Shown here: positions 1-64,000 of the stretch, in pieces | How the letters are laid out: every line of letters begins with the position of its first letter | How positions within the stretch are numbered: the first letter of the stretch is position 1 | NCBI GenBank assembly: GCA_044373675.1 | Contig: JBILPT010000001.1 | Coordinates: 52,807 to 116,806 of the forward strand | Length of the DNA stretch: 64,000 bases | Direction of reading: 5' to 3' | Origin: Crocinitomicaceae bacterium | Lineage (GTDB): Bacteria; Bacteroidota; Bacteroidia; Flavobacteriales_D; Crocinitomicaceae | The notes under the pieces: generated by a model | The model's input: only the letters and a program-made list of their open reading frames with translations | Told to the model about the DNA's origin: nothing | Databases searched by the model: none | Made by a program: the position numbers and the translations under genes

Positions 1-2
1 TT

Positions 3-662
3 GTTTCCGGAGCCGATTACCAACATACAGATGAAAAATTATTAAAAGAAAATGCAAACTATTCTGATAAATATTGGGACAAAAGAACCATGGCACCTTC
101 GTGTTTATTGTTTTATGTTGGAATTAATAAAAGAGTGACAAATCTTCAACATCACAACTTATTTTTTGATGAATCACTTGATTTTCATGGCAAAGAAATT
201 TATAAGGATCCAAAATGGCCAACAGCTCCCTTATTTTATCTTTGTGTACCCTCTCTTTCAGATGCAACTGTTGCTCCTGAAAATTGCGAAAATATGTTTT
301 TCCTAATTCCAATTGCGCCAAATCTTGAAGACACAGAAGAAATTAGAGAGAAGTATTTTACTATTTTACTTGAACGTTTACAAAAATTAACGGGAAATAC
401 AATTAAAGAAAATATTGTTTACAAAAAAAGTTATTGTATTTCTGACTTTAAAAAAGATTACAATGCATATAAGGGAAATGCTTACGGCTTAGCAAACACA
501 TTAATGCAAACCGCCATATTGAAGCCGAGATTAAAAAGCAAAAAACTTTCAAATTTTTATTATACTGGTCAATTAACAGTTCCTGGTCCAGGCGTTCCTC
601 CTTCAATTATTTCGGGTGAAGTTGTAGCGAAAGAAATTATCAAAACACATAGTTTAAACTAA
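3..662 (+). CDS. crtI: Phytoene desaturase CrtI, C-terminal portion (5' end outside window)
   Basis: Frame is open from nt 3 (VSGADYQHTDEKLL...) into the listed ORF 90..662. C-terminal CrtI-like motifs MAPSCLLFYVGINK and YTGQLTVPGPGVPPSIISG. Phytoene synthase starts 4 nt downstream. Confidence 0.85.
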   Translation, partial: VSGADYQHTDEKLLKENANYSDKYWDKRTMAPSCLLFYVGINKRVTNLQHHNLFFDESLDFHGKEIYKDPKWPTAPLFYLCVPSLSDATVAPENCENMFFLIPIAPNLEDTEEIREKYFTILLERLQKLTGNTIKENIVYKKSYCISDFKKDYNAYKGNAYGLANTLMQTAILKPRLKSKKLSNFYYTGQLTVPGPGVPPSIISGEVVAKEIIKTHSLN

Positions 663-666
663 GTTT

Positions 667-1503
667 ATGAAACAGATATTCGACGATCTTAGTCAACAAA
701 TCAGTGAGATAACAACAAAAAAATACAGTACTTCCTTTTCTTTAGGTATAAAATGTCTTCACTCAGATTTACATAAACCAATTTATTCAATTTATGGTTT
801 TGTTCGATTTGCCGATGAAATTGTAGATTCCTTTGAGGGTTATGAGAAAGCAGAACTTTTGAAAGATTTTAAGATTCAAACATATAAAGCCATTGAAAGT
901 AAAATTTCCTTGAATCCAATTTTAAATAGTTTTCAGTGGGTTGTAAATAAATACGACGTTCCACATGAATTAATTGAAACGTTTTTAAATTCCATGGAAA
1001 TGGATCTTGAAGAGAAAACCTATGACACAGAAAATTATGAAAAATACATACTTGGCTCTGCTGAGGTTGTAGGACTAATGTGTTTAAAAGTATTTGTTGA
1101 AGGGAATGATGCTGAATATCAAAGACTAAAACCAAGCGCAATGAAGTTGGGCTCTGCCTTTCAAAAAATTAATTTTTTACGGGATTTGAATGCTGATTTT
1201 AAAGATCTAGGTCGTAGTTATTTTCCAGGAATAGACATGAAAGACTTCAATTCAGAAATTAAAAAGCAAATCGAAGAAGACATAGAAAAAGATTTTATAA
1301 CTGGATATAAAGGAATTTTAGAATTACCTCGAAAAGCAAAATTTGGTGTTTATATGGCCTACAAATATTATTTCAAATTATTCAAGAAAATAAAATCTAC
1401 TGAACCAAATGTTATTCTCAATGAGCGCGTTCGACTTCCAAATTACAGAAAAGCACGCATCCTTCTAACTTCAATTATTCGACTTAATCTCAACAGACTA
1501 TAA
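667..1503 (+). CDS. crtB: Phytoene synthase
   Basis: Squalene/phytoene synthase motifs YSTSFSLG, IYGFVRFADEIVD, GSAEVVGLM, AFQKINFLRDLNAD. Sits between crtI and idi. Confidence 0.9.
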   Translation: MKQIFDDLSQQISEITTKKYSTSFSLGIKCLHSDLHKPIYSIYGFVRFADEIVDSFEGYEKAELLKDFKIQTYKAIESKISLNPILNSFQWVVNKYDVPHELIETFLNSMEMDLEEKTYDTENYEKYILGSAEVVGLMCLKVFVEGNDAEYQRLKPSAMKLGSAFQKINFLRDLNADFKDLGRSYFPGIDMKDFNSEIKKQIEEDIEKDFITGYKGILELPRKAKFGVYMAYKYYFKLFKKIKSTEPNVILNERVRLPNYRKARILLTSIIRLNLNRL

Positions 1504-2033
1504 TGAATCCAGATTATGTTGTTCTTGTTGATGAATCAGATAACGAAATTGGTGTTATGGAAAAATTTGCGGCGCATGAACAAGGCAAGCTTCATCGTGC
1601 ATTTTCTGTATTTATATTTAATGATAAACATGAATTATTATTACAACGTCGGGCTTTGGGGAAATACCACTCAGAAGGATTATGGTCAAATACCTGCTGT
1701 AGCCATCCAATGCAAGGTGAGGAAATAATTGTAGCAGCTAAAAGAAGGCTCAAAGAAGAAATGGGAATGAGCTGTGATTTAAAACACACTTTTAAATTTA
1801 TTTACCACACCGAACTAGATAATGACTTAAAAGAACATGAAATCGACCACATTTTAATTGGTTTTTCTAATGAGACACCACATCCAAATCTTGAAGAAGT
1901 GATTGCTTTTAAATGGCTATCGCTTGAGTTTCTTAAAAAAGAAATTGAAATAAACCAAAGTGCTTATTCTGCTTGGTTGAAATTATTAATTAGAAATCAT
2001 TACTCACAAATTTTAAATAATTTAAAACCATGA
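1503..2033 (+). CDS. idi: Isopentenyl-diphosphate delta-isomerase, type 1 (Nudix fold)
   Basis: LHRAFSVFIFN...LLLQRRALGKYHSEGLWSNTCCSHP and EHEIDHIL motifs typical of IDI-1. Its ATG overlaps the crtB stop (TAATG). Confidence 0.9.
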   Translation: MNPDYVVLVDESDNEIGVMEKFAAHEQGKLHRAFSVFIFNDKHELLLQRRALGKYHSEGLWSNTCCSHPMQGEEIIVAAKRRLKEEMGMSCDLKHTFKFIYHTELDNDLKEHEIDHILIGFSNETPHPNLEEVIAFKWLSLEFLKKEIEINQSAYSAWLKLLIRNHYSQILNNLKP

Positions 2034-2434
2034 GGGTATGTAGAAGAGCAACATTTAATGCTGCTCACCGCTTGTTTCGTAAAGATTGGTCTGACGAAAA
2101 AAACAATAATGTGTTTGGAAAATGTAATAACCCTAATTTTCACGGTCACAATTATGTTCTCGAAGTATGGATTGAGGGAGCTATTGATTCAGAAACTGGT
2201 TATGTAATAGATTTAAAAATTGTGAAAGACCTTATTAAAAATGAAATTACAGATCGTTTTGATCACAAAAACCTAAATTTAGACTGCAAAGAATTTTTAA
2301 ATTTAAATCCAACAGCTGAAAATATTGCAGTTGTCTGTTGGAATTTGCTTCGTACAGAATTAGATACTAAATATAAATTGAGTGTCAAACTGTGGGAGAC
2401 CGAAAATAACCTTGTAGAATATAACGGCCAATAA
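2030..2434 (+). CDS. 6-pyruvoyl-tetrahydropterin synthase family protein (PTPS/QueD superfamily)
   Basis: FNAAHRL...GKCNNPNFHGHNY...DHKNLNLD. This closely resembles the animal-type PTPS core rather than E. coli QueD (as I recall it). ATGA overlap with the idi stop. Confidence 0.85.
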   Translation: MRVCRRATFNAAHRLFRKDWSDEKNNNVFGKCNNPNFHGHNYVLEVWIEGAIDSETGYVIDLKIVKDLIKNEITDRFDHKNLNLDCKEFLNLNPTAENIAVVCWNLLRTELDTKYKLSVKLWETENNLVEYNGQ

Positions 2435-2453
2435 ATCACTTAAATCAAAAAAA

Positions 2454-3761
2454 ATGACTGCTCTTTTTTGGCATAGACGTGATTTACGTATTAATGATAA
2501 TAAAGGTCTTTTTGAAGCTTTAAAGCAAAATGAGATTGTCCATCCAATTTTTATTTTTGATAAATCCATCTTAGATAAATTACCAAATAATGACCAGCGC
2601 ATTTTATTTATATACCAGGAAATTAAAAGTCTAAAAAAAAGCTATCAAAATCTTGGGTCAGATTTATGGGTTTACTATGGTAAACCTTCAGAAATCATTC
2701 CGAAAATAGCACAAGAATTAAACTGTTCATCAGTCTATTTTAATAATGATTATGAGCCTTATGCTCTACAACGAGACCAAGAAATTCAAGTATCATTGAA
2801 TAAAATAAAAATTGAATTCATAGGAAAAAAAGACCATGTTATCTTTGAAAAAAATGAGGTCTTAAAAGATGATGGAAAACCCTATACAATCTTTACTCCC
2901 TATTCAAGAAAATGGAAGGCAAATTTAAAAGAAGAGCAGCTAAGAGAATATTCCATAGAAAAACACACTGGAAATTTAGTCCAAAAACAACAAGAAGAAG
3001 CCTTAATTACTCTTGAAGAAATGGGGTTTGAATCAAAAGTTTTGCATGATTTTCCAAATAGAATTGCCGAGAATGAAATTTTAAAAAATTATCACCTTTC
3101 TCGCAACTTTCCTGCTGTTAAAGGAACTAGCAAGTTAAGTCTTCATCTTAGATTTGGAACGATTAGCATTCGAAAATTGGCATTGATAGCTCGCGAACAA
3201 AACGAAACCTACCTTAACGAGTTGATATGGCGTGACTTTTATCAAATGATTATTTTTCACTTTCCTAAAAGTGCGGAAAATTCATTTAAAGCGCAATACG
3301 ACAAAATTATTTGGGAAAAAAACGAAGCCCATTTTGATTCCTGGTGTACTGGAAAAACAGGTTATCCTATAGTTGATGCTGGAATGCGAGAATTAAATGC
3401 AACAGGTTTTATGCACAACAGAGTTAGAATGGTTGTAGCTAGCTTTCTCACAAAACATTTGTTGTTAGATTGGCGCTTAGGGGCCGCCTACTTTGCTGAG
3501 AAACTATTGGATTTTGAACTTGCAAGTAATACTGGAGGTTGGCAATGGGCAGCAGGTTGTGGTTGTGATGCCGCACCCTATTTTCGTGTATTCAATCCGC
3601 AAGCACAGCAGGAAAAATTTGATAAATCATTCGAATACATTAAAAAATGGGTTCCAGAATACGGAACAAGTTCTTACCCTGAGCCAATTATTGAACATAA
3701 ATTTGCAAGAGAGCGAATTTTACAACGATTTAAATCTGCATTAAACGAAACCAATGCTTAA
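2454..3761 (+). CDS. phr: Photolyase/cryptochrome family protein (class I CPD photolyase or Cry-DASH-like)
   Basis: N-terminal LFWHRRDLRINDNKGL. C-terminal FAD-binding region WRDFY...GYPIVDAGMRELNATGFMHNRVRMVVASFL...GGWQWAAGCGCDAAPYFRVFNP. Confidence 0.85.
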   Translation: MTALFWHRRDLRINDNKGLFEALKQNEIVHPIFIFDKSILDKLPNNDQRILFIYQEIKSLKKSYQNLGSDLWVYYGKPSEIIPKIAQELNCSSVYFNNDYEPYALQRDQEIQVSLNKIKIEFIGKKDHVIFEKNEVLKDDGKPYTIFTPYSRKWKANLKEEQLREYSIEKHTGNLVQKQQEEALITLEEMGFESKVLHDFPNRIAENEILKNYHLSRNFPAVKGTSKLSLHLRFGTISIRKLALIAREQNETYLNELIWRDFYQMIIFHFPKSAENSFKAQYDKIIWEKNEAHFDSWCTGKTGYPIVDAGMRELNATGFMHNRVRMVVASFLTKHLLLDWRLGAAYFAEKLLDFELASNTGGWQWAAGCGCDAAPYFRVFNPQAQQEKFDKSFEYIKKWVPEYGTSSYPEPIIEHKFARERILQRFKSALNETNA

Positions 3762-4218
3762 AATAGAAGATACCTGTCCAATTTTTGAATTACCAAATCA
3801 ATTTGGAGAGACTATAAAAATTAGTGAATTATTAGGTAAAAAAATACTTGTTATTTTCTTTTATCCAAAAGATTATACTTCAGGTTGTACACTAGAAGCT
3901 TGTGCTTTCAGAGATAATTATGATGAATTTCAAGGTTTAAATTGTGAGATTATTGGTATTTCGTCGGATAATGAAAATCGTCACTTAGAATTTTCAAAAA
4001 AATATCTATTAAACTACAGTCTACTCGCTGATTCAAATAAAAAAGCACGAAAAGCATTTGAAGTTCCAACAAATTTATTTGGTCTAATTCCCGGAAGAGT
4101 TACATACGTAATTGGCTTAGATCAAAAAATTAAAGCAATTTATAATTCACAAACAAATCCCTTTGGTCACATTCAAAAAGCCTTGGAAATAGTTAAGGTT
4201 CTCAATTCCGACTCATAA
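3754..4218 (+). CDS. bcp: Thiol peroxidase / peroxiredoxin Bcp
   Basis: AhpC/TSA motif FFYPKDYTSGCTLEACAFRD. Overlaps the photolyase stop by 8 nt. Confidence 0.85.
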   Translation: MLKIEDTCPIFELPNQFGETIKISELLGKKILVIFFYPKDYTSGCTLEACAFRDNYDEFQGLNCEIIGISSDNENRHLEFSKKYLLNYSLLADSNKKARKAFEVPTNLFGLIPGRVTYVIGLDQKIKAIYNSQTNPFGHIQKALEIVKVLNSDS

Positions 4219-4298
4219 AATAATTTATTGGTTATTTTAAGCTTCTTTTTGCCTGCCTCTGACACAAAATGTGTAACTTCACGAAAATTTATTTAGTA

Positions 4299-4898
4299 AT
4301 GGACTCAGATTTAGAAAAAGTAAGTTACGCAGTTGGAATGAGTATTGGAGAAAGTTTAAAAGCCCAAAACTTAGAAGATATTGATACGAAAAAGCTTTCA
4401 TTAGCGATGGATACTATTTTCAAAAATCAAGACCCACTCTTTACACCTGAGGAGGCGAACGGTATTATTCAAGCTTATCTTGACACAAAAAAACATGCAG
4501 CTTATGGAAGTCTCAAACTTGAGGGTGAAAAGTTTTTAGAAAATAATAAATCAAATAAAGATATTCAAACCACAGAATCTGGATTGCAATATGAAATAAT
4601 AAAAAGTGGAAATGGCAAGAGACCTTCAAAAACAGATACAGTAAGTGTGCATTATCATGGAACCCTTATAGATGGAACTGTTTTTGATAGTTCAGTAGAA
4701 AGAGGGACGCCTGCTAGTTTTGGAGTTCATCAAGTAATTCCAGGGTGGACAGAAGCTTTGCAATTGATGGATACTGGCTCCAAATTCAGATTATTTATAC
4801 CACAAGAATTGGCCTACGGTGCAAATCCACATCCCGGTGGACCTATACAACCATTTAGTGCGCTTATTTTTGAAGTAGAATTATTAGAAATTAATTAA
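4299..4898 (+). CDS. FKBP-type peptidyl-prolyl cis-trans isomerase (FklB/FkpA-like)
   Basis: C-terminal FKBP domain VHYHGTLIDGTVFDSS...GVHQVIPGWTEALQLM..G.KFRLFIPQELAYG. I prefer the internal ATG at 4299 (MDSDLEKVSYAVG) over the 4269 start of the ORF track. Confidence 0.8.
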   Translation: MDSDLEKVSYAVGMSIGESLKAQNLEDIDTKKLSLAMDTIFKNQDPLFTPEEANGIIQAYLDTKKHAAYGSLKLEGEKFLENNKSNKDIQTTESGLQYEIIKSGNGKRPSKTDTVSVHYHGTLIDGTVFDSSVERGTPASFGVHQVIPGWTEALQLMDTGSKFRLFIPQELAYGANPHPGGPIQPFSALIFEVELLEIN

Positions 4899-4906
4899 AA
4901 AGAAAT

Positions 4907-5833
4907 ATGAAATACCTATCATTTATTATCTTAAGTTCACTAATGTTTTTTAGTTGTGGAGACAAAAAAGATACTAGTAAGCCAATTGAATTTAAAAATC
5001 AAAAAGAAAAACTTTCCTATATTCTTGGAGCTATCAATGCAAAAACACTGTCTAATAGCGGTGAAGCATCATTTAGTCAACTAGATAAAGAACTCTTAAT
5101 TAAAGGATTTAATGAAAACCTAAATGGTAATTCAACAGAAGAGTGCTTACAAACTCTGCAAAAATTATTTGGTGCAACTTATCAAGATTTTAATAAAAAG
5201 TATGTTAAAGAAGGTTCGCTTTGTATGGGAAGAATGACAGGTTACGCATTTTATTTTGATATTAAAAAATTAGGTGGTTTAAACGATGTAGATCTTGAGT
5301 TTGTGAAACAAGGTTACGAAGATGGACTTTATAATAGAGATACCTTGACATTCAAAGAAAAAGAAATGCGAGAGGAAATGCAAAATTTTATTGTTAAATT
5401 AAACGAAATAAACGGCGAAAAAATGCTTGCAAAAGCAAAAAAAATAAAAGGGGCAGAGATTTTTGAAAATGGAATTATAATGGAAACTTTACGTTCCGGA
5501 AAAGGAACACAACCTTCAGCAACTGACGATGTTAAAGTTCATTATATTCTAACATCTGCCTTGGGGGATACCGTTCAAAATTCGTATACCATGAAAAATG
5601 AAGCTGGAATTAGCGAAGCTGTGCCCTTGCAATTAAGTGGTGGTGTAATACCCGGTTGGTCTTACGTTCTACCTAAAATGAAAAAAGGAGGTTTGTACAG
5701 AGTTTATATTCCTTGGAACTTAGCTTACGGAGAGCAACAAGGAAGAGAATCACTTTGTTTTGTAATTGAGCTAATTGATCACGCAAAAACTGGAAGCTTT
5801 ATAAAACCTGAAATGAATCCGAACGGTCAATAA
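4907..5833 (+). CDS. FKBP-type peptidyl-prolyl isomerase, probable lipoprotein
   Basis: Signal peptide plus Cys (LMFFSCGDKK). C-terminal FKBP domain VHYILTSALGDTV...VIPGWSYVLPKMKKGGLYRVYIPWNLAYG. Tandem paralogue of the preceding gene. Confidence 0.75.
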   Translation: MKYLSFIILSSLMFFSCGDKKDTSKPIEFKNQKEKLSYILGAINAKTLSNSGEASFSQLDKELLIKGFNENLNGNSTEECLQTLQKLFGATYQDFNKKYVKEGSLCMGRMTGYAFYFDIKKLGGLNDVDLEFVKQGYEDGLYNRDTLTFKEKEMREEMQNFIVKLNEINGEKMLAKAKKIKGAEIFENGIIMETLRSGKGTQPSATDDVKVHYILTSALGDTVQNSYTMKNEAGISEAVPLQLSGGVIPGWSYVLPKMKKGGLYRVYIPWNLAYGEQQGRESLCFVIELIDHAKTGSFIKPEMNPNGQ

Positions 5834-5857
5834 ATAAAAGTTTTTATATTTACACTT

Positions 5858-7009
5858 ATGCAAAAAATCAAGAAATACCTCTCTTTTACATTTATTAGTT
5901 TAGGTTTAGTAGTCCTAAATTCATGTAACGAAAAAATTGAATTAATAGGGGATTTTGTTGAAACTGCAGTTGTATATGGCTTATTAGATCAAGCAGATTC
6001 ACTGCATTATATAAAAATAAACAGAGCTTTTATTGGGCCAGGAAACGCTTTAGAAATTGCACAAATAGCGGATTCAAGTTATTTCACCAATGTAGAGGCA
6101 ACCATATCTGAATATCTTAATGGAAATCTTACAAGATCATGGTTATTGAGAGATACTATTTTAGATAATAAAGATACAAATGGCGTTTTTTATGCACCCG
6201 AGCAAAAAGTATATTACTTTAAAACAAATCCAACTGGATTTAATGGCGTAATTCAGCCATCCTCAAATCCTCAAATGACTTCTTTAAATCCCCAAGCAAT
6301 TTATAAAATTGACATTATTCTTAACGATGGTGCATTTTCTGTTAGCGCAGAAACTGAATTAGTGAGAGGTATCACTTCTGCTGCAGCTACTCAAAACTTT
6401 AATTTTAAATTTGCTAATAATCCTGGAGAATATACATCAACAGGAATAACAGTTTCATCAACAGGAAATTCTTTTATTTTAAATACACAATTAAAAATCA
6501 CTTATGATGAGTGGGAAAACAACACTTATTCAGAAAAATCATTCTTTTGGAACCTTGGTGAAGCAGATGTTCAACCATCATCAAGTAAAATATTTACAGC
6601 AAATGGTCAAACATTTTATGATTTGATGAAAAGTAATTGTTCTGAAAATCTAGCAATTACAAAAAGAACATTTAAAGGTGTAACTATAAAAATTACAGGT
6701 GGAGCAGAAGAACTCTACAATTTCATAGCAGTTAATAAGCCCTCATCAGGCTTAGCTCAAAGTAAACCTACTTATACTAACCTCAGCGTTACAAATGGGA
6801 AGAGAGTGATTGGTGTTTTCTCATCTCGGCAGACAGTAGAAATCTATCATCCTTTTTATGTTTCTCCGCAACAGGCATTTCTTAGGGCACTTGATAAAAA
6901 AAGCACAAGAGAACTTTGTCAAGGCCCTATAACTGGATTATATTTATTTTGCTCTAATCATCCCGGAGATAACGTAGTAAATCAAGAAGAAAGCTACGCT
7001 TGTCAATAA
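5858..7009 (+). CDS. Hypothetical lipoprotein
   Basis: Long ORF with lipoprotein-type signal (LGLVVLNSCNEK). No family recognised by eye. Cys-containing C-terminus (CQGPITGLYLFCSNHPGD...YACQ). Confidence 0.6.
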   Translation: MQKIKKYLSFTFISLGLVVLNSCNEKIELIGDFVETAVVYGLLDQADSLHYIKINRAFIGPGNALEIAQIADSSYFTNVEATISEYLNGNLTRSWLLRDTILDNKDTNGVFYAPEQKVYYFKTNPTGFNGVIQPSSNPQMTSLNPQAIYKIDIILNDGAFSVSAETELVRGITSAAATQNFNFKFANNPGEYTSTGITVSSTGNSFILNTQLKITYDEWENNTYSEKSFFWNLGEADVQPSSSKIFTANGQTFYDLMKSNCSENLAITKRTFKGVTIKITGGAEELYNFIAVNKPSSGLAQSKPTYTNLSVTNGKRVIGVFSSRQTVEIYHPFYVSPQQAFLRALDKKSTRELCQGPITGLYLFCSNHPGDNVVNQEESYACQ

Positions 7010-7059
7010 GTTATTGTTCTAACTATTTAAAAATATAGGCGTTTTATTATTTTTACACT

Positions 7060-9543
7060 GTGAGTGATAGAAAAACTTTATTTGCAGATGTTTTACTGCC
7101 TGTTCCAATACACCAAGTTTTTACTTATCGTATTCCTTTTGAATTAAATAATTCAATAAAATTTGGAGTTCGGGTAATTGTACCTTTCGGCAAAAACAAA
7201 TTACAAACTGGAATTATTACAAGAATCCACGAAGAAATTCCAATTTCTTACCAAGCAAAATACATCGAACATCAGTTGGATGAACGCCCAATTATAACTG
7301 AAAACCAATTGCACTTTTGGGAATGGATTTCCTCTTATTATATGGCGCCTTTAGGAGATGTAATGAATGCCGCATTACCCTCTAATTTTAAATTAGCAAG
7401 CGAAACAATACTTGTTATTCACCCAGAATTTAGTGCAGAATTAGACTCCTTAGATGAGAAAGAACAGATAATTGTTGATGCGCTAAGTGCAAAAGATTCT
7501 CTCGACTTAAAAGAACTTTCTGTAATTCTCGGTATAAAAACAATTCAACCACTCATAAAAAAGATGATTGAAAGAAGAATTGTTATTTCAAAAGAAGAAA
7601 TCAACCAGCGCTATTCACCAAAGACACTGACATGTATTTCATTCTCTGAGGATTTTTCAAATGAACAAAATTTAGCTCAATTATTAGAAGAAATGGAGCA
7701 AAATGCACGTATGCAAAAGCAATTTGACACACTCTTAATTTTAATAAAAGAGGCAATGGATTGCGGTTCTATACTTACTCCAATTCCTAAAAAAATACTA
7801 CTTGAAAAAGGAATTAGTGCTTCAGCACTTTTAACATTGGAAAAAAGAGGTGTTCTTATTTCTGAGCGTTATCAAATTGATAGAATAAAAAATAAAATAG
7901 ATGCCTCGAATGTATTTAAAGAGTTAACAAAAGCTCAAGTTCTTGCTTTAGAAGAAATTAAAAGTGCATTTGAGACAAAAAATGTTGCCTTATTACATGG
8001 TGTTACAGGCTCTGGAAAAACTGAAATTTATGTTCAGCTTATTCAAGAACAATTAGACAGTGGAAAGCAGGTTTTATTTCTTCTACCTGAAATTGCCTTA
8101 ACAACACAATTAATTCAACGCTTATCTTACTACTTTGGAGCACAAGTTGGAGTTTATCATTCGCGGTTTAATCAAAATGAACGAATTGAAATATGGAACA
8201 AAGTACTTGAAAACAACGCAGAACAATTTCGAATTATTTTAGGTGCTCGTTCTTCGGTTTTTCTTCCATACCAAGACTTGGGATTAATTATCGTAGATGA
8301 GGAGCACGAAAGTTCCTTTAAACAATATGATCCTTCTCCAAGATACAATGCAAGAGATGCAGCAATTATTCTAGCAAAGCAATACGGCGCAAAAGTATTA
8401 CTAGGAACTGCTACTCCTTCGTTGGAAACATATTACAATGCAAAGACAGGCAAATTTGCGCTTATTAATTTATTAGAGCGATACAAAGGTTTAGAACTCC
8501 CAGAAATTATTTGTGCCGATTTAAAACGCGAGCGAAAATTAAAAAATATGCAGGCGCATTTTTCATCTCTTTTAGTCGATGAGATGAAAATAGCACTGGA
8601 TAAAGGTGAGCAAATAATTTTATTTCAAAATCGTAGAGGATACACACCACTTTGGTCTTGTGAAATTTGTGCCTGGACTCCAAGATGTATAAATTGTGAT
8701 GTCTCATTAACCTACCACAAACACAGTAATTTGTTAAAATGCCATTACTGTAGTTATTCATCAGCACCTGTTGGATCGTGTCCATCTTGTGGAAGTAATC
8801 GCTTAAAAATGCTTGGTTTCGGAACGGAAAAAATAGAGGATGATTTGGCCTTAATTTTTCCAGAAAATACAATTAAAAGATTAGATTTAGATAGCACAAG
8901 AAGCAAAAATGCCTACGAAGAAATATTGAGCGATTTTGAAAATCGAAAGATTAATATTTTAATCGGTACGCAAATGGTAACAAAAGGTCTTGATTTTGAT
9001 AATGTGAGTCTCGTTGGAATATTAGATGCTGATATGCTTCTAAAAAGACCAGATTTCAGAGCATATGAAAGATCGTATCAACTAATGTCACAAGTTGCTG
9101 GAAGAGCAGGGAGAAAAGAAAAAAGAGGGAAAGTAATTATTCAAACCGCAGATCCAGAACATTGGGTTATTCAATTAGTAATGAAACACGATTATTTCGG
9201 TTTTTACAAAAATGAAATCATAGAACGGGAAAATTTTTTCTATCCACCATTTTATAAGATGATAACGCTAACTTTAAAACACAAGGAAGAATTTCTCGTA
9301 GACCGAGCTGCGTTGGAGTTAGCACAATCCTTGAGAAATGTCTTTAAAGAACGTGTTTTAGGACCTGAGTTTCCACTCATCAAAAGAATTCAGAATTTAT
9401 TTTTAAAAGAAATAAAACTAAAAATTGAACGCTCTGCTTCAGATAAAAAAGTAAAGGAACGAATTGCTTTGACAATCGATGAGTTTTATGCTAAACCCGC
9501 CAATAAACCAATTCGAATTGTTATTGATGTTGATTCACTCTAA
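7060..9543 (+). CDS. priA: Primosomal protein N' (replication restart helicase PriA)
   Basis: Walker A GVTGSGKTE, DEEH box, and the PriA Cys-rich zinc region CEICAWTPRCINCDVSLTYH...CHYCSYS...CPSCGS. GTG start. Confidence 0.92.
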   Translation: MSDRKTLFADVLLPVPIHQVFTYRIPFELNNSIKFGVRVIVPFGKNKLQTGIITRIHEEIPISYQAKYIEHQLDERPIITENQLHFWEWISSYYMAPLGDVMNAALPSNFKLASETILVIHPEFSAELDSLDEKEQIIVDALSAKDSLDLKELSVILGIKTIQPLIKKMIERRIVISKEEINQRYSPKTLTCISFSEDFSNEQNLAQLLEEMEQNARMQKQFDTLLILIKEAMDCGSILTPIPKKILLEKGISASALLTLEKRGVLISERYQIDRIKNKIDASNVFKELTKAQVLALEEIKSAFETKNVALLHGVTGSGKTEIYVQLIQEQLDSGKQVLFLLPEIALTTQLIQRLSYYFGAQVGVYHSRFNQNERIEIWNKVLENNAEQFRIILGARSSVFLPYQDLGLIIVDEEHESSFKQYDPSPRYNARDAAIILAKQYGAKVLLGTATPSLETYYNAKTGKFALINLLERYKGLELPEIICADLKRERKLKNMQAHFSSLLVDEMKIALDKGEQIILFQNRRGYTPLWSCEICAWTPRCINCDVSLTYHKHSNLLKCHYCSYSSAPVGSCPSCGSNRLKMLGFGTEKIEDDLALIFPENTIKRLDLDSTRSKNAYEEILSDFENRKINILIGTQMVTKGLDFDNVSLVGILDADMLLKRPDFRAYERSYQLMSQVAGRAGRKEKRGKVIIQTADPEHWVIQLVMKHDYFGFYKNEIIERENFFYPPFYKMITLTLKHKEEFLVDRAALELAQSLRNVFKERVLGPEFPLIKRIQNLFLKEIKLKIERSASDKKVKERIALTIDEFYAKPANKPIRIVIDVDSL

Positions 9544-9544
9544 A

Positions 9545-10414
9545 TTATCCCAAGTAACTCTTTAAAGTTCTATTTTTTGAAGTGTGCTTTAAACGGCGAA
9601 TTGCTTTTTCTTTAATTTGTCGAACCCGTTCTCGTGTTAAATCAAATTTAGTTCCAATTTCTTCCAAAGACATTGGAGTTGCACCTTCCAACCCATAAAA
9701 CATATTTACAACATCGCTTTCTCTTTGCGTTAATGAAGTCAGTGAACTTCTGATATCAGAGCGCAAAGATTCTAAGACTAAATTTGCTTCTGGACCAGGC
9801 AGTGAATCACCGACCATGACATCGTACATGCTTGAAGAAGATTCATCACCATCAACAAGTGGTGCATCCATTGAAATATGTCGACCATTCTGTGCAAGAG
9901 ATTGCTTAACCTCTTCCGTTGTGCATTCTAAAAACTCTGCTAATTCATCAGCTGAAGGCGGTCGCTCGAATTTTTGTTCTAACTCAGAATAAGCACGGTT
10001 TATTTTATTTATGTTTCCAATCTTATTCAATGGTAAACGCACAATTCTGGCTTGTTCAGCAAGAGCTTGCAAAATCGACTGGCGAATCCACCAAACTGCA
10101 TACGAAATAAACTTAAATCCACGGGTTTCATCAAAACGTTCTGCGGCTTTAATTAAGCCAACATTCCCCTCATTTATTAAATCTGGAAGTGCTAATCCTT
10201 GATTTTGATATTGCTTAGAAACAGATACAACAAATCGCAAATTTGCTTTTGTTAAACGCTCCAAAGCCTCTCGATCGCCATCGCGAATTTTACGGGCTAA
10301 TTGAACTTCTTCATCAGCTGTAATGAGATCAACGCGACCAATTTCTTGAAGGTATTTATCAAGAGATGCTGTTTCTCTGTTAGTAACTTGTTTTGCGATT
10401 TTTAACTGTCTCAT
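9545..10414 (-). CDS. rpoD: RNA polymerase primary sigma factor (short Bacteroidota sigma-70)
   Basis: Regions 2-4 recognisable: [61 protein letters not shown]. The ~290 aa size is typical of Bacteroidota SigA. Confidence 0.92.
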
Positions 10415-10634
10415 TTTGGCTTTATTTGTAAGTGTTGGAATTATAAAACGTATTATTTTGAAAAAGGTTAGTGTTTTTACACTTTTTTTTCAAATAAATT
10501 AAAATTGATTTAATAAAGTAAAAGTCAAATTATAATAAACTTGATCTTAAAAATTTGATTCTTATAATTAATTATTTCTTACTTATGCAACTTTTTTAAT
10601 ACATTAGAGGTCAAAATATTTATTAAACTAAATT

Positions 10635-12893
10635 TTGAAAAAGAAATATTTAATATTATTCTTCCTTTTTTGTGCGAATTTAATTTTAAGAGCGCAAAAT
10701 ATTGCAGTAACTAGTACCCAAACGCCTCAACAATTGGTTAACAGTGTCCTCTTGGGTTCTGGTGTTACGGCCTCTAATATCACCATCAATGGTGTTGCTG
10801 GAATGGCCAATACACCCTTCGGTAATATTGGTTACTTTACCAATGCAAATGGTGCCTTTCCCATGACTTCGGGTATCATTTTAACAACAGGAGATGCCAT
10901 TGGAGCTGTAGGGCCAAATTCAAGTATAAATTCCACCAATCCCGGCACCTCACAATCTGTGTCTTTCGACCCTGATTTGAATGCGATTGCTAATGGATCT
11001 ATTGAGAATGGTGTTCTTTTAGAGTTTGATTTTATCCCTGCTGGCGATACTCTAATTTTTAATTATCTTTTCGGCTCGGATGAGTACATTGAGTATGCTC
11101 CGCCAAACAATTCTTCATTCAATGATGCCTTTGGTATTTTCTTGTGGGGGCCAGGTATTTCTGGACCTTTTGCCTTTCCAGGCTATCCCAACGGAGGGGC
11201 AAACATTGCCGTTATTCCGGGTGGAATACCCGTTACAATTAACAATATAAATCAGGTTACCAATTCTCAATACTACGTTTTTAATGAATTTCCTCAAGAT
11301 ACATATGGCGATGCCATTCAATACGACGGGACAACGGTTAAATTAACAGCTGCTGCTTCGGTTCAGTGCAACCAAACGTATCACATTAAGTTTGCCATTG
11401 CGAATGTCTTAGATCAAGCTTACGATTCAGGTGTTTTTTTAGAAGCTGGATCTTTTTCTTCATCCTCTGTCAGTGTTGCCGTAGCTACAGTTTCTGGAGA
11501 TACGACAATTGTTGAGGGATGCACCTACGCAGACTTTATATTTACTCGACCAGAGACCCAATTAGGAGACACGCTCATCATTAACTATACCATCAGTGGA
11601 ACGGCAACTCAGGGGTTAGACTATAACAACATGACTAATCCTATTATATTTTTACCGGGACAGGATACGATTATATTAAATTTAACTCCCGTTCAAGATG
11701 GATTGACAGAAGGTTTTGAGACGGTAACGATAATGGTATCCATTATCAATCCTTGTGGCGATACCATCACATCTCAGGGAACCATTTATATTGGCGATGG
11801 GCCAATTATAAACATTACAGAATCGGATGTCCTAGTTCAATGTTTCCCCGACTCAGTCTTAATAAATGCAACGGCCTCTGGTGGCTATGGACCTTATGAT
11901 TTTGTGTGGACTACATTAACAGGGATTCCTGTTTCGATCCTAGATTCATTTTATGTTAATGTGTCTCAAAATGGTGTCATTCAATATTTGGTGACTGCAA
12001 CCGATCAATGTAATTTCTCTCAAACAGACACCGCCACCGTAACGGTTTTAGAAACCATATCCATCGATAATATTTCGGTGGTAAATTCTTCATGTTTGCC
12101 AAGTGGTTCATTATCTGTTCAAACGTCAGGAACAAATGGTAATATAGCTTATAGTTGGTCTTCAGGTCAAACTTCTCAAACCATACAAAATCTCGTGAGT
12201 GGCTGGTATCAAGTGACTGTAACAGATGCAGTTTGTTCTACTACAGATAGTGCTTTTGTAGATATATCGAATCCTCCACTTGCCAGTTTTTCTGCTTCTC
12301 CAATAATTGGCTGTGCTCCGATGGAAGTGTCTATTTCAAATACAAGTCAGAATGGAACAAATTATATATGTATTTGGGGCGATGGAACTAGCAATAGTTC
12401 AACTAATTTGTCTGGTTTCACACATATATTTTCAGAAACATTATCAAATCAAGTTTATATAATTCAATTAATAGTTCAACAAGGACCCTTATGTAGTGAT
12501 ACTGCAATCATTGAAGTAGAAACTTCTGTTTGTGGCTGTACAAATCCTGATGCCGATAACTATAATCCCAATGCATCTATTGACGATGGTAGCTGTATTT
12601 TTGCTGAGCCTATTGTAATTGTACCAAATGTTTTCTCACCTAATAAGGATGGTGTAAACGATCAATTTCTTTTATCTTGGATGAATTTAATATCACTTAG
12701 ATTAGTAGTCCTAAACCGATGGGGAATTACACTATATGATGAGACAAGTACAGACTTAACAAACATGATTCCTAGTTGGGATGGAAAAAATCAATCTGAA
12801 GGAGTATATTTTTATAGATATGAAGCAGTTGGCTTAGGAGGAAAAGAAATAAGTGGTCATGGATTTATTCATCTCGTTCTATCTGAAAATTAA
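10635..12893 (+). CDS. Secreted cell-surface protein with choice-of-anchor-L-like N-terminus and T9SS type B (gliding-motility-associated) C-terminal domain
   Basis: Signal peptide (TTG start). N-terminal LLGSGV..SNIT..G...G.F....FPM.SGIILTTGDA and FDFIP.GD...FNYLFGSDEY pattern. C-terminal VPNVFSPNKDGVNDQF...GVYFYRYEA hallmark of type B CTD. CGCTNPDADNYNP...DDGSC motif precedes the CTD. Confidence 0.75.
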   Translation: MKKKYLILFFLFCANLILRAQNIAVTSTQTPQQLVNSVLLGSGVTASNITINGVAGMANTPFGNIGYFTNANGAFPMTSGIILTTGDAIGAVGPNSSINSTNPGTSQSVSFDPDLNAIANGSIENGVLLEFDFIPAGDTLIFNYLFGSDEYIEYAPPNNSSFNDAFGIFLWGPGISGPFAFPGYPNGGANIAVIPGGIPVTINNINQVTNSQYYVFNEFPQDTYGDAIQYDGTTVKLTAAASVQCNQTYHIKFAIANVLDQAYDSGVFLEAGSFSSSSVSVAVATVSGDTTIVEGCTYADFIFTRPETQLGDTLIINYTISGTATQGLDYNNMTNPIIFLPGQDTIILNLTPVQDGLTEGFETVTIMVSIINPCGDTITSQGTIYIGDGPIINITESDVLVQCFPDSVLINATASGGYGPYDFVWTTLTGIPVSILDSFYVNVSQNGVIQYLVTATDQCNFSQTDTATVTVLETISIDNISVVNSSCLPSGSLSVQTSGTNGNIAYSWSSGQTSQTIQNLVSGWYQVTVTDAVCSTTDSAFVDISNPPLASFSASPIIGCAPMEVSISNTSQNGTNYICIWGDGTSNSSTNLSGFTHIFSETLSNQVYIIQLIVQQGPLCSDTAIIEVETSVCGCTNPDADNYNPNASIDDGSCIFAEPIVIVPNVFSPNKDGVNDQFLLSWMNLISLRLVVLNRWGITLYDETSTDLTNMIPSWDGKNQSEGVYFYRYEAVGLGGKEISGHGFIHLVLSEN

Positions 12894-12904
12894 ATTGATA
12901 TTGA

Positions 12905-13267
12905 ATGGAAAAAAGAACTTGTTTAGAGTGTGATGCTAAATTAGTTGGGAGAAAAGACCAAAAATTCTGCGCTGACTACTGTCGAAATACCTATAATAAC
13001 CGACAGAATGAAGATGCCAATGCCACAGTAAGAAGAATAAACGGAATACTTCGAAAAAACAGAAGGATTCTTGCGGAGCACAATCCAAATGGCAAAAAAA
13101 CACTTGATGGCATCACCTTAGCAGAAGACGGATTTAATTTTCATTATTTCACTAACACCTACAAAACTTTAAAAGGAAGCCACTACTATTTTTGCTATGA
13201 TCATGGTTATATTAAGTTAGAAAATGACCAATATATGCTGGTGCTCAAGCAAGATTATGTGAAATAG
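12905..13267 (+). CDS. Hypothetical small protein with N-terminal zinc-ribbon-like Cys motif
   Basis: CLEC-x14-FCADYC arrangement followed by a basic stretch (RRINGILRKNRRIL). Compact ORF 11 nt after the preceding gene. Confidence 0.55.
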   Translation: MEKRTCLECDAKLVGRKDQKFCADYCRNTYNNRQNEDANATVRRINGILRKNRRILAEHNPNGKKTLDGITLAEDGFNFHYFTNTYKTLKGSHYYFCYDHGYIKLENDQYMLVLKQDYVK

Positions 13268-13313
13268 AAAAAATGAGCTACTTAATTTCGTTCTCGCATT
13301 TGCAAAGAACTTC

Positions 13314-13321
13314 TATCTTTG
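13314..13321 (+). promoter_or_regulatory. Bacteroidota -7 promoter box (TAnnTTTG) for lysS
   Basis: TATCTTTG, 20 nt upstream of the lysS ATG. Confidence 0.4.
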
Positions 13322-13341
13322 TAAAGTCAATAAAATAATCA

Positions 13342-15045
13342 ATGAGCTTAATAGAACTTTCTGAACAAGAAATACAAAGACGTGAATCTTTACAAAAATT
13401 ACGCGACTTAGGAATAGATCCTTATCCTGCGGCATTGTTTCCAGTAAATTCCTCCGCTAAGGAAATAAAAAGTGATTTCGAAGATGGAAAGCACGTTTGT
13501 ATTGCAGGAAGAATGATGAGCCAACGAGTGATGGGAAAAGCATCTTTTGCTGAACTTCAAGACGCGAGTGGAAGAATTCAAATTTATATTAACCGCGACG
13601 AGATTTGCCCTGATGAAGATAAAACACGCTACAATGAAATTTTTAAAAAATTACTTGATTTAGGAGACTTTATAGGTGTAGAAGGAAAAGTTTTTAAAAC
13701 GCAAGTTGGGGAAATTTCCATTCATGTTACAAAATTTACGTTATTAGCAAAAGCCTTGAGACCTTTGCCGCTTCCTAAAATTGATGCAGAGGGAAGAATT
13801 CATGATGCTTTTACAGATGCTGAAATGCGCTCGAGACAACGGTACGTAGATTTAGTAGTAAACCCGCATGTAAAAGACACTTTTGTAAAACGATCAAAAA
13901 CGATATCTTCAATGCGCCGATTTTTTGATGGGTTTGACTATTTAGAAGTTGAGACACCAATTCTACAGGCAATACCAGGTGGAGCAGCAGCACGTCCCTT
14001 TATCACTCATCACAATGCTTTAGATATTCCACTTTATTTAAGAATTGCGAATGAAATGTATTTAAAACGATTAATTGTTGGTGGTTTTGAAGGCGTTTAT
14101 GAATTTGCGAAAGATTTTCGGAATGAAGGAATGGATCGAACGCATAATCCAGAATTTACAATGCTTGAAATCTACGTTTCCTATAAAGATTACAACTGGA
14201 TGATGGATTTCACAGAAAAAATGATTGAAAAGGTCGCTCATGATGTTTGCGGAAGCACAGAAATAGAAGTTGGCGGAAATAAAATTTCACTAAAAGCACC
14301 TTATAATAGAATTTCTATGCGCGATGCAATTCTTGAATTCACAGGAAAAGATATCAATGGTAAATCAGAAATGGAATTAAAGGAGATTTGCAAAGAATTA
14401 GGAATTGAAACAGATTCTTCAATGGGAAAAGGGAAATTAATAGATGAGATTTTTGGTGAGAAATGTGAAGCACATTTTATTCAGCCAACATTTATTACTG
14501 ACTATCCAATTGAAATGTCGCCTTTATGTAAGAAACACCGCGATAATCCAGAATTAACAGAACGCTTTGAGTTAATGATTAATGGGAAAGAAATTGCAAA
14601 TGCTTACTCAGAATTAAATGACCCGATTGACCAAAGAGAACGCTTTGAAGAACAAATGAGTCTTTCTGAAAAAGGAGACGACGAAGCAATGTTTATCGAC
14701 CAAGATTTTTTGAGGGCTTTAGAATACGGCATGCCACCAACTTCAGGTATGGGAATAGGAATTGATCGCTTGGTAATGCTTTTAACAAATAATATTTCCA
14801 TTCAAGAAGTACTGTTTTTTCCTCAAATGCGACCAGAAACTAAAATAGTTAAAGTCGAACTAAATGATTCTGAAAAAATCATTTTTGAAACGATGAAAGA
14901 ATTGAAAGAACTGCAATTATTCCAGCTCAAAGAAAAATTTGAAATGAGCAATAAAGTATGGGATACAAGTATTAAAACTTTAACGAAACATAATTTAATA
15001 AAAGTTACGAAAGAATTGGAAGAACTTTGGGTTCGACTTTCGTAA
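13342..15045 (+). CDS. lysS: Lysine--tRNA ligase (class II)
   Basis: OB-fold N-terminus and class II motifs FRNEGMDRTHNPEFTMLE, ELNDP..QR.RFE, GMPPTSGMGIGIDRLVMLL. Has a ~65 aa C-terminal extension. Confidence 0.93.
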   Translation: MSLIELSEQEIQRRESLQKLRDLGIDPYPAALFPVNSSAKEIKSDFEDGKHVCIAGRMMSQRVMGKASFAELQDASGRIQIYINRDEICPDEDKTRYNEIFKKLLDLGDFIGVEGKVFKTQVGEISIHVTKFTLLAKALRPLPLPKIDAEGRIHDAFTDAEMRSRQRYVDLVVNPHVKDTFVKRSKTISSMRRFFDGFDYLEVETPILQAIPGGAAARPFITHHNALDIPLYLRIANEMYLKRLIVGGFEGVYEFAKDFRNEGMDRTHNPEFTMLEIYVSYKDYNWMMDFTEKMIEKVAHDVCGSTEIEVGGNKISLKAPYNRISMRDAILEFTGKDINGKSEMELKEICKELGIETDSSMGKGKLIDEIFGEKCEAHFIQPTFITDYPIEMSPLCKKHRDNPELTERFELMINGKEIANAYSELNDPIDQRERFEEQMSLSEKGDDEAMFIDQDFLRALEYGMPPTSGMGIGIDRLVMLLTNNISIQEVLFFPQMRPETKIVKVELNDSEKIIFETMKELKELQLFQLKEKFEMSNKVWDTSIKTLTKHNLIKVTKELEELWVRLS

Positions 15046-15104
15046 TACTTCATTTGCATTGCATATTCTTAGAGTAAATTATTCATTCTAAATCACTTAT
15101 TGTT

Positions 15105-15875
15105 ATGACTACAAAAGAAGAAATTGTACATAATTGGCTTCCGCGTTATACTGGAAAAAAAATTGAAGATTTTGGTCAGTACATTTTACTCACCAATTTC
15201 TCTGCATATGTAAACCTATTTGCAAAATGGAAAAATGTTGAAGTTGAAGGAGTAGACCGGCCGATGCAAACTGCAACAAGCGAAGGAATCACCATCATTA
15301 ATTTTAGTATGGGGAGCGCTATGGCAGCCACTATAATGGACTTATTATCTGCTATAGAACCAAAAGCAGTTTTATTTTTAGGGAAATGTGGTGGATTAAA
15401 AAAGAAAAATGAAATTGGCGATCTAATTTTACCTATTGCAGCGATTCGAGGTGAAGGTACTTCCAATGATTATTTTCCAGCGGAAGTTCCTGCCTTGCCA
15501 TCTTTCAATCTTCAAAAAGCGATTTCTTCAACTATAAGAAGTAGCGGAAGAGATTATTGGACAGGAACAGTTTATACCACTAATAGAAGGGTTTGGGAGC
15601 ACGATGAAAAATTTAAAGAATATTTAAGAACAATTCGAGCCATGGCAATTGACATGGAAACAGCGACCATTTTTAGTGTTGGATTCTTTAATGAAATTCC
15701 TGTTGGCGCCTTATTATTAGTAAGTGACCAACCGATGACGCCTGAAGGAGTCAAAACAGAAACAAGCGATGCAAATGTAAGTGCTAACTACTTATCTGAC
15801 CATCTAAAAATAGGAATTGATTCCTTAAAGGAAATTCAAAATTCGGGAAATACAGTAAAGCATTTGAAATTTTAA
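15105..15875 (+). CDS. AMP nucleosidase-like nucleoside phosphorylase (short form)
   Basis: PNP_UDP_1-type core GKCGGLK...IRGEGTS..Y and MAIDMETATIF. N-terminus IVHNWLPRYTG matches the short Bacteroidota AMP nucleosidases as I recall them. Confidence 0.75.
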   Translation: MTTKEEIVHNWLPRYTGKKIEDFGQYILLTNFSAYVNLFAKWKNVEVEGVDRPMQTATSEGITIINFSMGSAMAATIMDLLSAIEPKAVLFLGKCGGLKKKNEIGDLILPIAAIRGEGTSNDYFPAEVPALPSFNLQKAISSTIRSSGRDYWTGTVYTTNRRVWEHDEKFKEYLRTIRAMAIDMETATIFSVGFFNEIPVGALLLVSDQPMTPEGVKTETSDANVSANYLSDHLKIGIDSLKEIQNSGNTVKHLKF

Positions 15876-15890
15876 AGGCAAATAAAAGAC

Positions 15891-16583
15891 CTATAACTCT
15901 TCACTAAAAGTGTAGCCGACACCTTTAATTGTTCGGATAACTGAATCCCCTAATTTTTCTCTTAATTTTCGAATGTGAACATCAATTGTACGTTCGCCAA
16001 CAATTGTATCGTTACCCCAAACAATGGATAAAATTTGTTCGCGATTAAATACTTTTCCAGGTCTACTTGCCAATAGTTCCAATAATTCAAATTCCTTTTT
16101 AGGAAGAATTAGTTGTTTTCCATCTATTTCTATCAAAAACTTTTCTCTATCAATTTTTAAAGAAGAAGGATGAGATTCAATGGTTATTCCATGTGATTTA
16201 TCTAAGCGACGCAATAAAGATTCGATTTTACTTAATAATAATCTAGGTCGAATAGGTTTTGAAATATAATCATCTGCACCAGCTTCAAATCCAGCAATTT
16301 GAGCATAATCTTCAGAACGAGAGGTTAAAAAAACAATTATGGGCTGTGCTAAATTCAAATCTTTTCGAATCATTTGACAAGCTTCAATGCCATCTATTTT
16401 CGGCATCATTACATCTAAAATAATCAAGGATGGCATAATTTGTTGTGAGAGCCTAACGCCTTCTTCACCATTTGAAGCGGTAAATACTTTATAGCCCTCT
16501 TTCCTTATAGTATAAGATAGAAATTCTAAAATATCTGGTTCATCATCAACGAGTAAAATTGTGTGACCTTTTGAATTTTCCAT
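15891..16583 (-). CDS. OmpR/PhoB-family two-component response regulator (no kinase gene adjacent)
   Basis: Receiver domain ILLVDDEPDI...LIILDVMMPKIDGIEAC. Winged-helix output REQILSIVWG....GERTIDVHIRKLREKLG...IRTIKGVGY. Confidence 0.9.
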   Translation of the reverse strand: MENSKGHTILLVDDEPDILEFLSYTIRKEGYKVFTASNGEEGVRLSQQIMPSLIILDVMMPKIDGIEACQMIRKDLNLAQPIIVFLTSRSEDYAQIAGFEAGADDYISKPIRPRLLLSKIESLLRRLDKSHGITIESHPSSLKIDREKFLIEIDGKQLILPKKEFELLELLASRPGKVFNREQILSIVWGNDTIVGERTIDVHIRKLREKLGDSVIRTIKGVGYTFSEEL

Positions 16584-16594
16584 TATTAAATTAT

Positions 16595-16628
16595 AAAAAA
16601 GGCTATCGATTAAAAACCGATAGCCTTT
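16595..16628 (-). terminator. Rho-independent terminator after the T9SS-secreted protein gene
   Basis: Arms GGCTATCG (16601-16608) and CGATAGCC (16618-16625), extendable to 11 bp with flanking A/T, 9-nt loop. On the minus strand it is followed by a U6 tract (plus-strand A-run 16595-16600). Confidence 0.7.
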
Positions 16629-16644
16629 AGATTAATTACTCTTA

Positions 16645-19206
16645 TTATTTATTTACAACTAATCTTTTTGTCAATGCATTACCATTGCTAGAGATTCTAA
16701 TTGAATATAAACCATTTTGAACATTTGTTGTATTGAATTCAGCAGTTTGAACTCCTGATTGTTCGATTGTGTTTGTTTGGATAATTCTACCCATTTGATC
16801 AATCATTTCAATTGTCACTGCCTCAATGTTTTGGTTATCAAATGCAACTGTAAAGTTCTCAGATGTAGGATTTGGATAAACATTGATGTTTTCAACTCCT
16901 GCTAATTCATCAATTGCTAAAGTAATTGCTACTGTGAAAGATTCTGTATCTGTACAGTTTCCGTTAATAGCAGTTAAAACAACTGTATATGAACCATTTG
17001 CTGCAAAAGCGTGAACTGGAGCATTTGCTGTTGAGTTTGTAAAATCCCCGAAATCCCAAGAGTATGAAGCAGCACCTGTTGAGGTGTTTGTAAATGTTAC
17101 TACGTTACCTGAAGTTGAGAATGAACCAGCAGCTGTTGGTGTTGCCGTGAAAGTTACTATCGTTGGAACAGAAGTTCCTACACCATCACAAGCATTAGAA
17201 TTTGATGTTATCACTGTAAAGTTACCAGATGCAGTTACTTGAATTGCTTGTGTTGTATCACCGTTAGACCACAAGTAAACGTCTGCAGTTGATGAAGTTA
17301 AAGTTACAGTTTCACCTGAACATGCTGCAGTTGCAGATGCGTTGATTGTTGGTACTGGTGCAGAACTAACATTTACTATAGTTGACGCTGAGGTTGCTGA
17401 ACAGCCGTTATTATTAGTTACAGTAACTATGTAAGAACCTGAGGTTGTTACTGTGATAGCAGCAGTTGTAGCATTAGTTGACCAAGTATTTCCATTTGTT
17501 TCAGATGAAGTTAAAACTACTGATCCACCAGTACAGAAAGATGTATTTCCACTAGTAGAAATTACTGGAGTTGAAGGAAGAGCATTAATAGTAACTGTTA
17601 TTGCTACTCTTTGACTTTCATCATTATTAGAATTAGCTTGAGAAACATAATAAGTGTAGACACCTGCTGTAGTAGTGCTAGGAACTGGTGCAGATACCAA
17701 TGGAGTTCCACCTGTTGGTACATCATACCATTTCAAAGAATTACCAGTAGAAGAAGTTGCTGATAAAATTGTAGCTGTAGCACCCTGACAATAAGTGTAT
17801 GAATTTATTGAAACAACTGGAACTGAAACACTAAAGAACTTCTGATGAGTAAATGAAGCACCTGAACCAGCAGCTGAACCAGCAGCTAAACGAGCATCTG
17901 GAGTAGACCCTAACGCTGGAAATAAATTCACCCAATTTACTTGAGCTAAAGTAGCAGTTGAGTCATTTCCTTTTACTGACCACCAGGATTGATACCAGGC
18001 TGTAGTTGAACCTCCTGTGTTCAATACTGTATTCGTATTGTTTGTAGACCAAGTTGGAGTTGCGAAGTTTGTTAAAATATTATTTGCGAATACAAGAGTA
18101 TCTCCGTTTACATTTGCAACAACTGGAGCGCCTTCAATTGACAAACCTTTTTCCCAACCTGTAATAATTGAATTAAGACAAGATGTTGCTGTATTTCTTC
18201 TCAAACGAAATGCTTTTTCAAATTTTTCTCCTACAGGAAGTGCTATTGTTCCATTGCCTTTAGGACCTACTATTGTAATATTTGAAAAAATTGGTGCTGT
18301 TTTAGGTTGTGCTGCAGAACCTGCTGCATCATTATCTGTTTCAAAACAGTTTGAATCACCAGGAGCATCTGACAAATTTTTATCTCTAATTGCCAATCCA
18401 AATTGGATTTTACCTCTATATCCAAAATCAGTATCAAAATCATCATCTAAACCTCTGTAAGCAATAAGATACTTACAATTAACAGTTCCTCCGAACCACT
18501 CAAAGGAGTCATCACCACAAAAAGAAACCTGTATATGATCAATTGTAGTTCCCGAGCCTACAGAACCGAATGTTAAACCATTTAATTCTTTGTTAGGCTC
18601 CAGAGGAATTCCTGAAAATTCAATTCTACAATATTTCATTACTCCAGAATTATCGTTATCGAAACTTCCGCCATACTGCGAGTCAGTTGTTGGAACTATT
18701 CCTTCAATGTTTGCAACTCCGCCAGGCTGGTTGTTTTTTGCTAAACCTAAGATAACCACCCCGCCCCAATCACCTGGAATTCTATTTCCAATAGATTCAT
18801 TTGATGTAAACACAATTGGATTAGAAGCTGTACCAGCAGCATTAATTTTTGCTCCTCTCGTAATAATTAAAGTTCCTTGCGTATTCTTGTCACCACGAAT
18901 AATTGTCCCTGGAGCAATTGTTAAAGTTGCATTGTTTTTTACATACACTTTATTTTGCAGCAAAATAATACCACTCCAAGTTGTATTTGTAATTATGTCT
19001 GCAGAAACAGTTGATAATGTTGCAGGATAAGTTGTATTTTGTGGATCGAAATTTGACCACCCTGCTGTCCAGTCTGTAGCCGAAGTTCCATCAGTAATTG
19101 GAAAAGCTCCTTTGTAGTTAGTTGTTGTCCAAAATGCATCTTGAGCGTTTAGGTTAAGACCAAAGCTAAAGACCAAGCATGCTAAGTAAATGTTTTTCTT
19201 TTTCAT
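16645..19206 (-). CDS. Secreted multidomain protein: N-terminal ~450 aa beta-helix-like region, Ig-like repeats, PKD domain, T9SS type A C-terminal sorting domain
   Basis: Signal peptide. Two ~60 aa repeats (FCTGGSVVLTSS... / ACSGETVTLTSS...). PKD signature FTNTSTGAASYSWDFGD...GSYTVVLTA. Last 80 aa (nt 16648-16887) VYPNPTSENFTV...GLYSIRISS...KRLVVNK is a type A CTD. Confidence 0.8.
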   Translation of the reverse strand: MKKKNIYLACLVFSFGLNLNAQDAFWTTTNYKGAFPITDGTSATDWTAGWSNFDPQNTTYPATLSTVSADIITNTTWSGIILLQNKVYVKNNATLTIAPGTIIRGDKNTQGTLIITRGAKINAAGTASNPIVFTSNESIGNRIPGDWGGVVILGLAKNNQPGGVANIEGIVPTTDSQYGGSFDNDNSGVMKYCRIEFSGIPLEPNKELNGLTFGSVGSGTTIDHIQVSFCGDDSFEWFGGTVNCKYLIAYRGLDDDFDTDFGYRGKIQFGLAIRDKNLSDAPGDSNCFETDNDAAGSAAQPKTAPIFSNITIVGPKGNGTIALPVGEKFEKAFRLRRNTATSCLNSIITGWEKGLSIEGAPVVANVNGDTLVFANNILTNFATPTWSTNNTNTVLNTGGSTTAWYQSWWSVKGNDSTATLAQVNWVNLFPALGSTPDARLAAGSAAGSGASFTHQKFFSVSVPVVSINSYTYCQGATATILSATSSTGNSLKWYDVPTGGTPLVSAPVPSTTTAGVYTYYVSQANSNNDESQRVAITVTINALPSTPVISTSGNTSFCTGGSVVLTSSETNGNTWSTNATTAAITVTTSGSYIVTVTNNNGCSATSASTIVNVSSAPVPTINASATAACSGETVTLTSSTADVYLWSNGDTTQAIQVTASGNFTVITSNSNACDGVGTSVPTIVTFTATPTAAGSFSTSGNVVTFTNTSTGAASYSWDFGDFTNSTANAPVHAFAANGSYTVVLTAINGNCTDTESFTVAITLAIDELAGVENINVYPNPTSENFTVAFDNQNIEAVTIEMIDQMGRIIQTNTIEQSGVQTAEFNTTNVQNGLYSIRISSNGNALTKRLVVNK

Positions 19207-19279
19207 AATATTTTTTTTTAGTTCGATACAAAATTCAATATTTAAAGAAGTTAGTATGTTACACGATATTTAAATGTTC

Positions 19280-19319
19280 TTTAAGTTTAGGTTAAGAACA
19301 ATCGGTATTTTGTTAACAT
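19280..19319 (-). promoter_or_regulatory. Shared upstream element, copy A (upstream of the T9SS-secreted protein gene)
   Basis: Plus strand TTTAAGTTTAGGTTAAG-N15-GTTAACAT. Hexamer direct repeat with 11-bp spacing, then a third related hexamer 21 bp further on. About 73 nt upstream of the ATG at 19206. Confidence 0.5.
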
Positions 19320-19337
19320 TAGAAAAAGTGAGAATTA

Positions 19338-22193
19338 TTAGAAATTATATTTTAATGAAATAGAAACAGTTTGCCCAAACGTTATTTCTTGCCATGCACT
19401 GTCTGTGCCTTTATCATACTTCTTGTTTTTATTTATATCTTGGAAATAGATTAAATCTTGTGCAAGTAAATCCTTAACATTTAATTTTAATTCTAATTTT
19501 TTCTTAAACATTTTGGAAATCTGAAAATCGATTACATTTCTACCATTCTCCCAAACACTTGGTTCTTGAATACTACCAGCAATAGCAATTCGTTGACCAA
19601 CTAAATTATAAGACAAACTAAAATTAACATCCTTAGGAGCTGAATAATAAATACCCGCATTAATAATATAAGGAGATTGGCCTTGCAATGGCCTTGCGGA
19701 ATTAGTGTATTCTGCTTGACCTGCATACATACTTAAATCTACACTAGAACGAATAATTGAAGCATTTGCATAAAGTGTGATATCCTTTAAGAACGAAGTT
19801 GAATCCTTAGAATTTAAAAATCCAAGATTCATTCTGTATTCAAATTCAGCTCCATAATTCTCAGTATTTCCAACATTGTCATAATAAAGTTCTGGTGTTC
19901 CAGATGTTCCAGTTCGTAAAATCAATTCAATTGGATTGGTAAATTGCTTGTAGAATGCCGAGACACTAAAAATTTGTCCTGCACCTGGATAAAATTCAAA
20001 TCTAGCATCATAATTATTAATTGTTGCTCGTTTTAATGTGGGATCCCCTGATGTTAAATTATCATTCAAGAAATTGTAAAAGGAAAATGGCGCCAACTCT
20101 CTAAATTCAGGTCGAGAAACTGTTTTTGACGCACTCAAACGAAAGTTTATTTTATTTGTAAGAGAATAAATTAAATTCACGGAAGGTAAAATATCAACAA
20201 CAGTTGTATCTATATTTTGCTCAAGATTAGAACCAAATTCTATGTATTTAAAATTCTGGCGATATGACTCTATACGAGCACCTCCAACAATTCTAAGGTT
20301 TTTAGCAACTTTTGTATCGAACATAGCATAAGCAGCATTTAATAAAGAGAATGCTTGGTAACTGTCATCTACATTTGTTCCTTCTTCTAATTTAAATCCA
20401 CCTTGCCCATCTGCCATTAAACCCAAATTTGTATTTGAAAAGATTTGATCTTCAGGTAGTAATAATAATTGGTCATTAAACCCTAAGCTCCCTGATGGAT
20501 CGTATTTTGAAAAACCTAAATTTCTCGATTCGAAAGAACGCGTCCGATATTGATTCATACCACCTATTTTAAGCTCAGAATTTGTATTCAAGATTTTAAG
20601 AGGAATAGAAAGATCATATTTCCCACTTACTATTTTTTCATTTAGCAGCGACCAAAACATATTTCCAGCACCAAGAGTTGAAATATCATCATTTTGAATC
20701 ACTGCAGCAAATGGAAGTGTGGTATCAGTCTGCTGGTATACTGTCCTTCTTAGAAAAGGGATTTCTCGTTTTACATCGCTAATACCAGCTATCCATTTAA
20801 ATTTCATTTTATTTTTAAATTCATGATTACCAAGTAATTGAGAACTCAGAAGCTTGTTTTGCGTATACCAAATATTTGTAGATTTCTCAGAGAAAACTGA
20901 TTCAATATCCATATCTCGTTTTCCATTCCGAACATTCACTTTATCATCTGAGGAAAGCGAATAAAGTGTTTTTAATTGAAGGGAATTATTTTTGTTTAGT
21001 TTATATTTCATATTAAACATCGCACTGTTTAATACAGACTGAGTATACGCTGAATCTTTTAATTCATTTTTAGTTATTACCCCTACTTCTGATTCTTCAA
21101 ATTCTCTTCTTGTGACTTTATTAAAACTCATGTTACTTTGGTAATTGTAAGCAAATACATAGCCGAAATTTCGCTCCTCAGCTAACTTAATTGTTTTACC
21201 GATGCTGTATTGCAAATTTAAATTTGGTAAAGCCACACGACTATATGTCCCCCAACTACTTGGGATTGATTGCGCATACTCTGCTTTTTGAAGAGCGGAA
21301 AGATTATTGAATTCTTCTGTTGATGGTAAACCAGATGGTAGTGCTCTTGAAGATGAGCTAAAACCCAAAAAGTCTGTTTTACTTCCATCGTATGTTTTAA
21401 AATCTTTAAAAGTTGTAATTAGATTGTAAGAACTTCCTATTTGAATACTTTGAAAATCATTTTCCTTGGGTTCAGTTGTATTAATATCAATTACACCGCC
21501 AGAAAATTCTCCTGGTAAATCTGGTGTAGCTGTCTTAATAATTACTAAATTATCCAACATGTTTGAAGGGAAAATATCAAAAGAGAAGGCCTTTCGATCA
21601 CTTTCGGAACTTGGAAGTGGATCACCGTTAATTAATGCAAAATTGTAACGATCACTTAAGCCCCTTACAACAACAAATTTATTGTCCTGTACACTAGCTC
21701 CACTAATTCTTTTTAAAACATCTGAAGCTTTTGAATCGGGAGTCTTTTTAAATGTCTCCGATGAAATTCCATCTACAACTGTTGCACTATTTCTCTGTAA
21801 ACGTAATATTTCAGTTGTTGATTCTCTGCTAACTTTTGCTTTGACAGTAACAGGACCAAACTCTAAAACAACTTTATCCAAGGGAATATTTAAAACTAAA
21901 TTCTCGTTTTCTTTTAGTTTTATTTCCGTTAAAATTAAGTTGTTATATGTTTCATTTCGAACCTCCAATATGTAAGTTCCTGCGCTCAAACCTTTCAAAG
22001 AATAATTTCCGTCGCCATCTGTTACAGCACCTTTTCCAAGTCCTTGAAGAATTACTTTAGCACCAAATAAAGCTTCATTCGTTTTAGAATCTGTTATTTT
22101 TCCGCTTAAGGAAGCATTTTGAGAAAATAAAAAAACATTGAAAAAACAAACAAAAACGAGGTTTAATATAGACTTAAGATGCATAGTAGACAA
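19338..22193 (-). CDS. TonB-dependent outer-membrane receptor with N-terminal carboxypeptidase-regulatory-like domain
   Basis: CarbopepD_reg-like SGKITDSKTNEALFGAKV...DGDGNYSLKGLSAGTYILEV. Plug VVDGISSETF...VVVRGLSDRYNFALINGDPLPSSESDRK. C-terminal beta-barrel ending in F. The ORF-track start at 22193 is TTG. The ATG at 22184 (MHLKSILNLV...) is more likely. Confidence 0.88.
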   Translation of the reverse strand: MSTMHLKSILNLVFVCFFNVFLFSQNASLSGKITDSKTNEALFGAKVILQGLGKGAVTDGDGNYSLKGLSAGTYILEVRNETYNNLILTEIKLKENENLVLNIPLDKVVLEFGPVTVKAKVSRESTTEILRLQRNSATVVDGISSETFKKTPDSKASDVLKRISGASVQDNKFVVVRGLSDRYNFALINGDPLPSSESDRKAFSFDIFPSNMLDNLVIIKTATPDLPGEFSGGVIDINTTEPKENDFQSIQIGSSYNLITTFKDFKTYDGSKTDFLGFSSSSRALPSGLPSTEEFNNLSALQKAEYAQSIPSSWGTYSRVALPNLNLQYSIGKTIKLAEERNFGYVFAYNYQSNMSFNKVTRREFEESEVGVITKNELKDSAYTQSVLNSAMFNMKYKLNKNNSLQLKTLYSLSSDDKVNVRNGKRDMDIESVFSEKSTNIWYTQNKLLSSQLLGNHEFKNKMKFKWIAGISDVKREIPFLRRTVYQQTDTTLPFAAVIQNDDISTLGAGNMFWSLLNEKIVSGKYDLSIPLKILNTNSELKIGGMNQYRTRSFESRNLGFSKYDPSGSLGFNDQLLLLPEDQIFSNTNLGLMADGQGGFKLEEGTNVDDSYQAFSLLNAAYAMFDTKVAKNLRIVGGARIESYRQNFKYIEFGSNLEQNIDTTVVDILPSVNLIYSLTNKINFRLSASKTVSRPEFRELAPFSFYNFLNDNLTSGDPTLKRATINNYDARFEFYPGAGQIFSVSAFYKQFTNPIELILRTGTSGTPELYYDNVGNTENYGAEFEYRMNLGFLNSKDSTSFLKDITLYANASIIRSSVDLSMYAGQAEYTNSARPLQGQSPYIINAGIYYSAPKDVNFSLSYNLVGQRIAIAGSIQEPSVWENGRNVIDFQISKMFKKKLELKLNVKDLLAQDLIYFQDINKNKKYDKGTDSAWQEITFGQTVSISLKYNF

Positions 22194-22251
22194 TAGTTAA
22201 AAAATTCCCTACAAAGGAACAATTGTATCTTAATGCTTAAATTAAAATAAG

Positions 22252-22291
22252 GTTAAGTTTATGTTAAGGATATTATTAATCTTGGTAACAT
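22252..22291 (-). promoter_or_regulatory. Shared upstream element, copy B (upstream of the TonB-dependent receptor gene)
   Basis: Plus strand GTTAAGTTTATGTTAAG-N15-GGTAACAT. Same architecture and spacing as copy A. About 67 nt upstream of the ATG at 22184. Confidence 0.5.
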
Positions 22292-22420
22292 GAAGCTTGA
22301 ACTAGAGTACTTTATAGGCAGCTACTTTTAATTTCTTCATTCAATTTAAAAGTGTAATTATGAAGAACTGAAAAATAATTTCATTAATTTTAAAAATGTT
22401 TAAAACTTAATTAAAATAGT

Positions 22421-23464
22421 ATGATTAAGATTTATCGAACTATTACTATAATTATAATGTCCTATTTAAATCTTTTATTTTTATCAGTAGCAATTTTTTG
22501 TTATTCAACTTCTTACTCCCAAAACAAAGTAGTATTTATTGAAGGAGAAGCACAAGGAACAACTTATCACATTACCTATTACGACAAGCAAAATCGTAAT
22601 TTTGAAGATGAAATTGCAAAACTCTTATTTGAATTTGATTTATCACTTTCAACCTACAATCCAAATTCTATTATTTCTAAAATAAATAATAATGAAAAAA
22701 ATGTTGTGCTTGATGACTATTTTCTAAGATGTTTTAAAAAAGCGAAAGAGTTATGGAAGAATACAAATGGGGCATTTGACCCAACCGTATATCCATTGGT
22801 AAATGCGTGGGGATTTGGACCAAAGGAAAAAATTGTGGTTACAAAAGAAAAAATAGACAGTATTTTAGCATTTGTCGGTTTTGATTTAATCAACATTAAA
22901 GAAGGAAAAATAGTAAAAACGGATCCCCGAGTTTCACTTGATTTTAATGCTTTTGCACAAGGATATTCTGTTGATATTGTTCGGCAATTTTTTAATGCTA
23001 AGAATATTGACTCCTACATCATTGAAATTGGTGGAGAAGTTTATGCAAAAGGACTAAACGACAAGGATTTTTGGTTAGTTGGGATAGAAATTCCTATTGC
23101 CAATCAAAAAAGTTTAAATTCTTATCATACAATTGTAAAACTTGAAAATAAAGCGATTGCAACTTCTGGAAATTATAGACGCTATATTGTAGAAAATGGC
23201 GAAAAAATAGTGCATCATATCGACCCTAAAACTGGATATCCAACAAAAAACAATTTACTAAGTGTTACGATCGTTTCAGACTCATGTATTATTTCAGATG
23301 CAACTGCAACAGGAATTTTGGTTATGGGATTGAAAAAAGCAAGAAAATACCTTAAAAAAAATAAGGAAATTGAGGCTTTGATAATTTACATGGATAGGAG
23401 AGGAATCTATAAAACTTTCCTTTCAGATGGTTTTCAAAAGTTTATTGTTAGCACAGAAAAATAA
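22421..23464 (+). CDS. apbE: FAD:protein FMN transferase (ApbE family)
   Basis: ApbE motifs GTTYHITYY, FDPTVYPLVNAWGFG, AFAQGYSVD, IEIGGEV, ATSGNYRRY, HHIDPKTGYP, SDATATGILVMG. The start could instead be the ATG at 22460. Confidence 0.88.
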   Translation: MIKIYRTITIIIMSYLNLLFLSVAIFCYSTSYSQNKVVFIEGEAQGTTYHITYYDKQNRNFEDEIAKLLFEFDLSLSTYNPNSIISKINNNEKNVVLDDYFLRCFKKAKELWKNTNGAFDPTVYPLVNAWGFGPKEKIVVTKEKIDSILAFVGFDLINIKEGKIVKTDPRVSLDFNAFAQGYSVDIVRQFFNAKNIDSYIIEIGGEVYAKGLNDKDFWLVGIEIPIANQKSLNSYHTIVKLENKAIATSGNYRRYIVENGEKIVHHIDPKTGYPTKNNLLSVTIVSDSCIISDATATGILVMGLKKARKYLKKNKEIEALIIYMDRRGIYKTFLSDGFQKFIVSTEK

Positions 23465-23507
23465 AGTGCTTAATTACTTCTGGAGAAGAATTTGAAAATA
23501 GTTAAGC

Positions 23508-24080
23508 TTAATCTTTCTTTTCAGGATTTTCAATAATTTCAGCGATTAATGGATTCCATGTAAGTGAAATCACATCAAAATTAGCATCTGCTGCTGGAGA
23601 CTGTGCATCGGCATTTGGACCTTTCACAAATGAAAAAGACCTAACTACTGTTCCATTTGCACTGTGATTCCAAGTCTCTTCAATGGAAATTTTATAAATA
23701 CCATCAGGGAGAAGATTCCCATTAACATCAGTTCCATCCCATGTAACTGATCTATTACCAAAACTTGCTAAAGTCGCGCCAGTGGTTGCACTAACAACAT
23801 TGCAGTTTGGAGCAATTGCATTTGAAGCAGCACCACCTGAATTAACCGCCCAAGTTTGTAAATGATCTCTCGTAACCGAGCCAACATTTCTAGATATTGT
23901 TTTTACAAATTGACCTAAATCTGATTGAATCCAAACCGCGAGAACGTGTTTACCATAATTATTATACGTTGCAGAAGCTGGTTTACTTACTTCATTAAAA
24001 CTAAATGATAATGTCCCTGCTGATTGTGCTATTCCAGAAAATGTAAATCCTAATGAGATAAAAAATGCGATTTTTTTCAT
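23508..24080 (-). CDS. Secreted DUF2271-like protein with candidate FMN-attachment motif
   Basis: Signal peptide (FSGIAQS). Pattern HVLAVWIQ...VVSATTGATLA...VTWDGTDVNGNLLPDGIYKISIEE resembles DUF2271 as I recall the family. TGAT motif at nt 23772-23783. Confidence 0.6.
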   Translation of the reverse strand: MKKIAFFISLGFTFSGIAQSAGTLSFSFNEVSKPASATYNNYGKHVLAVWIQSDLGQFVKTISRNVGSVTRDHLQTWAVNSGGAASNAIAPNCNVVSATTGATLASFGNRSVTWDGTDVNGNLLPDGIYKISIEETWNHSANGTVVRSFSFVKGPNADAQSPAADANFDVISLTWNPLIAEIIENPEKKD

Positions 24081-24101
24081 GTTTTATTATTTTAAATTTA
24101 A

Positions 24102-24446
24102 TTAATTATTTTTTTTGCCTTGATTTATCCAGCATTCTACACGTTGAATAACGCTGTCTGGCAATGCATATCCAATATTAAAGCCATCTCTTGGCATCAA
24201 CTTATAACCACTATTTCTCATTGCACCAATAATAGCAGAAGAATTAGATGAAATATTTGCATGATTTGTAAGAGAATATCCATTCTGATTGTCATGACAG
24301 CCTGCACAATTATTCTGAATGAGTGGTAGAATCTCATCGTTAAAAGAAACAGTGTCTGAACAATTAGCATCTGCATAAAATTCAGCTTTATCTTTTTTGC
24401 AACTACAAAAAATTAATAGAGAAAGTATAAATATGCTAGATTTCAT
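24102..24446 (-). CDS. Small lipoprotein with c-type haem-binding motif (CXXCH)
   Basis: Lipoprotein signal LLIFCSC. CAGCH at nt 24294-24308 (ILPLIQNNCAGCHD). Downstream LMP...LP...I..V..WI..G pattern resembles planctomycete-type cytochrome c (PSCyt) domains. Confidence 0.6.
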   Translation of the reverse strand: MKSSIFILSLLIFCSCKKDKAEFYADANCSDTVSFNDEILPLIQNNCAGCHDNQNGYSLTNHANISSNSSAIIGAMRNSGYKLMPRDGFNIGYALPDSVIQRVECWINQGKKNN

Positions 24447-24831
24447 TTTTTTTGATTAATGGTGAAAGGGCTAGCCAAAAAAGTGGAAAAATAAAGTACA
24501 AAGGAATTACAAATCCAGGATAAAATTCAGTCATTTCCAATGTCTCTGGGAAATCTTCCTTCATTATTGGAAATAGAATGCTTCCTAGAGTTGCAAAAAC
24601 AAGAACTATATTAAATATAATAGTGCCGAATTTTGGTGCTAATCGAGTACTGAGAAAACATAAACCGGATACGCTTAGTCCTACAGTAAAATAAGTTGCT
24701 ATAATTTTCCAAAGAGGAAGTATCAGAGAAAAGTTTGCCATTACCTCATAGTATTTGGTCACATAAACAGCTGCTCCAAGAGATGAAATTAAGGAAACTA
24801 CTAAACCCAAAAGAAAATAAGACTTAAACAT
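24436..24831 (-). CDS. Hypothetical integral membrane protein (about 4 TM helices, no histidines)
   Basis: Four hydrophobic stretches. Tightly packed in the operon: 1 nt after the YceI gene and an 11-nt overlap with the cytochrome-like gene. No recognised family. Confidence 0.55.
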   Translation of the reverse strand: MFKSYFLLGLVVSLISSLGAAVYVTKYYEVMANFSLILPLWKIIATYFTVGLSVSGLCFLSTRLAPKFGTIIFNIVLVFATLGSILFPIMKEDFPETLEMTEFYPGFVIPLYFIFPLFWLALSPLIKKNEI

Positions 24832-24832
24832 G

Positions 24833-25372
24833 TTATTTTTTTTCTGCAGGTAGATTAAAAGAAACTTTCATAATATCTGGAACGACATCGCTCTTTTTAC
24901 CAATGTTAAAATCCATTCTATTTACATTAATACTTCCTGAAAAAGAAATAGCATTTCCAGACCCGCTTTTCTTAGCCTTAACAACATAAACTTTGCTTGT
25001 CCCTTTGAGCGTTAAGTCACCTGTGATTTTATACAAATCACCTTCTTTTTCTACTGTTTTTGACACAAACTTGATATTTGGGTATTTTTTGGCATCAAAC
25101 CATTCTTCTGTTTGTGCTTTTTTATCTCTCATACCGTTTCCAGTTTTTATCGAGGAAATATCAATTGATAAATTAAATTTTGAAGTCTCTAAACTTTGCT
25201 CATTAAATTCGATTGTGCCTTCCATTTTATTAAAAGAACCTGAAGGATCTGCACTCTTAAATTTAAGAGAGAAAGCGTCTGTAATTTCAAAACGATCTAT
25301 TGGAAGAAAAGCTAGAGAAGTACTTATAACAAGTAAAAAAATGTAAGAGATGATAAGATAATATTTTTTCAT
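24833..25372 (-). CDS. YceI-family (polyisoprenoid-binding lipocalin-like) periplasmic protein
   Basis: YceI pattern G.F....G.IEF......S.F...IDISSI.TGNGMRDKK....WFDAKKYPNIKFVS...Y.ITGDLTLKG. Confidence 0.85.
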   Translation of the reverse strand: MKKYYLIISYIFLLVISTSLAFLPIDRFEITDAFSLKFKSADPSGSFNKMEGTIEFNEQSLETSKFNLSIDISSIKTGNGMRDKKAQTEEWFDAKKYPNIKFVSKTVEKEGDLYKITGDLTLKGTSKVYVVKAKKSGSGNAISFSGSINVNRMDFNIGKKSDVVPDIMKVSFNLPAEKK

Positions 25373-25382
25373 AATTCAAAGA

Positions 25383-26270
25383 TTAAAATTTACGAGCTAC
25401 ACAAAAACCGAACCTAAATTGCCCTTTCAACCAATTTTCTGTAGTGTAAGGTATAAATTGAGTTTCACCTAAACCACCAGAATTAGTAAAATTGACAGTA
25501 AAGTTGTGCCCAAAAGTAAACCACTCCAAAGCAATACCTAGACTATTCTTATAAAAACTTGAAGGGCGAAATTGTTCATTGTGAAAAACATGATAGTATT
25601 CAGCAAGTATTGCAAAGCGACTACTAATTTTCAAGCGAAATGCGCTTCCAAGAGCAAATAGTGTATTTTGATCATTTTGTGTAACATAATTTCGGTGAAC
25701 AAGCGTTGGAACAAGAGCAAGGGAAAATCGCTCGCCAAAATGTTTTGCTAAATTAAGCTGAGTAAAATAAGCTAGTCGATGAGAAGCTTTTGGAAAAAAA
25801 CTAACGTCAGATTGAAGCGTTGAACTTTTCATGTAGGTAAAACTAGAACCTGAAATCACAGTCATAGAAAGAGGTATACTGCCTTTTTTTTGCTCAAGGA
25901 CTTTGTATTTTAAAAATCCATCTAAAAGCGAGCGATAAGGAGCTCCTGTTCCTTTAGCTCTTCCAAATCCAAGCATGAATTTATCACTTACACCATATTC
26001 TATTGCTATTCTCATGTCTGAGAGGTAATCAAAACCAAACATATTTTGGTATCCACCATTTGGTCCTGAAAAATCCCCGAAGCGATGTTCAATTCTCATT
26101 TCATATGTTCCTTTTGAAAGTGTTTCATTGGAATGGCCATTTATTATTCGAGAAGAGGAAAATGTTATTGGTTCTTCAAATGGTATTTCGGATTCATTCG
26201 AAGTCTGCGCGAAAAATAAAGGTGATGCAGCTAGAAATAAAAACGTAAAAAAGGATAAAGAGAAATTCAT
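25383..26270 (-). CDS. Putative outer-membrane beta-barrel protein (DUF5777-like)
   Basis: Signal peptide. RIINGHSNETL.KG.YEMRIEHRFGD...FGFD pattern, alternating amphipathic strands, C-terminal aromatic residue (F). Confidence 0.55.
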   Translation of the reverse strand: MNFSLSFFTFLFLAASPLFFAQTSNESEIPFEEPITFSSSRIINGHSNETLSKGTYEMRIEHRFGDFSGPNGGYQNMFGFDYLSDMRIAIEYGVSDKFMLGFGRAKGTGAPYRSLLDGFLKYKVLEQKKGSIPLSMTVISGSSFTYMKSSTLQSDVSFFPKASHRLAYFTQLNLAKHFGERFSLALVPTLVHRNYVTQNDQNTLFALGSAFRLKISSRFAILAEYYHVFHNEQFRPSSFYKNSLGIALEWFTFGHNFTVNFTNSGGLGETQFIPYTTENWLKGQFRFGFCVARKF

Positions 26271-26388
26271 TTTTTTTGGTAAAATTAAAAAAAATACTGA
26301 TTGACTTAAAAAAATTACAGCTTTTTGTTTTAAGCTATTTTGGGCTTTATGACATATAAACCTTAAATTAATTTGACTTAAAATGACG

Positions 26389-27210
26389 TCAAGATTTCGT
26401 TAGCTGAAATTTAAACGCTGCAATCACAGCTGAATTTAAAGAAGAGGGCACTTCCTGTTTTTCCTTGTAAAGTGCAAAAACAGATGCACCTGATCCAGAC
26501 ATAGAAACATAGCACGCGCTCGTCTTTTCTAATTCACTTTTCAATTGGGCAATTTCTGGATGAGCTTTAAAAACACTTTCTTCAAAATCATTTTGCAGCA
26601 ATGCAGGCCAAACTTCTATTGGAAGAGAAAGTAGTTCACTTACTGTTTTATCTGGCTTTCTCGGGGAAACTCCTGAATAAGCTTCCTTAGTTGAAACGTG
26701 AATTTTTGGGTTAAAAAGAACACAGTAAAGACCATTTAAGTTTAATGAAATTGGTGTTAGCAGTTCTCCGCGTCCTTTCGCAAGTTGTGGTTCATTCCGA
26801 ATAAAAAAAGGACAGTCACTTCCCAATTCAGCTGCTAGGAGACATAAAATTTCAATGTCTAATTTTAATGCAAATAGTTCATTTAAAGCTAAGAGCACAT
26901 GTGCAGCATCCGAAGAACCTCCACCAAGTCCTGCACCAATTGGAATTTGCTTGCGTAAATGAATACGTACATTTCCTATTTCATAGCGTGACTTCATTAA
27001 GTAAAATGCCTTTTCACATAAATTTTCTCCTACAGCACTCGGTATTTTTATTCCTGTTTGTTCGAAAGAAAAAGCAGCAGAAAGTGTTAGCTCAAGAATA
27101 TCATAAAAAGGAATCGGTACCATGCAGGTCTCAATTTCATGAAAACCATCACTACGCTTACTGTGTATCTGTAAACCGAGATTTATTTTTGCCGGTGGAA
27201 ACAATATCAT
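26389..27210 (-). CDS. ispE: 4-(cytidine 5'-diphospho)-2-C-methyl-D-erythritol kinase
   Basis: PAKINLGL.I..KR.DGFHEIET and GHMP kinase motif PIGAGLGGGSSDAA. Confidence 0.9.
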   Translation of the reverse strand: MILFPPAKINLGLQIHSKRSDGFHEIETCMVPIPFYDILELTLSAAFSFEQTGIKIPSAVGENLCEKAFYLMKSRYEIGNVRIHLRKQIPIGAGLGGGSSDAAHVLLALNELFALKLDIEILCLLAAELGSDCPFFIRNEPQLAKGRGELLTPISLNLNGLYCVLFNPKIHVSTKEAYSGVSPRKPDKTVSELLSLPIEVWPALLQNDFEESVFKAHPEIAQLKSELEKTSACYVSMSGSGASVFALYKEKQEVPSSLNSAVIAAFKFQLTKS

Positions 27211-27214
27211 CTTA

Positions 27215-27222
27215 CAAAGTTA
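27215..27222 (-). promoter_or_regulatory. -7 promoter box for ispE, 4 nt from the ATG
   Basis: Minus strand reads TAACTTTG-taag-ATG. Confidence 0.4.
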
Positions 27223-27242
27223 AAACAACCGAGCAATTTTCT

Positions 27243-27250
27243 TAAATTTG
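27243..27250 (+). promoter_or_regulatory. -7 promoter box for accA-recG
   Basis: TAAATTTG, 18 nt upstream of the accA ATG. Back-to-back with the ispE box in the 58-nt divergent spacer. Confidence 0.4.
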
Positions 27251-27268
27251 TCTTTTTAATTTATTAAA

Positions 27269-28222
27269 ATGACAACTTACCTAGATTTTGAAGAACCGCT
27301 AAAAGCTTTAGAAGAACAAATAGAACAAACCAAAAAAATTGGTGAAACCACAGATGTGGATATGAGCGATAAAGTATCTGAACTTCAAAGAAAACTAGTA
27401 GCAAAAACAAAGGATATTTTTTCTAAGTTAAGTCCTTGGCAAAGGGTACAACTCTCTCGCCATCCAGATCGCCCCTACACGCTTGCTTATATTAATGCTT
27501 TAACTGACGGTAATTTCATGGAACTTCACGGCGATAGAAATGTGAAAGATGACAAAGCAATGGTTGGTGGCTTTGGATTATTGGACGGGAAAAGTGTGAT
27601 GTTTATTGGACAGCAAAAAGGAATAAATACAAAAATGCGCCAATACCGAAATTTTGGAATGGCAAATCCGGAGGGCTATCGTAAAGCTTTGCGCTTGATG
27701 AAATTAGCAGAAAAATTTAATAAGCCAATTGTTACTTTTATTGATACTCCAGGTGCTTTTCCAGGAATTGAAGCAGAAGAAAGAGGTCAAGGAGAAGCAA
27801 TTGCACGTAATATTTACGAAATGATGCGCTTAAAAGTTCCTGTTATTTGCATAATTATTGGAGAAGGAGCTTCTGGTGGCGCACTTGGAATTGGTGTTGG
27901 CGATAAGGTTGTAATGCTTGAAAATACATGGTATTCTGTTATCTCTCCTGAATCTTGTTCTTCTATTCTATGGCGTTCTTGGGATTTCAAAGAAAAAGCT
28001 GCTGAAGCACTAAAACTTACTTCAGCAGATATGAAATCACATGGCTTAGTAGATGAAGTGATAAAAGAACCTCTCAATGGTGCACACCGCGAACAAGAAA
28101 AAATGTTTTCAATTGTAAAAGAGAAGGTGAAGGAATACATCAAAAAATTAGAAGCCATTAAACCCGACGAAAGAGTTGAACATCGTATTGAGAAGTTCAA
28201 TAAAATGGGCGTTTGGAAATAA
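27269..28222 (+). CDS. accA: Acetyl-CoA carboxylase carboxyltransferase subunit alpha
   Basis: [60 protein letters not shown]. Confidence 0.93.
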
Positions 28223-28240
28223 CCTTTTAAGCAGCGTTAA

Positions 28241-30337
28241 ATGAACCAATTGCTACAAACACCTATTGAGTTTTTAAAAGGTGTTGGGCCTCAGCGTGCT
28301 GAATTGTTACAAAAAGAAATCGGGATTTTTACCTTTAAAGATTTACTTGAATATTATCCATTTCGTTACTTAGATCGATCTTCTTACCATCGGATTTCTG
28401 ATTTGCCTTATGTTGATACATCTGTTCAACTTAGAGGCGTATTAAAAGAGGTAAAAGAAAGTGGTGCCGGGCGCTATAAAAAATTAACAGCGCGCTTTGA
28501 AGATGCTAGCGGAACGATTGATTTAGTTTGGTTCCAGGGTTTTCAATGGATAAAACCAAATTTAAAACTCAATGTAGAATACCAGGTTTTTGGTAAAGCA
28601 AAGTTATATAGCTCAACTTGGAATATCCCACATCCTGAATTAACGCTTTTCTCAGAATTAACAATTCGAACTGGCTTACAAGCAGTTTATTCTAGCACAG
28701 AAAAACTAAGTGCCAGAAACCTTCATTCAAAAGGGATTGAAAAACTAGTTCATGCCTTAATTCCACAAATATCTGGCTTTATCCCAGAAATACTTCCAGA
28801 ATGGATATGCACGCAACACAACCTTATTTCAAGAGAAAAAGCACTGATGGGAATTCATATTCCAAAAAATGAGCAGGAATTTCAACAAGCACGGTTACGT
28901 TTAAAATTTGAAGAATTATTTTTCCTGCAACTTGAAATGCTACTAAGAAAAGAGGTGAGTGCGAAGAAATTAAACGGATTTGTTTTCAAAGAATTGGGAG
29001 AACCTTTTAATATTTTTTATAGCCAACACATGCCTTTTGAACTTACAAATGCGCAAAAAAAGGTTATCAAAGAAATTCGGAAAGACTTTTTAAGTGCAAA
29101 ACACATGAACCGCCTTCTGCAAGGAGATGTTGGAAGTGGAAAAACACTTGTTGCACTCTTAACTATGTTGATAGGAATTGGGAGTGGTTTTCAGTCGGCA
29201 CTAATGGCACCTACAGAAATTCTTGCTGCACAACATTTTGAATCTATTCAACAACTTTTAGCTCCCTTAAATCTTAAAGTTGCACTTCTTACTGGTTCGG
29301 TTAAAAAAGCAGCGCGAAATGTTATTCACGAAGGATTATTAGATGGAAGTATTCAACTCTTAATCGGCACTCATGCCTTGTTGGAAGACACTGTCCAATT
29401 TCAGAATTTAGGACTTGTGGTAATCGATGAACAACACCGATTTGGAGTGGCGCAAAGAGCAAAAATGTGGCGAAAAAATACGGTGCCACCGCATGTGCTC
29501 ATTATGACTGCAACACCAATTCCAAGAACACTAGCAATGACATTTTATGGTGACTTAGAGGTTTCTATAATCGATGAACTTCCCCCGGGAAGAAAACCAA
29601 TTTCTACAATTCATCGCTTTGAAAGTCACCGCATGCGCCTCTTTGGTTTCATGAAAGAGCAAATTGCCTTGGGAAGGCAGATTTATGTTGTATATCCACT
29701 TATTAAAGAATCTGAAACCCTAGATTTTCATAATCTAATGGATGGATTTGAGGCAGTATCTCAGTCTTTTCCAATGCCAGAATATCAAGTTAGTATTGTC
29801 CATGGAAAAATGCGCCCTGAAGATAAAGAATTTGAAATGCAGCGTTTTGTGAAAGGTGAAACTCAAATAATGGTCGCAACAACAGTTATTGAAGTTGGAG
29901 TAAATGTCCCAAATGCCTCCGTAATGGTAATTGAAAGTGCGGAAAGATTTGGTTTATCTCAATTGCACCAATTGCGCGGACGTGTAGGTCGAGGCGCTGA
30001 AAAATCATACTGCATTCTAATGACCGGTGAAAAACTTTCAAAAGAAGGTTTAAAAAGAATGGAAACAATGGTACAAACAAATGATGGATTCATAATTTCT
30101 GAAGTGGATTTACAACTGCGGGGTCCTGGCGATCTTATGGGAACGCAACAAAGTGGCGTTTTGGATTTGAAAATTGCAGACTTAGCAAGAGATGGACAAA
30201 TAGTAACAATCGCTAGAGATGCAGCCAGAAATTTAATTCAAGAAGACGCTGATTTTAGCATGCCAAAACACCAAAAATTAAAAGAAAGTGTTCAGGAAAT
30301 TTTACGCAAAAAGCCCAATTGGGGTCGAATTGCCTAA
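28241..30337 (+). CDS. recG: ATP-dependent DNA helicase RecG
   Basis: N-terminal PIEFLKGVGPQRAELL wedge region, Walker A GDVGSGKT, DEQHRFG, QLHQLRGRVGRG. Confidence 0.93.
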   Translation: MNQLLQTPIEFLKGVGPQRAELLQKEIGIFTFKDLLEYYPFRYLDRSSYHRISDLPYVDTSVQLRGVLKEVKESGAGRYKKLTARFEDASGTIDLVWFQGFQWIKPNLKLNVEYQVFGKAKLYSSTWNIPHPELTLFSELTIRTGLQAVYSSTEKLSARNLHSKGIEKLVHALIPQISGFIPEILPEWICTQHNLISREKALMGIHIPKNEQEFQQARLRLKFEELFFLQLEMLLRKEVSAKKLNGFVFKELGEPFNIFYSQHMPFELTNAQKKVIKEIRKDFLSAKHMNRLLQGDVGSGKTLVALLTMLIGIGSGFQSALMAPTEILAAQHFESIQQLLAPLNLKVALLTGSVKKAARNVIHEGLLDGSIQLLIGTHALLEDTVQFQNLGLVVIDEQHRFGVAQRAKMWRKNTVPPHVLIMTATPIPRTLAMTFYGDLEVSIIDELPPGRKPISTIHRFESHRMRLFGFMKEQIALGRQIYVVYPLIKESETLDFHNLMDGFEAVSQSFPMPEYQVSIVHGKMRPEDKEFEMQRFVKGETQIMVATTVIEVGVNVPNASVMVIESAERFGLSQLHQLRGRVGRGAEKSYCILMTGEKLSKEGLKRMETMVQTNDGFIISEVDLQLRGPGDLMGTQQSGVLDLKIADLARDGQIVTIARDAARNLIQEDADFSMPKHQKLKESVQEILRKKPNWGRIA

Positions 30338-30344
30338 GAAAAAT

Positions 30345-31484
30345 TTATTTTAATATTCCACGAGAAATAACAATTTTTTGAACTTCAGAAGTTCCTTCGT
30401 AAATCTGTGTAATTTTTGCATCTCGCATCATTCTCTCAACGTGATATTCTTTTACAAATCCATAACCACCATGAATTTGTACCGCTTCAACCGTTTGTTC
30501 CATCGCAACTTTTGAGGCATATAATTTTGCCATTGCACTGGATTGATCGTAATTTCTCCCTGCATCTTTATCCAAGGCAGAACTGTAAACTAAAAGTCGA
30601 GCTGCCTCAATTTCCGTTGCCATATCTGCCAATTTAAATGCAATTGCTTGATGTTTGTAGATTTCTTTGCCAAAAGCTTTTCGCTGCTTAGAATAAGCTA
30701 ATGCTAACTCAAAAGCGCCACCAGCAATTCCCAAAGCTTGTGCAGCAATTCCAATTCGACCACCAGCAAGAACCTTCATTGCAAAAGTAAATCCAAATCC
30801 GTCCTCCCCTATTCTATTTTCTTTTGGAACCTTCACATCATTAAACATCAAAGTATGTGTGTCGCTTCCACGAATTCCCAATTTATCTTCTTTTGCGCCA
30901 ACAATAAATCCTTCCATCCCGCGCTCAATAATTAAGGCATTAATTCCTTTATGTCCCAATTCTTTGTGCGTCTGTGCGATTACAATATAGGTAGATGCTG
31001 TGCCACCATTTGTAATCCAATTTTTGACGCCATTCAATAGATAATAGTCGCCCATGTCAATCGCTGTAGTTTGTTGCGATGTTGCATCGGAACCTGCTTC
31101 TGGCTCTGATAAACAAAATGCACCAATTTTCTCGCCTTTTGCAAGAGGAACTAAAAAATGTTGTTTTTGAGCTTCTGTGCCAAATTTCTCTAAACCCCAA
31201 GCTACCAAGGAATTATTTACAGACATACAAACAGAAGCAGAAGCATCAACCTTAGAAATTTCTTCAATTGCTAAAACATATGAAATCGTGTCCATACCAC
31301 TTCCACCGTATTTTGGATCGATCATCATGCCCATAAAACCAAGTTCTCCCAAAAGTTTCATCTCCTCTGCTGGAAATTTTTGAAGGTTATCGCGTTCAAT
31401 TACGCCAGGTTTTAATACATTTTGAGCGAAATCGCGTGCTGCTTCTTTAACTGCGATGTGTTCTTCTGATAATTCAAAATTCAT
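30345..31484 (-). CDS. Acyl-CoA dehydrogenase (short/medium-chain type)
   Basis: Full-length ACAD pattern: GAFCLSEPEAGSDA, WITNGG, QIHGGYGF..EY.VER..RDAKITQIYEGTSE.Q. Confidence 0.9.
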   Translation of the reverse strand: MNFELSEEHIAVKEAARDFAQNVLKPGVIERDNLQKFPAEEMKLLGELGFMGMMIDPKYGGSGMDTISYVLAIEEISKVDASASVCMSVNNSLVAWGLEKFGTEAQKQHFLVPLAKGEKIGAFCLSEPEAGSDATSQQTTAIDMGDYYLLNGVKNWITNGGTASTYIVIAQTHKELGHKGINALIIERGMEGFIVGAKEDKLGIRGSDTHTLMFNDVKVPKENRIGEDGFGFTFAMKVLAGGRIGIAAQALGIAGGAFELALAYSKQRKAFGKEIYKHQAIAFKLADMATEIEAARLLVYSSALDKDAGRNYDQSSAMAKLYASKVAMEQTVEAVQIHGGYGFVKEYHVERMMRDAKITQIYEGTSEVQKIVISRGILK

Positions 31485-31501
31485 TGTTGGAATATTTCAT
31501 T

Positions 31502-31509
31502 TAATTTTG
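31502..31509 (+). promoter_or_regulatory. -7 promoter box for anmK
   Basis: TAATTTTG, 36 nt upstream of the ATG. Confidence 0.35.
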
Positions 31510-31545
31510 ACAAAAATAAGGCAAATCTTTTTTACATAGTTCTAC

Positions 31546-32616
31546 ATGTTAAAGAATATTGAAATAATTGGTTTAATGTCTGGAACTTCTCTCGATGGTT
31601 TGGATATCGCTCATGTTGCATTTGATTTTTCTGCAAAGCTTCCAACATTTGAATTACTGCATTCTGAAACTCTTCCATATTCTGATGAAATTCTTGCAAA
31701 ATTAAACGTAGCAAAGACATTTTCAGTTCCTGAAATGCTGATTTTAGACAAAGAAATTGGACGATTTTATGCACTAAAAGTAGTAGATTTCATAAAAAAA
31801 TATAAAATTGATTCCAAAATAATTGCTGCAATTGCTAGCCATGGGCAAACTATATTTCACCAACCTGAAAATGGATTTACGCAGCAAATTGGTTGTGGAT
31901 CAACTTTAGCTTTTCTCACTGGAATTCCTGTAATAAATGATTTTCGTAGCTTGGATGTTATTGCTGGTGGACAAGGAGCGCCCTTGGTTCCAATTGGCGA
32001 CTTTTTACTGTTTTCGGATGAAGCGGATGCTTTTTTAAACATTGGGGGTTTTGTAAATATTAGTTTTAAAAAAGGTGATGAAATTACAGCTTTTGATATC
32101 TGTCCTGGAAATTTACCCTTGAATAAATTTGCAGAGACACTAGGTTTAAAATATGATAAAAACGGTGAAATTGCTAAAAATGGACAATTAGACGACAGCT
32201 TACTCAAAAAATTAAATAACATTAATTATTATTCTTTGGCAGCTCCAAAATCTCTTGGAACAGAATGGTTGGAAAAACAATTTTTTCCATTAATTCCTAA
32301 AGAGCTAAGTCCTGAAAAAAAATTAAGAAACATTACAGAACATATCGCTATTCAAATATCAGAAGTTCTTAACGACCAACAACTCAATTCTGTATTTTTA
32401 ACAGGAGGAGGCGCTCACAATAATTTCCTAATAGAATGCCTTAAACAGTATTTTTCTGGAAATGTAATTATTCCCAAAGAAGAAGTAATAGATTTCAAAG
32501 AAGCAATCGTTTTTGCATTTTTAGGTGCACGTTATTTACGCAATGAGGAGACAACTATCTCAAGTGTTACAGGAGCTAAATTATCGCTTTGTACAGGTGT
32601 ATATCATAGAATTTAA
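31546..32616 (+). CDS. anmK: Anhydro-N-acetylmuramic acid kinase
   Basis: GLMSGTSLDGLDIA N-terminus, NDFRS.D...GGQGAPLVP, TGGGAHN. Confidence 0.88.
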   Translation: MLKNIEIIGLMSGTSLDGLDIAHVAFDFSAKLPTFELLHSETLPYSDEILAKLNVAKTFSVPEMLILDKEIGRFYALKVVDFIKKYKIDSKIIAAIASHGQTIFHQPENGFTQQIGCGSTLAFLTGIPVINDFRSLDVIAGGQGAPLVPIGDFLLFSDEADAFLNIGGFVNISFKKGDEITAFDICPGNLPLNKFAETLGLKYDKNGEIAKNGQLDDSLLKKLNNINYYSLAAPKSLGTEWLEKQFFPLIPKELSPEKKLRNITEHIAIQISEVLNDQQLNSVFLTGGGAHNNFLIECLKQYFSGNVIIPKEEVIDFKEAIVFAFLGARYLRNEETTISSVTGAKLSLCTGVYHRI

Positions 32617-32753
32617 GCAGCTAATATCTGCCACTTTATTCACAATTAACTTGTTCGTAACTATCAATAAAAAACAAATTCACAAAAAGACAATTTGTGT
32701 AACTTCGCTTCGCATTTTTGTTGTTGAAAACAAGCCTATTAATTAATTTACAA

Positions 32754-34106
32754 ATGGAAATTTATCTCATCGCTTTTTTTATTCTTGGATACGTAGCAAT
32801 AACAATGGAGCATTCTCTAAAATTAGATAAATTAATCCCTGCACTTTTAATGATGGTTGCCTGTTGGACAGTCATAGCAATTAATGTCGATAATATAACA
32901 TACTGGATTGATGCAGAAGGAATAGTAAAGGAATTTACAGGAGGAAATTATTTGGGAATTGAACATGTAAATAAAACACTACTCCATCATTTTGGGAAAA
33001 CTGTAGAAATATTAGTGATTATGATGGGGGCAATGGCGATTGTTGAAATGATAGATTACTTTGATGGTTTTTCTTCCATTAAAGACCTTATAAAATCTCG
33101 TAAAAAAACCACTATTCTTTGGATTGTTTCAATAATAGCATTCTTGCTATCATCTATTATTTACAACATGTTGGCTACAATTGTATTGATAACTGTTTTG
33201 AGAAAAATTATAAGTAATAAAGAAGATCGTATGTGGTATTCTGGATTCATAATAATTGCTGCAAATGCTGGTGGATGTTGGACTCCCGTTGGTGATATTA
33301 CAACTACAATGCTATGGTCTGCGCACCAAGTTTTTACAGGAGATTTGATGTTGAAGGTTGTTGTCCCATCCTTAATTTGTATGTTGCTTCCACTTATCGC
33401 TGCTTTATTTATGCCAGTATTTAGAGGGGAAATTGAACTTGTTGACGAAGAAAAAGTTAGAACGAAAAAAGTTAACCCAAATTCTAAGTTTATGCTCTAT
33501 TTTGGTTTAATTCTAATCATCTTTGTGCCTATTTTTGAAACTATAACACATCTTCCTCCCTACATGGGAATGATGGGTGCTTTAGCTTTATTTTCAGTAA
33601 CTGCAGAAAGTTTAGTTAATACTAAAAAAGGCATTAAAAGAATTATATCTGAAGTGGGTGTATTGCATCAAGGACCTACAATGAAAGCATTAAGTAAAGT
33701 GGAAATGCCTTCTTTTTTATTTTTCTTAGGAATTTTAATGACTGTTGCAGCACTTCAATCAACAGGAATGATTTATAATTTAGGGGAATTTGCTAGAAAC
33801 TCTGAGATTTCTAAAGATATCATTGTTATCTCTTTAGGGCTTATATCGGCCATTATTGATAATGTTCCATTAGTTGCTGCATCCTTTGGTATGTTTAATG
33901 ACTTACCTGGAACTGATGTTTGGTATTTTATTGCTTATGCTGCTGGAACGGGAGGTTCTATTCTTATTATTGGCTCGGCTGCAGGAGTTGTTGCAATGGG
34001 AATGGAAAAAATTTCTTTCTTCTGGTACTTTAAAAATATTGCTTTACTTGCTGCCTTAGGATATTTTGGTGGAATTGCTTTTTTTATTTTATTTCGTAAC
34101 TTCTAA
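32754..34106 (+). CDS. nhaD: Na+/H+ antiporter, NhaD-like (ArsB/NhaD permease superfamily)
   Basis: About 12 TM segments. SAIIDNVPLVAA and AAGTGGS.L.IGSAAG motifs. I prefer the ATG at 32754 (MEIYLIAFF...) over the TTG at 32718. Confidence 0.75.
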   Translation: MEIYLIAFFILGYVAITMEHSLKLDKLIPALLMMVACWTVIAINVDNITYWIDAEGIVKEFTGGNYLGIEHVNKTLLHHFGKTVEILVIMMGAMAIVEMIDYFDGFSSIKDLIKSRKKTTILWIVSIIAFLLSSIIYNMLATIVLITVLRKIISNKEDRMWYSGFIIIAANAGGCWTPVGDITTTMLWSAHQVFTGDLMLKVVVPSLICMLLPLIAALFMPVFRGEIELVDEEKVRTKKVNPNSKFMLYFGLILIIFVPIFETITHLPPYMGMMGALALFSVTAESLVNTKKGIKRIISEVGVLHQGPTMKALSKVEMPSFLFFLGILMTVAALQSTGMIYNLGEFARNSEISKDIIVISLGLISAIIDNVPLVAASFGMFNDLPGTDVWYFIAYAAGTGGSILIIGSAAGVVAMGMEKISFFWYFKNIALLAALGYFGGIAFFILFRNF

Positions 34107-34127
34107 TCACTTAAACGTTAAAACAAA

Positions 34128-34835
34128 ATGAACTTATTCTTTTTTCTACAATCCAATCCAGGACTTACTACAGGTAATGAAACAACAACTGGTGTAAAAA
34201 ATGTTCCCATTTGGGATATTATTGATCAGTCTAACGGTGGAATTGGCTGGCTTATTAATTTAATCCTTTTAATCATGTTAGGCTATACCGTTTTTGTTTT
34301 TGTAGAGCGCTTTTTGGCACTTAGAAAAGCAACAAAAGAAGATGTAGGATTGCTTAACAACATCAAAACTCATTTGGCCAATGATAACATTCAAGGGGCA
34401 AAAGATGCATGTGAGGCCTCAGATTCTCCAATTTCTATCATGCTTGCCAAAGGAATTTCACGAATAGGCTCTGCTAAAAACGAAAGTATTGCTGCAACGA
34501 TTGAAAATACTGGAAAGTTTGAAATTCTTCGCTTAGAACAACGCCTAAACTTCTTGGCAACTGCAGCTGGTGCAGCACCAATGATTGGTTTCCTAGGGAC
34601 AACAATAGGAATGGTAGTTGTATTTATTGATTTACAAAATTCTAGTGCCCTTGAGCTGAAAACAATTGCTCCAGGAATTATGACAGCAATGGTAACTACT
34701 GTAGGTGGATTAATTGTAGGTATTCTCGCATTTATGGGCTACAACTTCTTAGTAGGTCAAATAGGAAAAGTTGTTTATCAAATGGAAAATGCTGCACTTG
34801 AATTCATGGATATGTTGAATTCTCCAAAAAAATAA
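34128..34835 (+). CDS. exbB: MotA/TolQ/ExbB proton-channel protein
   Basis: Three TM helices and the conserved LATAAGAAPMIGFLGTTIGM / GIMTAMVTTVGGL region. Confidence 0.85.
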   Translation: MNLFFFLQSNPGLTTGNETTTGVKNVPIWDIIDQSNGGIGWLINLILLIMLGYTVFVFVERFLALRKATKEDVGLLNNIKTHLANDNIQGAKDACEASDSPISIMLAKGISRIGSAKNESIAATIENTGKFEILRLEQRLNFLATAAGAAPMIGFLGTTIGMVVVFIDLQNSSALELKTIAPGIMTAMVTTVGGLIVGILAFMGYNFLVGQIGKVVYQMENAALEFMDMLNSPKK

Positions 34836-34839
34836 AACA

Positions 34840-35250
34840 ATGGATCTTCGCCCTAGAAATAAAGTCAAAGTAGAAGGTGGAATGGCGTCTATGACGGACC
34901 TCGTCTTCTTGTTGCTGATATTCTTCATTATCATGAGCTTAATGGCAAATAACCAAACTCCGATTGATTTACCTAAACCTGAAGAAAACCTCCCTACTGT
35001 TCAAGATCCAGTTGAGGCTATGGTTGTTATTACAGAAGATAATCGCTATGTAGTAATGCCCGGAGGAGACATGAGTAATCCAATGGATTTTGACGAAATT
35101 AAAGAAATTACAGGTGCCGCTGTAGCAAAGTCACAAAAATTAAAACTTAAAGTTGCTGGACACCGGAAAGCAAGTTATGAGGCAATTTTTAATGTTTTAG
35201 CCCTAGCACAAGCAAATGGTTGGGACCCTGTTTTAGCCTATGATAAATAA
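34840..35250 (+). CDS. exbD: Biopolymer transport protein ExbD/TolR
   Basis: MTDLVFLLLIFFI single TM with the conserved Asp, periplasmic domain, position after exbB. Confidence 0.85.
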   Translation: MDLRPRNKVKVEGGMASMTDLVFLLLIFFIIMSLMANNQTPIDLPKPEENLPTVQDPVEAMVVITEDNRYVVMPGGDMSNPMDFDEIKEITGAAVAKSQKLKLKVAGHRKASYEAIFNVLALAQANGWDPVLAYDK

Positions 35251-36003
35251 ATGCCTGAAAAAACTAACATATCAAGCCCTCAAGTAGCAGATCCAAAAGA
35301 TGTAAAAGCTGGATTAGTTAGCGCAGTTGCGTCAATTATTTTATTGATGATCTTACTCTTTCTTATTACATACCAAATTGCCGACCCACCAGCTCAAGAT
35401 GTTGTTGTAAGAGCAGAAGCTGATATAGATGAAATACTACTGAAAGATTTAAAACTTGAAAGCGGCAGTATTGGCGGTGGTTCGCCATCTAATGACAGAG
35501 TTGATAAACCAAAGGAACAAATACAAGAAATTATTACTGGAAAATCAAAACGAAGTTCTGATAAATCAGGGAAATCAAATAAAACAAATGGTAATGATGC
35601 CAATAATGAAGCATCTACAACAGTGCAAAGTCAAGATCCTTTTGGTTCTGGAGGATCTGGCGGTAAAAATGGAGCTGGAAATGGGCCATTTAGTGGGCCG
35701 GGAAATAGTGATGACGGAGATGGTGGTCTTGGAAAAGGAAATGGAGAAAGTCGCTTAAGGATAAGTAATGCCAATCTTCCGCAATACGATATTGATTACG
35801 AAAGTAATATTCACTTGCAATTAACGGTTAATGCGAATGGAGAGGTCGTAGCTGCAAAAAGTATAAAATCTAAAACAACCTGCTCAGATCAGCGTATTAT
35901 TAACCAAGTTATTAATGAAGTAATGCGACAGGTAAAATACAAAAAAGAAAATGGTGCTGGCTTAGTTTATACCTTTTATACTGTAAAAATCCTTGCTAAA
36001 TAA
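35251..36003 (+). CDS. TonB-like energy-transduction protein with Gly/Ser/Asn-rich linker
   Basis: N-terminal TM, long low-complexity linker, short C-terminal domain (LQLTVNANGEVVAAKSI). Third gene of the exbB-exbD cluster with no gap. Confidence 0.55.
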   Translation: MPEKTNISSPQVADPKDVKAGLVSAVASIILLMILLFLITYQIADPPAQDVVVRAEADIDEILLKDLKLESGSIGGGSPSNDRVDKPKEQIQEIITGKSKRSSDKSGKSNKTNGNDANNEASTTVQSQDPFGSGGSGGKNGAGNGPFSGPGNSDDGDGGLGKGNGESRLRISNANLPQYDIDYESNIHLQLTVNANGEVVAAKSIKSKTTCSDQRIINQVINEVMRQVKYKKENGAGLVYTFYTVKILAK

Positions 36004-37219
36004 GTACGAAAAAAGCATTGAATGGTTATTTAAGCAATTTCCATCATTTCAAAATTTGGGGGCTGAAGCTTATAAACCAGGTTTATCAAATGTGATTTCC
36101 CTTCTAAACTCCTTTGATAATCCACAAGATAAATTACAATTTATACATATTGCTGGTACAAATGGTAAAGGATCTACAGCTTCTTATACAGCATCTATAC
36201 TGACAGAATTAAAAGAAAAAGTTGGGCTTTTTACTTCTCCACATATTTTTGATTTCCGTGAGCGAATTCGAGTAAATGGAAAAAAAATAACAGAAGCTGA
36301 AGTGATTTCTTTTTGCACAAAAATTAAAGCATTAAAACTAGACTTTGAACCTTCTTTTTTTGAGATAACTTTTGTGCTTTCTTTAGTTCATTTTCAAGCT
36401 AAAAATTGTAGTATTTGTGTTATCGAAACTGGTTTAGGTGGGCGTTTAGATGCAACAAATTGCATACTTCCGAAAATTAGTATTATAACTAATATTGGCA
36501 TGGATCACATGAAATTTTTAGGGAATACATTAAAAGAAATAGCACTTGAAAAAGCTGGCATTATCAAAGAAAATACAACGGTCGTAATCGGAAAAACTCA
36601 GATCGAGATCAAAGAATTATTTACTGATATTGCAAAAGAAAAAAAAGCAAAAATTTTCTTTGCCGATGAAAACAAAAATAATACAATAGAACTTTATCCA
36701 GCCTACCAAATTGAAAATTTACAAACTGCACTCAAAAGCTTGGAGCTAATCTCCTACTCCATTTCACAAAAAATAATTCAAAAAAGTATTGATAAGCTCC
36801 AAAAAAATACGGGGCTCTTTGCACGAATGACACACATAAATAGAAATCCTGATATTATTCTAGATGTGTCACACAACGAAGACGGAATAAAAGCAACTCT
36901 AAATGCACTTATCTTAAAGCCAAAAGGGAAATTGCTTGTTCTGCTCGGCTCTTCTAATGACAAAGATATCAACCTGCACTTGAACTTATTTCCAGATAAA
37001 GCAACTATCTATTTATGTGCATTTAATAATGAACGAAGTCGAAAATTTGAAGAATATCAAAATTTAAAAACCCGAAATCCAAAAATAATAGAAGTGTTTA
37101 CGGATATTAATATAGCCATGTCCAAGCTGAAGAAATTGCTTTCCAAGGAAGATACACTTCTGGTAATTGGGAGTTTCTTTCTGATTGCAGATTACGAAGC
37201 CGATAACAATCCTTCTTAA
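35993..37219 (+). CDS. folC: Bifunctional folylpolyglutamate synthase / dihydrofolate synthase
   Basis: Mur-ligase P-loop HIAGTNGKGST, ETGLGGRLDATN, DVSHNEDG. Probable TTG start overlapping the preceding gene by 11 nt. Confidence 0.88.
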   Translation: MLNKYEKSIEWLFKQFPSFQNLGAEAYKPGLSNVISLLNSFDNPQDKLQFIHIAGTNGKGSTASYTASILTELKEKVGLFTSPHIFDFRERIRVNGKKITEAEVISFCTKIKALKLDFEPSFFEITFVLSLVHFQAKNCSICVIETGLGGRLDATNCILPKISIITNIGMDHMKFLGNTLKEIALEKAGIIKENTTVVIGKTQIEIKELFTDIAKEKKAKIFFADENKNNTIELYPAYQIENLQTALKSLELISYSISQKIIQKSIDKLQKNTGLFARMTHINRNPDIILDVSHNEDGIKATLNALILKPKGKLLVLLGSSNDKDINLHLNLFPDKATIYLCAFNNERSRKFEEYQNLKTRNPKIIEVFTDINIAMSKLKKLLSKEDTLLVIGSFFLIADYEADNNPS

Positions 37220-37235
37220 TATATAAAAAATTATT

Positions 37236-37243
37236 TATCTTTG
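37236..37243 (+). promoter_or_regulatory. -7 promoter box for pyrR-pyrB, 5 nt from the ATG
   Basis: TATCTTTG-tgcta-ATG. Confidence 0.4.
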
Positions 37244-37248
37244 TGCTA

Positions 37249-37797
37249 ATGGAAAAACAAGTCATTCTCAATTCCAAGCACTTAGAACTTACATTGAAAA
37301 GACTTTCCCACGAATTAATTGAATCCCATAACGATTTTTCAGATACAGTTTTAGTTGGACTTCAACCAAGAGGAATCTATGTTGTTTCTCAGTTAAAAAA
37401 GCAACTGGAAATAATTTTAGGAAAAGAAATTGTTTGCGGAAATCTCGATATAACCTTTTTCAGAGATGACTTTAGAAGAAGAGAAAAACCACTTATTCCA
37501 AGCATCACAAATATTGATTTTAGCCTCGAAAATAAAAAAGTAGTTTTAGTAGACGATGTCTTATATACTGGACGAACAATTCGCGCTGGTTTAGATGCAT
37601 TACTAACATTTGGACGTCCATCGAAAGTAGAATTACTCGTATTAATTGACCGCCGTTTTCGCAGAGATTTACCCATTCAAGCAGACTATGTTGGAAAAAT
37701 GGTAGATTCCTTAATCTCTGAACGTGTATCAGTAGAATGGCAAGAAATAGAAGGTGAAGATAAAATAGTATTGTATACAAAAGATTCAAATGAATAA
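37249..37797 (+). CDS. pyrR: Bifunctional pyr operon regulator / uracil phosphoribosyltransferase PyrR
   Basis: PRPP-binding VVLVDDVLYTGRTIRA and DITFFRDD motif. ATG at 37249 preferred over the GTG at 37243. Confidence 0.88.
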   Translation: MEKQVILNSKHLELTLKRLSHELIESHNDFSDTVLVGLQPRGIYVVSQLKKQLEIILGKEIVCGNLDITFFRDDFRRREKPLIPSITNIDFSLENKKVVLVDDVLYTGRTIRAGLDALLTFGRPSKVELLVLIDRRFRRDLPIQADYVGKMVDSLISERVSVEWQEIEGEDKIVLYTKDSNE

Positions 37798-38719
37798 TTT
37801 AAGTGTAGATCATCTTACCGGAATAAAAGACCTCAGCAAAGAGGACATCGACTTAATCTTCAAAACCGCAGATAGCTTCAAAGAAGTAATTAACCGACCA
37901 ATTAAAAAAGTTCCTTCACTGAGAGATATTACAATTGCAAATATTTTCTTTGAAAATTCAACACGGACAAAACTTTCCTTTGAATTAGCAGAAAAAAGAC
38001 TTTCCGCTGACATTCTTAACTTCAGCTCGTCTGGGAGTTCAGTAAAAAAAGGAGAGACACTTATCGATACTGTAAATAATATCCTTTCCATGAAAGTGGA
38101 CATGGTCGTTATGCGTCATCCGAATCCGGGAGCAGCACTTTTCTTATCGAAAAAAGTGAAGGCCAAAGTCATAAATGCTGGAGATGGAACACATGAACAT
38201 CCTACTCAAGCACTTTTAGATGCTTACTCCATTCGTGAAAAACTTGGGGCTGTACAAGGTAAAAAAGTAGTTATCGTGGGAGATATTTTGCATTCTCGCG
38301 TAGCATTATCTAATATTTATTGTCTTCAGAAATTAGGTGCAGAAGTCATGGTTTGCGGTCCAACAACGCTTATTCCAAAAGACATGCATTTATTAAATGT
38401 TAAAATTTCACACAATCTAAGAGAAGCATTGGAATGGTGTGATGTTGCAAATATGCTAAGAATTCAGTCTGAAAGACAAGAAATTAGTTACTTTCCATCC
38501 TTAAGAGATTATTCAATGCAATTTGGATTAAACAAAGAAATTTTAAATAGTCTTTCAAAAGAAATTGTGGTAATGCATCCAGGTCCAATCAATCGTGGTG
38601 TTGAAATTACCAGCGATGTTGCGGATTCTAAACAAAGTATAATTTTAAATCAAGTTGAAAATGGAGTTGCAATTCGAATGGCGGTAATTTATTTACTCGC
38701 AGCGAAGATTGATCGCTAA
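37790..38719 (+). CDS. pyrB: Aspartate carbamoyltransferase catalytic subunit
   Basis: FFENSTRTKLSFELAEKRL, HEHPTQALLD, HPGPINRGVEI. Overlaps pyrR by 8 nt. Confidence 0.93.
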   Translation: MNNLSVDHLTGIKDLSKEDIDLIFKTADSFKEVINRPIKKVPSLRDITIANIFFENSTRTKLSFELAEKRLSADILNFSSSGSSVKKGETLIDTVNNILSMKVDMVVMRHPNPGAALFLSKKVKAKVINAGDGTHEHPTQALLDAYSIREKLGAVQGKKVVIVGDILHSRVALSNIYCLQKLGAEVMVCGPTTLIPKDMHLLNVKISHNLREALEWCDVANMLRIQSERQEISYFPSLRDYSMQFGLNKEILNSLSKEIVVMHPGPINRGVEITSDVADSKQSIILNQVENGVAIRMAVIYLLAAKIDR

Positions 38720-38726
38720 TTATTTT

Positions 38727-38734
38727 TACATTTG
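38727..38734 (+). promoter_or_regulatory. -7 promoter box for the STAS-rnz pair
   Basis: TACATTTG, 14 nt upstream of the ATG at 38749. Confidence 0.35.
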
Positions 38735-38748
38735 ACAAAACGATTAAA

Positions 38749-39090
38749 ATGAACTTTTCAACTGACCAATTAAGAAATGTCACTTTCGTTACTTCACACG
38801 TTGAGAAACTAGATGCATCTAATGCTCCAGAATTAAAGAGCCATTTCTTTTTATTGAATAACGCAGGGATCAATACTATTGTTTTAGATTTATCAAGATC
38901 AAAATATTGTGATTCATCAGGTTTAAGTGCAATATTGATAGGAAACAGACTTTGTAAAGATACAAATGGTAAATTCGTAATTTGCGGACTTCAGGGAAAT
39001 GTTCAAAAAATGATTGAAATTGCGCAACTTGATCGCGTATTTAAAATTTGTGATACAGTTGAAGAAGCCCAAGCTGCCATTGAATTTTGA
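38749..39090 (+). CDS. STAS-domain protein (anti-sigma-factor antagonist-like)
   Basis: SpoIIAA-like layout with the conserved DSSGLSAIL motif (nt 38911-38937). About 113 aa. Confidence 0.75.
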   Translation: MNFSTDQLRNVTFVTSHVEKLDASNAPELKSHFFLLNNAGINTIVLDLSRSKYCDSSGLSAILIGNRLCKDTNGKFVICGLQGNVQKMIEIAQLDRVFKICDTVEEAQAAIEF

Positions 39091-40001
39091 GTTTTAAGAT
39101 CACCATACTTGGAAGTGGTGCTGCTTTGCCAACAAATAAAAGAGGACCATCAGCTCAATACATCGATTGCATAAACCGACACTTACTAATTGACTGCGGA
39201 GAGGGGACTCAAATTCAATTACGAAAATTTGGAGTTCATTTTCAGAAAATCAATCATATTTTTATATCACACTTACACGGAGATCATTTTTTTGGTCTTC
39301 CAGGTTTGTTAAGCACCATGAATCTTTTAGGAAGAAATACTGGTCTTACAATTTATGGTCCTGAAAATCTTTATGCACTTTTAAATGATATTTTTAGCTG
39401 TGGTGGACAACAATTGAATTTTAATCTCAACTTTATTCCGATAGATTTCACTGAGGAAAAAGTCCTTTTTGAAGATAAACTGATTTGCATCAAAAGTTTT
39501 CCATTAAAACACAGAGTTCCAACCTGTGGCTTTAAAATTGAAGAAAAAACAAAAGAATACAGCATAAATGCAGAGGCAACAAAAAAACTCTCAATTCCCT
39601 TAAAAGATTATCCAAAACTTAAGCGAGGGGAAAATATTGTATTGGAAAATGGCAAACAAATTGATTTTAGAAGCTGTGTTCTAGAGCCAAAAAATCCTAG
39701 GTCTTACGCTTATTGCTCAGATACCTATCCAAGCGATAAATATTTGAATTCTATACAGGGGGTCGACTTGCTTTATCATGAAGCAACATTTACAGAAGAA
39801 CTTGCAGACCGAGCAAAGTCAACCCTACACAGTACCGCTAAAAAAGCTGCAGAAATAGCACAAAAAGCAAATGTTAAAAAATTAATGTTAGGGCACCTTT
39901 CTTCGCGATATGAAAATAGCGAAGGTCATTTGCTCGAAGCCACTCAAATATTTAAAGATACAATCGTAGCAGAAGATGGAATGGTGATTGAGCTCTTATA
40001 A
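39087..40001 (+). CDS. rnz: Ribonuclease Z (tRNA 3' endonuclease)
   Basis: ITILGSGAALP N-terminus, metallo-beta-lactamase motif ISHLHGDHFFGLPGLL, C-terminal HSTA..A and GHLS. TTG start in a TTGA overlap with the STAS stop. Confidence 0.88.
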   Translation: MSFKITILGSGAALPTNKRGPSAQYIDCINRHLLIDCGEGTQIQLRKFGVHFQKINHIFISHLHGDHFFGLPGLLSTMNLLGRNTGLTIYGPENLYALLNDIFSCGGQQLNFNLNFIPIDFTEEKVLFEDKLICIKSFPLKHRVPTCGFKIEEKTKEYSINAEATKKLSIPLKDYPKLKRGENIVLENGKQIDFRSCVLEPKNPRSYAYCSDTYPSDKYLNSIQGVDLLYHEATFTEELADRAKSTLHSTAKKAAEIAQKANVKKLMLGHLSSRYENSEGHLLEATQIFKDTIVAEDGMVIELL

Positions 40002-40029
40002 ATTAGTTAAGAGTCTACTTTACGAGACC

Positions 40030-41106
40030 TTATTTTTGAGCAAAACGATAAAGAACATAAGCAACTATACTAAAGAGAATATTCGGAATCCAGACCGCTA
40101 AAAGCGTAGGAAATCCAACATTTATAGCTGCTACAGTCGTCATCTTCATGGCAAAAATATAGATGAATACAAACCCCAAACCAATTGCGATATTTAATCC
40201 TATTCCACCTCTTTTTTTCTGAGAGGATACTGCAACTCCTATAATTGTTAAAATATAGGCGGCAAAAGGGTAAGAAGTACGCTGGTGCAACTCAATTTGA
40301 TAAGATGAAACAGCTGCAGATCCTTTTAATTTTTCTCGTGAGATTAAATTCCTTAACTCAGAAAATGTCATCGTTTCTGCAATTGTTTTTCGCTGCGCCA
40401 TTTCCTCCATTACAAAGTTAAAAACAGTATCTTTTTTTACGCCAAATTTGAGTGTTCCCTCAGGAAATAAGATATCTTTTTCGTAATAATCTTTTAATTG
40501 CCATTTATTTGTTCCCGGATAATTCTTTGCATAACGAGCTTTTAAAAAATAAACTACCTCATTACTGTCATTCCATCGTTGAATTGTGAAATCATGAACT
40601 TGTCCTTCAGAATTGGTATAATTTGAAAAATAAACAGATTGATTTCCAGGGTAATCAGCGTGATAATCTTCGACACTTATTTCATCCCGGTAATATTTTT
40701 CTTCAAATGCTAGGCGATTGTTGTTCGCCCATGGAACTATAAAGTGATTTAAAACAAGCGAAATAAGCATTAAAACAGTTGCTCCAATCAAATAGGGTCT
40801 GTAAAATCGAGTAAGAGGGCGACCACTAAACCAAATCGGAATAATTTCTGTGTCTTGTGCCATTTTTGCGGTAAACCAAATTACAGAAAGAAAAATAATC
40901 ATCGATGAAAACATATTTCCATAGAAAAGAATAAAATTCAAATAATAGTCAAAAAAAATAGCTGTTATCGGTGCTTTATTAGAAATAAACTCACTCAATT
41001 TTTCGGAAATATCAAATACCATTGCAAACAACATAATGATTCCCAACATAAAGAAGAATGTTGTTAGAAACTTTCGAATGATGTAGCGATCAATTAGTGT
41101 TAACAT
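40030..41106 (-). CDS. LptF/LptG-family lipopolysaccharide export permease
   Basis: LIDRYIIRKFL.TFFF N-terminus, 3+3 TM layout flanking a periplasmic domain (YjgP/YjgQ family). Confidence 0.8.
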   Translation of the reverse strand: MLTLIDRYIIRKFLTTFFFMLGIIMLFAMVFDISEKLSEFISNKAPITAIFFDYYLNFILFYGNMFSSMIIFLSVIWFTAKMAQDTEIIPIWFSGRPLTRFYRPYLIGATVLMLISLVLNHFIVPWANNNRLAFEEKYYRDEISVEDYHADYPGNQSVYFSNYTNSEGQVHDFTIQRWNDSNEVVYFLKARYAKNYPGTNKWQLKDYYEKDILFPEGTLKFGVKKDTVFNFVMEEMAQRKTIAETMTFSELRNLISREKLKGSAAVSSYQIELHQRTSYPFAAYILTIIGVAVSSQKKRGGIGLNIAIGLGFVFIYIFAMKMTTVAAINVGFPTLLAVWIPNILFSIVAYVLYRFAQK

Positions 41107-41115
41107 ATGATTTTC

Positions 41116-42246
41116 TTACAAACGTTGACTTAATTGTTTAACCATCTTCTCTTTCCACATAGAAAATTCTCCTGACTTGATTTTCTCTCTTGCCTCTTTC
41201 ATTAACCGAAGATAAAAAGATAAGTTGTGAATCGTGGCTATTTGTATCCCTAAATTCTCACCTGTTTTAATTAAATGGCGCAAATATGCTTTTGAATATA
41301 CTTGATCTACCCAAACAGGACTTTCTTTGTCGATTGGGGAAAAATCAGTGGCCCATTTTTCGTTTTTAATATTAATTGTCCCGTTTTCTGTAAATAACAT
41401 TCCGTGGCGAGCATTACGACTTGGCATGACACAATCAAACATATCAATTCCTAAGGCAATGCATTCCAATAAATTTTTTGGCGTGCCAACTCCCATTAAA
41501 TAGCGTGGTTTATCGGAGGGTAATATGGCACACACATGTTCTGTCATTTCATATAATTCATCTTCTGGTTCCCCAACGGATAAGCCGCCAATCGCATTGC
41601 CATCTGCACCAAATGACGCAATTGTTTCTGCTGATTCTGTTCGTAAATCTTTGTATGTGCTTCCTTGAACGATTGGAAAAAGACTTTGATTATATCCGTA
41701 CTTTGGTTCAGTGGCATTAAAAGCCTCAAAACAACGATGCAGCCAACGGTGAGTCATTTGCATAGATTTTTTTGCGTAATTATAATCACAAGGATAAGGC
41801 GTGCATTCATCAAAAGCCATAATTACATCTGCACCTATAGATCGTTGAATTTCAATTGCCCGTTCAGGAGTAAAAAAATGATAAGAGCCATCGATATGAG
41901 ATTGAAATTTTACGCCCTCTTCATTTATTTTTCTGGAACCTGACAATGAATAAACTTGGTAACCGCCACTATCTGTTAGCATCGGACGATCCCAAGAAAT
42001 AAACTTATGCAAACCTCCTGCTTTTTCTATTATTTCTGTTCCAGGTCTTAAAAATAAATGGTAAGTGTTTCCAAGAATGATTTGTGCTTGAATATCTTCG
42101 CTTAATTCTTTTTGATGAACTCCTTTCACAGAACCTCCAGTTCCAACTGGCATGAAGATTGGAGTCTCAATTATACCGTGGTCTGTGTGTAATAATCCTG
42201 CTCTGGCTTTAGAAGATTTATCGTGACTTATTAATTCAAAGTGCAT
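41116..42246 (-). CDS. tgt: Queuine tRNA-ribosyltransferase (tRNA-guanine transglycosylase)
   Basis: ARAG.L.T.HG.I.TP.FMPVGT, LTDSGGYQV, MAFDEC, DMFDCVMPSRNARHG. The internal ATG at 42246 (MHFELIS...) is preferred. The longer ORF-track start (42324) would abut the divergent gene's start codon. Confidence 0.93.
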   Translation of the reverse strand: MHFELISHDKSSKARAGLLHTDHGIIETPIFMPVGTGGSVKGVHQKELSEDIQAQIILGNTYHLFLRPGTEIIEKAGGLHKFISWDRPMLTDSGGYQVYSLSGSRKINEEGVKFQSHIDGSYHFFTPERAIEIQRSIGADVIMAFDECTPYPCDYNYAKKSMQMTHRWLHRCFEAFNATEPKYGYNQSLFPIVQGSTYKDLRTESAETIASFGADGNAIGGLSVGEPEDELYEMTEHVCAILPSDKPRYLMGVGTPKNLLECIALGIDMFDCVMPSRNARHGMLFTENGTINIKNEKWATDFSPIDKESPVWVDQVYSKAYLRHLIKTGENLGIQIATIHNLSFYLRLMKEAREKIKSGEFSMWKEKMVKQLSQRL

Positions 42247-42323
42247 AAATATGTTGAAAAAAACTTTGGGTAAAGATACGGGTATTTGATTTCGCAAGGC
42301 ATCTTTGTACTCAAGTTTTAACA

Positions 42324-43460
42324 ATGTCCAACATTTCTGATTTTTTTATCACCTTCTTTCCACTAATTTTTGTCGTTTTTATTCTTGCTGCGACTATTCA
42401 ATTTTTATTTACAAGCATAATTCATGGGCGCTTATCTTTTTATAAAAAGCGTGAATACAAGCCAACAGAAAAAGCCATCCCCGTAAGCATAATCATTGCA
42501 GCAAGAAATGACTCAGATAATTTATATGAAAACTTGCCTTCAATTTTAAATCAAGATTACCCAGAATTTGAAGTAATTGTGGTGAATAATCAATCAATAG
42601 ACGAAAGTGGTTGGTTATTAACCGCTTTTCAACAGCAATTTAAAAATCTTCGGGTTGTCGAATTAGAAAAAAATAAGCACCTTAGACCGGGAAAAAAACT
42701 GCCAATTACACTTGCCATTAAAGCCGCAAAATACGAGCATTTTTTACTTACAGATGCAGATTGCAAACCAAAAAGTAATCAATGGATTAGTAAAATGTCA
42801 AATCAATTTTCTTCCAAAAATGAAATTATTATTGGTTATGCTCCATATATAAAGGGTAAAGGATTTCTTAATAATTTAATTCGTTTTGATACAGCTTGGG
42901 TTGGGATAAATTATTTTTCTATGGCGCTGGCTAAATTGCCTTACATGGCAGTAGGTAGAAATTTAGCTTATACCAAAAAAGTTTTTCATTCTGTTAATGG
43001 TTTTAAATCACATTATGCAATTCCATCAGGTGATGATGATTTATTTATTCAAGAAGCTGCCAAAAAATCAAATTATTCTGTAGAAATTGACCCTGAAACC
43101 TTTTGTTATTCTTCAGCTCCAAGTACTTGGTCAACATGGATGGCTCAAAAAGCAAAACTTTATGCCACTTCTAACAGACATAGGCTTATCAAGAAAAGTT
43201 TGTTAGGAATTTATCCTATTTCAGTGATTTTAATGTGGTTTTTGTTTGTTACTTTGCTTTTTAGTACTGATTTTAGAAATTTATCTACAGTAATTTTTAT
43301 AGCTGTAATCTCATACAAATGGCTAATACAAGGTCGATGCATAATGAAACTGAAAGAAAATAATTTTATAAAATTTTTGCCCTTTTGGGATCTTTTATAT
43401 GCTATTCTTATGCCAATAATTTATTATGTGACTGAGCGTCAAAAGTTTTATAAATGGTAG
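42324..43460 (+). CDS. Family 2 glycosyltransferase, membrane-anchored
   Basis: VSIIIAARNDSDNL...LNQDYPEFEVIVVNNQSIDES and TDADC motifs, with N- and C-terminal TM helices. Confidence 0.8.
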   Translation: MSNISDFFITFFPLIFVVFILAATIQFLFTSIIHGRLSFYKKREYKPTEKAIPVSIIIAARNDSDNLYENLPSILNQDYPEFEVIVVNNQSIDESGWLLTAFQQQFKNLRVVELEKNKHLRPGKKLPITLAIKAAKYEHFLLTDADCKPKSNQWISKMSNQFSSKNEIIIGYAPYIKGKGFLNNLIRFDTAWVGINYFSMALAKLPYMAVGRNLAYTKKVFHSVNGFKSHYAIPSGDDDLFIQEAAKKSNYSVEIDPETFCYSSAPSTWSTWMAQKAKLYATSNRHRLIKKSLLGIYPISVILMWFLFVTLLFSTDFRNLSTVIFIAVISYKWLIQGRCIMKLKENNFIKFLPFWDLLYAILMPIIYYVTERQKFYKW

Positions 43461-44059
43461 AATTCGAACATTTATCCGATAAAGCAAAACAAGATTTAGT
43501 TCTTGTTGAAGAAGCTAAAAAAGGAAAGCAAGCAGCCTATGCAGAACTAATGGATCGTTACCGTGATTCAATTTATTTTACGATGCTCAAAATGGTAAAA
43601 AATACAGACGATGCAGACGATTTAACAATTGAAGCATTTGGTAAAGCATTTAACCGACTTGAGCAATATTCACCAAGTTTTGCTTTCAGTACCTGGCTTT
43701 TTAAAATTGCCTCAAATAATAGTATTGATTTCATCAGAAAAAAAAGAATACAGGTTACCTCAATGGACTCTGGATTAACAAATAGTGAGGGAGATGCTAT
43801 GCAAATTGATGCACGTTCTACCGGTTTAAATCCTGAAGAATCGATTATTCAAGGACAAAGAATAGACCACATGCGCTTACTTGTAAGTAAACTTAAACCA
43901 AAATACCGCGAGCTTGTGGAAAAAAGATATTTTGAGGAAATGAGCTATGAAGAAATTGCGGAAGAAATGAACCTACCCTTAGGAACTGTAAAAGCACAAT
44001 TATTTAGAGCACGAGATTTCCTTGCTTCTATGATTGAAAAAACAAAAGAAAGTATTTAA
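43454..44059 (+). CDS. ECF-type RNA polymerase sigma-70 factor
   Basis: Region 2 (DDADDLTIEAFGKAF..L..Y......FSTWLFKIASNNSIDFIRKK) and region 4 (MSYEEIAEEMNLPLGTVKAQLFRAR). 7-nt overlap with the glycosyltransferase gene. Confidence 0.85.
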   Translation: MVEFEHLSDKAKQDLVLVEEAKKGKQAAYAELMDRYRDSIYFTMLKMVKNTDDADDLTIEAFGKAFNRLEQYSPSFAFSTWLFKIASNNSIDFIRKKRIQVTSMDSGLTNSEGDAMQIDARSTGLNPEESIIQGQRIDHMRLLVSKLKPKYRELVEKRYFEEMSYEEIAEEMNLPLGTVKAQLFRARDFLASMIEKTKESI

Positions 44060-44062
44060 TAA

Positions 44063-44683
44063 GTGAAAGAAATTCTTCACTATTTCCCGAATTTATCACA
44101 AGAACAGGTTCAACAATTCGAAAGATTAAAAGACCTCTACGAAGAATGGAATCAACAAATTAATGTGATTTCACGAAAAGACACAGAAAATTTTTACGAA
44201 AGACATGTCTTGCATTCATTGGGTCTTGCAAAAATAATTCACTTTCAAAAAGATTCCGAAATTCTTGATGTTGGAACAGGGGGTGGATTCCCAGGAATTC
44301 CAATGGCTATAATGTTTCCAGATGTGCAGTTTACCTTAGTTGATTCGATTGGCAAGAAGATAAAAGTTGTAAATGAAGTTTGTGCAGCTCTCGGTTTAAA
44401 AAACGTTACGGGCTTACATTTGAGAGCTGAAGATGTAAAAGGGAATTTTGATTTTGTAATAAGTCGAGCAGTTACCCAAATGCCTATTTTTATAAATTAT
44501 GTTAGAAATAAGATAAAAAAAGAACGCAACAACAAACTAAAAAATGGAATCCTTTATTTGAAAGGTGGGGATTTAAAAGAAGAAATGAAATCTGTAAAAT
44601 ACCGCTACAAAGAATTTAATTTAAGTAGCTTTTTTAAAGAAGAATTTTTTGAAACAAAAAAAATAATTCACGTAATTATCTAA
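44063..44683 (+). CDS. rsmG: 16S rRNA (guanine527-N7)-methyltransferase
   Basis: HVLHSL and SAM-binding ILDVGTGGGFPGIPMAI motifs. GTG start. Confidence 0.88.
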   Translation: MKEILHYFPNLSQEQVQQFERLKDLYEEWNQQINVISRKDTENFYERHVLHSLGLAKIIHFQKDSEILDVGTGGGFPGIPMAIMFPDVQFTLVDSIGKKIKVVNEVCAALGLKNVTGLHLRAEDVKGNFDFVISRAVTQMPIFINYVRNKIKKERNNKLKNGILYLKGGDLKEEMKSVKYRYKEFNLSSFFKEEFFETKKIIHVII

Positions 44684-45066
44684 TTTAATAACGGAGGATA
44701 AACCATCTTAAAAGATGGGATTTCAATCGTAAATTCTTCGTTAGTTTCTATGTTTAAAAAAGTATAAAATCCACTCATTCTTCCATAGGGATTCCATAAT
44801 TCACAACCACTAATGTACTCAAAGGACTCATTTTTGCCTAAAATTGGTTGTTCTCCTATTACGCCTGAACCACTTACAACACTTGAACCAAGAGTGAGAT
44901 GTTCAATTTTCCAATATCGATGGGTCAATTGAACACGATCATTACTCGTATTTTGAATGTTGATTTTGTAATTAAAGAAAAAATTATTGTTCTCAACATC
45001 TGACAAGTCTTCTCGAAACCAAGTAGAAACTAAAATAATTATTTTTTGCTCTATTTTTTGTTCCAT
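44680..45066 (-). CDS. apaG: ApaG (DUF525) protein
   Basis: F.Y.I.I.N......VQLTHRYWKI.......V.GSGVIGEQP.L..NESFEY.SGC.L....G.M.G.Y pattern. About 128 aa. Confidence 0.85.
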   Translation of the reverse strand: MEQKIEQKIIILVSTWFREDLSDVENNNFFFNYKINIQNTSNDRVQLTHRYWKIEHLTLGSSVVSGSGVIGEQPILGKNESFEYISGCELWNPYGRMSGFYTFLNIETNEEFTIEIPSFKMVYPPLLN

Positions 45067-45197
45067 AAACTTTACTTAATAATCATAAATATAACGAAAA
45101 TTACTAAAAGTTGTTGAATTTCTGCTCTTATTTAAATTCATTCCAAATTTCTAAAAAAATGATGAAAAGAAAAAGCATTCTATCAAAATAAATTGAG

Positions 45198-45205
45198 TAA
45201 TTTTG
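45198..45205 (+). promoter_or_regulatory. -7 promoter box for the nqr operon
   Basis: TAATTTTG, 27 nt upstream of the ATG at 45233. Confidence 0.4.
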
Positions 45206-45232
45206 TGCAGAATTTATAAAAACACTCTCTTC

Positions 45233-46594
45233 ATGTCACGATTAGTCAGTATTCACAAAGGCTTAGACATTAGGTTACAAGGATTAGCGGAAAAGCAGCT
45301 AAAAATTTTACCGAATTCAAGAATAATTTGTGTAAGTCCCTTAGACTTTCATGGTTTAAATCCAAAATTACTTGTTAAAGAAGGTGATTCTGTAAAAATT
45401 GGTGATTCTCTTTTTTTTGATAAAACAAATGAGGCGGTTCAATTTGTGACTCCAGCAAGCGGAACTGTAAAATCAATAATTCGAGGTGAAAAAAGAAAAA
45501 TTTTACAAGTTTTAATCGAAACTAGTGAAAATCAAGAATATAAAAATGGATCAGCCGTAGATGTAAGCAAACTTTCTTCTGAAGAATTAAAAACAAAAAT
45601 GCTTGCTTGTGGTTTGTGGCCTTTTATAAAACAAAGACCCATAGATGTAATTGCTGATCAGAATCAAGAACCAAAAGCAATATTTGTTTCAGCATTTGAT
45701 AGTTCGCCTCTAGCGCCAGATTATAATTTTATCTTGGAGGGCAGACAGGAAGATTTACAAACTGGATTTAATGCTCTTTGCAAATTAACTAAAGGAAAGG
45801 TACATTTGAATATTGATGCTAAAAATGATAGCGCACTATTTTCAAATATTAAAGGAGTTGAAATAAACAAATTCGCAGGAAAACACCCTGCAGGAAATGT
45901 GGGTACACAAATCCATCATATTGACCCAATTAATAAAGGCGAATATATTTGGACAATCAATATTCAGGATCTTGTAATCATTGGTAATTATTTTAATACG
46001 GGAAAATTAAATGCTCGTAGAACAATTGCTCTATCTGGCTCTGAAGTAAGTGAGCCCCAGTATTACAATGTGCTTATCGGAACTAACCTAGATGGTATTT
46101 TAAAAGGGAAAGTTAAAGGAAATCATGTTCGTTTTATTTCTGGAAATGTATTGACAGGAGATCAAAAACAACAAAATGATTATTTAGGATATTATCACAA
46201 TCAAATTACAGTTATTCCTGAAGGGGACAATTATAAATTCTTCCTCACAAAAGGTTGGTTAGGACTTGGTTTTGATAAGTTTTCTAATTCGCGACTTTTC
46301 CCTACTTTTTTACTGCCAAAATCAAAACAATTTGTTTTAGATACCAATACTAATGGCGAGGAAAGAGCTTTTGTTGTAACTGGTGAACTAGAAAGAGTAT
46401 TTCCTTTCGATATTTTCCCAATGCAATTAGTGAAAGCTGCAATGACTAAAGATATTGATGGAATGGAAAATTTGGGGATTTATGAAGTTGCACCGGAGGA
46501 TTTTGCCTTGTGCGAATATGTTTGCACAACAAAAATTAATATCCAAGACGAAATCCGAAAAGGATTAGACATAGTTGCTGAAGAATGTTTGTAA
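45233..46594 (+). CDS. nqrA: Na+-translocating NADH:quinone oxidoreductase subunit A
   Basis: N-terminus IHKGLDIRLQG and first position in the nqrA-F operon. The ATG at 45233 is preferred because the TTG at 45203 lies inside the predicted -7 promoter box. Confidence 0.9.
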   Translation: MSRLVSIHKGLDIRLQGLAEKQLKILPNSRIICVSPLDFHGLNPKLLVKEGDSVKIGDSLFFDKTNEAVQFVTPASGTVKSIIRGEKRKILQVLIETSENQEYKNGSAVDVSKLSSEELKTKMLACGLWPFIKQRPIDVIADQNQEPKAIFVSAFDSSPLAPDYNFILEGRQEDLQTGFNALCKLTKGKVHLNIDAKNDSALFSNIKGVEINKFAGKHPAGNVGTQIHHIDPINKGEYIWTINIQDLVIIGNYFNTGKLNARRTIALSGSEVSEPQYYNVLIGTNLDGILKGKVKGNHVRFISGNVLTGDQKQQNDYLGYYHNQITVIPEGDNYKFFLTKGWLGLGFDKFSNSRLFPTFLLPKSKQFVLDTNTNGEERAFVVTGELERVFPFDIFPMQLVKAAMTKDIDGMENLGIYEVAPEDFALCEYVCTTKINIQDEIRKGLDIVAEECL

Positions 46595-46612
46595 TACTAA
46601 AAAAATAGAACA

Positions 46613-47815
46613 GTGAAATTCTTAGAGAATATATTACACAAAATGGAACCCAACTTCGTAAAAGGTGCGAAGTATGAAAAATGGAATCCTTTGTTTGAAA
46701 CAATTGCAACTTTTGCATTCACCCCAAAGTTAGTTACTACAAAAGGTGCTCATATTCGCGATGGCGTAGATTTAAAAAGAACCATGATGATGGTAATCAT
46801 CGCCTTAATTCCATGTTTACTTTTTGGAATTTACAACACAGGTCATTGGCAAATGGTTGCAGAATTAGGAAATAGAAATTTACCTTATTGGGAAAATGGC
46901 TTGAATAAGTTTTGGAATGGTTCCATTATTGTTCTTCCTTTAATTGTTGTTTCCTATGGTGTAGGGCTTGGAATTGAATTCCTTTTTGGAATGCTACGAG
47001 GTCACTCTTTGCACGAGGGATTTTTAGTTTCTGGAATGCTTATTCCTTTAACGATGCCCGCAGATGTTCCTCTCTGGATGGTTGGAGTTGCAACGGCATT
47101 TGCTGTAATTATAGGTAAAGAAATTTTTGGTGGTACGGGAATGAATATTATCAATGTAGCACTAACGGCTCGTGCCTTTTTATTTTTTGCGTATCCAACT
47201 TCTATGTCTGGTGATAAAGTTTGGATGGCCGGTACTGAAACGACTAAAGTTGATGGATTTACTGGTTCTACTGCGCTAGGAGATTTGGCAACTTTTATGT
47301 CAGATAAACCTGTTTTTCAAAATTTAAATGGCTTTACCTCTGAATATACCTTATCAGAATCTTTTATCGGAATGATTCCAGGTTCTGTTGGTGAAACGTC
47401 AACTTTAGCGTGTTTAATTGGTGCGGGGATTTTACTCATAACAGGAGTTGGATCCTTAAGAATTATGGCTTCCTTTTTTGTAGGTGGACTTGCAATGGGC
47501 TTATTATTGAATTTAATGGGTGGAAATCCTTATTTTGAACTACCCGCTGTTTACCACTTGGTAATTGGTAGTTTTGCCTTTGGTGCAATATTTATGGCAA
47601 CAGATCCTGTCAGCGCTGCTCAAACGGCAAAAGGAAAATTAGTTTACGGATTCCTTGGTGGTTTACTTGCAATCTTAATTCGTGTTTTAAATCCAGCATA
47701 TCCCGAAGGTGTTATGCTTGCAATTCTATTCATGAATATTTCTGCTCCAATAATTGATTATTATGTAATTCAAGGAAATATCAACCGTAGATTAAAACGA
47801 ATTAAAACTGCATAA
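46613..47815 (+). CDS. nqrB: Na+-NQR subunit B
   Basis: About 10 TM. FMN-attachment region VDGFTGSTALG (nt 47261-47272). GTG start with NqrB-like N-terminus (FLENILHKMEP...KYEKW). Confidence 0.93.
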   Translation: MKFLENILHKMEPNFVKGAKYEKWNPLFETIATFAFTPKLVTTKGAHIRDGVDLKRTMMMVIIALIPCLLFGIYNTGHWQMVAELGNRNLPYWENGLNKFWNGSIIVLPLIVVSYGVGLGIEFLFGMLRGHSLHEGFLVSGMLIPLTMPADVPLWMVGVATAFAVIIGKEIFGGTGMNIINVALTARAFLFFAYPTSMSGDKVWMAGTETTKVDGFTGSTALGDLATFMSDKPVFQNLNGFTSEYTLSESFIGMIPGSVGETSTLACLIGAGILLITGVGSLRIMASFFVGGLAMGLLLNLMGGNPYFELPAVYHLVIGSFAFGAIFMATDPVSAAQTAKGKLVYGFLGGLLAILIRVLNPAYPEGVMLAILFMNISAPIIDYYVIQGNINRRLKRIKTA

Positions 47816-47817
47816 AA

Positions 47818-48561
47818 ATGGCAATGGATAAAGAAAGTAACGCTTATACAATCATTTTCGCTACGATTATGGTTGTTGTTGTTGGAGGATTATTAGCGTT
47901 TTTGGCAATTAGTCTTAAAGAAAGACAAGAAGCAAATGGCGAAATTAAAAAAAAGATGGAGGTTCTTTCTGCCTTACTTTCTCCTGATGAAATGAAGAAA
48001 GTTTCAAGAGAAAACGCCGAGGCTGAATATGAAAAATACATTACTGGAGGTGTTGTTATCGATGTAAATGGAAAAGTTATAGCTGATGGAGAAAAAGGGA
48101 AAGATGCGGCTTTCCAAACAAATATTCAAGCTCAATATAAAGATAAAACTATAGCTGTAAACAAACGTACTTATCCTATGTTTACTGCAAAGAAAGATGG
48201 AAAAACACTTTATATTATTCCAATTGTTGGAATGGGACTGTGGGGACCTATTTGGGGAAATGTTTGCATAGCAGAAGATAAAAGTTCGATTGCAGGAGCT
48301 TCATTTGGTCACAAAGGAGAAACTCCTGGACTTGGGGCAGAAATTTCGCTTGGGTTTTTTATTGATCGCTGGGTAAAAGGTGATGAGAAAATCACTGATG
48401 AAAATGGTGACTATCAAAAATTTGATGTGGTAAAAGATGGAACTGGAGGTCAAACTACTAAAATTGATGGGATATCAGGTGGGACAATAACTTCAGAAGG
48501 TGTAGAAGAAATGATGAACCGCTGCTTAGTTCCATATACTGTTTATTTTAAAACTTTATAA
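47818..48561 (+). CDS. nqrC: Na+-NQR subunit C
   Basis: Single N-terminal TM. FMN_bind region with attachment motif IDGISGGTITSEG (SGGT at nt 48475-48486). Confidence 0.9.
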   Translation: MAMDKESNAYTIIFATIMVVVVGGLLAFLAISLKERQEANGEIKKKMEVLSALLSPDEMKKVSRENAEAEYEKYITGGVVIDVNGKVIADGEKGKDAAFQTNIQAQYKDKTIAVNKRTYPMFTAKKDGKTLYIIPIVGMGLWGPIWGNVCIAEDKSSIAGASFGHKGETPGLGAEISLGFFIDRWVKGDEKITDENGDYQKFDVVKDGTGGQTTKIDGISGGTITSEGVEEMMNRCLVPYTVYFKTL

Positions 48562-48570
48562 TTATTAAAA

Positions 48571-49260
48571 ATGAGTGAAAACCTTGCAAAAATAAAAGCG
48601 CCTTCAGAATCATTGTTTTCTAAAAAAAACAGGAAATTATTGATTGAACCTCTTACTAATAATAATCCTGTAACTGTTCAAGTTCTTGGAATTTGTTCTG
48701 CACTTGCTATTACGGTAAAAATGGATACTGCTTTAGTAATGGGACTGTCAGTTATATTCGTTACAGCGGCAGGAAATTATGTTATTTCTGCACTAAGAAA
48801 TATCATGCCGCCTCGTATTCGTATCATCGTTCAATTAGTTGTTGCTGCTGCATTAGTAATTATCGTTAATGAGATATTAAAAGCGTATTTACCAGATATT
48901 TCAGAACAACTTTCTGTATTTGTTGGTTTAATTATTACAAATTGTATTATCATGGGCCGTTTTGAAGCATACGCAATGGCAAATAAACCATGGCCATCTT
49001 TCCTAGACGGAATAGGAAATGGAGCTGGTTATGCAATTCTTCTTTTAATCGTTGCTTTTGTTAGAGAATTATTAGGATCAGGGAGCTTATTTGGAGTAAA
49101 AATTCTTGGATCTGCAGTTCCTGGTGAAGAAACTGGATTGTACACAATGGGTTACGTAAATAATAATTTAATAATTCTTCCTCCGATGGCTCTCATAATT
49201 GTGGGAATTATTATTTGGGTTCAACGTGCTAAAAATACTTCATTACAAGAAGAAAATTAA
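48571..49260 (+). CDS. nqrD: Na+-NQR subunit D
   Basis: NqrD/RnfE-type polytopic protein: NNPV.VQVLGICSALA, ITNCIIMGR. Confidence 0.93.
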   Translation: MSENLAKIKAPSESLFSKKNRKLLIEPLTNNNPVTVQVLGICSALAITVKMDTALVMGLSVIFVTAAGNYVISALRNIMPPRIRIIVQLVVAAALVIIVNEILKAYLPDISEQLSVFVGLIITNCIIMGRFEAYAMANKPWPSFLDGIGNGAGYAILLLIVAFVRELLGSGSLFGVKILGSAVPGEETGLYTMGYVNNNLIILPPMALIIVGIIIWVQRAKNTSLQEEN

Positions 49261-49282
49261 TTAACGAGTTAAAATTTAAAAA

Positions 49283-49990
49283 GTGGAAACTACCTTAGAT
49301 ATTTTTATAAAGTCTATTTTCTCGGAAAATATGATTTTTGCCTACTTTCTTGGAATGTGCTCTTATTTAGCCGTTTCTAAAACCGTTAAAACTGCCGTAG
49401 GATTAGGTGCAGCTGTTGTTTTTGTACTTGTCGTTACAGTACCATTGAACTGGCTTTTAGAAAATTATTTACTGAAAGCAGGTGCTTTAGAATGGTTAAA
49501 CCCCGCTTGGAAAGAAATTGATTTGAGTTTTATTTCTTTCATTATGTTTATTGCTGTGGTTGCTTCTGTTGTGCAATTAGTTGAAATGATTGTAGAAAAA
49601 TTCTCTCCAGCACTTTATGGTGCACTTGGAATTTTCTTGCCTCTTATCGCTGTTAATTGCTCTATATTAGGTGGCGCCTTGTTTATGCAAGAACGTCAAT
49701 ATTCAACTTTTTTAGATGTTACGGCTTTCTCATTGGGCTCTGGAATTGGTTGGGCAATTGCAATTATCTTAATAGCCGGTATTCGTGAAAAAATTCGTTA
49801 TTCCAAAATTCCTGCTCCACTGAAAGGTTTGGGAATTACATTTATAATAACTGGATTAATGGGTATGGCTTTCATGAGTTTTAGCGGTATAAAATATGTT
49901 GATGAAGTAAAGAAAGAAAAGCCAAAAAACTCAGAGTCTTCTTCCTCAAAAACAAATGAATTATCAACTTCTAAATCAAGTAAACAATGA
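49283..49990 (+). CDS. nqrE: Na+-NQR subunit E, with Ser/Lys-rich C-terminal tail
   Basis: Aligns from its GTG start with Vibrio NqrE as I recall it (FLGMCSYLAVSK, GIFLPLIAVNCSILGG, GIREK..YS..P..L.GLGITFI). Has ~32 extra C-terminal residues (KYVDEVKKEKPKNSESSSSKTNELSTSKSSKQ). Confidence 0.93.
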   Translation: METTLDIFIKSIFSENMIFAYFLGMCSYLAVSKTVKTAVGLGAAVVFVLVVTVPLNWLLENYLLKAGALEWLNPAWKEIDLSFISFIMFIAVVASVVQLVEMIVEKFSPALYGALGIFLPLIAVNCSILGGALFMQERQYSTFLDVTAFSLGSGIGWAIAIILIAGIREKIRYSKIPAPLKGLGITFIITGLMGMAFMSFSGIKYVDEVKKEKPKNSESSSSKTNELSTSKSSKQ

Positions 49991-51291
49991 GTTTAAGTTT
50001 ATTAATGACTGTAACGATTGTAATTTTTCTATTCGTTACATTATTACTTACGGCAATGTTGCTTTTTGCAAAAGCTAAACTTACTCCTAAAGGATTAATT
50101 TCAATCGATATTAATAATGGAGAAAGGATAGTTGAGGTAGGTGGAGGTTCAACTTTACTTACTACATTGAGCAATAATGGTGTTTTTTTACCTTCTGCTT
50201 GCGGTGGAGGTGGTACATGTGTTCAATGTAAATGCCAAGTTTTAGAAGGTGGTGGAGAAATTTTACCAACTGAAATACCACATTTTTCGAGAAAGCAAAT
50301 CGCAGATAATTGGCGTTTAGGTTGTCAAGTGAAGGTGAAAGAAAATATGAAAATTCATGTGGAAGAAGAAGTTCTTGGCATCAAAGAATGGGAGGCAACC
50401 GTTATTTCTAATCACAACGTTGCAACTTTTATTAAAGAATTTATTGTAGAAATTCCAGAAGACATGGACTATAAAGCTGGAGGCTATATTCAAATAAAGA
50501 TACCAGTATGTGAAGTAAAATATTCTGAAATGAACATCGATGCACATCCGCAAGATCATCCAGGAGAACTTGATAAATTTAAAAAGCATTGGGATAAATT
50601 TGGAATGTGGGATTTAGTAATGAAAAATGAGGAGGAAGTTATTCGTGCTTATTCTATGGCCTCTTATCCTGCTGAAGGAAGACGCGTTATGTTGAATGTA
50701 AGAATCGCAACTCCACCATGGGATAGAGCGAGAAATGCCTGGATGAATGTAAATCCTGGAATTGCATCTTCCTATATTTTTAGCTTGAAAGAAGGTGATA
50801 AAGCTATTATTTCTGGACCTTATGGCGAATTTTTCATCAATGAATCAGATGCGGAAATGATCTACATTGGTGGTGGTGCCGGTATGGCGCCAATGCGTTC
50901 TCACCTTTACGAATTATTCAAAACAATCAAAACAGGACGAAAAGTAACATTCTGGTACGGTGGTCGCTCGAAAGAGGAATTGTTTTATATCCATTATTTC
51001 AGAGATTTAGAGAAAGATTTTCCAAACTTTAAATTTTATCTTGTTCTTTCAGAACCTTTGCCTGAAGACAACTGGACTGAAAAGAAAGATATGAATGATA
51101 AAACTGGAGATGGATTTGTTGGATTTGTTCACCAAGCTGTAATCGATCAGTATCTTAACAGCCATGAATCTCCTGAAGACTTAGAATTCTATTTCTGTGG
51201 TCCTCCAATGATGAACAATGCAATACTAAAATTGTGTGATGAATGGGGAGTTCCTAATGAAAATGTGCGTTTCGACGACTTTGGAGGTTAA
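49987..51291 (+). CDS. nqrF: Na+-NQR subunit F
   Basis: N-terminal TM, 2Fe-2S ferredoxin motif CGGGGTCVQCKC...C, FAD/NADH-binding RAYSMASYP and GGGAGMAPMRSH. ATGA overlap with nqrE. Confidence 0.93.
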   Translation: MSLSLLMTVTIVIFLFVTLLLTAMLLFAKAKLTPKGLISIDINNGERIVEVGGGSTLLTTLSNNGVFLPSACGGGGTCVQCKCQVLEGGGEILPTEIPHFSRKQIADNWRLGCQVKVKENMKIHVEEEVLGIKEWEATVISNHNVATFIKEFIVEIPEDMDYKAGGYIQIKIPVCEVKYSEMNIDAHPQDHPGELDKFKKHWDKFGMWDLVMKNEEEVIRAYSMASYPAEGRRVMLNVRIATPPWDRARNAWMNVNPGIASSYIFSLKEGDKAIISGPYGEFFINESDAEMIYIGGGAGMAPMRSHLYELFKTIKTGRKVTFWYGGRSKEELFYIHYFRDLEKDFPNFKFYLVLSEPLPEDNWTEKKDMNDKTGDGFVGFVHQAVIDQYLNSHESPEDLEFYFCGPPMMNNAILKLCDEWGVPNENVRFDDFGG

Positions 51292-51306
51292 TTTATTGAC
51301 TCAATC

Positions 51307-51792
51307 TTAGTTTTCCTTCGTTAACAAAGCAGAAGCATACGCTTTTATTGCCCTGCTTTCCCCAAAAGAATCTACCTTTTCATGAGTTGTTGCTTTCAAT
51401 GAGACTGCATCTTCCTCAACACCAATTAGCTTTGCTATTATCCTTTGCATGATAGGAATATAAGGATTTAACTTTGGTTTTTCTAAAACGACTGTGCAGT
51501 CAATATTAACAACAGAATAACCCTTTTCTTGAATTTTTTGAAAGACATTTGAAAGTAATATCGTAGAATCAATTCCCTTGTATTGAGGATCTGTATCTGA
51601 AAAATGAAAGCCAATGTCGCGAAGATTTGCAGCTCCTAAAAGTGCATCGCATATTGCATGTAACAGAACATCAGCGTCTGAATGTCCTACGGATCCACTA
51701 TTTGATTCGATTTTAACACCGCCAACAATCAAAGGTTGATTTTCTGCAAGTTGATGCACATCAACACCAAAACCTATTCGGAATGTTTGCAT
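51307..51792 (-). CDS. ispF: 2-C-methyl-D-erythritol 2,4-cyclodiphosphate synthase
   Basis: RIGFGVDVHQL, GHSDADVLLHAICDALLGAA, FSDTDP.YKG.DS. Confidence 0.93.
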   Translation of the reverse strand: MQTFRIGFGVDVHQLAENQPLIVGGVKIESNSGSVGHSDADVLLHAICDALLGAANLRDIGFHFSDTDPQYKGIDSTILLSNVFQKIQEKGYSVVNIDCTVVLEKPKLNPYIPIMQRIIAKLIGVEEDAVSLKATTHEKVDSFGESRAIKAYASALLTKEN

Positions 51793-51793
51793 A

Positions 51794-53071
51794 TTATTCT
51801 GGTTCTTCTGTTTTTGCTGTTGTAACTCCTCCGATATTAAATCGCAGTGTGAAACGAAGTGTATTTGCTAACGGACTTTGACGACCATTTAGAGAGGCCA
51901 AATAAGAAAAGTCAATTGCAAAGGCATTGTACTTCAAAGATGCTCCTAGATTTAAGAATTGGCGATTCCCTTTGTTTTTACTTTCATAAAAAATTCCAGA
52001 ACGCAAAGCAAAAACTTCGTTGTACCACCATTCAACTCCTGCAGCAATATTGATTTCAGTTAATTCTTCTTTTAAACGTGACCATTTAGCAATTGCGTAA
52101 GTTCCATCTTCATTTTGGATATAGTTTCCATCTTCATCCTCTAAAACTGTACCCGGAGCATCAGAAAAAGATTGAAGCATTCCAGCAATAACACCTATAT
52201 CATTTGATTTACCAGATATCAAAGTATTTTGTCCATCAATTATGTCATACTTTGCTGGAGTAGGAACTAATAAGCGTTGAAGATCAACCGAAAATGTTAA
52301 CTTGTTATAACTGTTATTTTGCACAGTGAACGAATTTCCTATTTTCATATTCATTGGAATAAAATCTCTTCTAGATAATTCAGAATAAGCAACTTTATTT
52401 CCAATGTTATTAAATGTGATTGCAGAAGTATAAACACCTTTAATCTTACCTATTTTTGCTTCATCATTTAAATACGTAAAGGATAAATCTGTAGCGCCTA
52501 CAATGCCTGGTTTTGTGTTTACGCCTGCAACAGGTATTCCTCCTGTTAGATTAGAATAAGCAAATTTTCCATTTATTCCAATACTAAATCTTTTTGCCAA
52601 GCGAAAAGCATAAGCACCAGTTAATTCAAATTCACTTGGTTTATCATCACGTAATACATTTCCCTGGGCATCGGTGAATGTAATTTCTCCTAAACTAAAA
52701 TAACGCAACGATCCACCAACTGTATGGGTTTTGTTAATCTTGTAATATGCAGATAGATAAGATAAAGAAATGTCATTTGTTAATTGCCTTAGCCAGGGTG
52801 TGTAAGACATACTAATTTCAGACTTTTGTTTTGCGAAACTCAATATAGAAGTATTCCAATATATGGATGTAGAACTTGGACTTAATGCAGTTCCTGCATC
52901 TCCCATTCCACCAGCTCTTGAATCTGGCGTTATTGCCATAAAAGGTAAGGATGTTGTGATAGTATTTAATTGAAGGTCATTATCCGTAACTCCTGAACCT
53001 CCTCCATTTGGTTGAGCAAAAGTAAAAAATGATAGACTTGTAGTTAAAATAAAAAAGCTAATATATTTCAT
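51794..53071 (-). CDS. porV: Type IX secretion system outer-membrane shuttle protein PorV (LptO)
   Basis: LPFMAITPDSRAGGMGDAGTA motif, FadL-like beta-barrel character, and position immediately downstream of porU. Confidence 0.85.
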   Translation of the reverse strand: MKYISFFILTTSLSFFTFAQPNGGGSGVTDNDLQLNTITTSLPFMAITPDSRAGGMGDAGTALSPSSTSIYWNTSILSFAKQKSEISMSYTPWLRQLTNDISLSYLSAYYKINKTHTVGGSLRYFSLGEITFTDAQGNVLRDDKPSEFELTGAYAFRLAKRFSIGINGKFAYSNLTGGIPVAGVNTKPGIVGATDLSFTYLNDEAKIGKIKGVYTSAITFNNIGNKVAYSELSRRDFIPMNMKIGNSFTVQNNSYNKLTFSVDLQRLLVPTPAKYDIIDGQNTLISGKSNDIGVIAGMLQSFSDAPGTVLEDEDGNYIQNEDGTYAIAKWSRLKEELTEINIAAGVEWWYNEVFALRSGIFYESKNKGNRQFLNLGASLKYNAFAIDFSYLASLNGRQSPLANTLRFTLRFNIGGVTTAKTEEPE

Positions 53072-53130
53072 TGAACTTAAATGATAAATTTTATAGTTAC
53101 TATACGAAAAAGACTTGTTTTTATTGCATA

Positions 53131-56100
53131 CTAACGCAAAATAACCAACTTTTCTGTTTTTTCAGCACTTAGATTCTCTGAGTTACTGATTTTTAATCTG
53201 TAAATGTAAACACCTTTTGCCAAGCGATCACCAAAATCATCTAATCCATCCCATTCAATTCCAGATTCACGAAAACCTTTGCTAGTAATGTACTTATTTA
53301 TCGTTTTTACAAGTCTGCCTGAAACAGTGTAAACTTGAACTTGAACATCTAAACTATTGCACGAAAGATTATGCTCAAACATAAATTCTGTCTTAGTTGT
53401 AAATGGATTTGGATAATTATAAACACGCTCAATATTAGGCTTTTGCTTTTCTCGGACTGAAAAATTTAAGCGCGCAGTGGAAGAATTATTGTTGACATCC
53501 CAAGCTTTTACTTCAAGTGTATGTTCTCCAGCCAACAATCCCTTAAATTGATAGCGAACCTCTCCAGATTTATAATCGTTCAGATTTGTAGTATAATAGT
53601 CATTTAAAACAATTGGATCTGAAGTTTTTCCATCTAAAATTGCAACAATATCATGGCCAATGCCATTGCCAATAGTATTAATTCCATTTTCATCAAATGC
53701 TTTTAAAAACAAAACTGGATTCTCATCGGAAATACTGCCGCTTATAAATTTTTCATCATTTAAATACAACTCTAAATCTGGACCAATATCATCATTAATT
53801 CCATTTGGATCAATTCCCCCAATTCTAAAATTTGTATCTGCACCTATCGCATCAATTCCTTGACCAAAAGCATAATAACTTATTTTTCCTCGCCCAATAT
53901 TTAATGCGATGTCTTTTGGAACGACAAAGGAAAAATCAAAAAATCCATTAACCACAGAACATTTGCCTTTATAGATGATATTTCGCTGCAATTCATATTC
54001 TATTTCAGGAGAATCATTATCCTGACCCAAGGTTGTTTGCTTTTTAGGTTTGTCAAAAATAGAGGGATTAAGAACACCGTTAAAAGAAGACATTAAATTT
54101 CCAGAATTATCTATTAAATGTCCTTTAATTCGAACTTTGCTTAAGGCATTTAAAGTGTCTAATTCGATTAAAGGATTTTTACCATTAATGCTATCTGTAA
54201 CAACTTTAAATGTTGGTATAGCAATCTTTAATGCTGGATCTCCAATTAATGTAAAACTTCGCTTATTATTACTATTTCCAGATGCATTCTTAGTCCTTTT
54301 CACAATTTCTCCAAAAGTTAAAGGCGAGCCGTCAGGATTACGATCAAAAACATTATTAAAAAAAGCTAATCCTGTTGTCGTATTTACGCTAAAATAAACA
54401 GCTCTTGTAGTTGTCATTAATGCAATTGCGCCACCATTTGGATTTAATGCAGCCCATTCTCCAGCTGAAACTCTTGCTGGGTCATCGTATTTTGTAAACT
54501 CACAGGTAGCAGAGACAAATACATGTAACTTATTGATATTTGTCCAACTATTTATTTGTGGTATTGTTACAACGCGCTCTTCAGCTAATCCAACCTCACC
54601 GCCATGCCCAACATAATTAACAACTAAGGCTCCGCGTTGCACACGGTCTGTAATTGCATTTTGTAACTCAGGATACCTTTGTCCTCCAGCTGAAGTTTCT
54701 TGAGGATATGCGTCCAAGTATAATTTATCACAGTTCATCTCAAAATGATCAGTTTTTACATTATTGTACTGAGGCTCGGTATCATTATTAATAAAATATC
54801 CGCCTTCTTCATCGTCAGCAATTTGTACATATTTTGTTCTCCAATCTCCGTAAGTTTCAGTTGAAGATTCACCTAAGCAGCAGGAACCCTCGGCAGAAGA
54901 AAATAAATTAGATCCATTTTTCATATAATGTTCTATTTTATCCACTTGTTGCTTTGCCTGAGTTAAATTACTCGCTAAAATTCGTCCGACTCCAATGTCT
55001 AATAAATCTACAGCTGAAATAGCTTCATTATCATCTAACATTCCATAATAATCATCTGTAACCATCGCATCAATATAATTTTCACTGCTTTCAACCTGGT
55101 AGGTTAAAACATAATTATTGTTATTCGGAACTCGATTTTTTGGATCATACGTCCCATCGCCGAAAAGTAAGAGGTATTTTGGCTTTGTTGAGGGAGCCAA
55201 AGCTCCTCGATCATAAAACATTTTAGCAAACATTCTAATTGCAGTTGGATCTGGAGCACCAGAACTAAATTCATTAAAAATCTGCTCTGTTGTTGTAACA
55301 TGAACACTCAAACCTTCTTCACGATGTAAATCAGCTAAACGATTTGCTTGTGCTAAAAAATCTGGATGGGTGATAATTAAAAAGTCTGCTTGTGGTAATG
55401 CATGTAGATTTTGATTTGAAACTGAAGCAACTTTTTCAGGTGTAAAATAAGAGGATCCATTTGAAGCAACATATTCATTGTAAATATTATAAGTTTTAAA
55501 AGTGTAAGTTGAACCTGTTAATGTTCCTGAAATCTTTTTTGGTTTTTGACGATCAGAAATATCCCAAATAAAACCATTCGTTGGAAAGTTTGAGGTGGAA
55601 TAGGAAACTAAGGAAAGTGAATCCTGAGGGCTCAAATTTCTGAAACCAAATTGTGTTCCAAAAAAGACAAGTTTTCGTCTTGTATTTAAAACAATTCTAT
55701 CTAAATATGTCAGTGTATTTGGACTATTTCGAGTTATTTTAATCTTAAGTGGCAACGATGAAACAGGATTATTCAACTGAAAAGATTGATTAGAGCGAGC
55801 AAAACCAGATCCTGTACTTGGTAAAGAACTTTCAGTTAATGTGGATCCATTAATACTATAATTTTGAGCCGTTCCAACCGAATTTGTTGCATTTGATGCA
55901 ATGACAGTTTTAAACCTAATTGGGCTCGTATCGATATTTGGAATTGTAAACGTGAATGTTTTTTCCAATTCAACATCAAATAATTCGCCATACCAACGCT
56001 GTCCACCACCAACTAAGTTGACTAAATCATTTTCATAGACATCACGGTAATCATAGGAAGAAATTTCAGAATTGGTGACCCCCTGTATTTCAGGTAAAGT

Positions 56101-56955
56101 TTCTATTCTCAAGGGTGTTTCTGCAGAGTTTATATTAATAAAATAATACGAATTATCGGAATAAATATTTTGTTTGCGATCAAACTCAACCGTTCCATTT
56201 GCTCGCCATCTGTGCGGTCCATGACCATAAAAAAGTATGAAATCATTAGCATCAAAACTGCCATCAGCTTCACCCTGGATAAATAATGCGTTTTTAGCTA
56301 AATCATCAATTCTAGGACTTGAGTTTAATTCTGGTAAAACTCCTTCTCCATTGCCATAAATATGAATATGTGCGGGGTTTAATCCATTTGTTTGAATACC
56401 ACAGGATTCAAGGAAATTTTTATCAATTTTATAAATACCATCTTTATTGACTGCAATTTTATACCACAAGCCACTTCCATCCTCAAGAACAGAGGATGTG
56501 ACAAAGTCTTTTTGAAGACCAACTACCGAAGCTTCCGCTAACACAAATTCCATCTTTTTAACACGGTATAATTGATTATTTATTAGTTTATAGGGAAAAA
56601 CATTAACAGCAAAATAATAATCATTGGTTGCTTTTGTAACTTGGTAAGAAATTTCAAGATTTTCAGATACCTGAATGTTTAGCGCTGAAAGTTGTTTAAG
56701 ATCATTCTCTGGTGCTAATTCATAAACTATATCATTCAAAATAGGTTTAGCGTTATTTTTTAAATATTTTAAATAAAAATAATTCGGTTTTCCACCACTA
56801 GATTCTTGACCTTCAATTGACGGGATAAGGTATGTCTTTCCATCAAAAAGATGCTCCACTGGTTTTAGCCAATTCAATTCTAATAATATATCCTGTGAGA
56901 ATGAAAAATTCGCTAAACAGAAAAATAAATATGAAATAAAAAGTTTGATTTTCAT
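53131..56955 (-). CDS. porU: Type IX secretion system sortase PorU (peptidase C25 family)
   Basis: Gingipain-like core DFLIITHPDF..QANRLADLHR...QIFNEFSSGAPDPTAIRMF, VNYVGHGG, SATCEF. C-terminal T9SS-type beta-sandwich (GVYIYRLKIS...KLVILR). About 1270 aa. Confidence 0.85.
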   Translation of the reverse strand: MKIKLFISYLFFCLANFSFSQDILLELNWLKPVEHLFDGKTYLIPSIEGQESSGGKPNYFYLKYLKNNAKPILNDIVYELAPENDLKQLSALNIQVSENLEISYQVTKATNDYYFAVNVFPYKLINNQLYRVKKMEFVLAEASVVGLQKDFVTSSVLEDGSGLWYKIAVNKDGIYKIDKNFLESCGIQTNGLNPAHIHIYGNGEGVLPELNSSPRIDDLAKNALFIQGEADGSFDANDFILFYGHGPHRWRANGTVEFDRKQNIYSDNSYYFININSAETPLRIETLPEIQGVTNSEISSYDYRDVYENDLVNLVGGGQRWYGELFDVELEKTFTFTIPNIDTSPIRFKTVIASNATNSVGTAQNYSINGSTLTESSLPSTGSGFARSNQSFQLNNPVSSLPLKIKITRNSPNTLTYLDRIVLNTRRKLVFFGTQFGFRNLSPQDSLSLVSYSTSNFPTNGFIWDISDRQKPKKISGTLTGSTYTFKTYNIYNEYVASNGSSYFTPEKVASVSNQNLHALPQADFLIITHPDFLAQANRLADLHREEGLSVHVTTTEQIFNEFSSGAPDPTAIRMFAKMFYDRGALAPSTKPKYLLLFGDGTYDPKNRVPNNNNYVLTYQVESSENYIDAMVTDDYYGMLDDNEAISAVDLLDIGVGRILASNLTQAKQQVDKIEHYMKNGSNLFSSAEGSCCLGESSTETYGDWRTKYVQIADDEEGGYFINNDTEPQYNNVKTDHFEMNCDKLYLDAYPQETSAGGQRYPELQNAITDRVQRGALVVNYVGHGGEVGLAEERVVTIPQINSWTNINKLHVFVSATCEFTKYDDPARVSAGEWAALNPNGGAIALMTTTRAVYFSVNTTTGLAFFNNVFDRNPDGSPLTFGEIVKRTKNASGNSNNKRSFTLIGDPALKIAIPTFKVVTDSINGKNPLIELDTLNALSKVRIKGHLIDNSGNLMSSFNGVLNPSIFDKPKKQTTLGQDNDSPEIEYELQRNIIYKGKCSVVNGFFDFSFVVPKDIALNIGRGKISYYAFGQGIDAIGADTNFRIGGIDPNGINDDIGPDLELYLNDEKFISGSISDENPVLFLKAFDENGINTIGNGIGHDIVAILDGKTSDPIVLNDYYTTNLNDYKSGEVRYQFKGLLAGEHTLEVKAWDVNNNSSTARLNFSVREKQKPNIERVYNYPNPFTTKTEFMFEHNLSCNSLDVQVQVYTVSGRLVKTINKYITSKGFRESGIEWDGLDDFGDRLAKGVYIYRLKISNSENLSAEKTEKLVILR

Positions 56956-57076
56956 TTTAAAATAGTTGTTTTTTATAAAAAACGAGTTAAATTAGCATAT
57001 ATTTTAAAATTAAGCGATATTTGTAACCTTTAAAACATGAATTGCGTTTATAAATTTTATATTTAAATTTAAGTTT

Positions 57077-58048
57077 GTGAAAATTAATATTCTATATCCT
57101 GCTTTATTACTATTTTTAGTTTTAAATATATTTGAAGCTAGGTCTCAAGACCCAACTTTCACCCAATTTTATTCCAATCCAGTATACTTAAATCCTGCAT
57201 TTGCTGGTTCAAGCGGTTGTCCAAGAATTTCGCTAAATTATCGTAACGAATGGCCAAGTTTATCAGGAAATTATGTTACTTATTGTGCTTCATTTGACAC
57301 TTACGCGAAAAGTATTTCAGGTGGATTGGGAATTATAGCAATGCATGATCAACAAGGACAAGCAACAATCCAAACAAGTATGATTGGTGGAATTTATTCA
57401 TACAATTTAAAAGTAAATCGAAAATTCTCCCTAATGTTTGGAGTTAAAGCTGCATACTTTCAAAAATTTCTTGATTGGAACAAATTAACTTTTGGAGATA
57501 TGATTGACCCAAGAAGAGGTTTCATCTACCAAACTGGAGATGTTCCAAGAGGAGGACAAAGAGGATTTTTTGATGCTTCAGCTGGAATTGTAGGATTTGG
57601 CAAAAACTTTTATTTTGGTATTGCTGGAAATCATCTAAATCGTCCTGATGAATCATTAATATTAGGAACGTCTAGGCTACCAATAAGAATGACTGGTCAT
57701 ATTGGCGCAGTTATTAATATTGGGAATAAAGGAAAGTACTCCTACAAAACAAGTTTAATGCCTAATATTATATACCAGTATCAAAATGGTTTTCAAGAAC
57801 TAAATATAGGAACTTACATAAAATATGGGATTTTTACATCAGGAGTATGGTATAGAAATAGAGATGCGTTCATTATTTCTCTTGGTATGGCAACTGAAAA
57901 AATAAAAATTGGATATAGTTACGATTTAACAGTTTCAAAACTTGGTAACGCAATTACTGGTGGTTCCCATGAAATTTCAATGGGGATAAATTTGAAGTGT
58001 AAGAAGAAAGCGAAAAATTTTAGGAAAATTTCTTGCCCTTCATTTTAA
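57077..58048 (+). CDS. PorP/SprF-family type IX secretion system membrane protein
   Basis: Hallmark N-terminus after the signal peptide, QDPTFTQFYSNPVYLNPAFAG, and C-terminal GGSHEISMG. GTG start. Confidence 0.85.
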   Translation: MKINILYPALLLFLVLNIFEARSQDPTFTQFYSNPVYLNPAFAGSSGCPRISLNYRNEWPSLSGNYVTYCASFDTYAKSISGGLGIIAMHDQQGQATIQTSMIGGIYSYNLKVNRKFSLMFGVKAAYFQKFLDWNKLTFGDMIDPRRGFIYQTGDVPRGGQRGFFDASAGIVGFGKNFYFGIAGNHLNRPDESLILGTSRLPIRMTGHIGAVINIGNKGKYSYKTSLMPNIIYQYQNGFQELNIGTYIKYGIFTSGVWYRNRDAFIISLGMATEKIKIGYSYDLTVSKLGNAITGGSHEISMGINLKCKKKAKNFRKISCPSF

Positions 58049-58099
58049 ATGTAACTAAAAAATAAAAAGTACTTATTTATTAATTATAAAGAAAAAAAA

Positions 58100-60817
58100 A
58101 TGAGACTAACCTCAATCAAACTATCAGGATTTATAATTATTGTAATGATAATTATCTCATCTTGTGCTAAAGAAAAAATAACTAGTTCTACTAATAGCAA
58201 ATCCACCTCAACAGGATGGGAGTTCAATGATTATAAAAATGGTGGATTTGAGAAAATTGATGAGAAAGAACAAGAGACCGGTCCTGGACTTGTATTAATA
58301 GAAGGTGGTGTTTTTACCATGGGAAGAACAGAGCAAGACGTAATGTTTGATGGGAATTCAAGAGCTGCTAAAGTAACCGTTGGTTCGTTTTATTTAGATA
58401 GAACAGAAGTTACAAATCTACACTGGTTAGAATATATTCATTGGATGAAAAGAGTTTATAATAAAAGCTATCCACATGTGTACAAAAAATCATTGCCCGA
58501 TACTTTAGCTTGGAGAAAAGTGCTAGGATATAGAGAGAAATATGTTGAGTACTACTTACGCCATCCTTCCTATAATGATTATCCAGTGGTTGGTGTATCT
58601 TGGCTTCAAGCAAATGAATTTTGTAAGTGGAGAACTGATCGCGTTAATGAAGGAATTCTAGTACGTGAAGGAATACTCAAATGGCACTTTGCAGATTTAT
58701 ATAACGAAAAAGATGGAGATGTTGGATCTGCAAATAACAAAGATTTTGATAAAAAATTTCAGTCTAAACCTGAAAATATGTTTAGCACTGAAAATTATCT
58801 CAATGGTAACTATACCATTAAAGATGACAGAATCGAGAAAGATAGAAACGATAAACCAAGACTTACTAGAGAGGGTAAGTATAAAATGAAAGGAGATTAT
58901 GGCTACACCCTCGATACTAAAGATTCAAAAGCAAAAGAAATCCCTCGTGATCCTTATCAATTAACAAATTATGATCCTGTATACGCAGATCTGAAAAAAA
59001 ATGAAGTAATCTGTTTAGGAAAACGAGCTGTTAAAATGGAAGATGGGATTTTACTTCCAAACTATAGACTTCCTACAGAAGCAGAGTGGGAATTTGCTGC
59101 TATGGGACTAATTGGAAATTTAGATCCTGAGTCGGAAAACATAAACGATAGAAGAATTTATCCATGGGATGGACACTACGTAAGACAGGATGAAAAAGAG
59201 TTTGCTGGTAAAATTCAAGCTAATTTTATGAGGGGGCGTGGAGATATGATGGGGGTAGCAGGCAATCTTAACGATGGCGGAGATATTACTGTTAGAGTTG
59301 ATGAATTCTGGCCAAATGATTACGGATTATATCACATGGCTGGAAATGTATCAGAATGGGTAATGGATGTTTATCGTCCTATGTCTAGTGAATCTTTTGA
59401 AGAGTTTATGCCATTCAGAGGTAACGTTTATAAAACACAACTTCTTGTTCCTAATGGTCTATACGATAAACCTGTTAAAGCAATGGAAAACTTGTATGAT
59501 GTTCATGGCATGAAAGAATATGTAAATGAATTTGCACGTGTTATGTACCAGTCTAAAACAAACCTAAAAATTGATGGTATTTCTGGAAAATTTGTAGATC
59601 AATATACAAATGATGCTGAACGTAAAAGATTAGAATCTGAAAAGAAAAATGAATTATACATCACGAGTTCAGCCATTATTGCTAATAATAGAGATTCTAT
59701 CGTTTTGCGAAGTTTTTATAGCGGAACAACAAAAACTAATTTGAAGTATGCATGGAGTGTTAATCAGCCAACCAATGTTCAATTTAAAGATAATAAGCAA
59801 TCTCTCGATTCAGCTATAGTAATTTTCAGTACTCCAGGTTTCTATACAGTTACTTTAACCTTTACTGACTCCAAAAAAGTCACCTCAATAAAAAATATAA
59901 ATATTGAGGTAAGAGATTTTACTCAGCTTCCGTTAATAAATAGTAATTCTAGTAATTCTAGAATTAACCAACGACAAGATTCAAAAAAATATCGTTTTAA
60001 TACCTTAAGTAAGGAATATATTGCAAATAATAAGTCATTCAGTGAACAAGAAAAAAGGCAATTTTTATTTTTAGATACCTTAAATATGCATTTAGATACC
60101 GCTATTTTTCTTATGAATGCTAATAGACAAAGTGCTGCATCAGCATATGTTGAAAATGCTTTATTTGGAAATAAATCTCTTGTTCAAATTACAAAAGGAG
60201 ACATTCGTGAAAACAATGATCAAACAACAATAGTCCCCGGTTCAATTTGGCTTAATGGAAATGATGATGCTAGAGACCCTCTCTTCGGTAGAAATTACTT
60301 AGACTCCATGTTTACTAATTTTAGAAATGATCCAACTATTGCAACATGGATAATTACACTAAGAAATGGTTTAACTGAGTTTATATCTGAGACAAAAGGA
60401 AAACAACGTTGGAGAAATGTTACTGTTGAAGAAAATGCTGGAAGATTAAATTATCGTAAAGACGATTACCGAGATTACCTAGATGGAGATTTAGAATCAT
60501 CTATCTATTATAATAATCAAAAGCGTAAAGATGATATTAATCAAGGTAAAAGAGATCCTAAACAAGTTATGTATCAAAATCAATTTGAGAATAAAGATTT
60601 AGATAATCAAGATATTGCCTTTGGTTCAAGTGGTGCACCCACAACATTAATTTCTGATAAATCTCGTGTTTACAAAGGTGGTTCATGGGCTGATAGATCA
60701 TATTGGTTATCCTCTGGAAACAGAAGATTCTTGGATGAAGACAAATCCTCAGATGCAATTGGATTTAGATGTGCTATGGATAGACTTGGTAGCCCAACAG
60801 GGAATAGAAAAAAATAA
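58100..60817 (+). CDS. gldJ: Gliding-motility lipoprotein GldJ (FGE-sulfatase/SUMF1-like fold), unusually long (905 aa)
   Basis: Lipoprotein signal (IISSCAKE). STGWEFNDYKNGGFE...EQETGPGLVLIEGGVFTMG, YRLPTEAEWEFAA, MAGNVSEWVMDVYRP, VYKGGSWADRSYWL, IGFRCAM. Synteny with porU/porV and murF as I recall for F. johnsoniae. Confidence 0.8.
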   Translation: MRLTSIKLSGFIIIVMIIISSCAKEKITSSTNSKSTSTGWEFNDYKNGGFEKIDEKEQETGPGLVLIEGGVFTMGRTEQDVMFDGNSRAAKVTVGSFYLDRTEVTNLHWLEYIHWMKRVYNKSYPHVYKKSLPDTLAWRKVLGYREKYVEYYLRHPSYNDYPVVGVSWLQANEFCKWRTDRVNEGILVREGILKWHFADLYNEKDGDVGSANNKDFDKKFQSKPENMFSTENYLNGNYTIKDDRIEKDRNDKPRLTREGKYKMKGDYGYTLDTKDSKAKEIPRDPYQLTNYDPVYADLKKNEVICLGKRAVKMEDGILLPNYRLPTEAEWEFAAMGLIGNLDPESENINDRRIYPWDGHYVRQDEKEFAGKIQANFMRGRGDMMGVAGNLNDGGDITVRVDEFWPNDYGLYHMAGNVSEWVMDVYRPMSSESFEEFMPFRGNVYKTQLLVPNGLYDKPVKAMENLYDVHGMKEYVNEFARVMYQSKTNLKIDGISGKFVDQYTNDAERKRLESEKKNELYITSSAIIANNRDSIVLRSFYSGTTKTNLKYAWSVNQPTNVQFKDNKQSLDSAIVIFSTPGFYTVTLTFTDSKKVTSIKNINIEVRDFTQLPLINSNSSNSRINQRQDSKKYRFNTLSKEYIANNKSFSEQEKRQFLFLDTLNMHLDTAIFLMNANRQSAASAYVENALFGNKSLVQITKGDIRENNDQTTIVPGSIWLNGNDDARDPLFGRNYLDSMFTNFRNDPTIATWIITLRNGLTEFISETKGKQRWRNVTVEENAGRLNYRKDDYRDYLDGDLESSIYYNNQKRKDDINQGKRDPKQVMYQNQFENKDLDNQDIAFGSSGAPTTLISDKSRVYKGGSWADRSYWLSSGNRRFLDEDKSSDAIGFRCAMDRLGSPTGNRKK

Positions 60818-60831
60818 TATTTTTCTCAAAT

Positions 60832-60869
60832 AAAAAAAAAGCCCGAAGAAAACCTCGGGCTTTTTTTTT
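60832..60869 (+). terminator. Rho-independent (potentially bidirectional) terminator after gldJ
   Basis: A9 run, GCCCGA (60841-60846) / TCGGGC (60855-60860) stem, then a T9 run. Confidence 0.7.
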
Positions 60870-60872
60870 ATA

Positions 60873-60880
60873 TATTTTTG
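60873..60880 (+). promoter_or_regulatory. -7 promoter box for murF, 4 nt from the ATG
   Basis: TATTTTTG-caac-ATG, immediately after the gldJ terminator. Confidence 0.4.
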
Positions 60881-60884
60881 CAAC

Positions 60885-62159
60885 ATGGAAAAACTCTTCT
60901 CGCTTTTTTATAAATCAAGTGGGATTTCAATAGATTCCAGAACTATTCAAAAAGACTCCCTTTTTTTAGCTATAAAAGGCGATCGATTTGATGGGAATCT
61001 ATATGCAGAAAAAGCTGTGAAATCCGGTGCTAAATTTGCAGTTGTAGATAATCCAAAATTTGCAAATGAAATAAATATATTCTGGGTAGAAAATACTACA
61101 CTATTTCTTCAAAAATTAGCAAATTTTCATCGTTTAAAATTTAATATCCCAATTATTGGAATTACAGGAAGTAATGGTAAAACAAGTACTAAAGAACTAA
61201 TAAACGCGGTTTTATCTCAAAAATACAATGTATTATGTACAAAAGGAAATCTGAATAACCATCTTGGAGTTCCTCTCACCCTACTTCAACTGAATGATAA
61301 ACATGAGCTTGCAATTATTGAAATGGGAGCGAATAAGCCTGGAGATATTAAAGAATTAGCAGAAATAGCTGAGCCAAATTATGGAATTATAACAAATATT
61401 GGCAAAGCTCACCTTGAAGGATTTATAAATTTTGAAGGTGTTCTAAAAACAAAACTGGAACTTTTTGATTTTATTTCTTCTTCCAATGGAGAGTTTATAG
61501 TAAACGCTGATGATGAAATATTAAATAATGCTACAAAAGATTATTCAAGTCGTGTCCTCTATAGCAGTATAGAAAGAACAGCAATAGTTGGGAAATTAGA
61601 GGAATTAACACCGTTTGTTGCCCTAAGTTATAAATCAGAAAATTATGAATCGCCATACATCAAAACAAATATGATTGGCAATTATAATTTTTATAATTTT
61701 TTGGTAGCAATTACTTTTGGACAAATTTTTAAAGTAAGTAATGATTTAATAATTGAGGCTATAAGCAATTATGTGCCTTCAAATAATCGTTCGCAAGTTT
61801 TAAAAACGAATAATAATGAATTGATAATTGACTGTTACAATGCAAATCCCTCCAGTATGCTTGCAGCCTTAGAAAGTTTTTTGATGTTGAAAGAACAAAA
61901 TAAAATTGCTATTCTAGGAGATATGTTAGAGCTTGGGGAAGAAAGCATAGCGGAACATAAAAAAATTCTAACTTATTGTTTTGATAATAATTTAGAGTTT
62001 ATTACAGTTGGCCCTATTTTTCAAAGTTTAAATAAAGAAGGTTTTAATTCTATAGAAGACTATAAAGAAATCCACTCAAAAAACAAGCTAAGTGAAAAAA
62101 CTATTTTGTTAAAAGGTTCTCGTGGAATTGCCCTTGAAAATTTAATTGCTTACTTATAA
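60885..62159 (+). CDS. murF: UDP-N-acetylmuramoyl-tripeptide--D-alanyl-D-alanine ligase
   Basis: ISIDSRTIQKDSLFLAIKGDRFDGN, P-loop GITGSNGKTSTKE, DCYNANPSSM. Confidence 0.9.
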   Translation: MEKLFSLFYKSSGISIDSRTIQKDSLFLAIKGDRFDGNLYAEKAVKSGAKFAVVDNPKFANEINIFWVENTTLFLQKLANFHRLKFNIPIIGITGSNGKTSTKELINAVLSQKYNVLCTKGNLNNHLGVPLTLLQLNDKHELAIIEMGANKPGDIKELAEIAEPNYGIITNIGKAHLEGFINFEGVLKTKLELFDFISSSNGEFIVNADDEILNNATKDYSSRVLYSSIERTAIVGKLEELTPFVALSYKSENYESPYIKTNMIGNYNFYNFLVAITFGQIFKVSNDLIIEAISNYVPSNNRSQVLKTNNNELIIDCYNANPSSMLAALESFLMLKEQNKIAILGDMLELGEESIAEHKKILTYCFDNNLEFITVGPIFQSLNKEGFNSIEDYKEIHSKNKLSEKTILLKGSRGIALENLIAYL

Positions 62160-62166
62160 AAGCTTA

Positions 62167-63249
62167 CTAAGATCCATACATCATTAAGAACGATTTTAGA
62201 AATTGATCGATTTCACCATCCATAACTCCATCCACATCTGCAGTTTCAGTTCCTGTACGAACATCTTTTACAAGTTTGTAGGGTTGCATGACATAATTCC
62301 TAATTTGGGAGCCCCACTCTATTTTCTTTTTTCCTGCTTCTATTTCCGATCGTTTTTCTAATCTTTCGCGAAGTTCTAATTCATAAAGCTGAGAACGTAA
62401 TAACTGAAGTGCTTTTTCTTTATTTGCAAGTTGAGAGCGAGATTCAGAGTTTTCAATAATAATTCCGGATGGAGCATGCCTCAAACGAACAGCAGTTTCA
62501 ACTTTATTGACATTTTGACCACCAGCACCTCCAGAACGAAAAGTTTCAAAAGAAACATCAGCAGGATTTACATTTATTTCAATATTATCATCTACCAAAG
62601 GATAAACATAAACTGAAACAAATGAGGTGTGTCTCTTTGCATTTGAGTCAAAAGGAGAGATTCTAACAAGTCGATGAACACCATTTTCACCTTTTAAATA
62701 ACCAAATGCAAATGCTCCTTCAAACTCTAATGTAACGGTTTTAACTCCTGCCACATCACCCTCTTGAAAATTAAGCTCTGTAATTTTACATCCTTTTTTT
62801 TCACCCCACATCATATACATCCTCATTAACATTGAAGCCCAATCGCAACTTTCTGTTCCTCCTGCTCCTGCTGTTATTTGAAGAACTGCGCTTAAGGAAT
62901 CTTCCTCACCAGATAACATGTTTTTAAGCTCCAAATCCTCAATCTCCTTTAAAATTAATTTATACGATTTATCTAAATCAGCTTCACTTGTCATTCCTTC
63001 CTTTACAAACTCATATAAAACTTCTAAATCATCAACTGCAGCTTTAGATTTATCAAAAGATTCTACCCAGTATTTCAATCCTCTAATAGTCTTCATTTGC
63101 TCTTCTGCTTTTTTGGGATCATTCCAAAAAGATGGATCTTGCGTTTTTAATTCTGCCTCTTTTAAATCCATTCTCTTCTCATCAATTTTAAGATAAGATT
63201 GAATTGCAGCAATTCTATTTGTTAAATCTTTAAAATTTTCAATTGTCAT
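62167..63249 (-). CDS. prfB: Peptide chain release factor 2 (single uninterrupted frame)
   Basis: SPF tripeptide (RISPFDS), GGQ motif ([15 protein letters not shown]). N-terminus is continuous through the region where many bacteria carry the +1 frameshift site. Confidence 0.93.
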
Positions 63250-63253
63250 AGTA

Positions 63254-63261
63254 CAAATTTA
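63254..63261 (-). promoter_or_regulatory. -7 promoter box for prfB, 4 nt from the ATG
   Basis: Minus strand reads TAAATTTG-tact-ATG. Confidence 0.4.
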
Positions 63262-63318
63262 AGGATTATCAAATCATAAAGAGTTTATAAAATTGTTGAT
63301 TTGAATAAACAAAATAAT

Positions 63319-63326
63319 TACATTTG
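63319..63326 (+). promoter_or_regulatory. -7 promoter box for gcvH
   Basis: TACATTTG, 16 nt upstream of the ATG at 63343. Confidence 0.4.
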
Positions 63327-63342
63327 TAAAAAGATTCTTAAA

Positions 63343-63720
63343 ATGAATGTGCCTGCTAATTTAAAATATACCAAAGACCATGAATGGGTTCTTATTAATG
63401 GTGATGAAGCAACAATTGGTATTACTGAATTTGCTCAAAGCGAGCTTGGTGATATTGTATTCGTAGAAATTGAAACTATCGGAGAGACAATGGAAAAAGA
63501 GGCTGTTTTTGGGTCAATTGAAGCAGTTAAAACTGTTTCTGATTTATTTATGCCGCTTACAGGAGAAATAATTTTATTTAATGAATCCTTAGAAAATAAT
63601 CCAGAATTAGTGAATACAGATCCTTATGGTGAAGGATGGATGATTAAAGTAAAATATAGTAACATAAATGAACTAGATGCATTATTAGATAAGATAGCTT
63701 ATGAAGCACTTCTTAATTAA
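63343..63720 (+). CDS. gcvH: Glycine cleavage system H protein
   Basis: [28 protein letters not shown], lipoyl-lysine context [17 protein letters not shown]. The ATG at 63343 is preferred because a -7 box lies at 63319-63326, inside the longer ORF. Confidence 0.93.
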
Positions 63721-63755
63721 ATAAATGTTTTGTAAATTAAGTAATTTTATAAAAA

Positions 63756-64000
63756 ATGGAAAATAAAAAAAGTAACGAAGCAGACTTAGAGCCAATTCGT
63801 TCAAGTTTGTTCATGGTGGGTCTTAATTATATAGCAGGTATAGTACTTGCAGCATTTACCTTCCAAACAATCAGTGGTGATAATGGAATGACAGAATTAA
63901 ATGAGAAATCTGCTGAAAATGTTTACCAGCAAGAAGAAAAAAAGGAAGAAACTCCGCCACCAGCACCAACTGCACAAGTAAATGCTCCACCTCCAGTAAC
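63756..64000 (+). CDS. Probable TonB-family energy transducer, N-terminal part (runs off the window)
   Basis: Not in the ORF track because it has no stop. My translation from the ATG at 63756: MENKKSNEADLEPIRSSLFMVGLNYIAGIVLAAF... (TM helix), then a Glu/Lys- and Pro-rich stretch EEKKEETPPPAPTAQVNAPPPV, typical of TonB N-termini. Confidence 0.5.
   Translation, partial: MENKKSNEADLEPIRSSLFMVGLNYIAGIVLAAFTFQTISGDNGMTELNEKSAENVYQQEEKKEETPPPAPTAQVNAPPPV

Follow-up and report, generated by a model that had tools for sequence, protein, structure and literature searches.

The five minus-strand genes that converge on apbE in a 64,000-nucleotide stretch of DNA (the window) from a freshwater Bacteroidota bacterium are a composite of two units, a four-gene envelope cassette encoding a DUF5777 protein, a YceI-family lipocalin, a four-transmembrane (4-TM) protein and a cytochrome c lipoprotein, and a DUF2271 gene that belongs with ApbE. 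We interpret the locus, with a probability of about 0.55, as an extracytoplasmic electron relay whose terminal protein can be either a haem or a flavin protein and was ancestrally displayed at the cell surface.

Organization of the locus

The gene apbE (22421..23464, plus strand; Pfam ApbE 2e-81) encodes an FAD:protein FMN transferase with an exported N terminus, for which other gene callers place the start at Met13 (22457), giving 335 residues. The minus-strand genes encode, in order of transcription, an outer-membrane DUF5777 protein of 295 residues (25383..26270; Pfam 4e-74), a periplasmic YceI-family lipocalin of 179 residues (24833..25372; Pfam 4e-32), a four-helix inner-membrane protein of 131 residues from a small uncharacterised family (24436..24831), a mono-haem, class-I-like cytochrome c lipoprotein of 114 residues (24102..24446) and a secreted DUF2271-family protein of 190 residues (23508..24080). 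Recomputing the coordinates returned these open reading frames as originally described, with spacings of 10, 1, -11 and 21 nt, and the inference that the five genes are cotranscribed still holds. The only sizeable upstream gap is an AT-rich stretch of 118 nt (26271..26388, minus strand), taken to be the promoter from which all five genes are transcribed, where a sigma-70 scan is uninformative for Bacteroidota. A 43-nt spacer separates the convergent stop codons of apbE and the DUF2271 gene. Pfam searches and a check of motifs and sequences upheld the family and feature assignments of all five proteins in the original prediction, including TGAT at residues 100–103 of the 190-residue protein, CAGCH at residues 47–51 of the 114-residue protein and the lack of histidine in the 131-residue protein. 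All six genes, including the tail-less DUF2271 gene, are under purifying selection, with dN/dS values of 0.06–0.29 relative to two relatives; for the DUF2271 gene the value against another tail-less relative is 0.19.

Conservation of the cassette and alternation of its fifth member

A survey of gene neighbourhoods revealed that the gene set recurs in other genomes. In well-flanked metagenome loci anchored on the cytochrome c gene, YceI and DUF5777 are present in 17 of 17 and the 4-TM gene in 16 of 17, the latter being absent from the Flavobacterium versions and from many versions of the cassette. YceI always co-occurs with the cytochrome and DUF5777 in the loci surveyed, and the four genes together are an autonomous, conserved envelope cassette of Flavobacteriia-type Bacteroidota, which occurs mostly without DUF2271 or ApbE. 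When loci were instead anchored on DUF2271, the cytochrome, YceI and DUF5777 genes were either all present (11 of 34 well-flanked loci) or all absent, leaving 23 of 34 with no cassette near DUF2271 and ApbE. Its arrangement relative to DUF2271 varies (collinear, inverted or beyond apbE), as do the flanking genes between lineages. The five genes are thus not one indivisible unit.

The fifth slot is filled by one of two unrelated proteins. A choice-of-anchor-V/Reeler protein with a CTxCH motif occupies it at 49 loci and DUF2271 at 34, with both at none, and ApbE lies beside 28 of 34 DUF2271-type cassettes vs 0 of 49 haem-type cassettes, counts that come from loci that are not phylogenetically independent. 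In the choice-of-anchor-V proteins (Choice_anch_V profile, E 1e-25) the CTxCH is invariant, and TIGR04183 scored above its cut-off in three of the six scanned. Both types of partner normally bear a type IX secretion system (T9SS) sorting tail, the sole part that they share (hhalign 94%). The original prediction had missed both that homologues of the 190-residue protein are T9SS cargo and that an unrelated haem-motif T9SS protein takes the same slot elsewhere. The swap matches the flavin/cytochrome functional redundancy reported for flavinylation-associated clusters (PMC8238504); full-text literature searches did not find the exchange of DUF2271 for a choice-of-anchor-V/CTxCH protein in Bacteroidota.

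The flavoprotein and its ApbE

The 190-residue protein matches Pfam DUF2271 at 2e-8 (34.3 bits, cut-off 27.3) and also matches FlgD_ig. Of 84 homologous open reading frames, 82 have [ST]GA[ST] at the corresponding position, with Ala-98, Thr-100, Gly-101 and Thr-103 invariant in the family; in the window, the codons for T100-G101-A102-T103 lie at 23772..23783 (minus strand). DUF2271 had been described as having no assigned physiological role in Bacteroidota; it is not unassigned, as ApbE and DUF2271 are a published flavinylation pair in which DUF2271 was shown experimentally to be an ApbE substrate (Meheust 2021, PMC8238504). The same work defined the flavinylation motif and gave mutational proof in a homologue, and we infer that FMN is attached to Thr-103 of the window protein. 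At 50 of 80 genome loci, the DUF2271 homologue has an ApbE gene next to it.

The Na+-NQR subunits NqrB and NqrC are classical ApbE substrates. Pfam annotation of an identical contig places nqrA-F at 45203..51291 (plus strand), with predicted flavinylation sites in NqrB (DGFTGST, 217–220) and NqrC (DGISGGT, 220–223). Since apbE is the only such gene within the window, it probably serves NqrB and NqrC as well; it need not be dedicated to the five-gene operon and may be retained mainly for NQR.

A T9SS tail is present on about 70 of the 84 homologous open reading frames of the DUF2271 protein, and the window protein has lost it, leaving a vestige behind. The start of the former sorting domain can be recognized at 23477..23500 (minus strand), in the spacer past the DUF2271 stop codon, where a 269-residue homologue with the tail present (L011, 81% identical) aligns collinearly with 18 of 24 bases identical, a match that no random 43-mer of equal composition reached in 20000 draws. 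The T9SS genes porV, porU (Peptidase_C25) and porP/sprF at 51794..58048, again annotated by Pfam on the identical contig, indicate that the organism has the export system that DUF2271 homologues use. The tail-less state of its own flavoprotein suggests that surface display is not essential there.

Components of the envelope cassette

Electron-transfer cytochromes are recognized by a CxxCH motif combined with an axial Met-Pro. Across 25 homologues of the 114-residue lipoprotein (23–99% identity) the lipid-bearing Cys-16, Cys-47, Cys-50, His-51, Met-84 and Pro-85 are invariant, and when the family profile is compared with structures of cytochrome c6, both the CxxCH and the MP positions coincide (E 9e-4). 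Pfam gave sub-threshold cytochrome c matches only (18.5 bits vs a cut-off of 27). Haem would be attached at the CAGCH motif, with Met-84 as axial ligand. The original idea of an exported, ApbE-serviced redox module with separate haem c and flavin proteins is in keeping with these data.

The 4-TM family comprises 42 representative clusters in 1.84 billion proteins. Its AlphaFold2 model (pLDDT 95.9) has four transmembrane helices; a search of the PDB found no fold match (best E about 1), Pfam assigned no family, and the modelled fold appears to be novel. A (degenerate) cytochrome b561 was considered and rejected on the same grounds. Most relatives carry a histidine in a 'PLHF' motif, so the zero-histidine state is peculiar to the source lineage. 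The window copy has no cofactor ligands, and the homologue alignment contains no invariant ligand residues.

YceI-family proteins bind polyisoprenoids and quinones. The PDB relatives of the window YceI are 5IXH, 1Y0G and 1WUB (E 1e-17 to 1e-10), the closest being 5IXH, whose PDB entry names it no more precisely than a YceI-like domain protein and which is presumably a Burkholderia Bcn-type lipocalin. For the DUF5777 protein AlphaFold2 predicts 12 strands (pLDDT 72), and Foldseek returned generic outer-membrane barrels only, such as KdgM, NanC, OmpG, FapF and LpxR. At 24–96% identity the invariant residues are His-62, Arg-63, Asp-81, Arg-104, Lys-121, Gln-127, His-192, Asn-194, Arg-212, Tyr-225, His-255, Asn-263 and Arg-293, polar residues that sit in the predicted strands.

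A proposed electron relay and its alternatives

In the proposed relay, one transcript would join the DUF2271/ApbE unit to the cassette, and ApbE would covalently attach FMN to Thr-103 in the periplasm. YceI may hold a lipophilic quinone-type carrier, electrons would be exchanged between the haem c lipoprotein and the terminal protein (a choice-of-anchor-V/Reeler CTxCH haem-motif protein or the DUF2271 FMN protein), and the His/Arg-lined barrel could be the outer-membrane component. The direction and order of electron flow, like the place of the 4-TM protein in the relay, are putative. In most lineages the T9SS tail suggests that the terminal protein either stays exposed at the cell surface or is released from it. 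The relay gains support from the conserved families and motifs, the completeness of the cassette, the alternation of its fifth member with the attendant ApbE linkage and the purifying selection described above, and from the precedent for functional pairing of YceI with a cytochrome (PMC9113575). It is weakened by the lack of invariant ligands in the 4-TM protein and of an adjacent carrier for crossing the inner membrane (no PepSY, MsrQ, NapH, DsbD or NQR-like gene adjoins the locus), by the frequent occurrence of DUF2271 and ApbE with no cassette nearby, by the chance that apbE is kept chiefly for NQR, by a cytochrome below the Pfam gathering score, by the tail-less window flavoprotein, and by a 12-stranded barrel that is too small to sheathe a cytochrome and so does not explain the way across the outer membrane.

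An envelope antioxidant system, a Bacteroidota counterpart of proteobacterial LcoA (cytochrome b561)/BcnA (YceI), seems to us an unlikely explanation of the locus. Quinol held by YceI would act in the periplasm and outer membrane to quench lipid peroxyl radicals or superoxide, the haem c lipoprotein and its FMN or haem partner would re-reduce it, and the barrel would reach outer-membrane lipids. The kinship of the window YceI to 5IXH, which we take to be of the Bcn type, is consistent with this, and many of the cassettes that stand alone have an ECF sigma/anti-sigma pair facing them, as an envelope-stress regulon would be expected to. The bcnA and lcoA mutants build up peroxidised lipid, and a YceI homologue that binds ubiquinone-8 is cited in the same study (Naguib 2022, PMC9113575). 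Several loci have a gene for Fe/Mn superoxide dismutase close to the cassette (cluster c23; L087), but these are few and related, and the proximity may be inherited synteny. Such a system leaves the T9SS tail of the terminal partner unexplained, the locus has no peroxidase-like or thiol component, and the 4-TM protein is not a cytochrome b561.

The juxtaposition could also be coincidental or regulatory, with apbE the housekeeping maturase of Na+-NQR, DUF2271 a mere neighbour and the cassette unrelated to both. The intact NqrB and NqrC sites alongside a single apbE, and the frequent separation of the cassette from DUF2271 and ApbE, argue in its favour, but we consider it improbable given that the whole cassette lies within 6 kb, in several gene orders, in the 11 of 34 DUF2271 loci, far above the roughly 0.3% expected by chance (a rough estimate for two single-copy loci in a 3–4 Mb genome). 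Moreover, the fifth slot strictly alternates two T9SS-tailed cofactor-motif proteins, ApbE accompanies the flavin type only, and 21 nt separate the cytochrome and DUF2271 genes in the window. Equally doubtful is a non-redox uptake route for a hydrophobic or tetrapyrrole ligand, with the barrel as channel, YceI as periplasmic carrier and CxxCH proteins that relay haem rather than electrons, serving haem or iron-chelate acquisition beside a TonB-dependent receptor. In the window and its close relatives, apbE and such a receptor are divergently oriented, in Flavobacterium the module comes immediately after a sigma/FecR/TonB-dependent-receptor set (L073, L072), the DUF5777 fold resembles the small substrate-specific barrels KdgM and NanC, and an iron-responsive region of F. 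psychrophilum with flavinylation-type genes has been mentioned (PMC9331221). However, just 5 of the 34 well-flanked DUF2271 loci have the receptor adjacent, it is rare around stand-alone cassettes, ApbE and a covalently flavinylated protein would have no role in passive ligand relay, and the CxxCH/Met-Pro pair marks an electron-transfer cytochrome.

Relation to known systems

The Proteobacterial PepSY-like/DUF2271/DUF4198/ApbE clusters, for which assimilatory iron reduction was proposed (Meheust et al. 2021, eLife, PMC8238504), likewise pair ApbE with a secreted, extracytoplasmic DUF2271 carrying a conserved [S/T]GA[S/T], occasionally near a TonB-dependent receptor. Unlike them, the present locus has neither a PepSY-like transmembrane protein nor DUF4198, members of its DUF2271 subfamily usually carry a fused T9SS sorting tail, and its partners are DUF5777, YceI, the 4-TM protein and the haem c lipoprotein, none of which was found in the main text or supplements searched of that paper. 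In LcoA/BcnA and E. coli yceJ-yceI (Naguib et al. 2022, PLoS Biol), too, the gene for a YceI lipocalin neighbours those for a cytochrome and a small membrane protein, which implies a haem protein that services a carrier of lipid or quinone. That haem protein is a dihaem 4-TM b561 there and a c-type lipoprotein here, where the 4-TM protein has a different fold with no conserved haem ligands and the set further includes an outer-membrane barrel and a terminal protein with a T9SS tail. The likeness to porin-cytochrome conduits for extracellular electron transfer (MtrCAB, PioAB, PCA type), in which a haem protein of the periplasm, a barrel of the outer membrane and a redox protein at the surface are encoded together, is conceptual, and Pfam and Foldseek found no sequence relationship; the cytochrome here is mono-haem rather than deca-haem, the barrel has 12 strands vs about 26 and cannot enclose it, and the surface protein exits via T9SS and can be a flavoprotein. 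In the flavin/cytochrome redundancy of Meheust et al. 2021, orthologous clusters fill an equivalent position either with a cytochrome or with a flavinylated protein plus ApbE; the swap here, DUF2271 for a choice-of-anchor-V/Reeler CTxCH protein, differs in its common T9SS tail and its occurrence in Bacteroidota.

As substrate of the electron relay we would first favour Fe(III), or a different oxidant outside the cytoplasm, whose reduction would serve assimilation, with quinone-mediated antioxidant protection of the envelope as the second choice of role. In the source organism, loss of the T9SS tail from the flavoprotein suggests that the relay would end in the periplasm. A cassette with a swappable flavoprotein suggests that electrons cross the cell envelope by a route not described before.

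Organization of the Locus

The apbE gene (22421–23464, + strand) faces five minus-strand genes that encode, in order of transcription, a DUF5777 protein (26270–25383), a YceI protein (25372–24833), a 131-aa four-transmembrane (4-TM) protein (24831–24436), a predicted 114-aa cytochrome c lipoprotein (24446–24102) and a 190-aa DUF2271 protein (24080–23508). These coordinates, and the spacings of 10, 1, −11 and 21 nt between the five genes, agree exactly with those of the original prediction, which had been made from the sequence alone, and its assignments to ApbE, YceI, DUF5777 and DUF2271 were borne out by Pfam profile searches. Direct inspection also located the motifs that it had picked out, TGAT at residues 100–103 of the 190-aa protein and CAGCH at residues 47–51 of the 114-aa protein, and confirmed that the window's 4-TM protein has no histidine. 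The convergent stop codons of apbE and the DUF2271 gene are separated by 43 nt. ApbE (PF02424) scores 273.8 bits against a cut-off of 25.6, over positions 2–266 of the 266-position profile (E = 2e-81), and its N-terminus, MSYLNLLFLSVAIFCYSTSYSQ, is hydrophobic by inspection. The window matches, at 98%, L007, a locus in a MAG of freshwater Crocinitomicaceae origin obtained from Lake Mendota; the same string of genes is present in several independent assemblies, and dN/dS is 0.06–0.29 across all six genes. Promoter and terminator scans were uninformative in the AT-rich Bacteroidota DNA of the locus.

The window contains a single apbE and, 22 kb from it, a complete Na+-NQR operon (nqrA-F, 45203–51291, +), in which NqrB and NqrC carry the flavinylation sites DGFTGST and DGISGGT, with the variant motifs TGST and SGGT rather than SGAT. 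Because this operon has flavinylation sites and the window only one apbE, the enzyme is probably shared and not reserved for the DUF2271 locus. A TonB-dependent receptor gene with an N-terminal CarboxypepD_reg domain (19338–22193, −) is divergent from apbE and is accompanied on the same side by genes for an 853-aa beta-helix/PKD protein with a type IX secretion system (T9SS) tail (16645–19206, −) and an OmpR-type response regulator (15891–16583, −), a set that is kept in the close relatives L001 and L093 but does not generally accompany the module. Consecutive genes for phytoene/squalene synthase, NUDIX, PTPS, DNA photolyase and AhpC/TSA peroxiredoxin proteins (667–4218, +) form a light- and oxidative-stress-themed stretch of the sort typical of pigmented surface-water Bacteroidota.

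The DUF2271 Protein Has Lost a T9SS Tail

Residues 41–145 of the 190-aa protein match DUF2271 (PF10029) with 34.3 bits against a gathering score of 27.3 (E = 2e-8), and FlgD_ig is also matched. In an alignment of 21 homologues, A98, T100, G101 and T103 are invariant, and of 84 homologous ORFs taken from 80 loci in reference genomes, 82 have [ST]GA[ST] in the corresponding place. By these sequence features the protein belongs to the DUF2271 class of predicted ApbE substrates. For one DUF2271 protein, experiments have shown that the cognate ApbE flavinylates the motif threonine (Meheust et al. 2021, PMC8238504), and the ApbE-DUF2271 pairing here is therefore of a known kind.

Most of the homologues measure 260–300 aa and have a T9SS type-A sorting domain at the C-terminus; about 70 of the 84 ORFs carry such a tail. 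The window's 190-aa protein lacks this domain (PF18962/TIGR04183), and its nearest relatives are likewise tail-less. Alignment with the tailed homologue at L011 (81% identical) places a stop codon in the window's gene, after which about 240 nt are deleted. Of the tail start, 24 nt persist as a vestige in the spacer at 23477–23500, with 18 of 24 bases identical to L011, a match reached by none of 20000 random spacers. The tail-less gene is not decaying, since its dN/dS against another tail-less relative (71% identity) is 0.19. The organism does have a T9SS, as the window contains porV (51794–53071, −), porU/Peptidase_C25 (53131–56955, −) and porP/sprF (57077–58048, +), in a gene group (51794–60817) that ends with a 905-aa FGE-sulfatase-domain protein (58100–60817, +), possibly, at a guess, GldJ-like. 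Another T9SS cargo in the window is a 752-aa protein with choice-of-anchor L and Calx-beta domains and a CHU_C (T9SS type-B) tail (10635–12893, +). Four loci (L023, L027, L033 and L076) encode very large DUF2271 homologues of 440–1060 aa, mostly T9SS-tailed (that of L033 is not), with 2–5 [ST]GA[ST]-like motifs each (five in L033); judged by these motifs, they are candidate multi-flavinylated surface proteins.

A Predicted Mono-haem Cytochrome Lipoprotein

Among 25 homologues of the 114-aa protein (23–99% identity), the lipid-bearing Cys16, C47, C50, H51 and M84-P85 are invariant. The best match of the family profile to PDB profiles was to cytochrome c6 structures (E = 9e-4), with the CxxCH and the axial "MP" in register. 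No curated Pfam profile was passed by the 114-aa protein, Cytochrome_CBB3 scoring 18.5 bits against a cut-off of 27. Given this sub-threshold score and the PDB profile match at E = 9e-4, we call the protein cytochrome-c-like and assign it to no named family; we accept the prediction that it is a mono-haem, class-I-like c-type cytochrome lipoprotein. After the lipid cysteine (residues 16–20), the string C-x-K-D-K is nearly invariant among close homologues and may be a sorting or tether signal; it is not known to resemble the acidic surface-export signal of Bacteroidota lipoproteins.

YceI, DUF5777 and 4-TM Proteins

The YceI protein (PF04264; 112 bits, E = 4e-32) has solved relatives in 5IXH (1.6e-17), 1Y0G (5.6e-17) and 1WUB. 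The DUF5777 protein matches the whole of its profile (PF19089; 249 bits, positions 1–247 of 247, E = 4e-74) and was modelled as a 12-stranded barrel (pLDDT 72). Foldseek matched the model to generic outer-membrane barrels only, giving no specific relative from which a function could be taken. The strands hold three invariant histidines and several invariant Arg, Asp, Asn and Gln residues (homologues of 24–96% identity), a pattern that suggests a specific site in the lumen and not a general pore. A flavinylated barrel like DUF3570 was considered and rejected, as the protein has TGAP only and no [ST]GA[ST]. The TGAP string, which resembles the [S/T]GA[S/T] flavinylation motif with a proline at its end, is conserved in DUF5777 (KGTGAPY, residues 105–111) and in the choice-of-anchor-V (choice-V) family described below (KTGAPGE, residues 45–50), and may be a coincidence or a shared recognition element.

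No Pfam profile matches the 131-aa 4-TM protein, whose family is small and yields 42 representative clusters from 1.84 billion proteins. It was modelled with very high confidence (pLDDT 95.9) as a bundle of four helices, for which the PDB offers no structural relative (best E about 1). The original prediction had likened it to the cytochrome b561 partner of YceI (yceJ/LcoA), which has two bis-His haem sites in contrast to the zero histidines of the window's protein; the analogy fails, and a degenerate cytochrome b561 was rejected, because there is no fold match in the PDB and no invariant histidine in the family. Residues 33 and 113 (Asp in DFS and His in PLHF) are otherwise well conserved; they are Asn and Tyr in the window and polymorphic among the 96–98%-identical relatives L007–L011. 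Asp33 and His113 were rejected as essential ligands, given this N/D and Y/H variation within the window's own species cluster.

A Four-gene Cassette with an Exchangeable Fifth Gene

We surveyed 80 genome loci anchored on DUF2271, 34 of them flanked by 6 kb or more on each side, and 80 metagenome loci anchored on the cytochrome, 17 of them with at least 3 kb flanks; all locus counts are raw and uncorrected for phylogeny. A convergent apbE adjoins the DUF2271 gene in 50 of the 80 DUF2271 loci, and ApbE is adjacent in 20 of the 34 that are well flanked. The cytochrome, YceI and DUF5777 genes occur in 11/34, always all three, and the 4-TM gene in 6/34; relative to DUF2271 and ApbE, the cytochrome, YceI and DUF5777 genes take at least four different arrangements, with differing flanking contexts. 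A periplasmic TPR protein is encoded upstream of DUF2271 in 13/34 and is absent from the window. A TonB-dependent receptor, adjacent in only 5/34, was rejected as part of the module and treated as lineage context. In 24 loci without the three genes, the sole recurrent neighbors within three genes are ApbE (11) and TPR (7). The 25 commonest families among the 135 neighbor proteins of these loci include no PepSY-like proteins, DUF4198 or cytochromes, and the window's neighbors include neither PepSY-like proteins (PF03929, PF16357) nor DUF4198; we thus rejected a nearby PepSY-like or other known transmembrane electron apparatus. The Flavobacterium versions (L070, L072, L073, L081 and L084) are without the 4-TM gene, have the order DUF5777-cytochrome-YceI and include an extra small PF12869 (tRNA_anti-like OB-fold) protein upstream; that of F. 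aquatile (L073) has no apbE within 10 kb and an intact SGAT motif.

Anchoring on the cytochrome gave YceI and DUF5777 in all 17 well-flanked loci and the 4-TM gene in 16, with DUF2271 and ApbE adjacent in one alone, from the window's own species. DUF5777-YceI-4-TM-cytochrome c is a tight, self-contained cassette. In the other cytochrome loci, a gene for a protein of about 290 aa follows the cytochrome gene on the same strand, and its product has a signal peptide, an invariant GAPxxxxCTxCH, a T9SS type-A tail and a choice-of-anchor V domain (NF041895, E about 1e-25, above the cut-off) that also matches Reeler (PF02014, about 1e-7). The TPR protein was rejected as the fifth cassette gene, as the gene of this length after stand-alone cassettes is choice-V. 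The choice-V/Reeler proteins of L107–L174 (e.g. L116:8343–9209, +) have M95 and H190 besides the motif, and L165 and L166 carry two tandem copies; on their motifs, these proteins are candidate T9SS-exported c-type haem proteins.

Of all the cassette-bearing loci, 49 have choice-V, 34 have DUF2271 and none has both. ApbE adjoins 28 of the 34 DUF2271-type cassettes against 0 of the 49 haem-type cassettes, so that the flavin-attaching enzyme accompanies the flavin version only. Profile-profile comparison found only the C-terminal T9SS tail in common (94%), and domain homology between the partners was rejected, none being detectable outside that tail; at the fifth slot, one T9SS-tailed cofactor-motif protein has been displaced by another that is not homologous to it. 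The original prediction had read the five genes as one operon. The neighborhood is conserved in other genomes; the single five-gene unit gives way to an autonomous four-gene cassette with a swappable T9SS-type haem or flavin partner. At L020–L024, L043, L055 and L125–L172, genes for an ECF sigma factor and for a putative anti-sigma protein with TPRs are convergent with the cassette, directly after the choice-V gene or, where DUF2271 and ApbE occur, after apbE; the flavin unit seems to have been inserted between cassette and regulators.

Discussion

Covalent flavinylation by ApbE feeds extracytoplasmic redox chemistry, and to our knowledge all DUF2271 systems catalogued so far depend on an inner-membrane protein of the PepSY-like type and are confined to the periplasm. 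In the present locus, the DUF2271 subfamily is one that the T9SS normally exports; it is tied to a different and conserved set of envelope proteins and is interchangeable with a haem-motif T9SS protein. DUF2271 has been found mostly in PepSY-like/DUF4198 clusters, for which iron reduction was proposed (PMC8238504); the window's cluster differs in lacking both the PepSY-like transmembrane protein and the usual DUF4198. Within the main text and the supplementary tables searched of that paper (Meheust et al. 2021), the exchange at the fifth slot has a match in the "flavinylation/cytochrome redundancy" of other systems, and YceI, DUF5777 and the T9SS tail are not mentioned; the supplementary tables searched of PMC9331221 contain none of these terms. 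The literature searched held no description of this gene combination and nothing relevant on DUF5777, YceI with ApbE, or bacterial Reeler with haem.

The best-supported reading of the locus is an extracytoplasmic electron relay. The redox interpretation in the original prediction pointed in the right direction, and its ApbE-DUF2271 part was already known (PMC8238504). The relay's redox-active members would be the haem c lipoprotein and the terminal partner, which in the window is FMN-DUF2271. ApbE would load FMN onto DUF2271 in the periplasm, and in most lineages the T9SS would then export the terminal protein and so extend the relay to the cell surface; the relay of the window's lineage would end in the periplasm. 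YceI would carry an isoprenoid quinone, by analogy with its family: the TT1927b structure is polyisoprenoid-bound, a homologue binds ubiquinone-8 and LcoA-BcnA is a functional YceI-cytochrome b561 pair (the latter two in PMC9113575). The outer-membrane part would be played by the DUF5777 barrel. The Flavobacterium versions do without the 4-TM protein, whose family has no invariant ligand residues; it might be a membrane anchor or quinol contact. Neither an electron source nor a physiological acceptor is encoded in the locus.

As to what such a relay would serve, we rank reduction of Fe(III) or other metals for assimilation first, on the basis of the known DUF2271 associations, the TonB-dependent receptor, ECF-sigma and FecR neighbors in some loci, and the F. 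psychrophilum region, noted as iron-responsive (PMC9331221). A quinone-based antioxidant role in the envelope ranks second; it has the precedent of LcoA-BcnA, and superoxide dismutase genes lie nearby in a few loci and ECF sigma/anti-sigma pairs face many of the stand-alone cassettes. A more far-reaching proposal, to which we would give only about one chance in four, is that the cassette is a previously unrecognised route by which electrons cross the outer membrane of Bacteroidota and reach a haem (choice-V/Reeler) or flavinylated DUF2271 protein displayed by the T9SS. An MtrCAB-type conduit has multihaem cytochromes in a sheath barrel of about 26 strands, whereas here there is one CxxCH per protein and a modelled barrel of 12 strands, which on that model cannot sheathe a cytochrome; possibly, an isoprenoid quinone delivered by YceI in or beside the His-lined barrel substitutes for the multihaem wire.

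The locus links ApbE flavinylation to the T9SS. If the relay reading is true, its terminal protein would be the first T9SS cargo with a redox cofactor known to us, and the system a testable candidate for reduction of extracellular iron, humics or oxygen species by common lake and soil Bacteroidota. Functions would also follow for DUF5777, the 4-TM family, choice-of-anchor V and YceI, none of which has one assigned in Bacteroidota. Flavobacterium aquatile LMG 4008 is a cultured carrier in which direct testing is feasible. The locus gives a testable role to several families whose function is unknown, in Bacteroidota that are abundant in fresh water. Should the outer-membrane route be real, it would mean extracellular electron transfer, for example to iron or humics, by aerobic heterotrophs that abound there.
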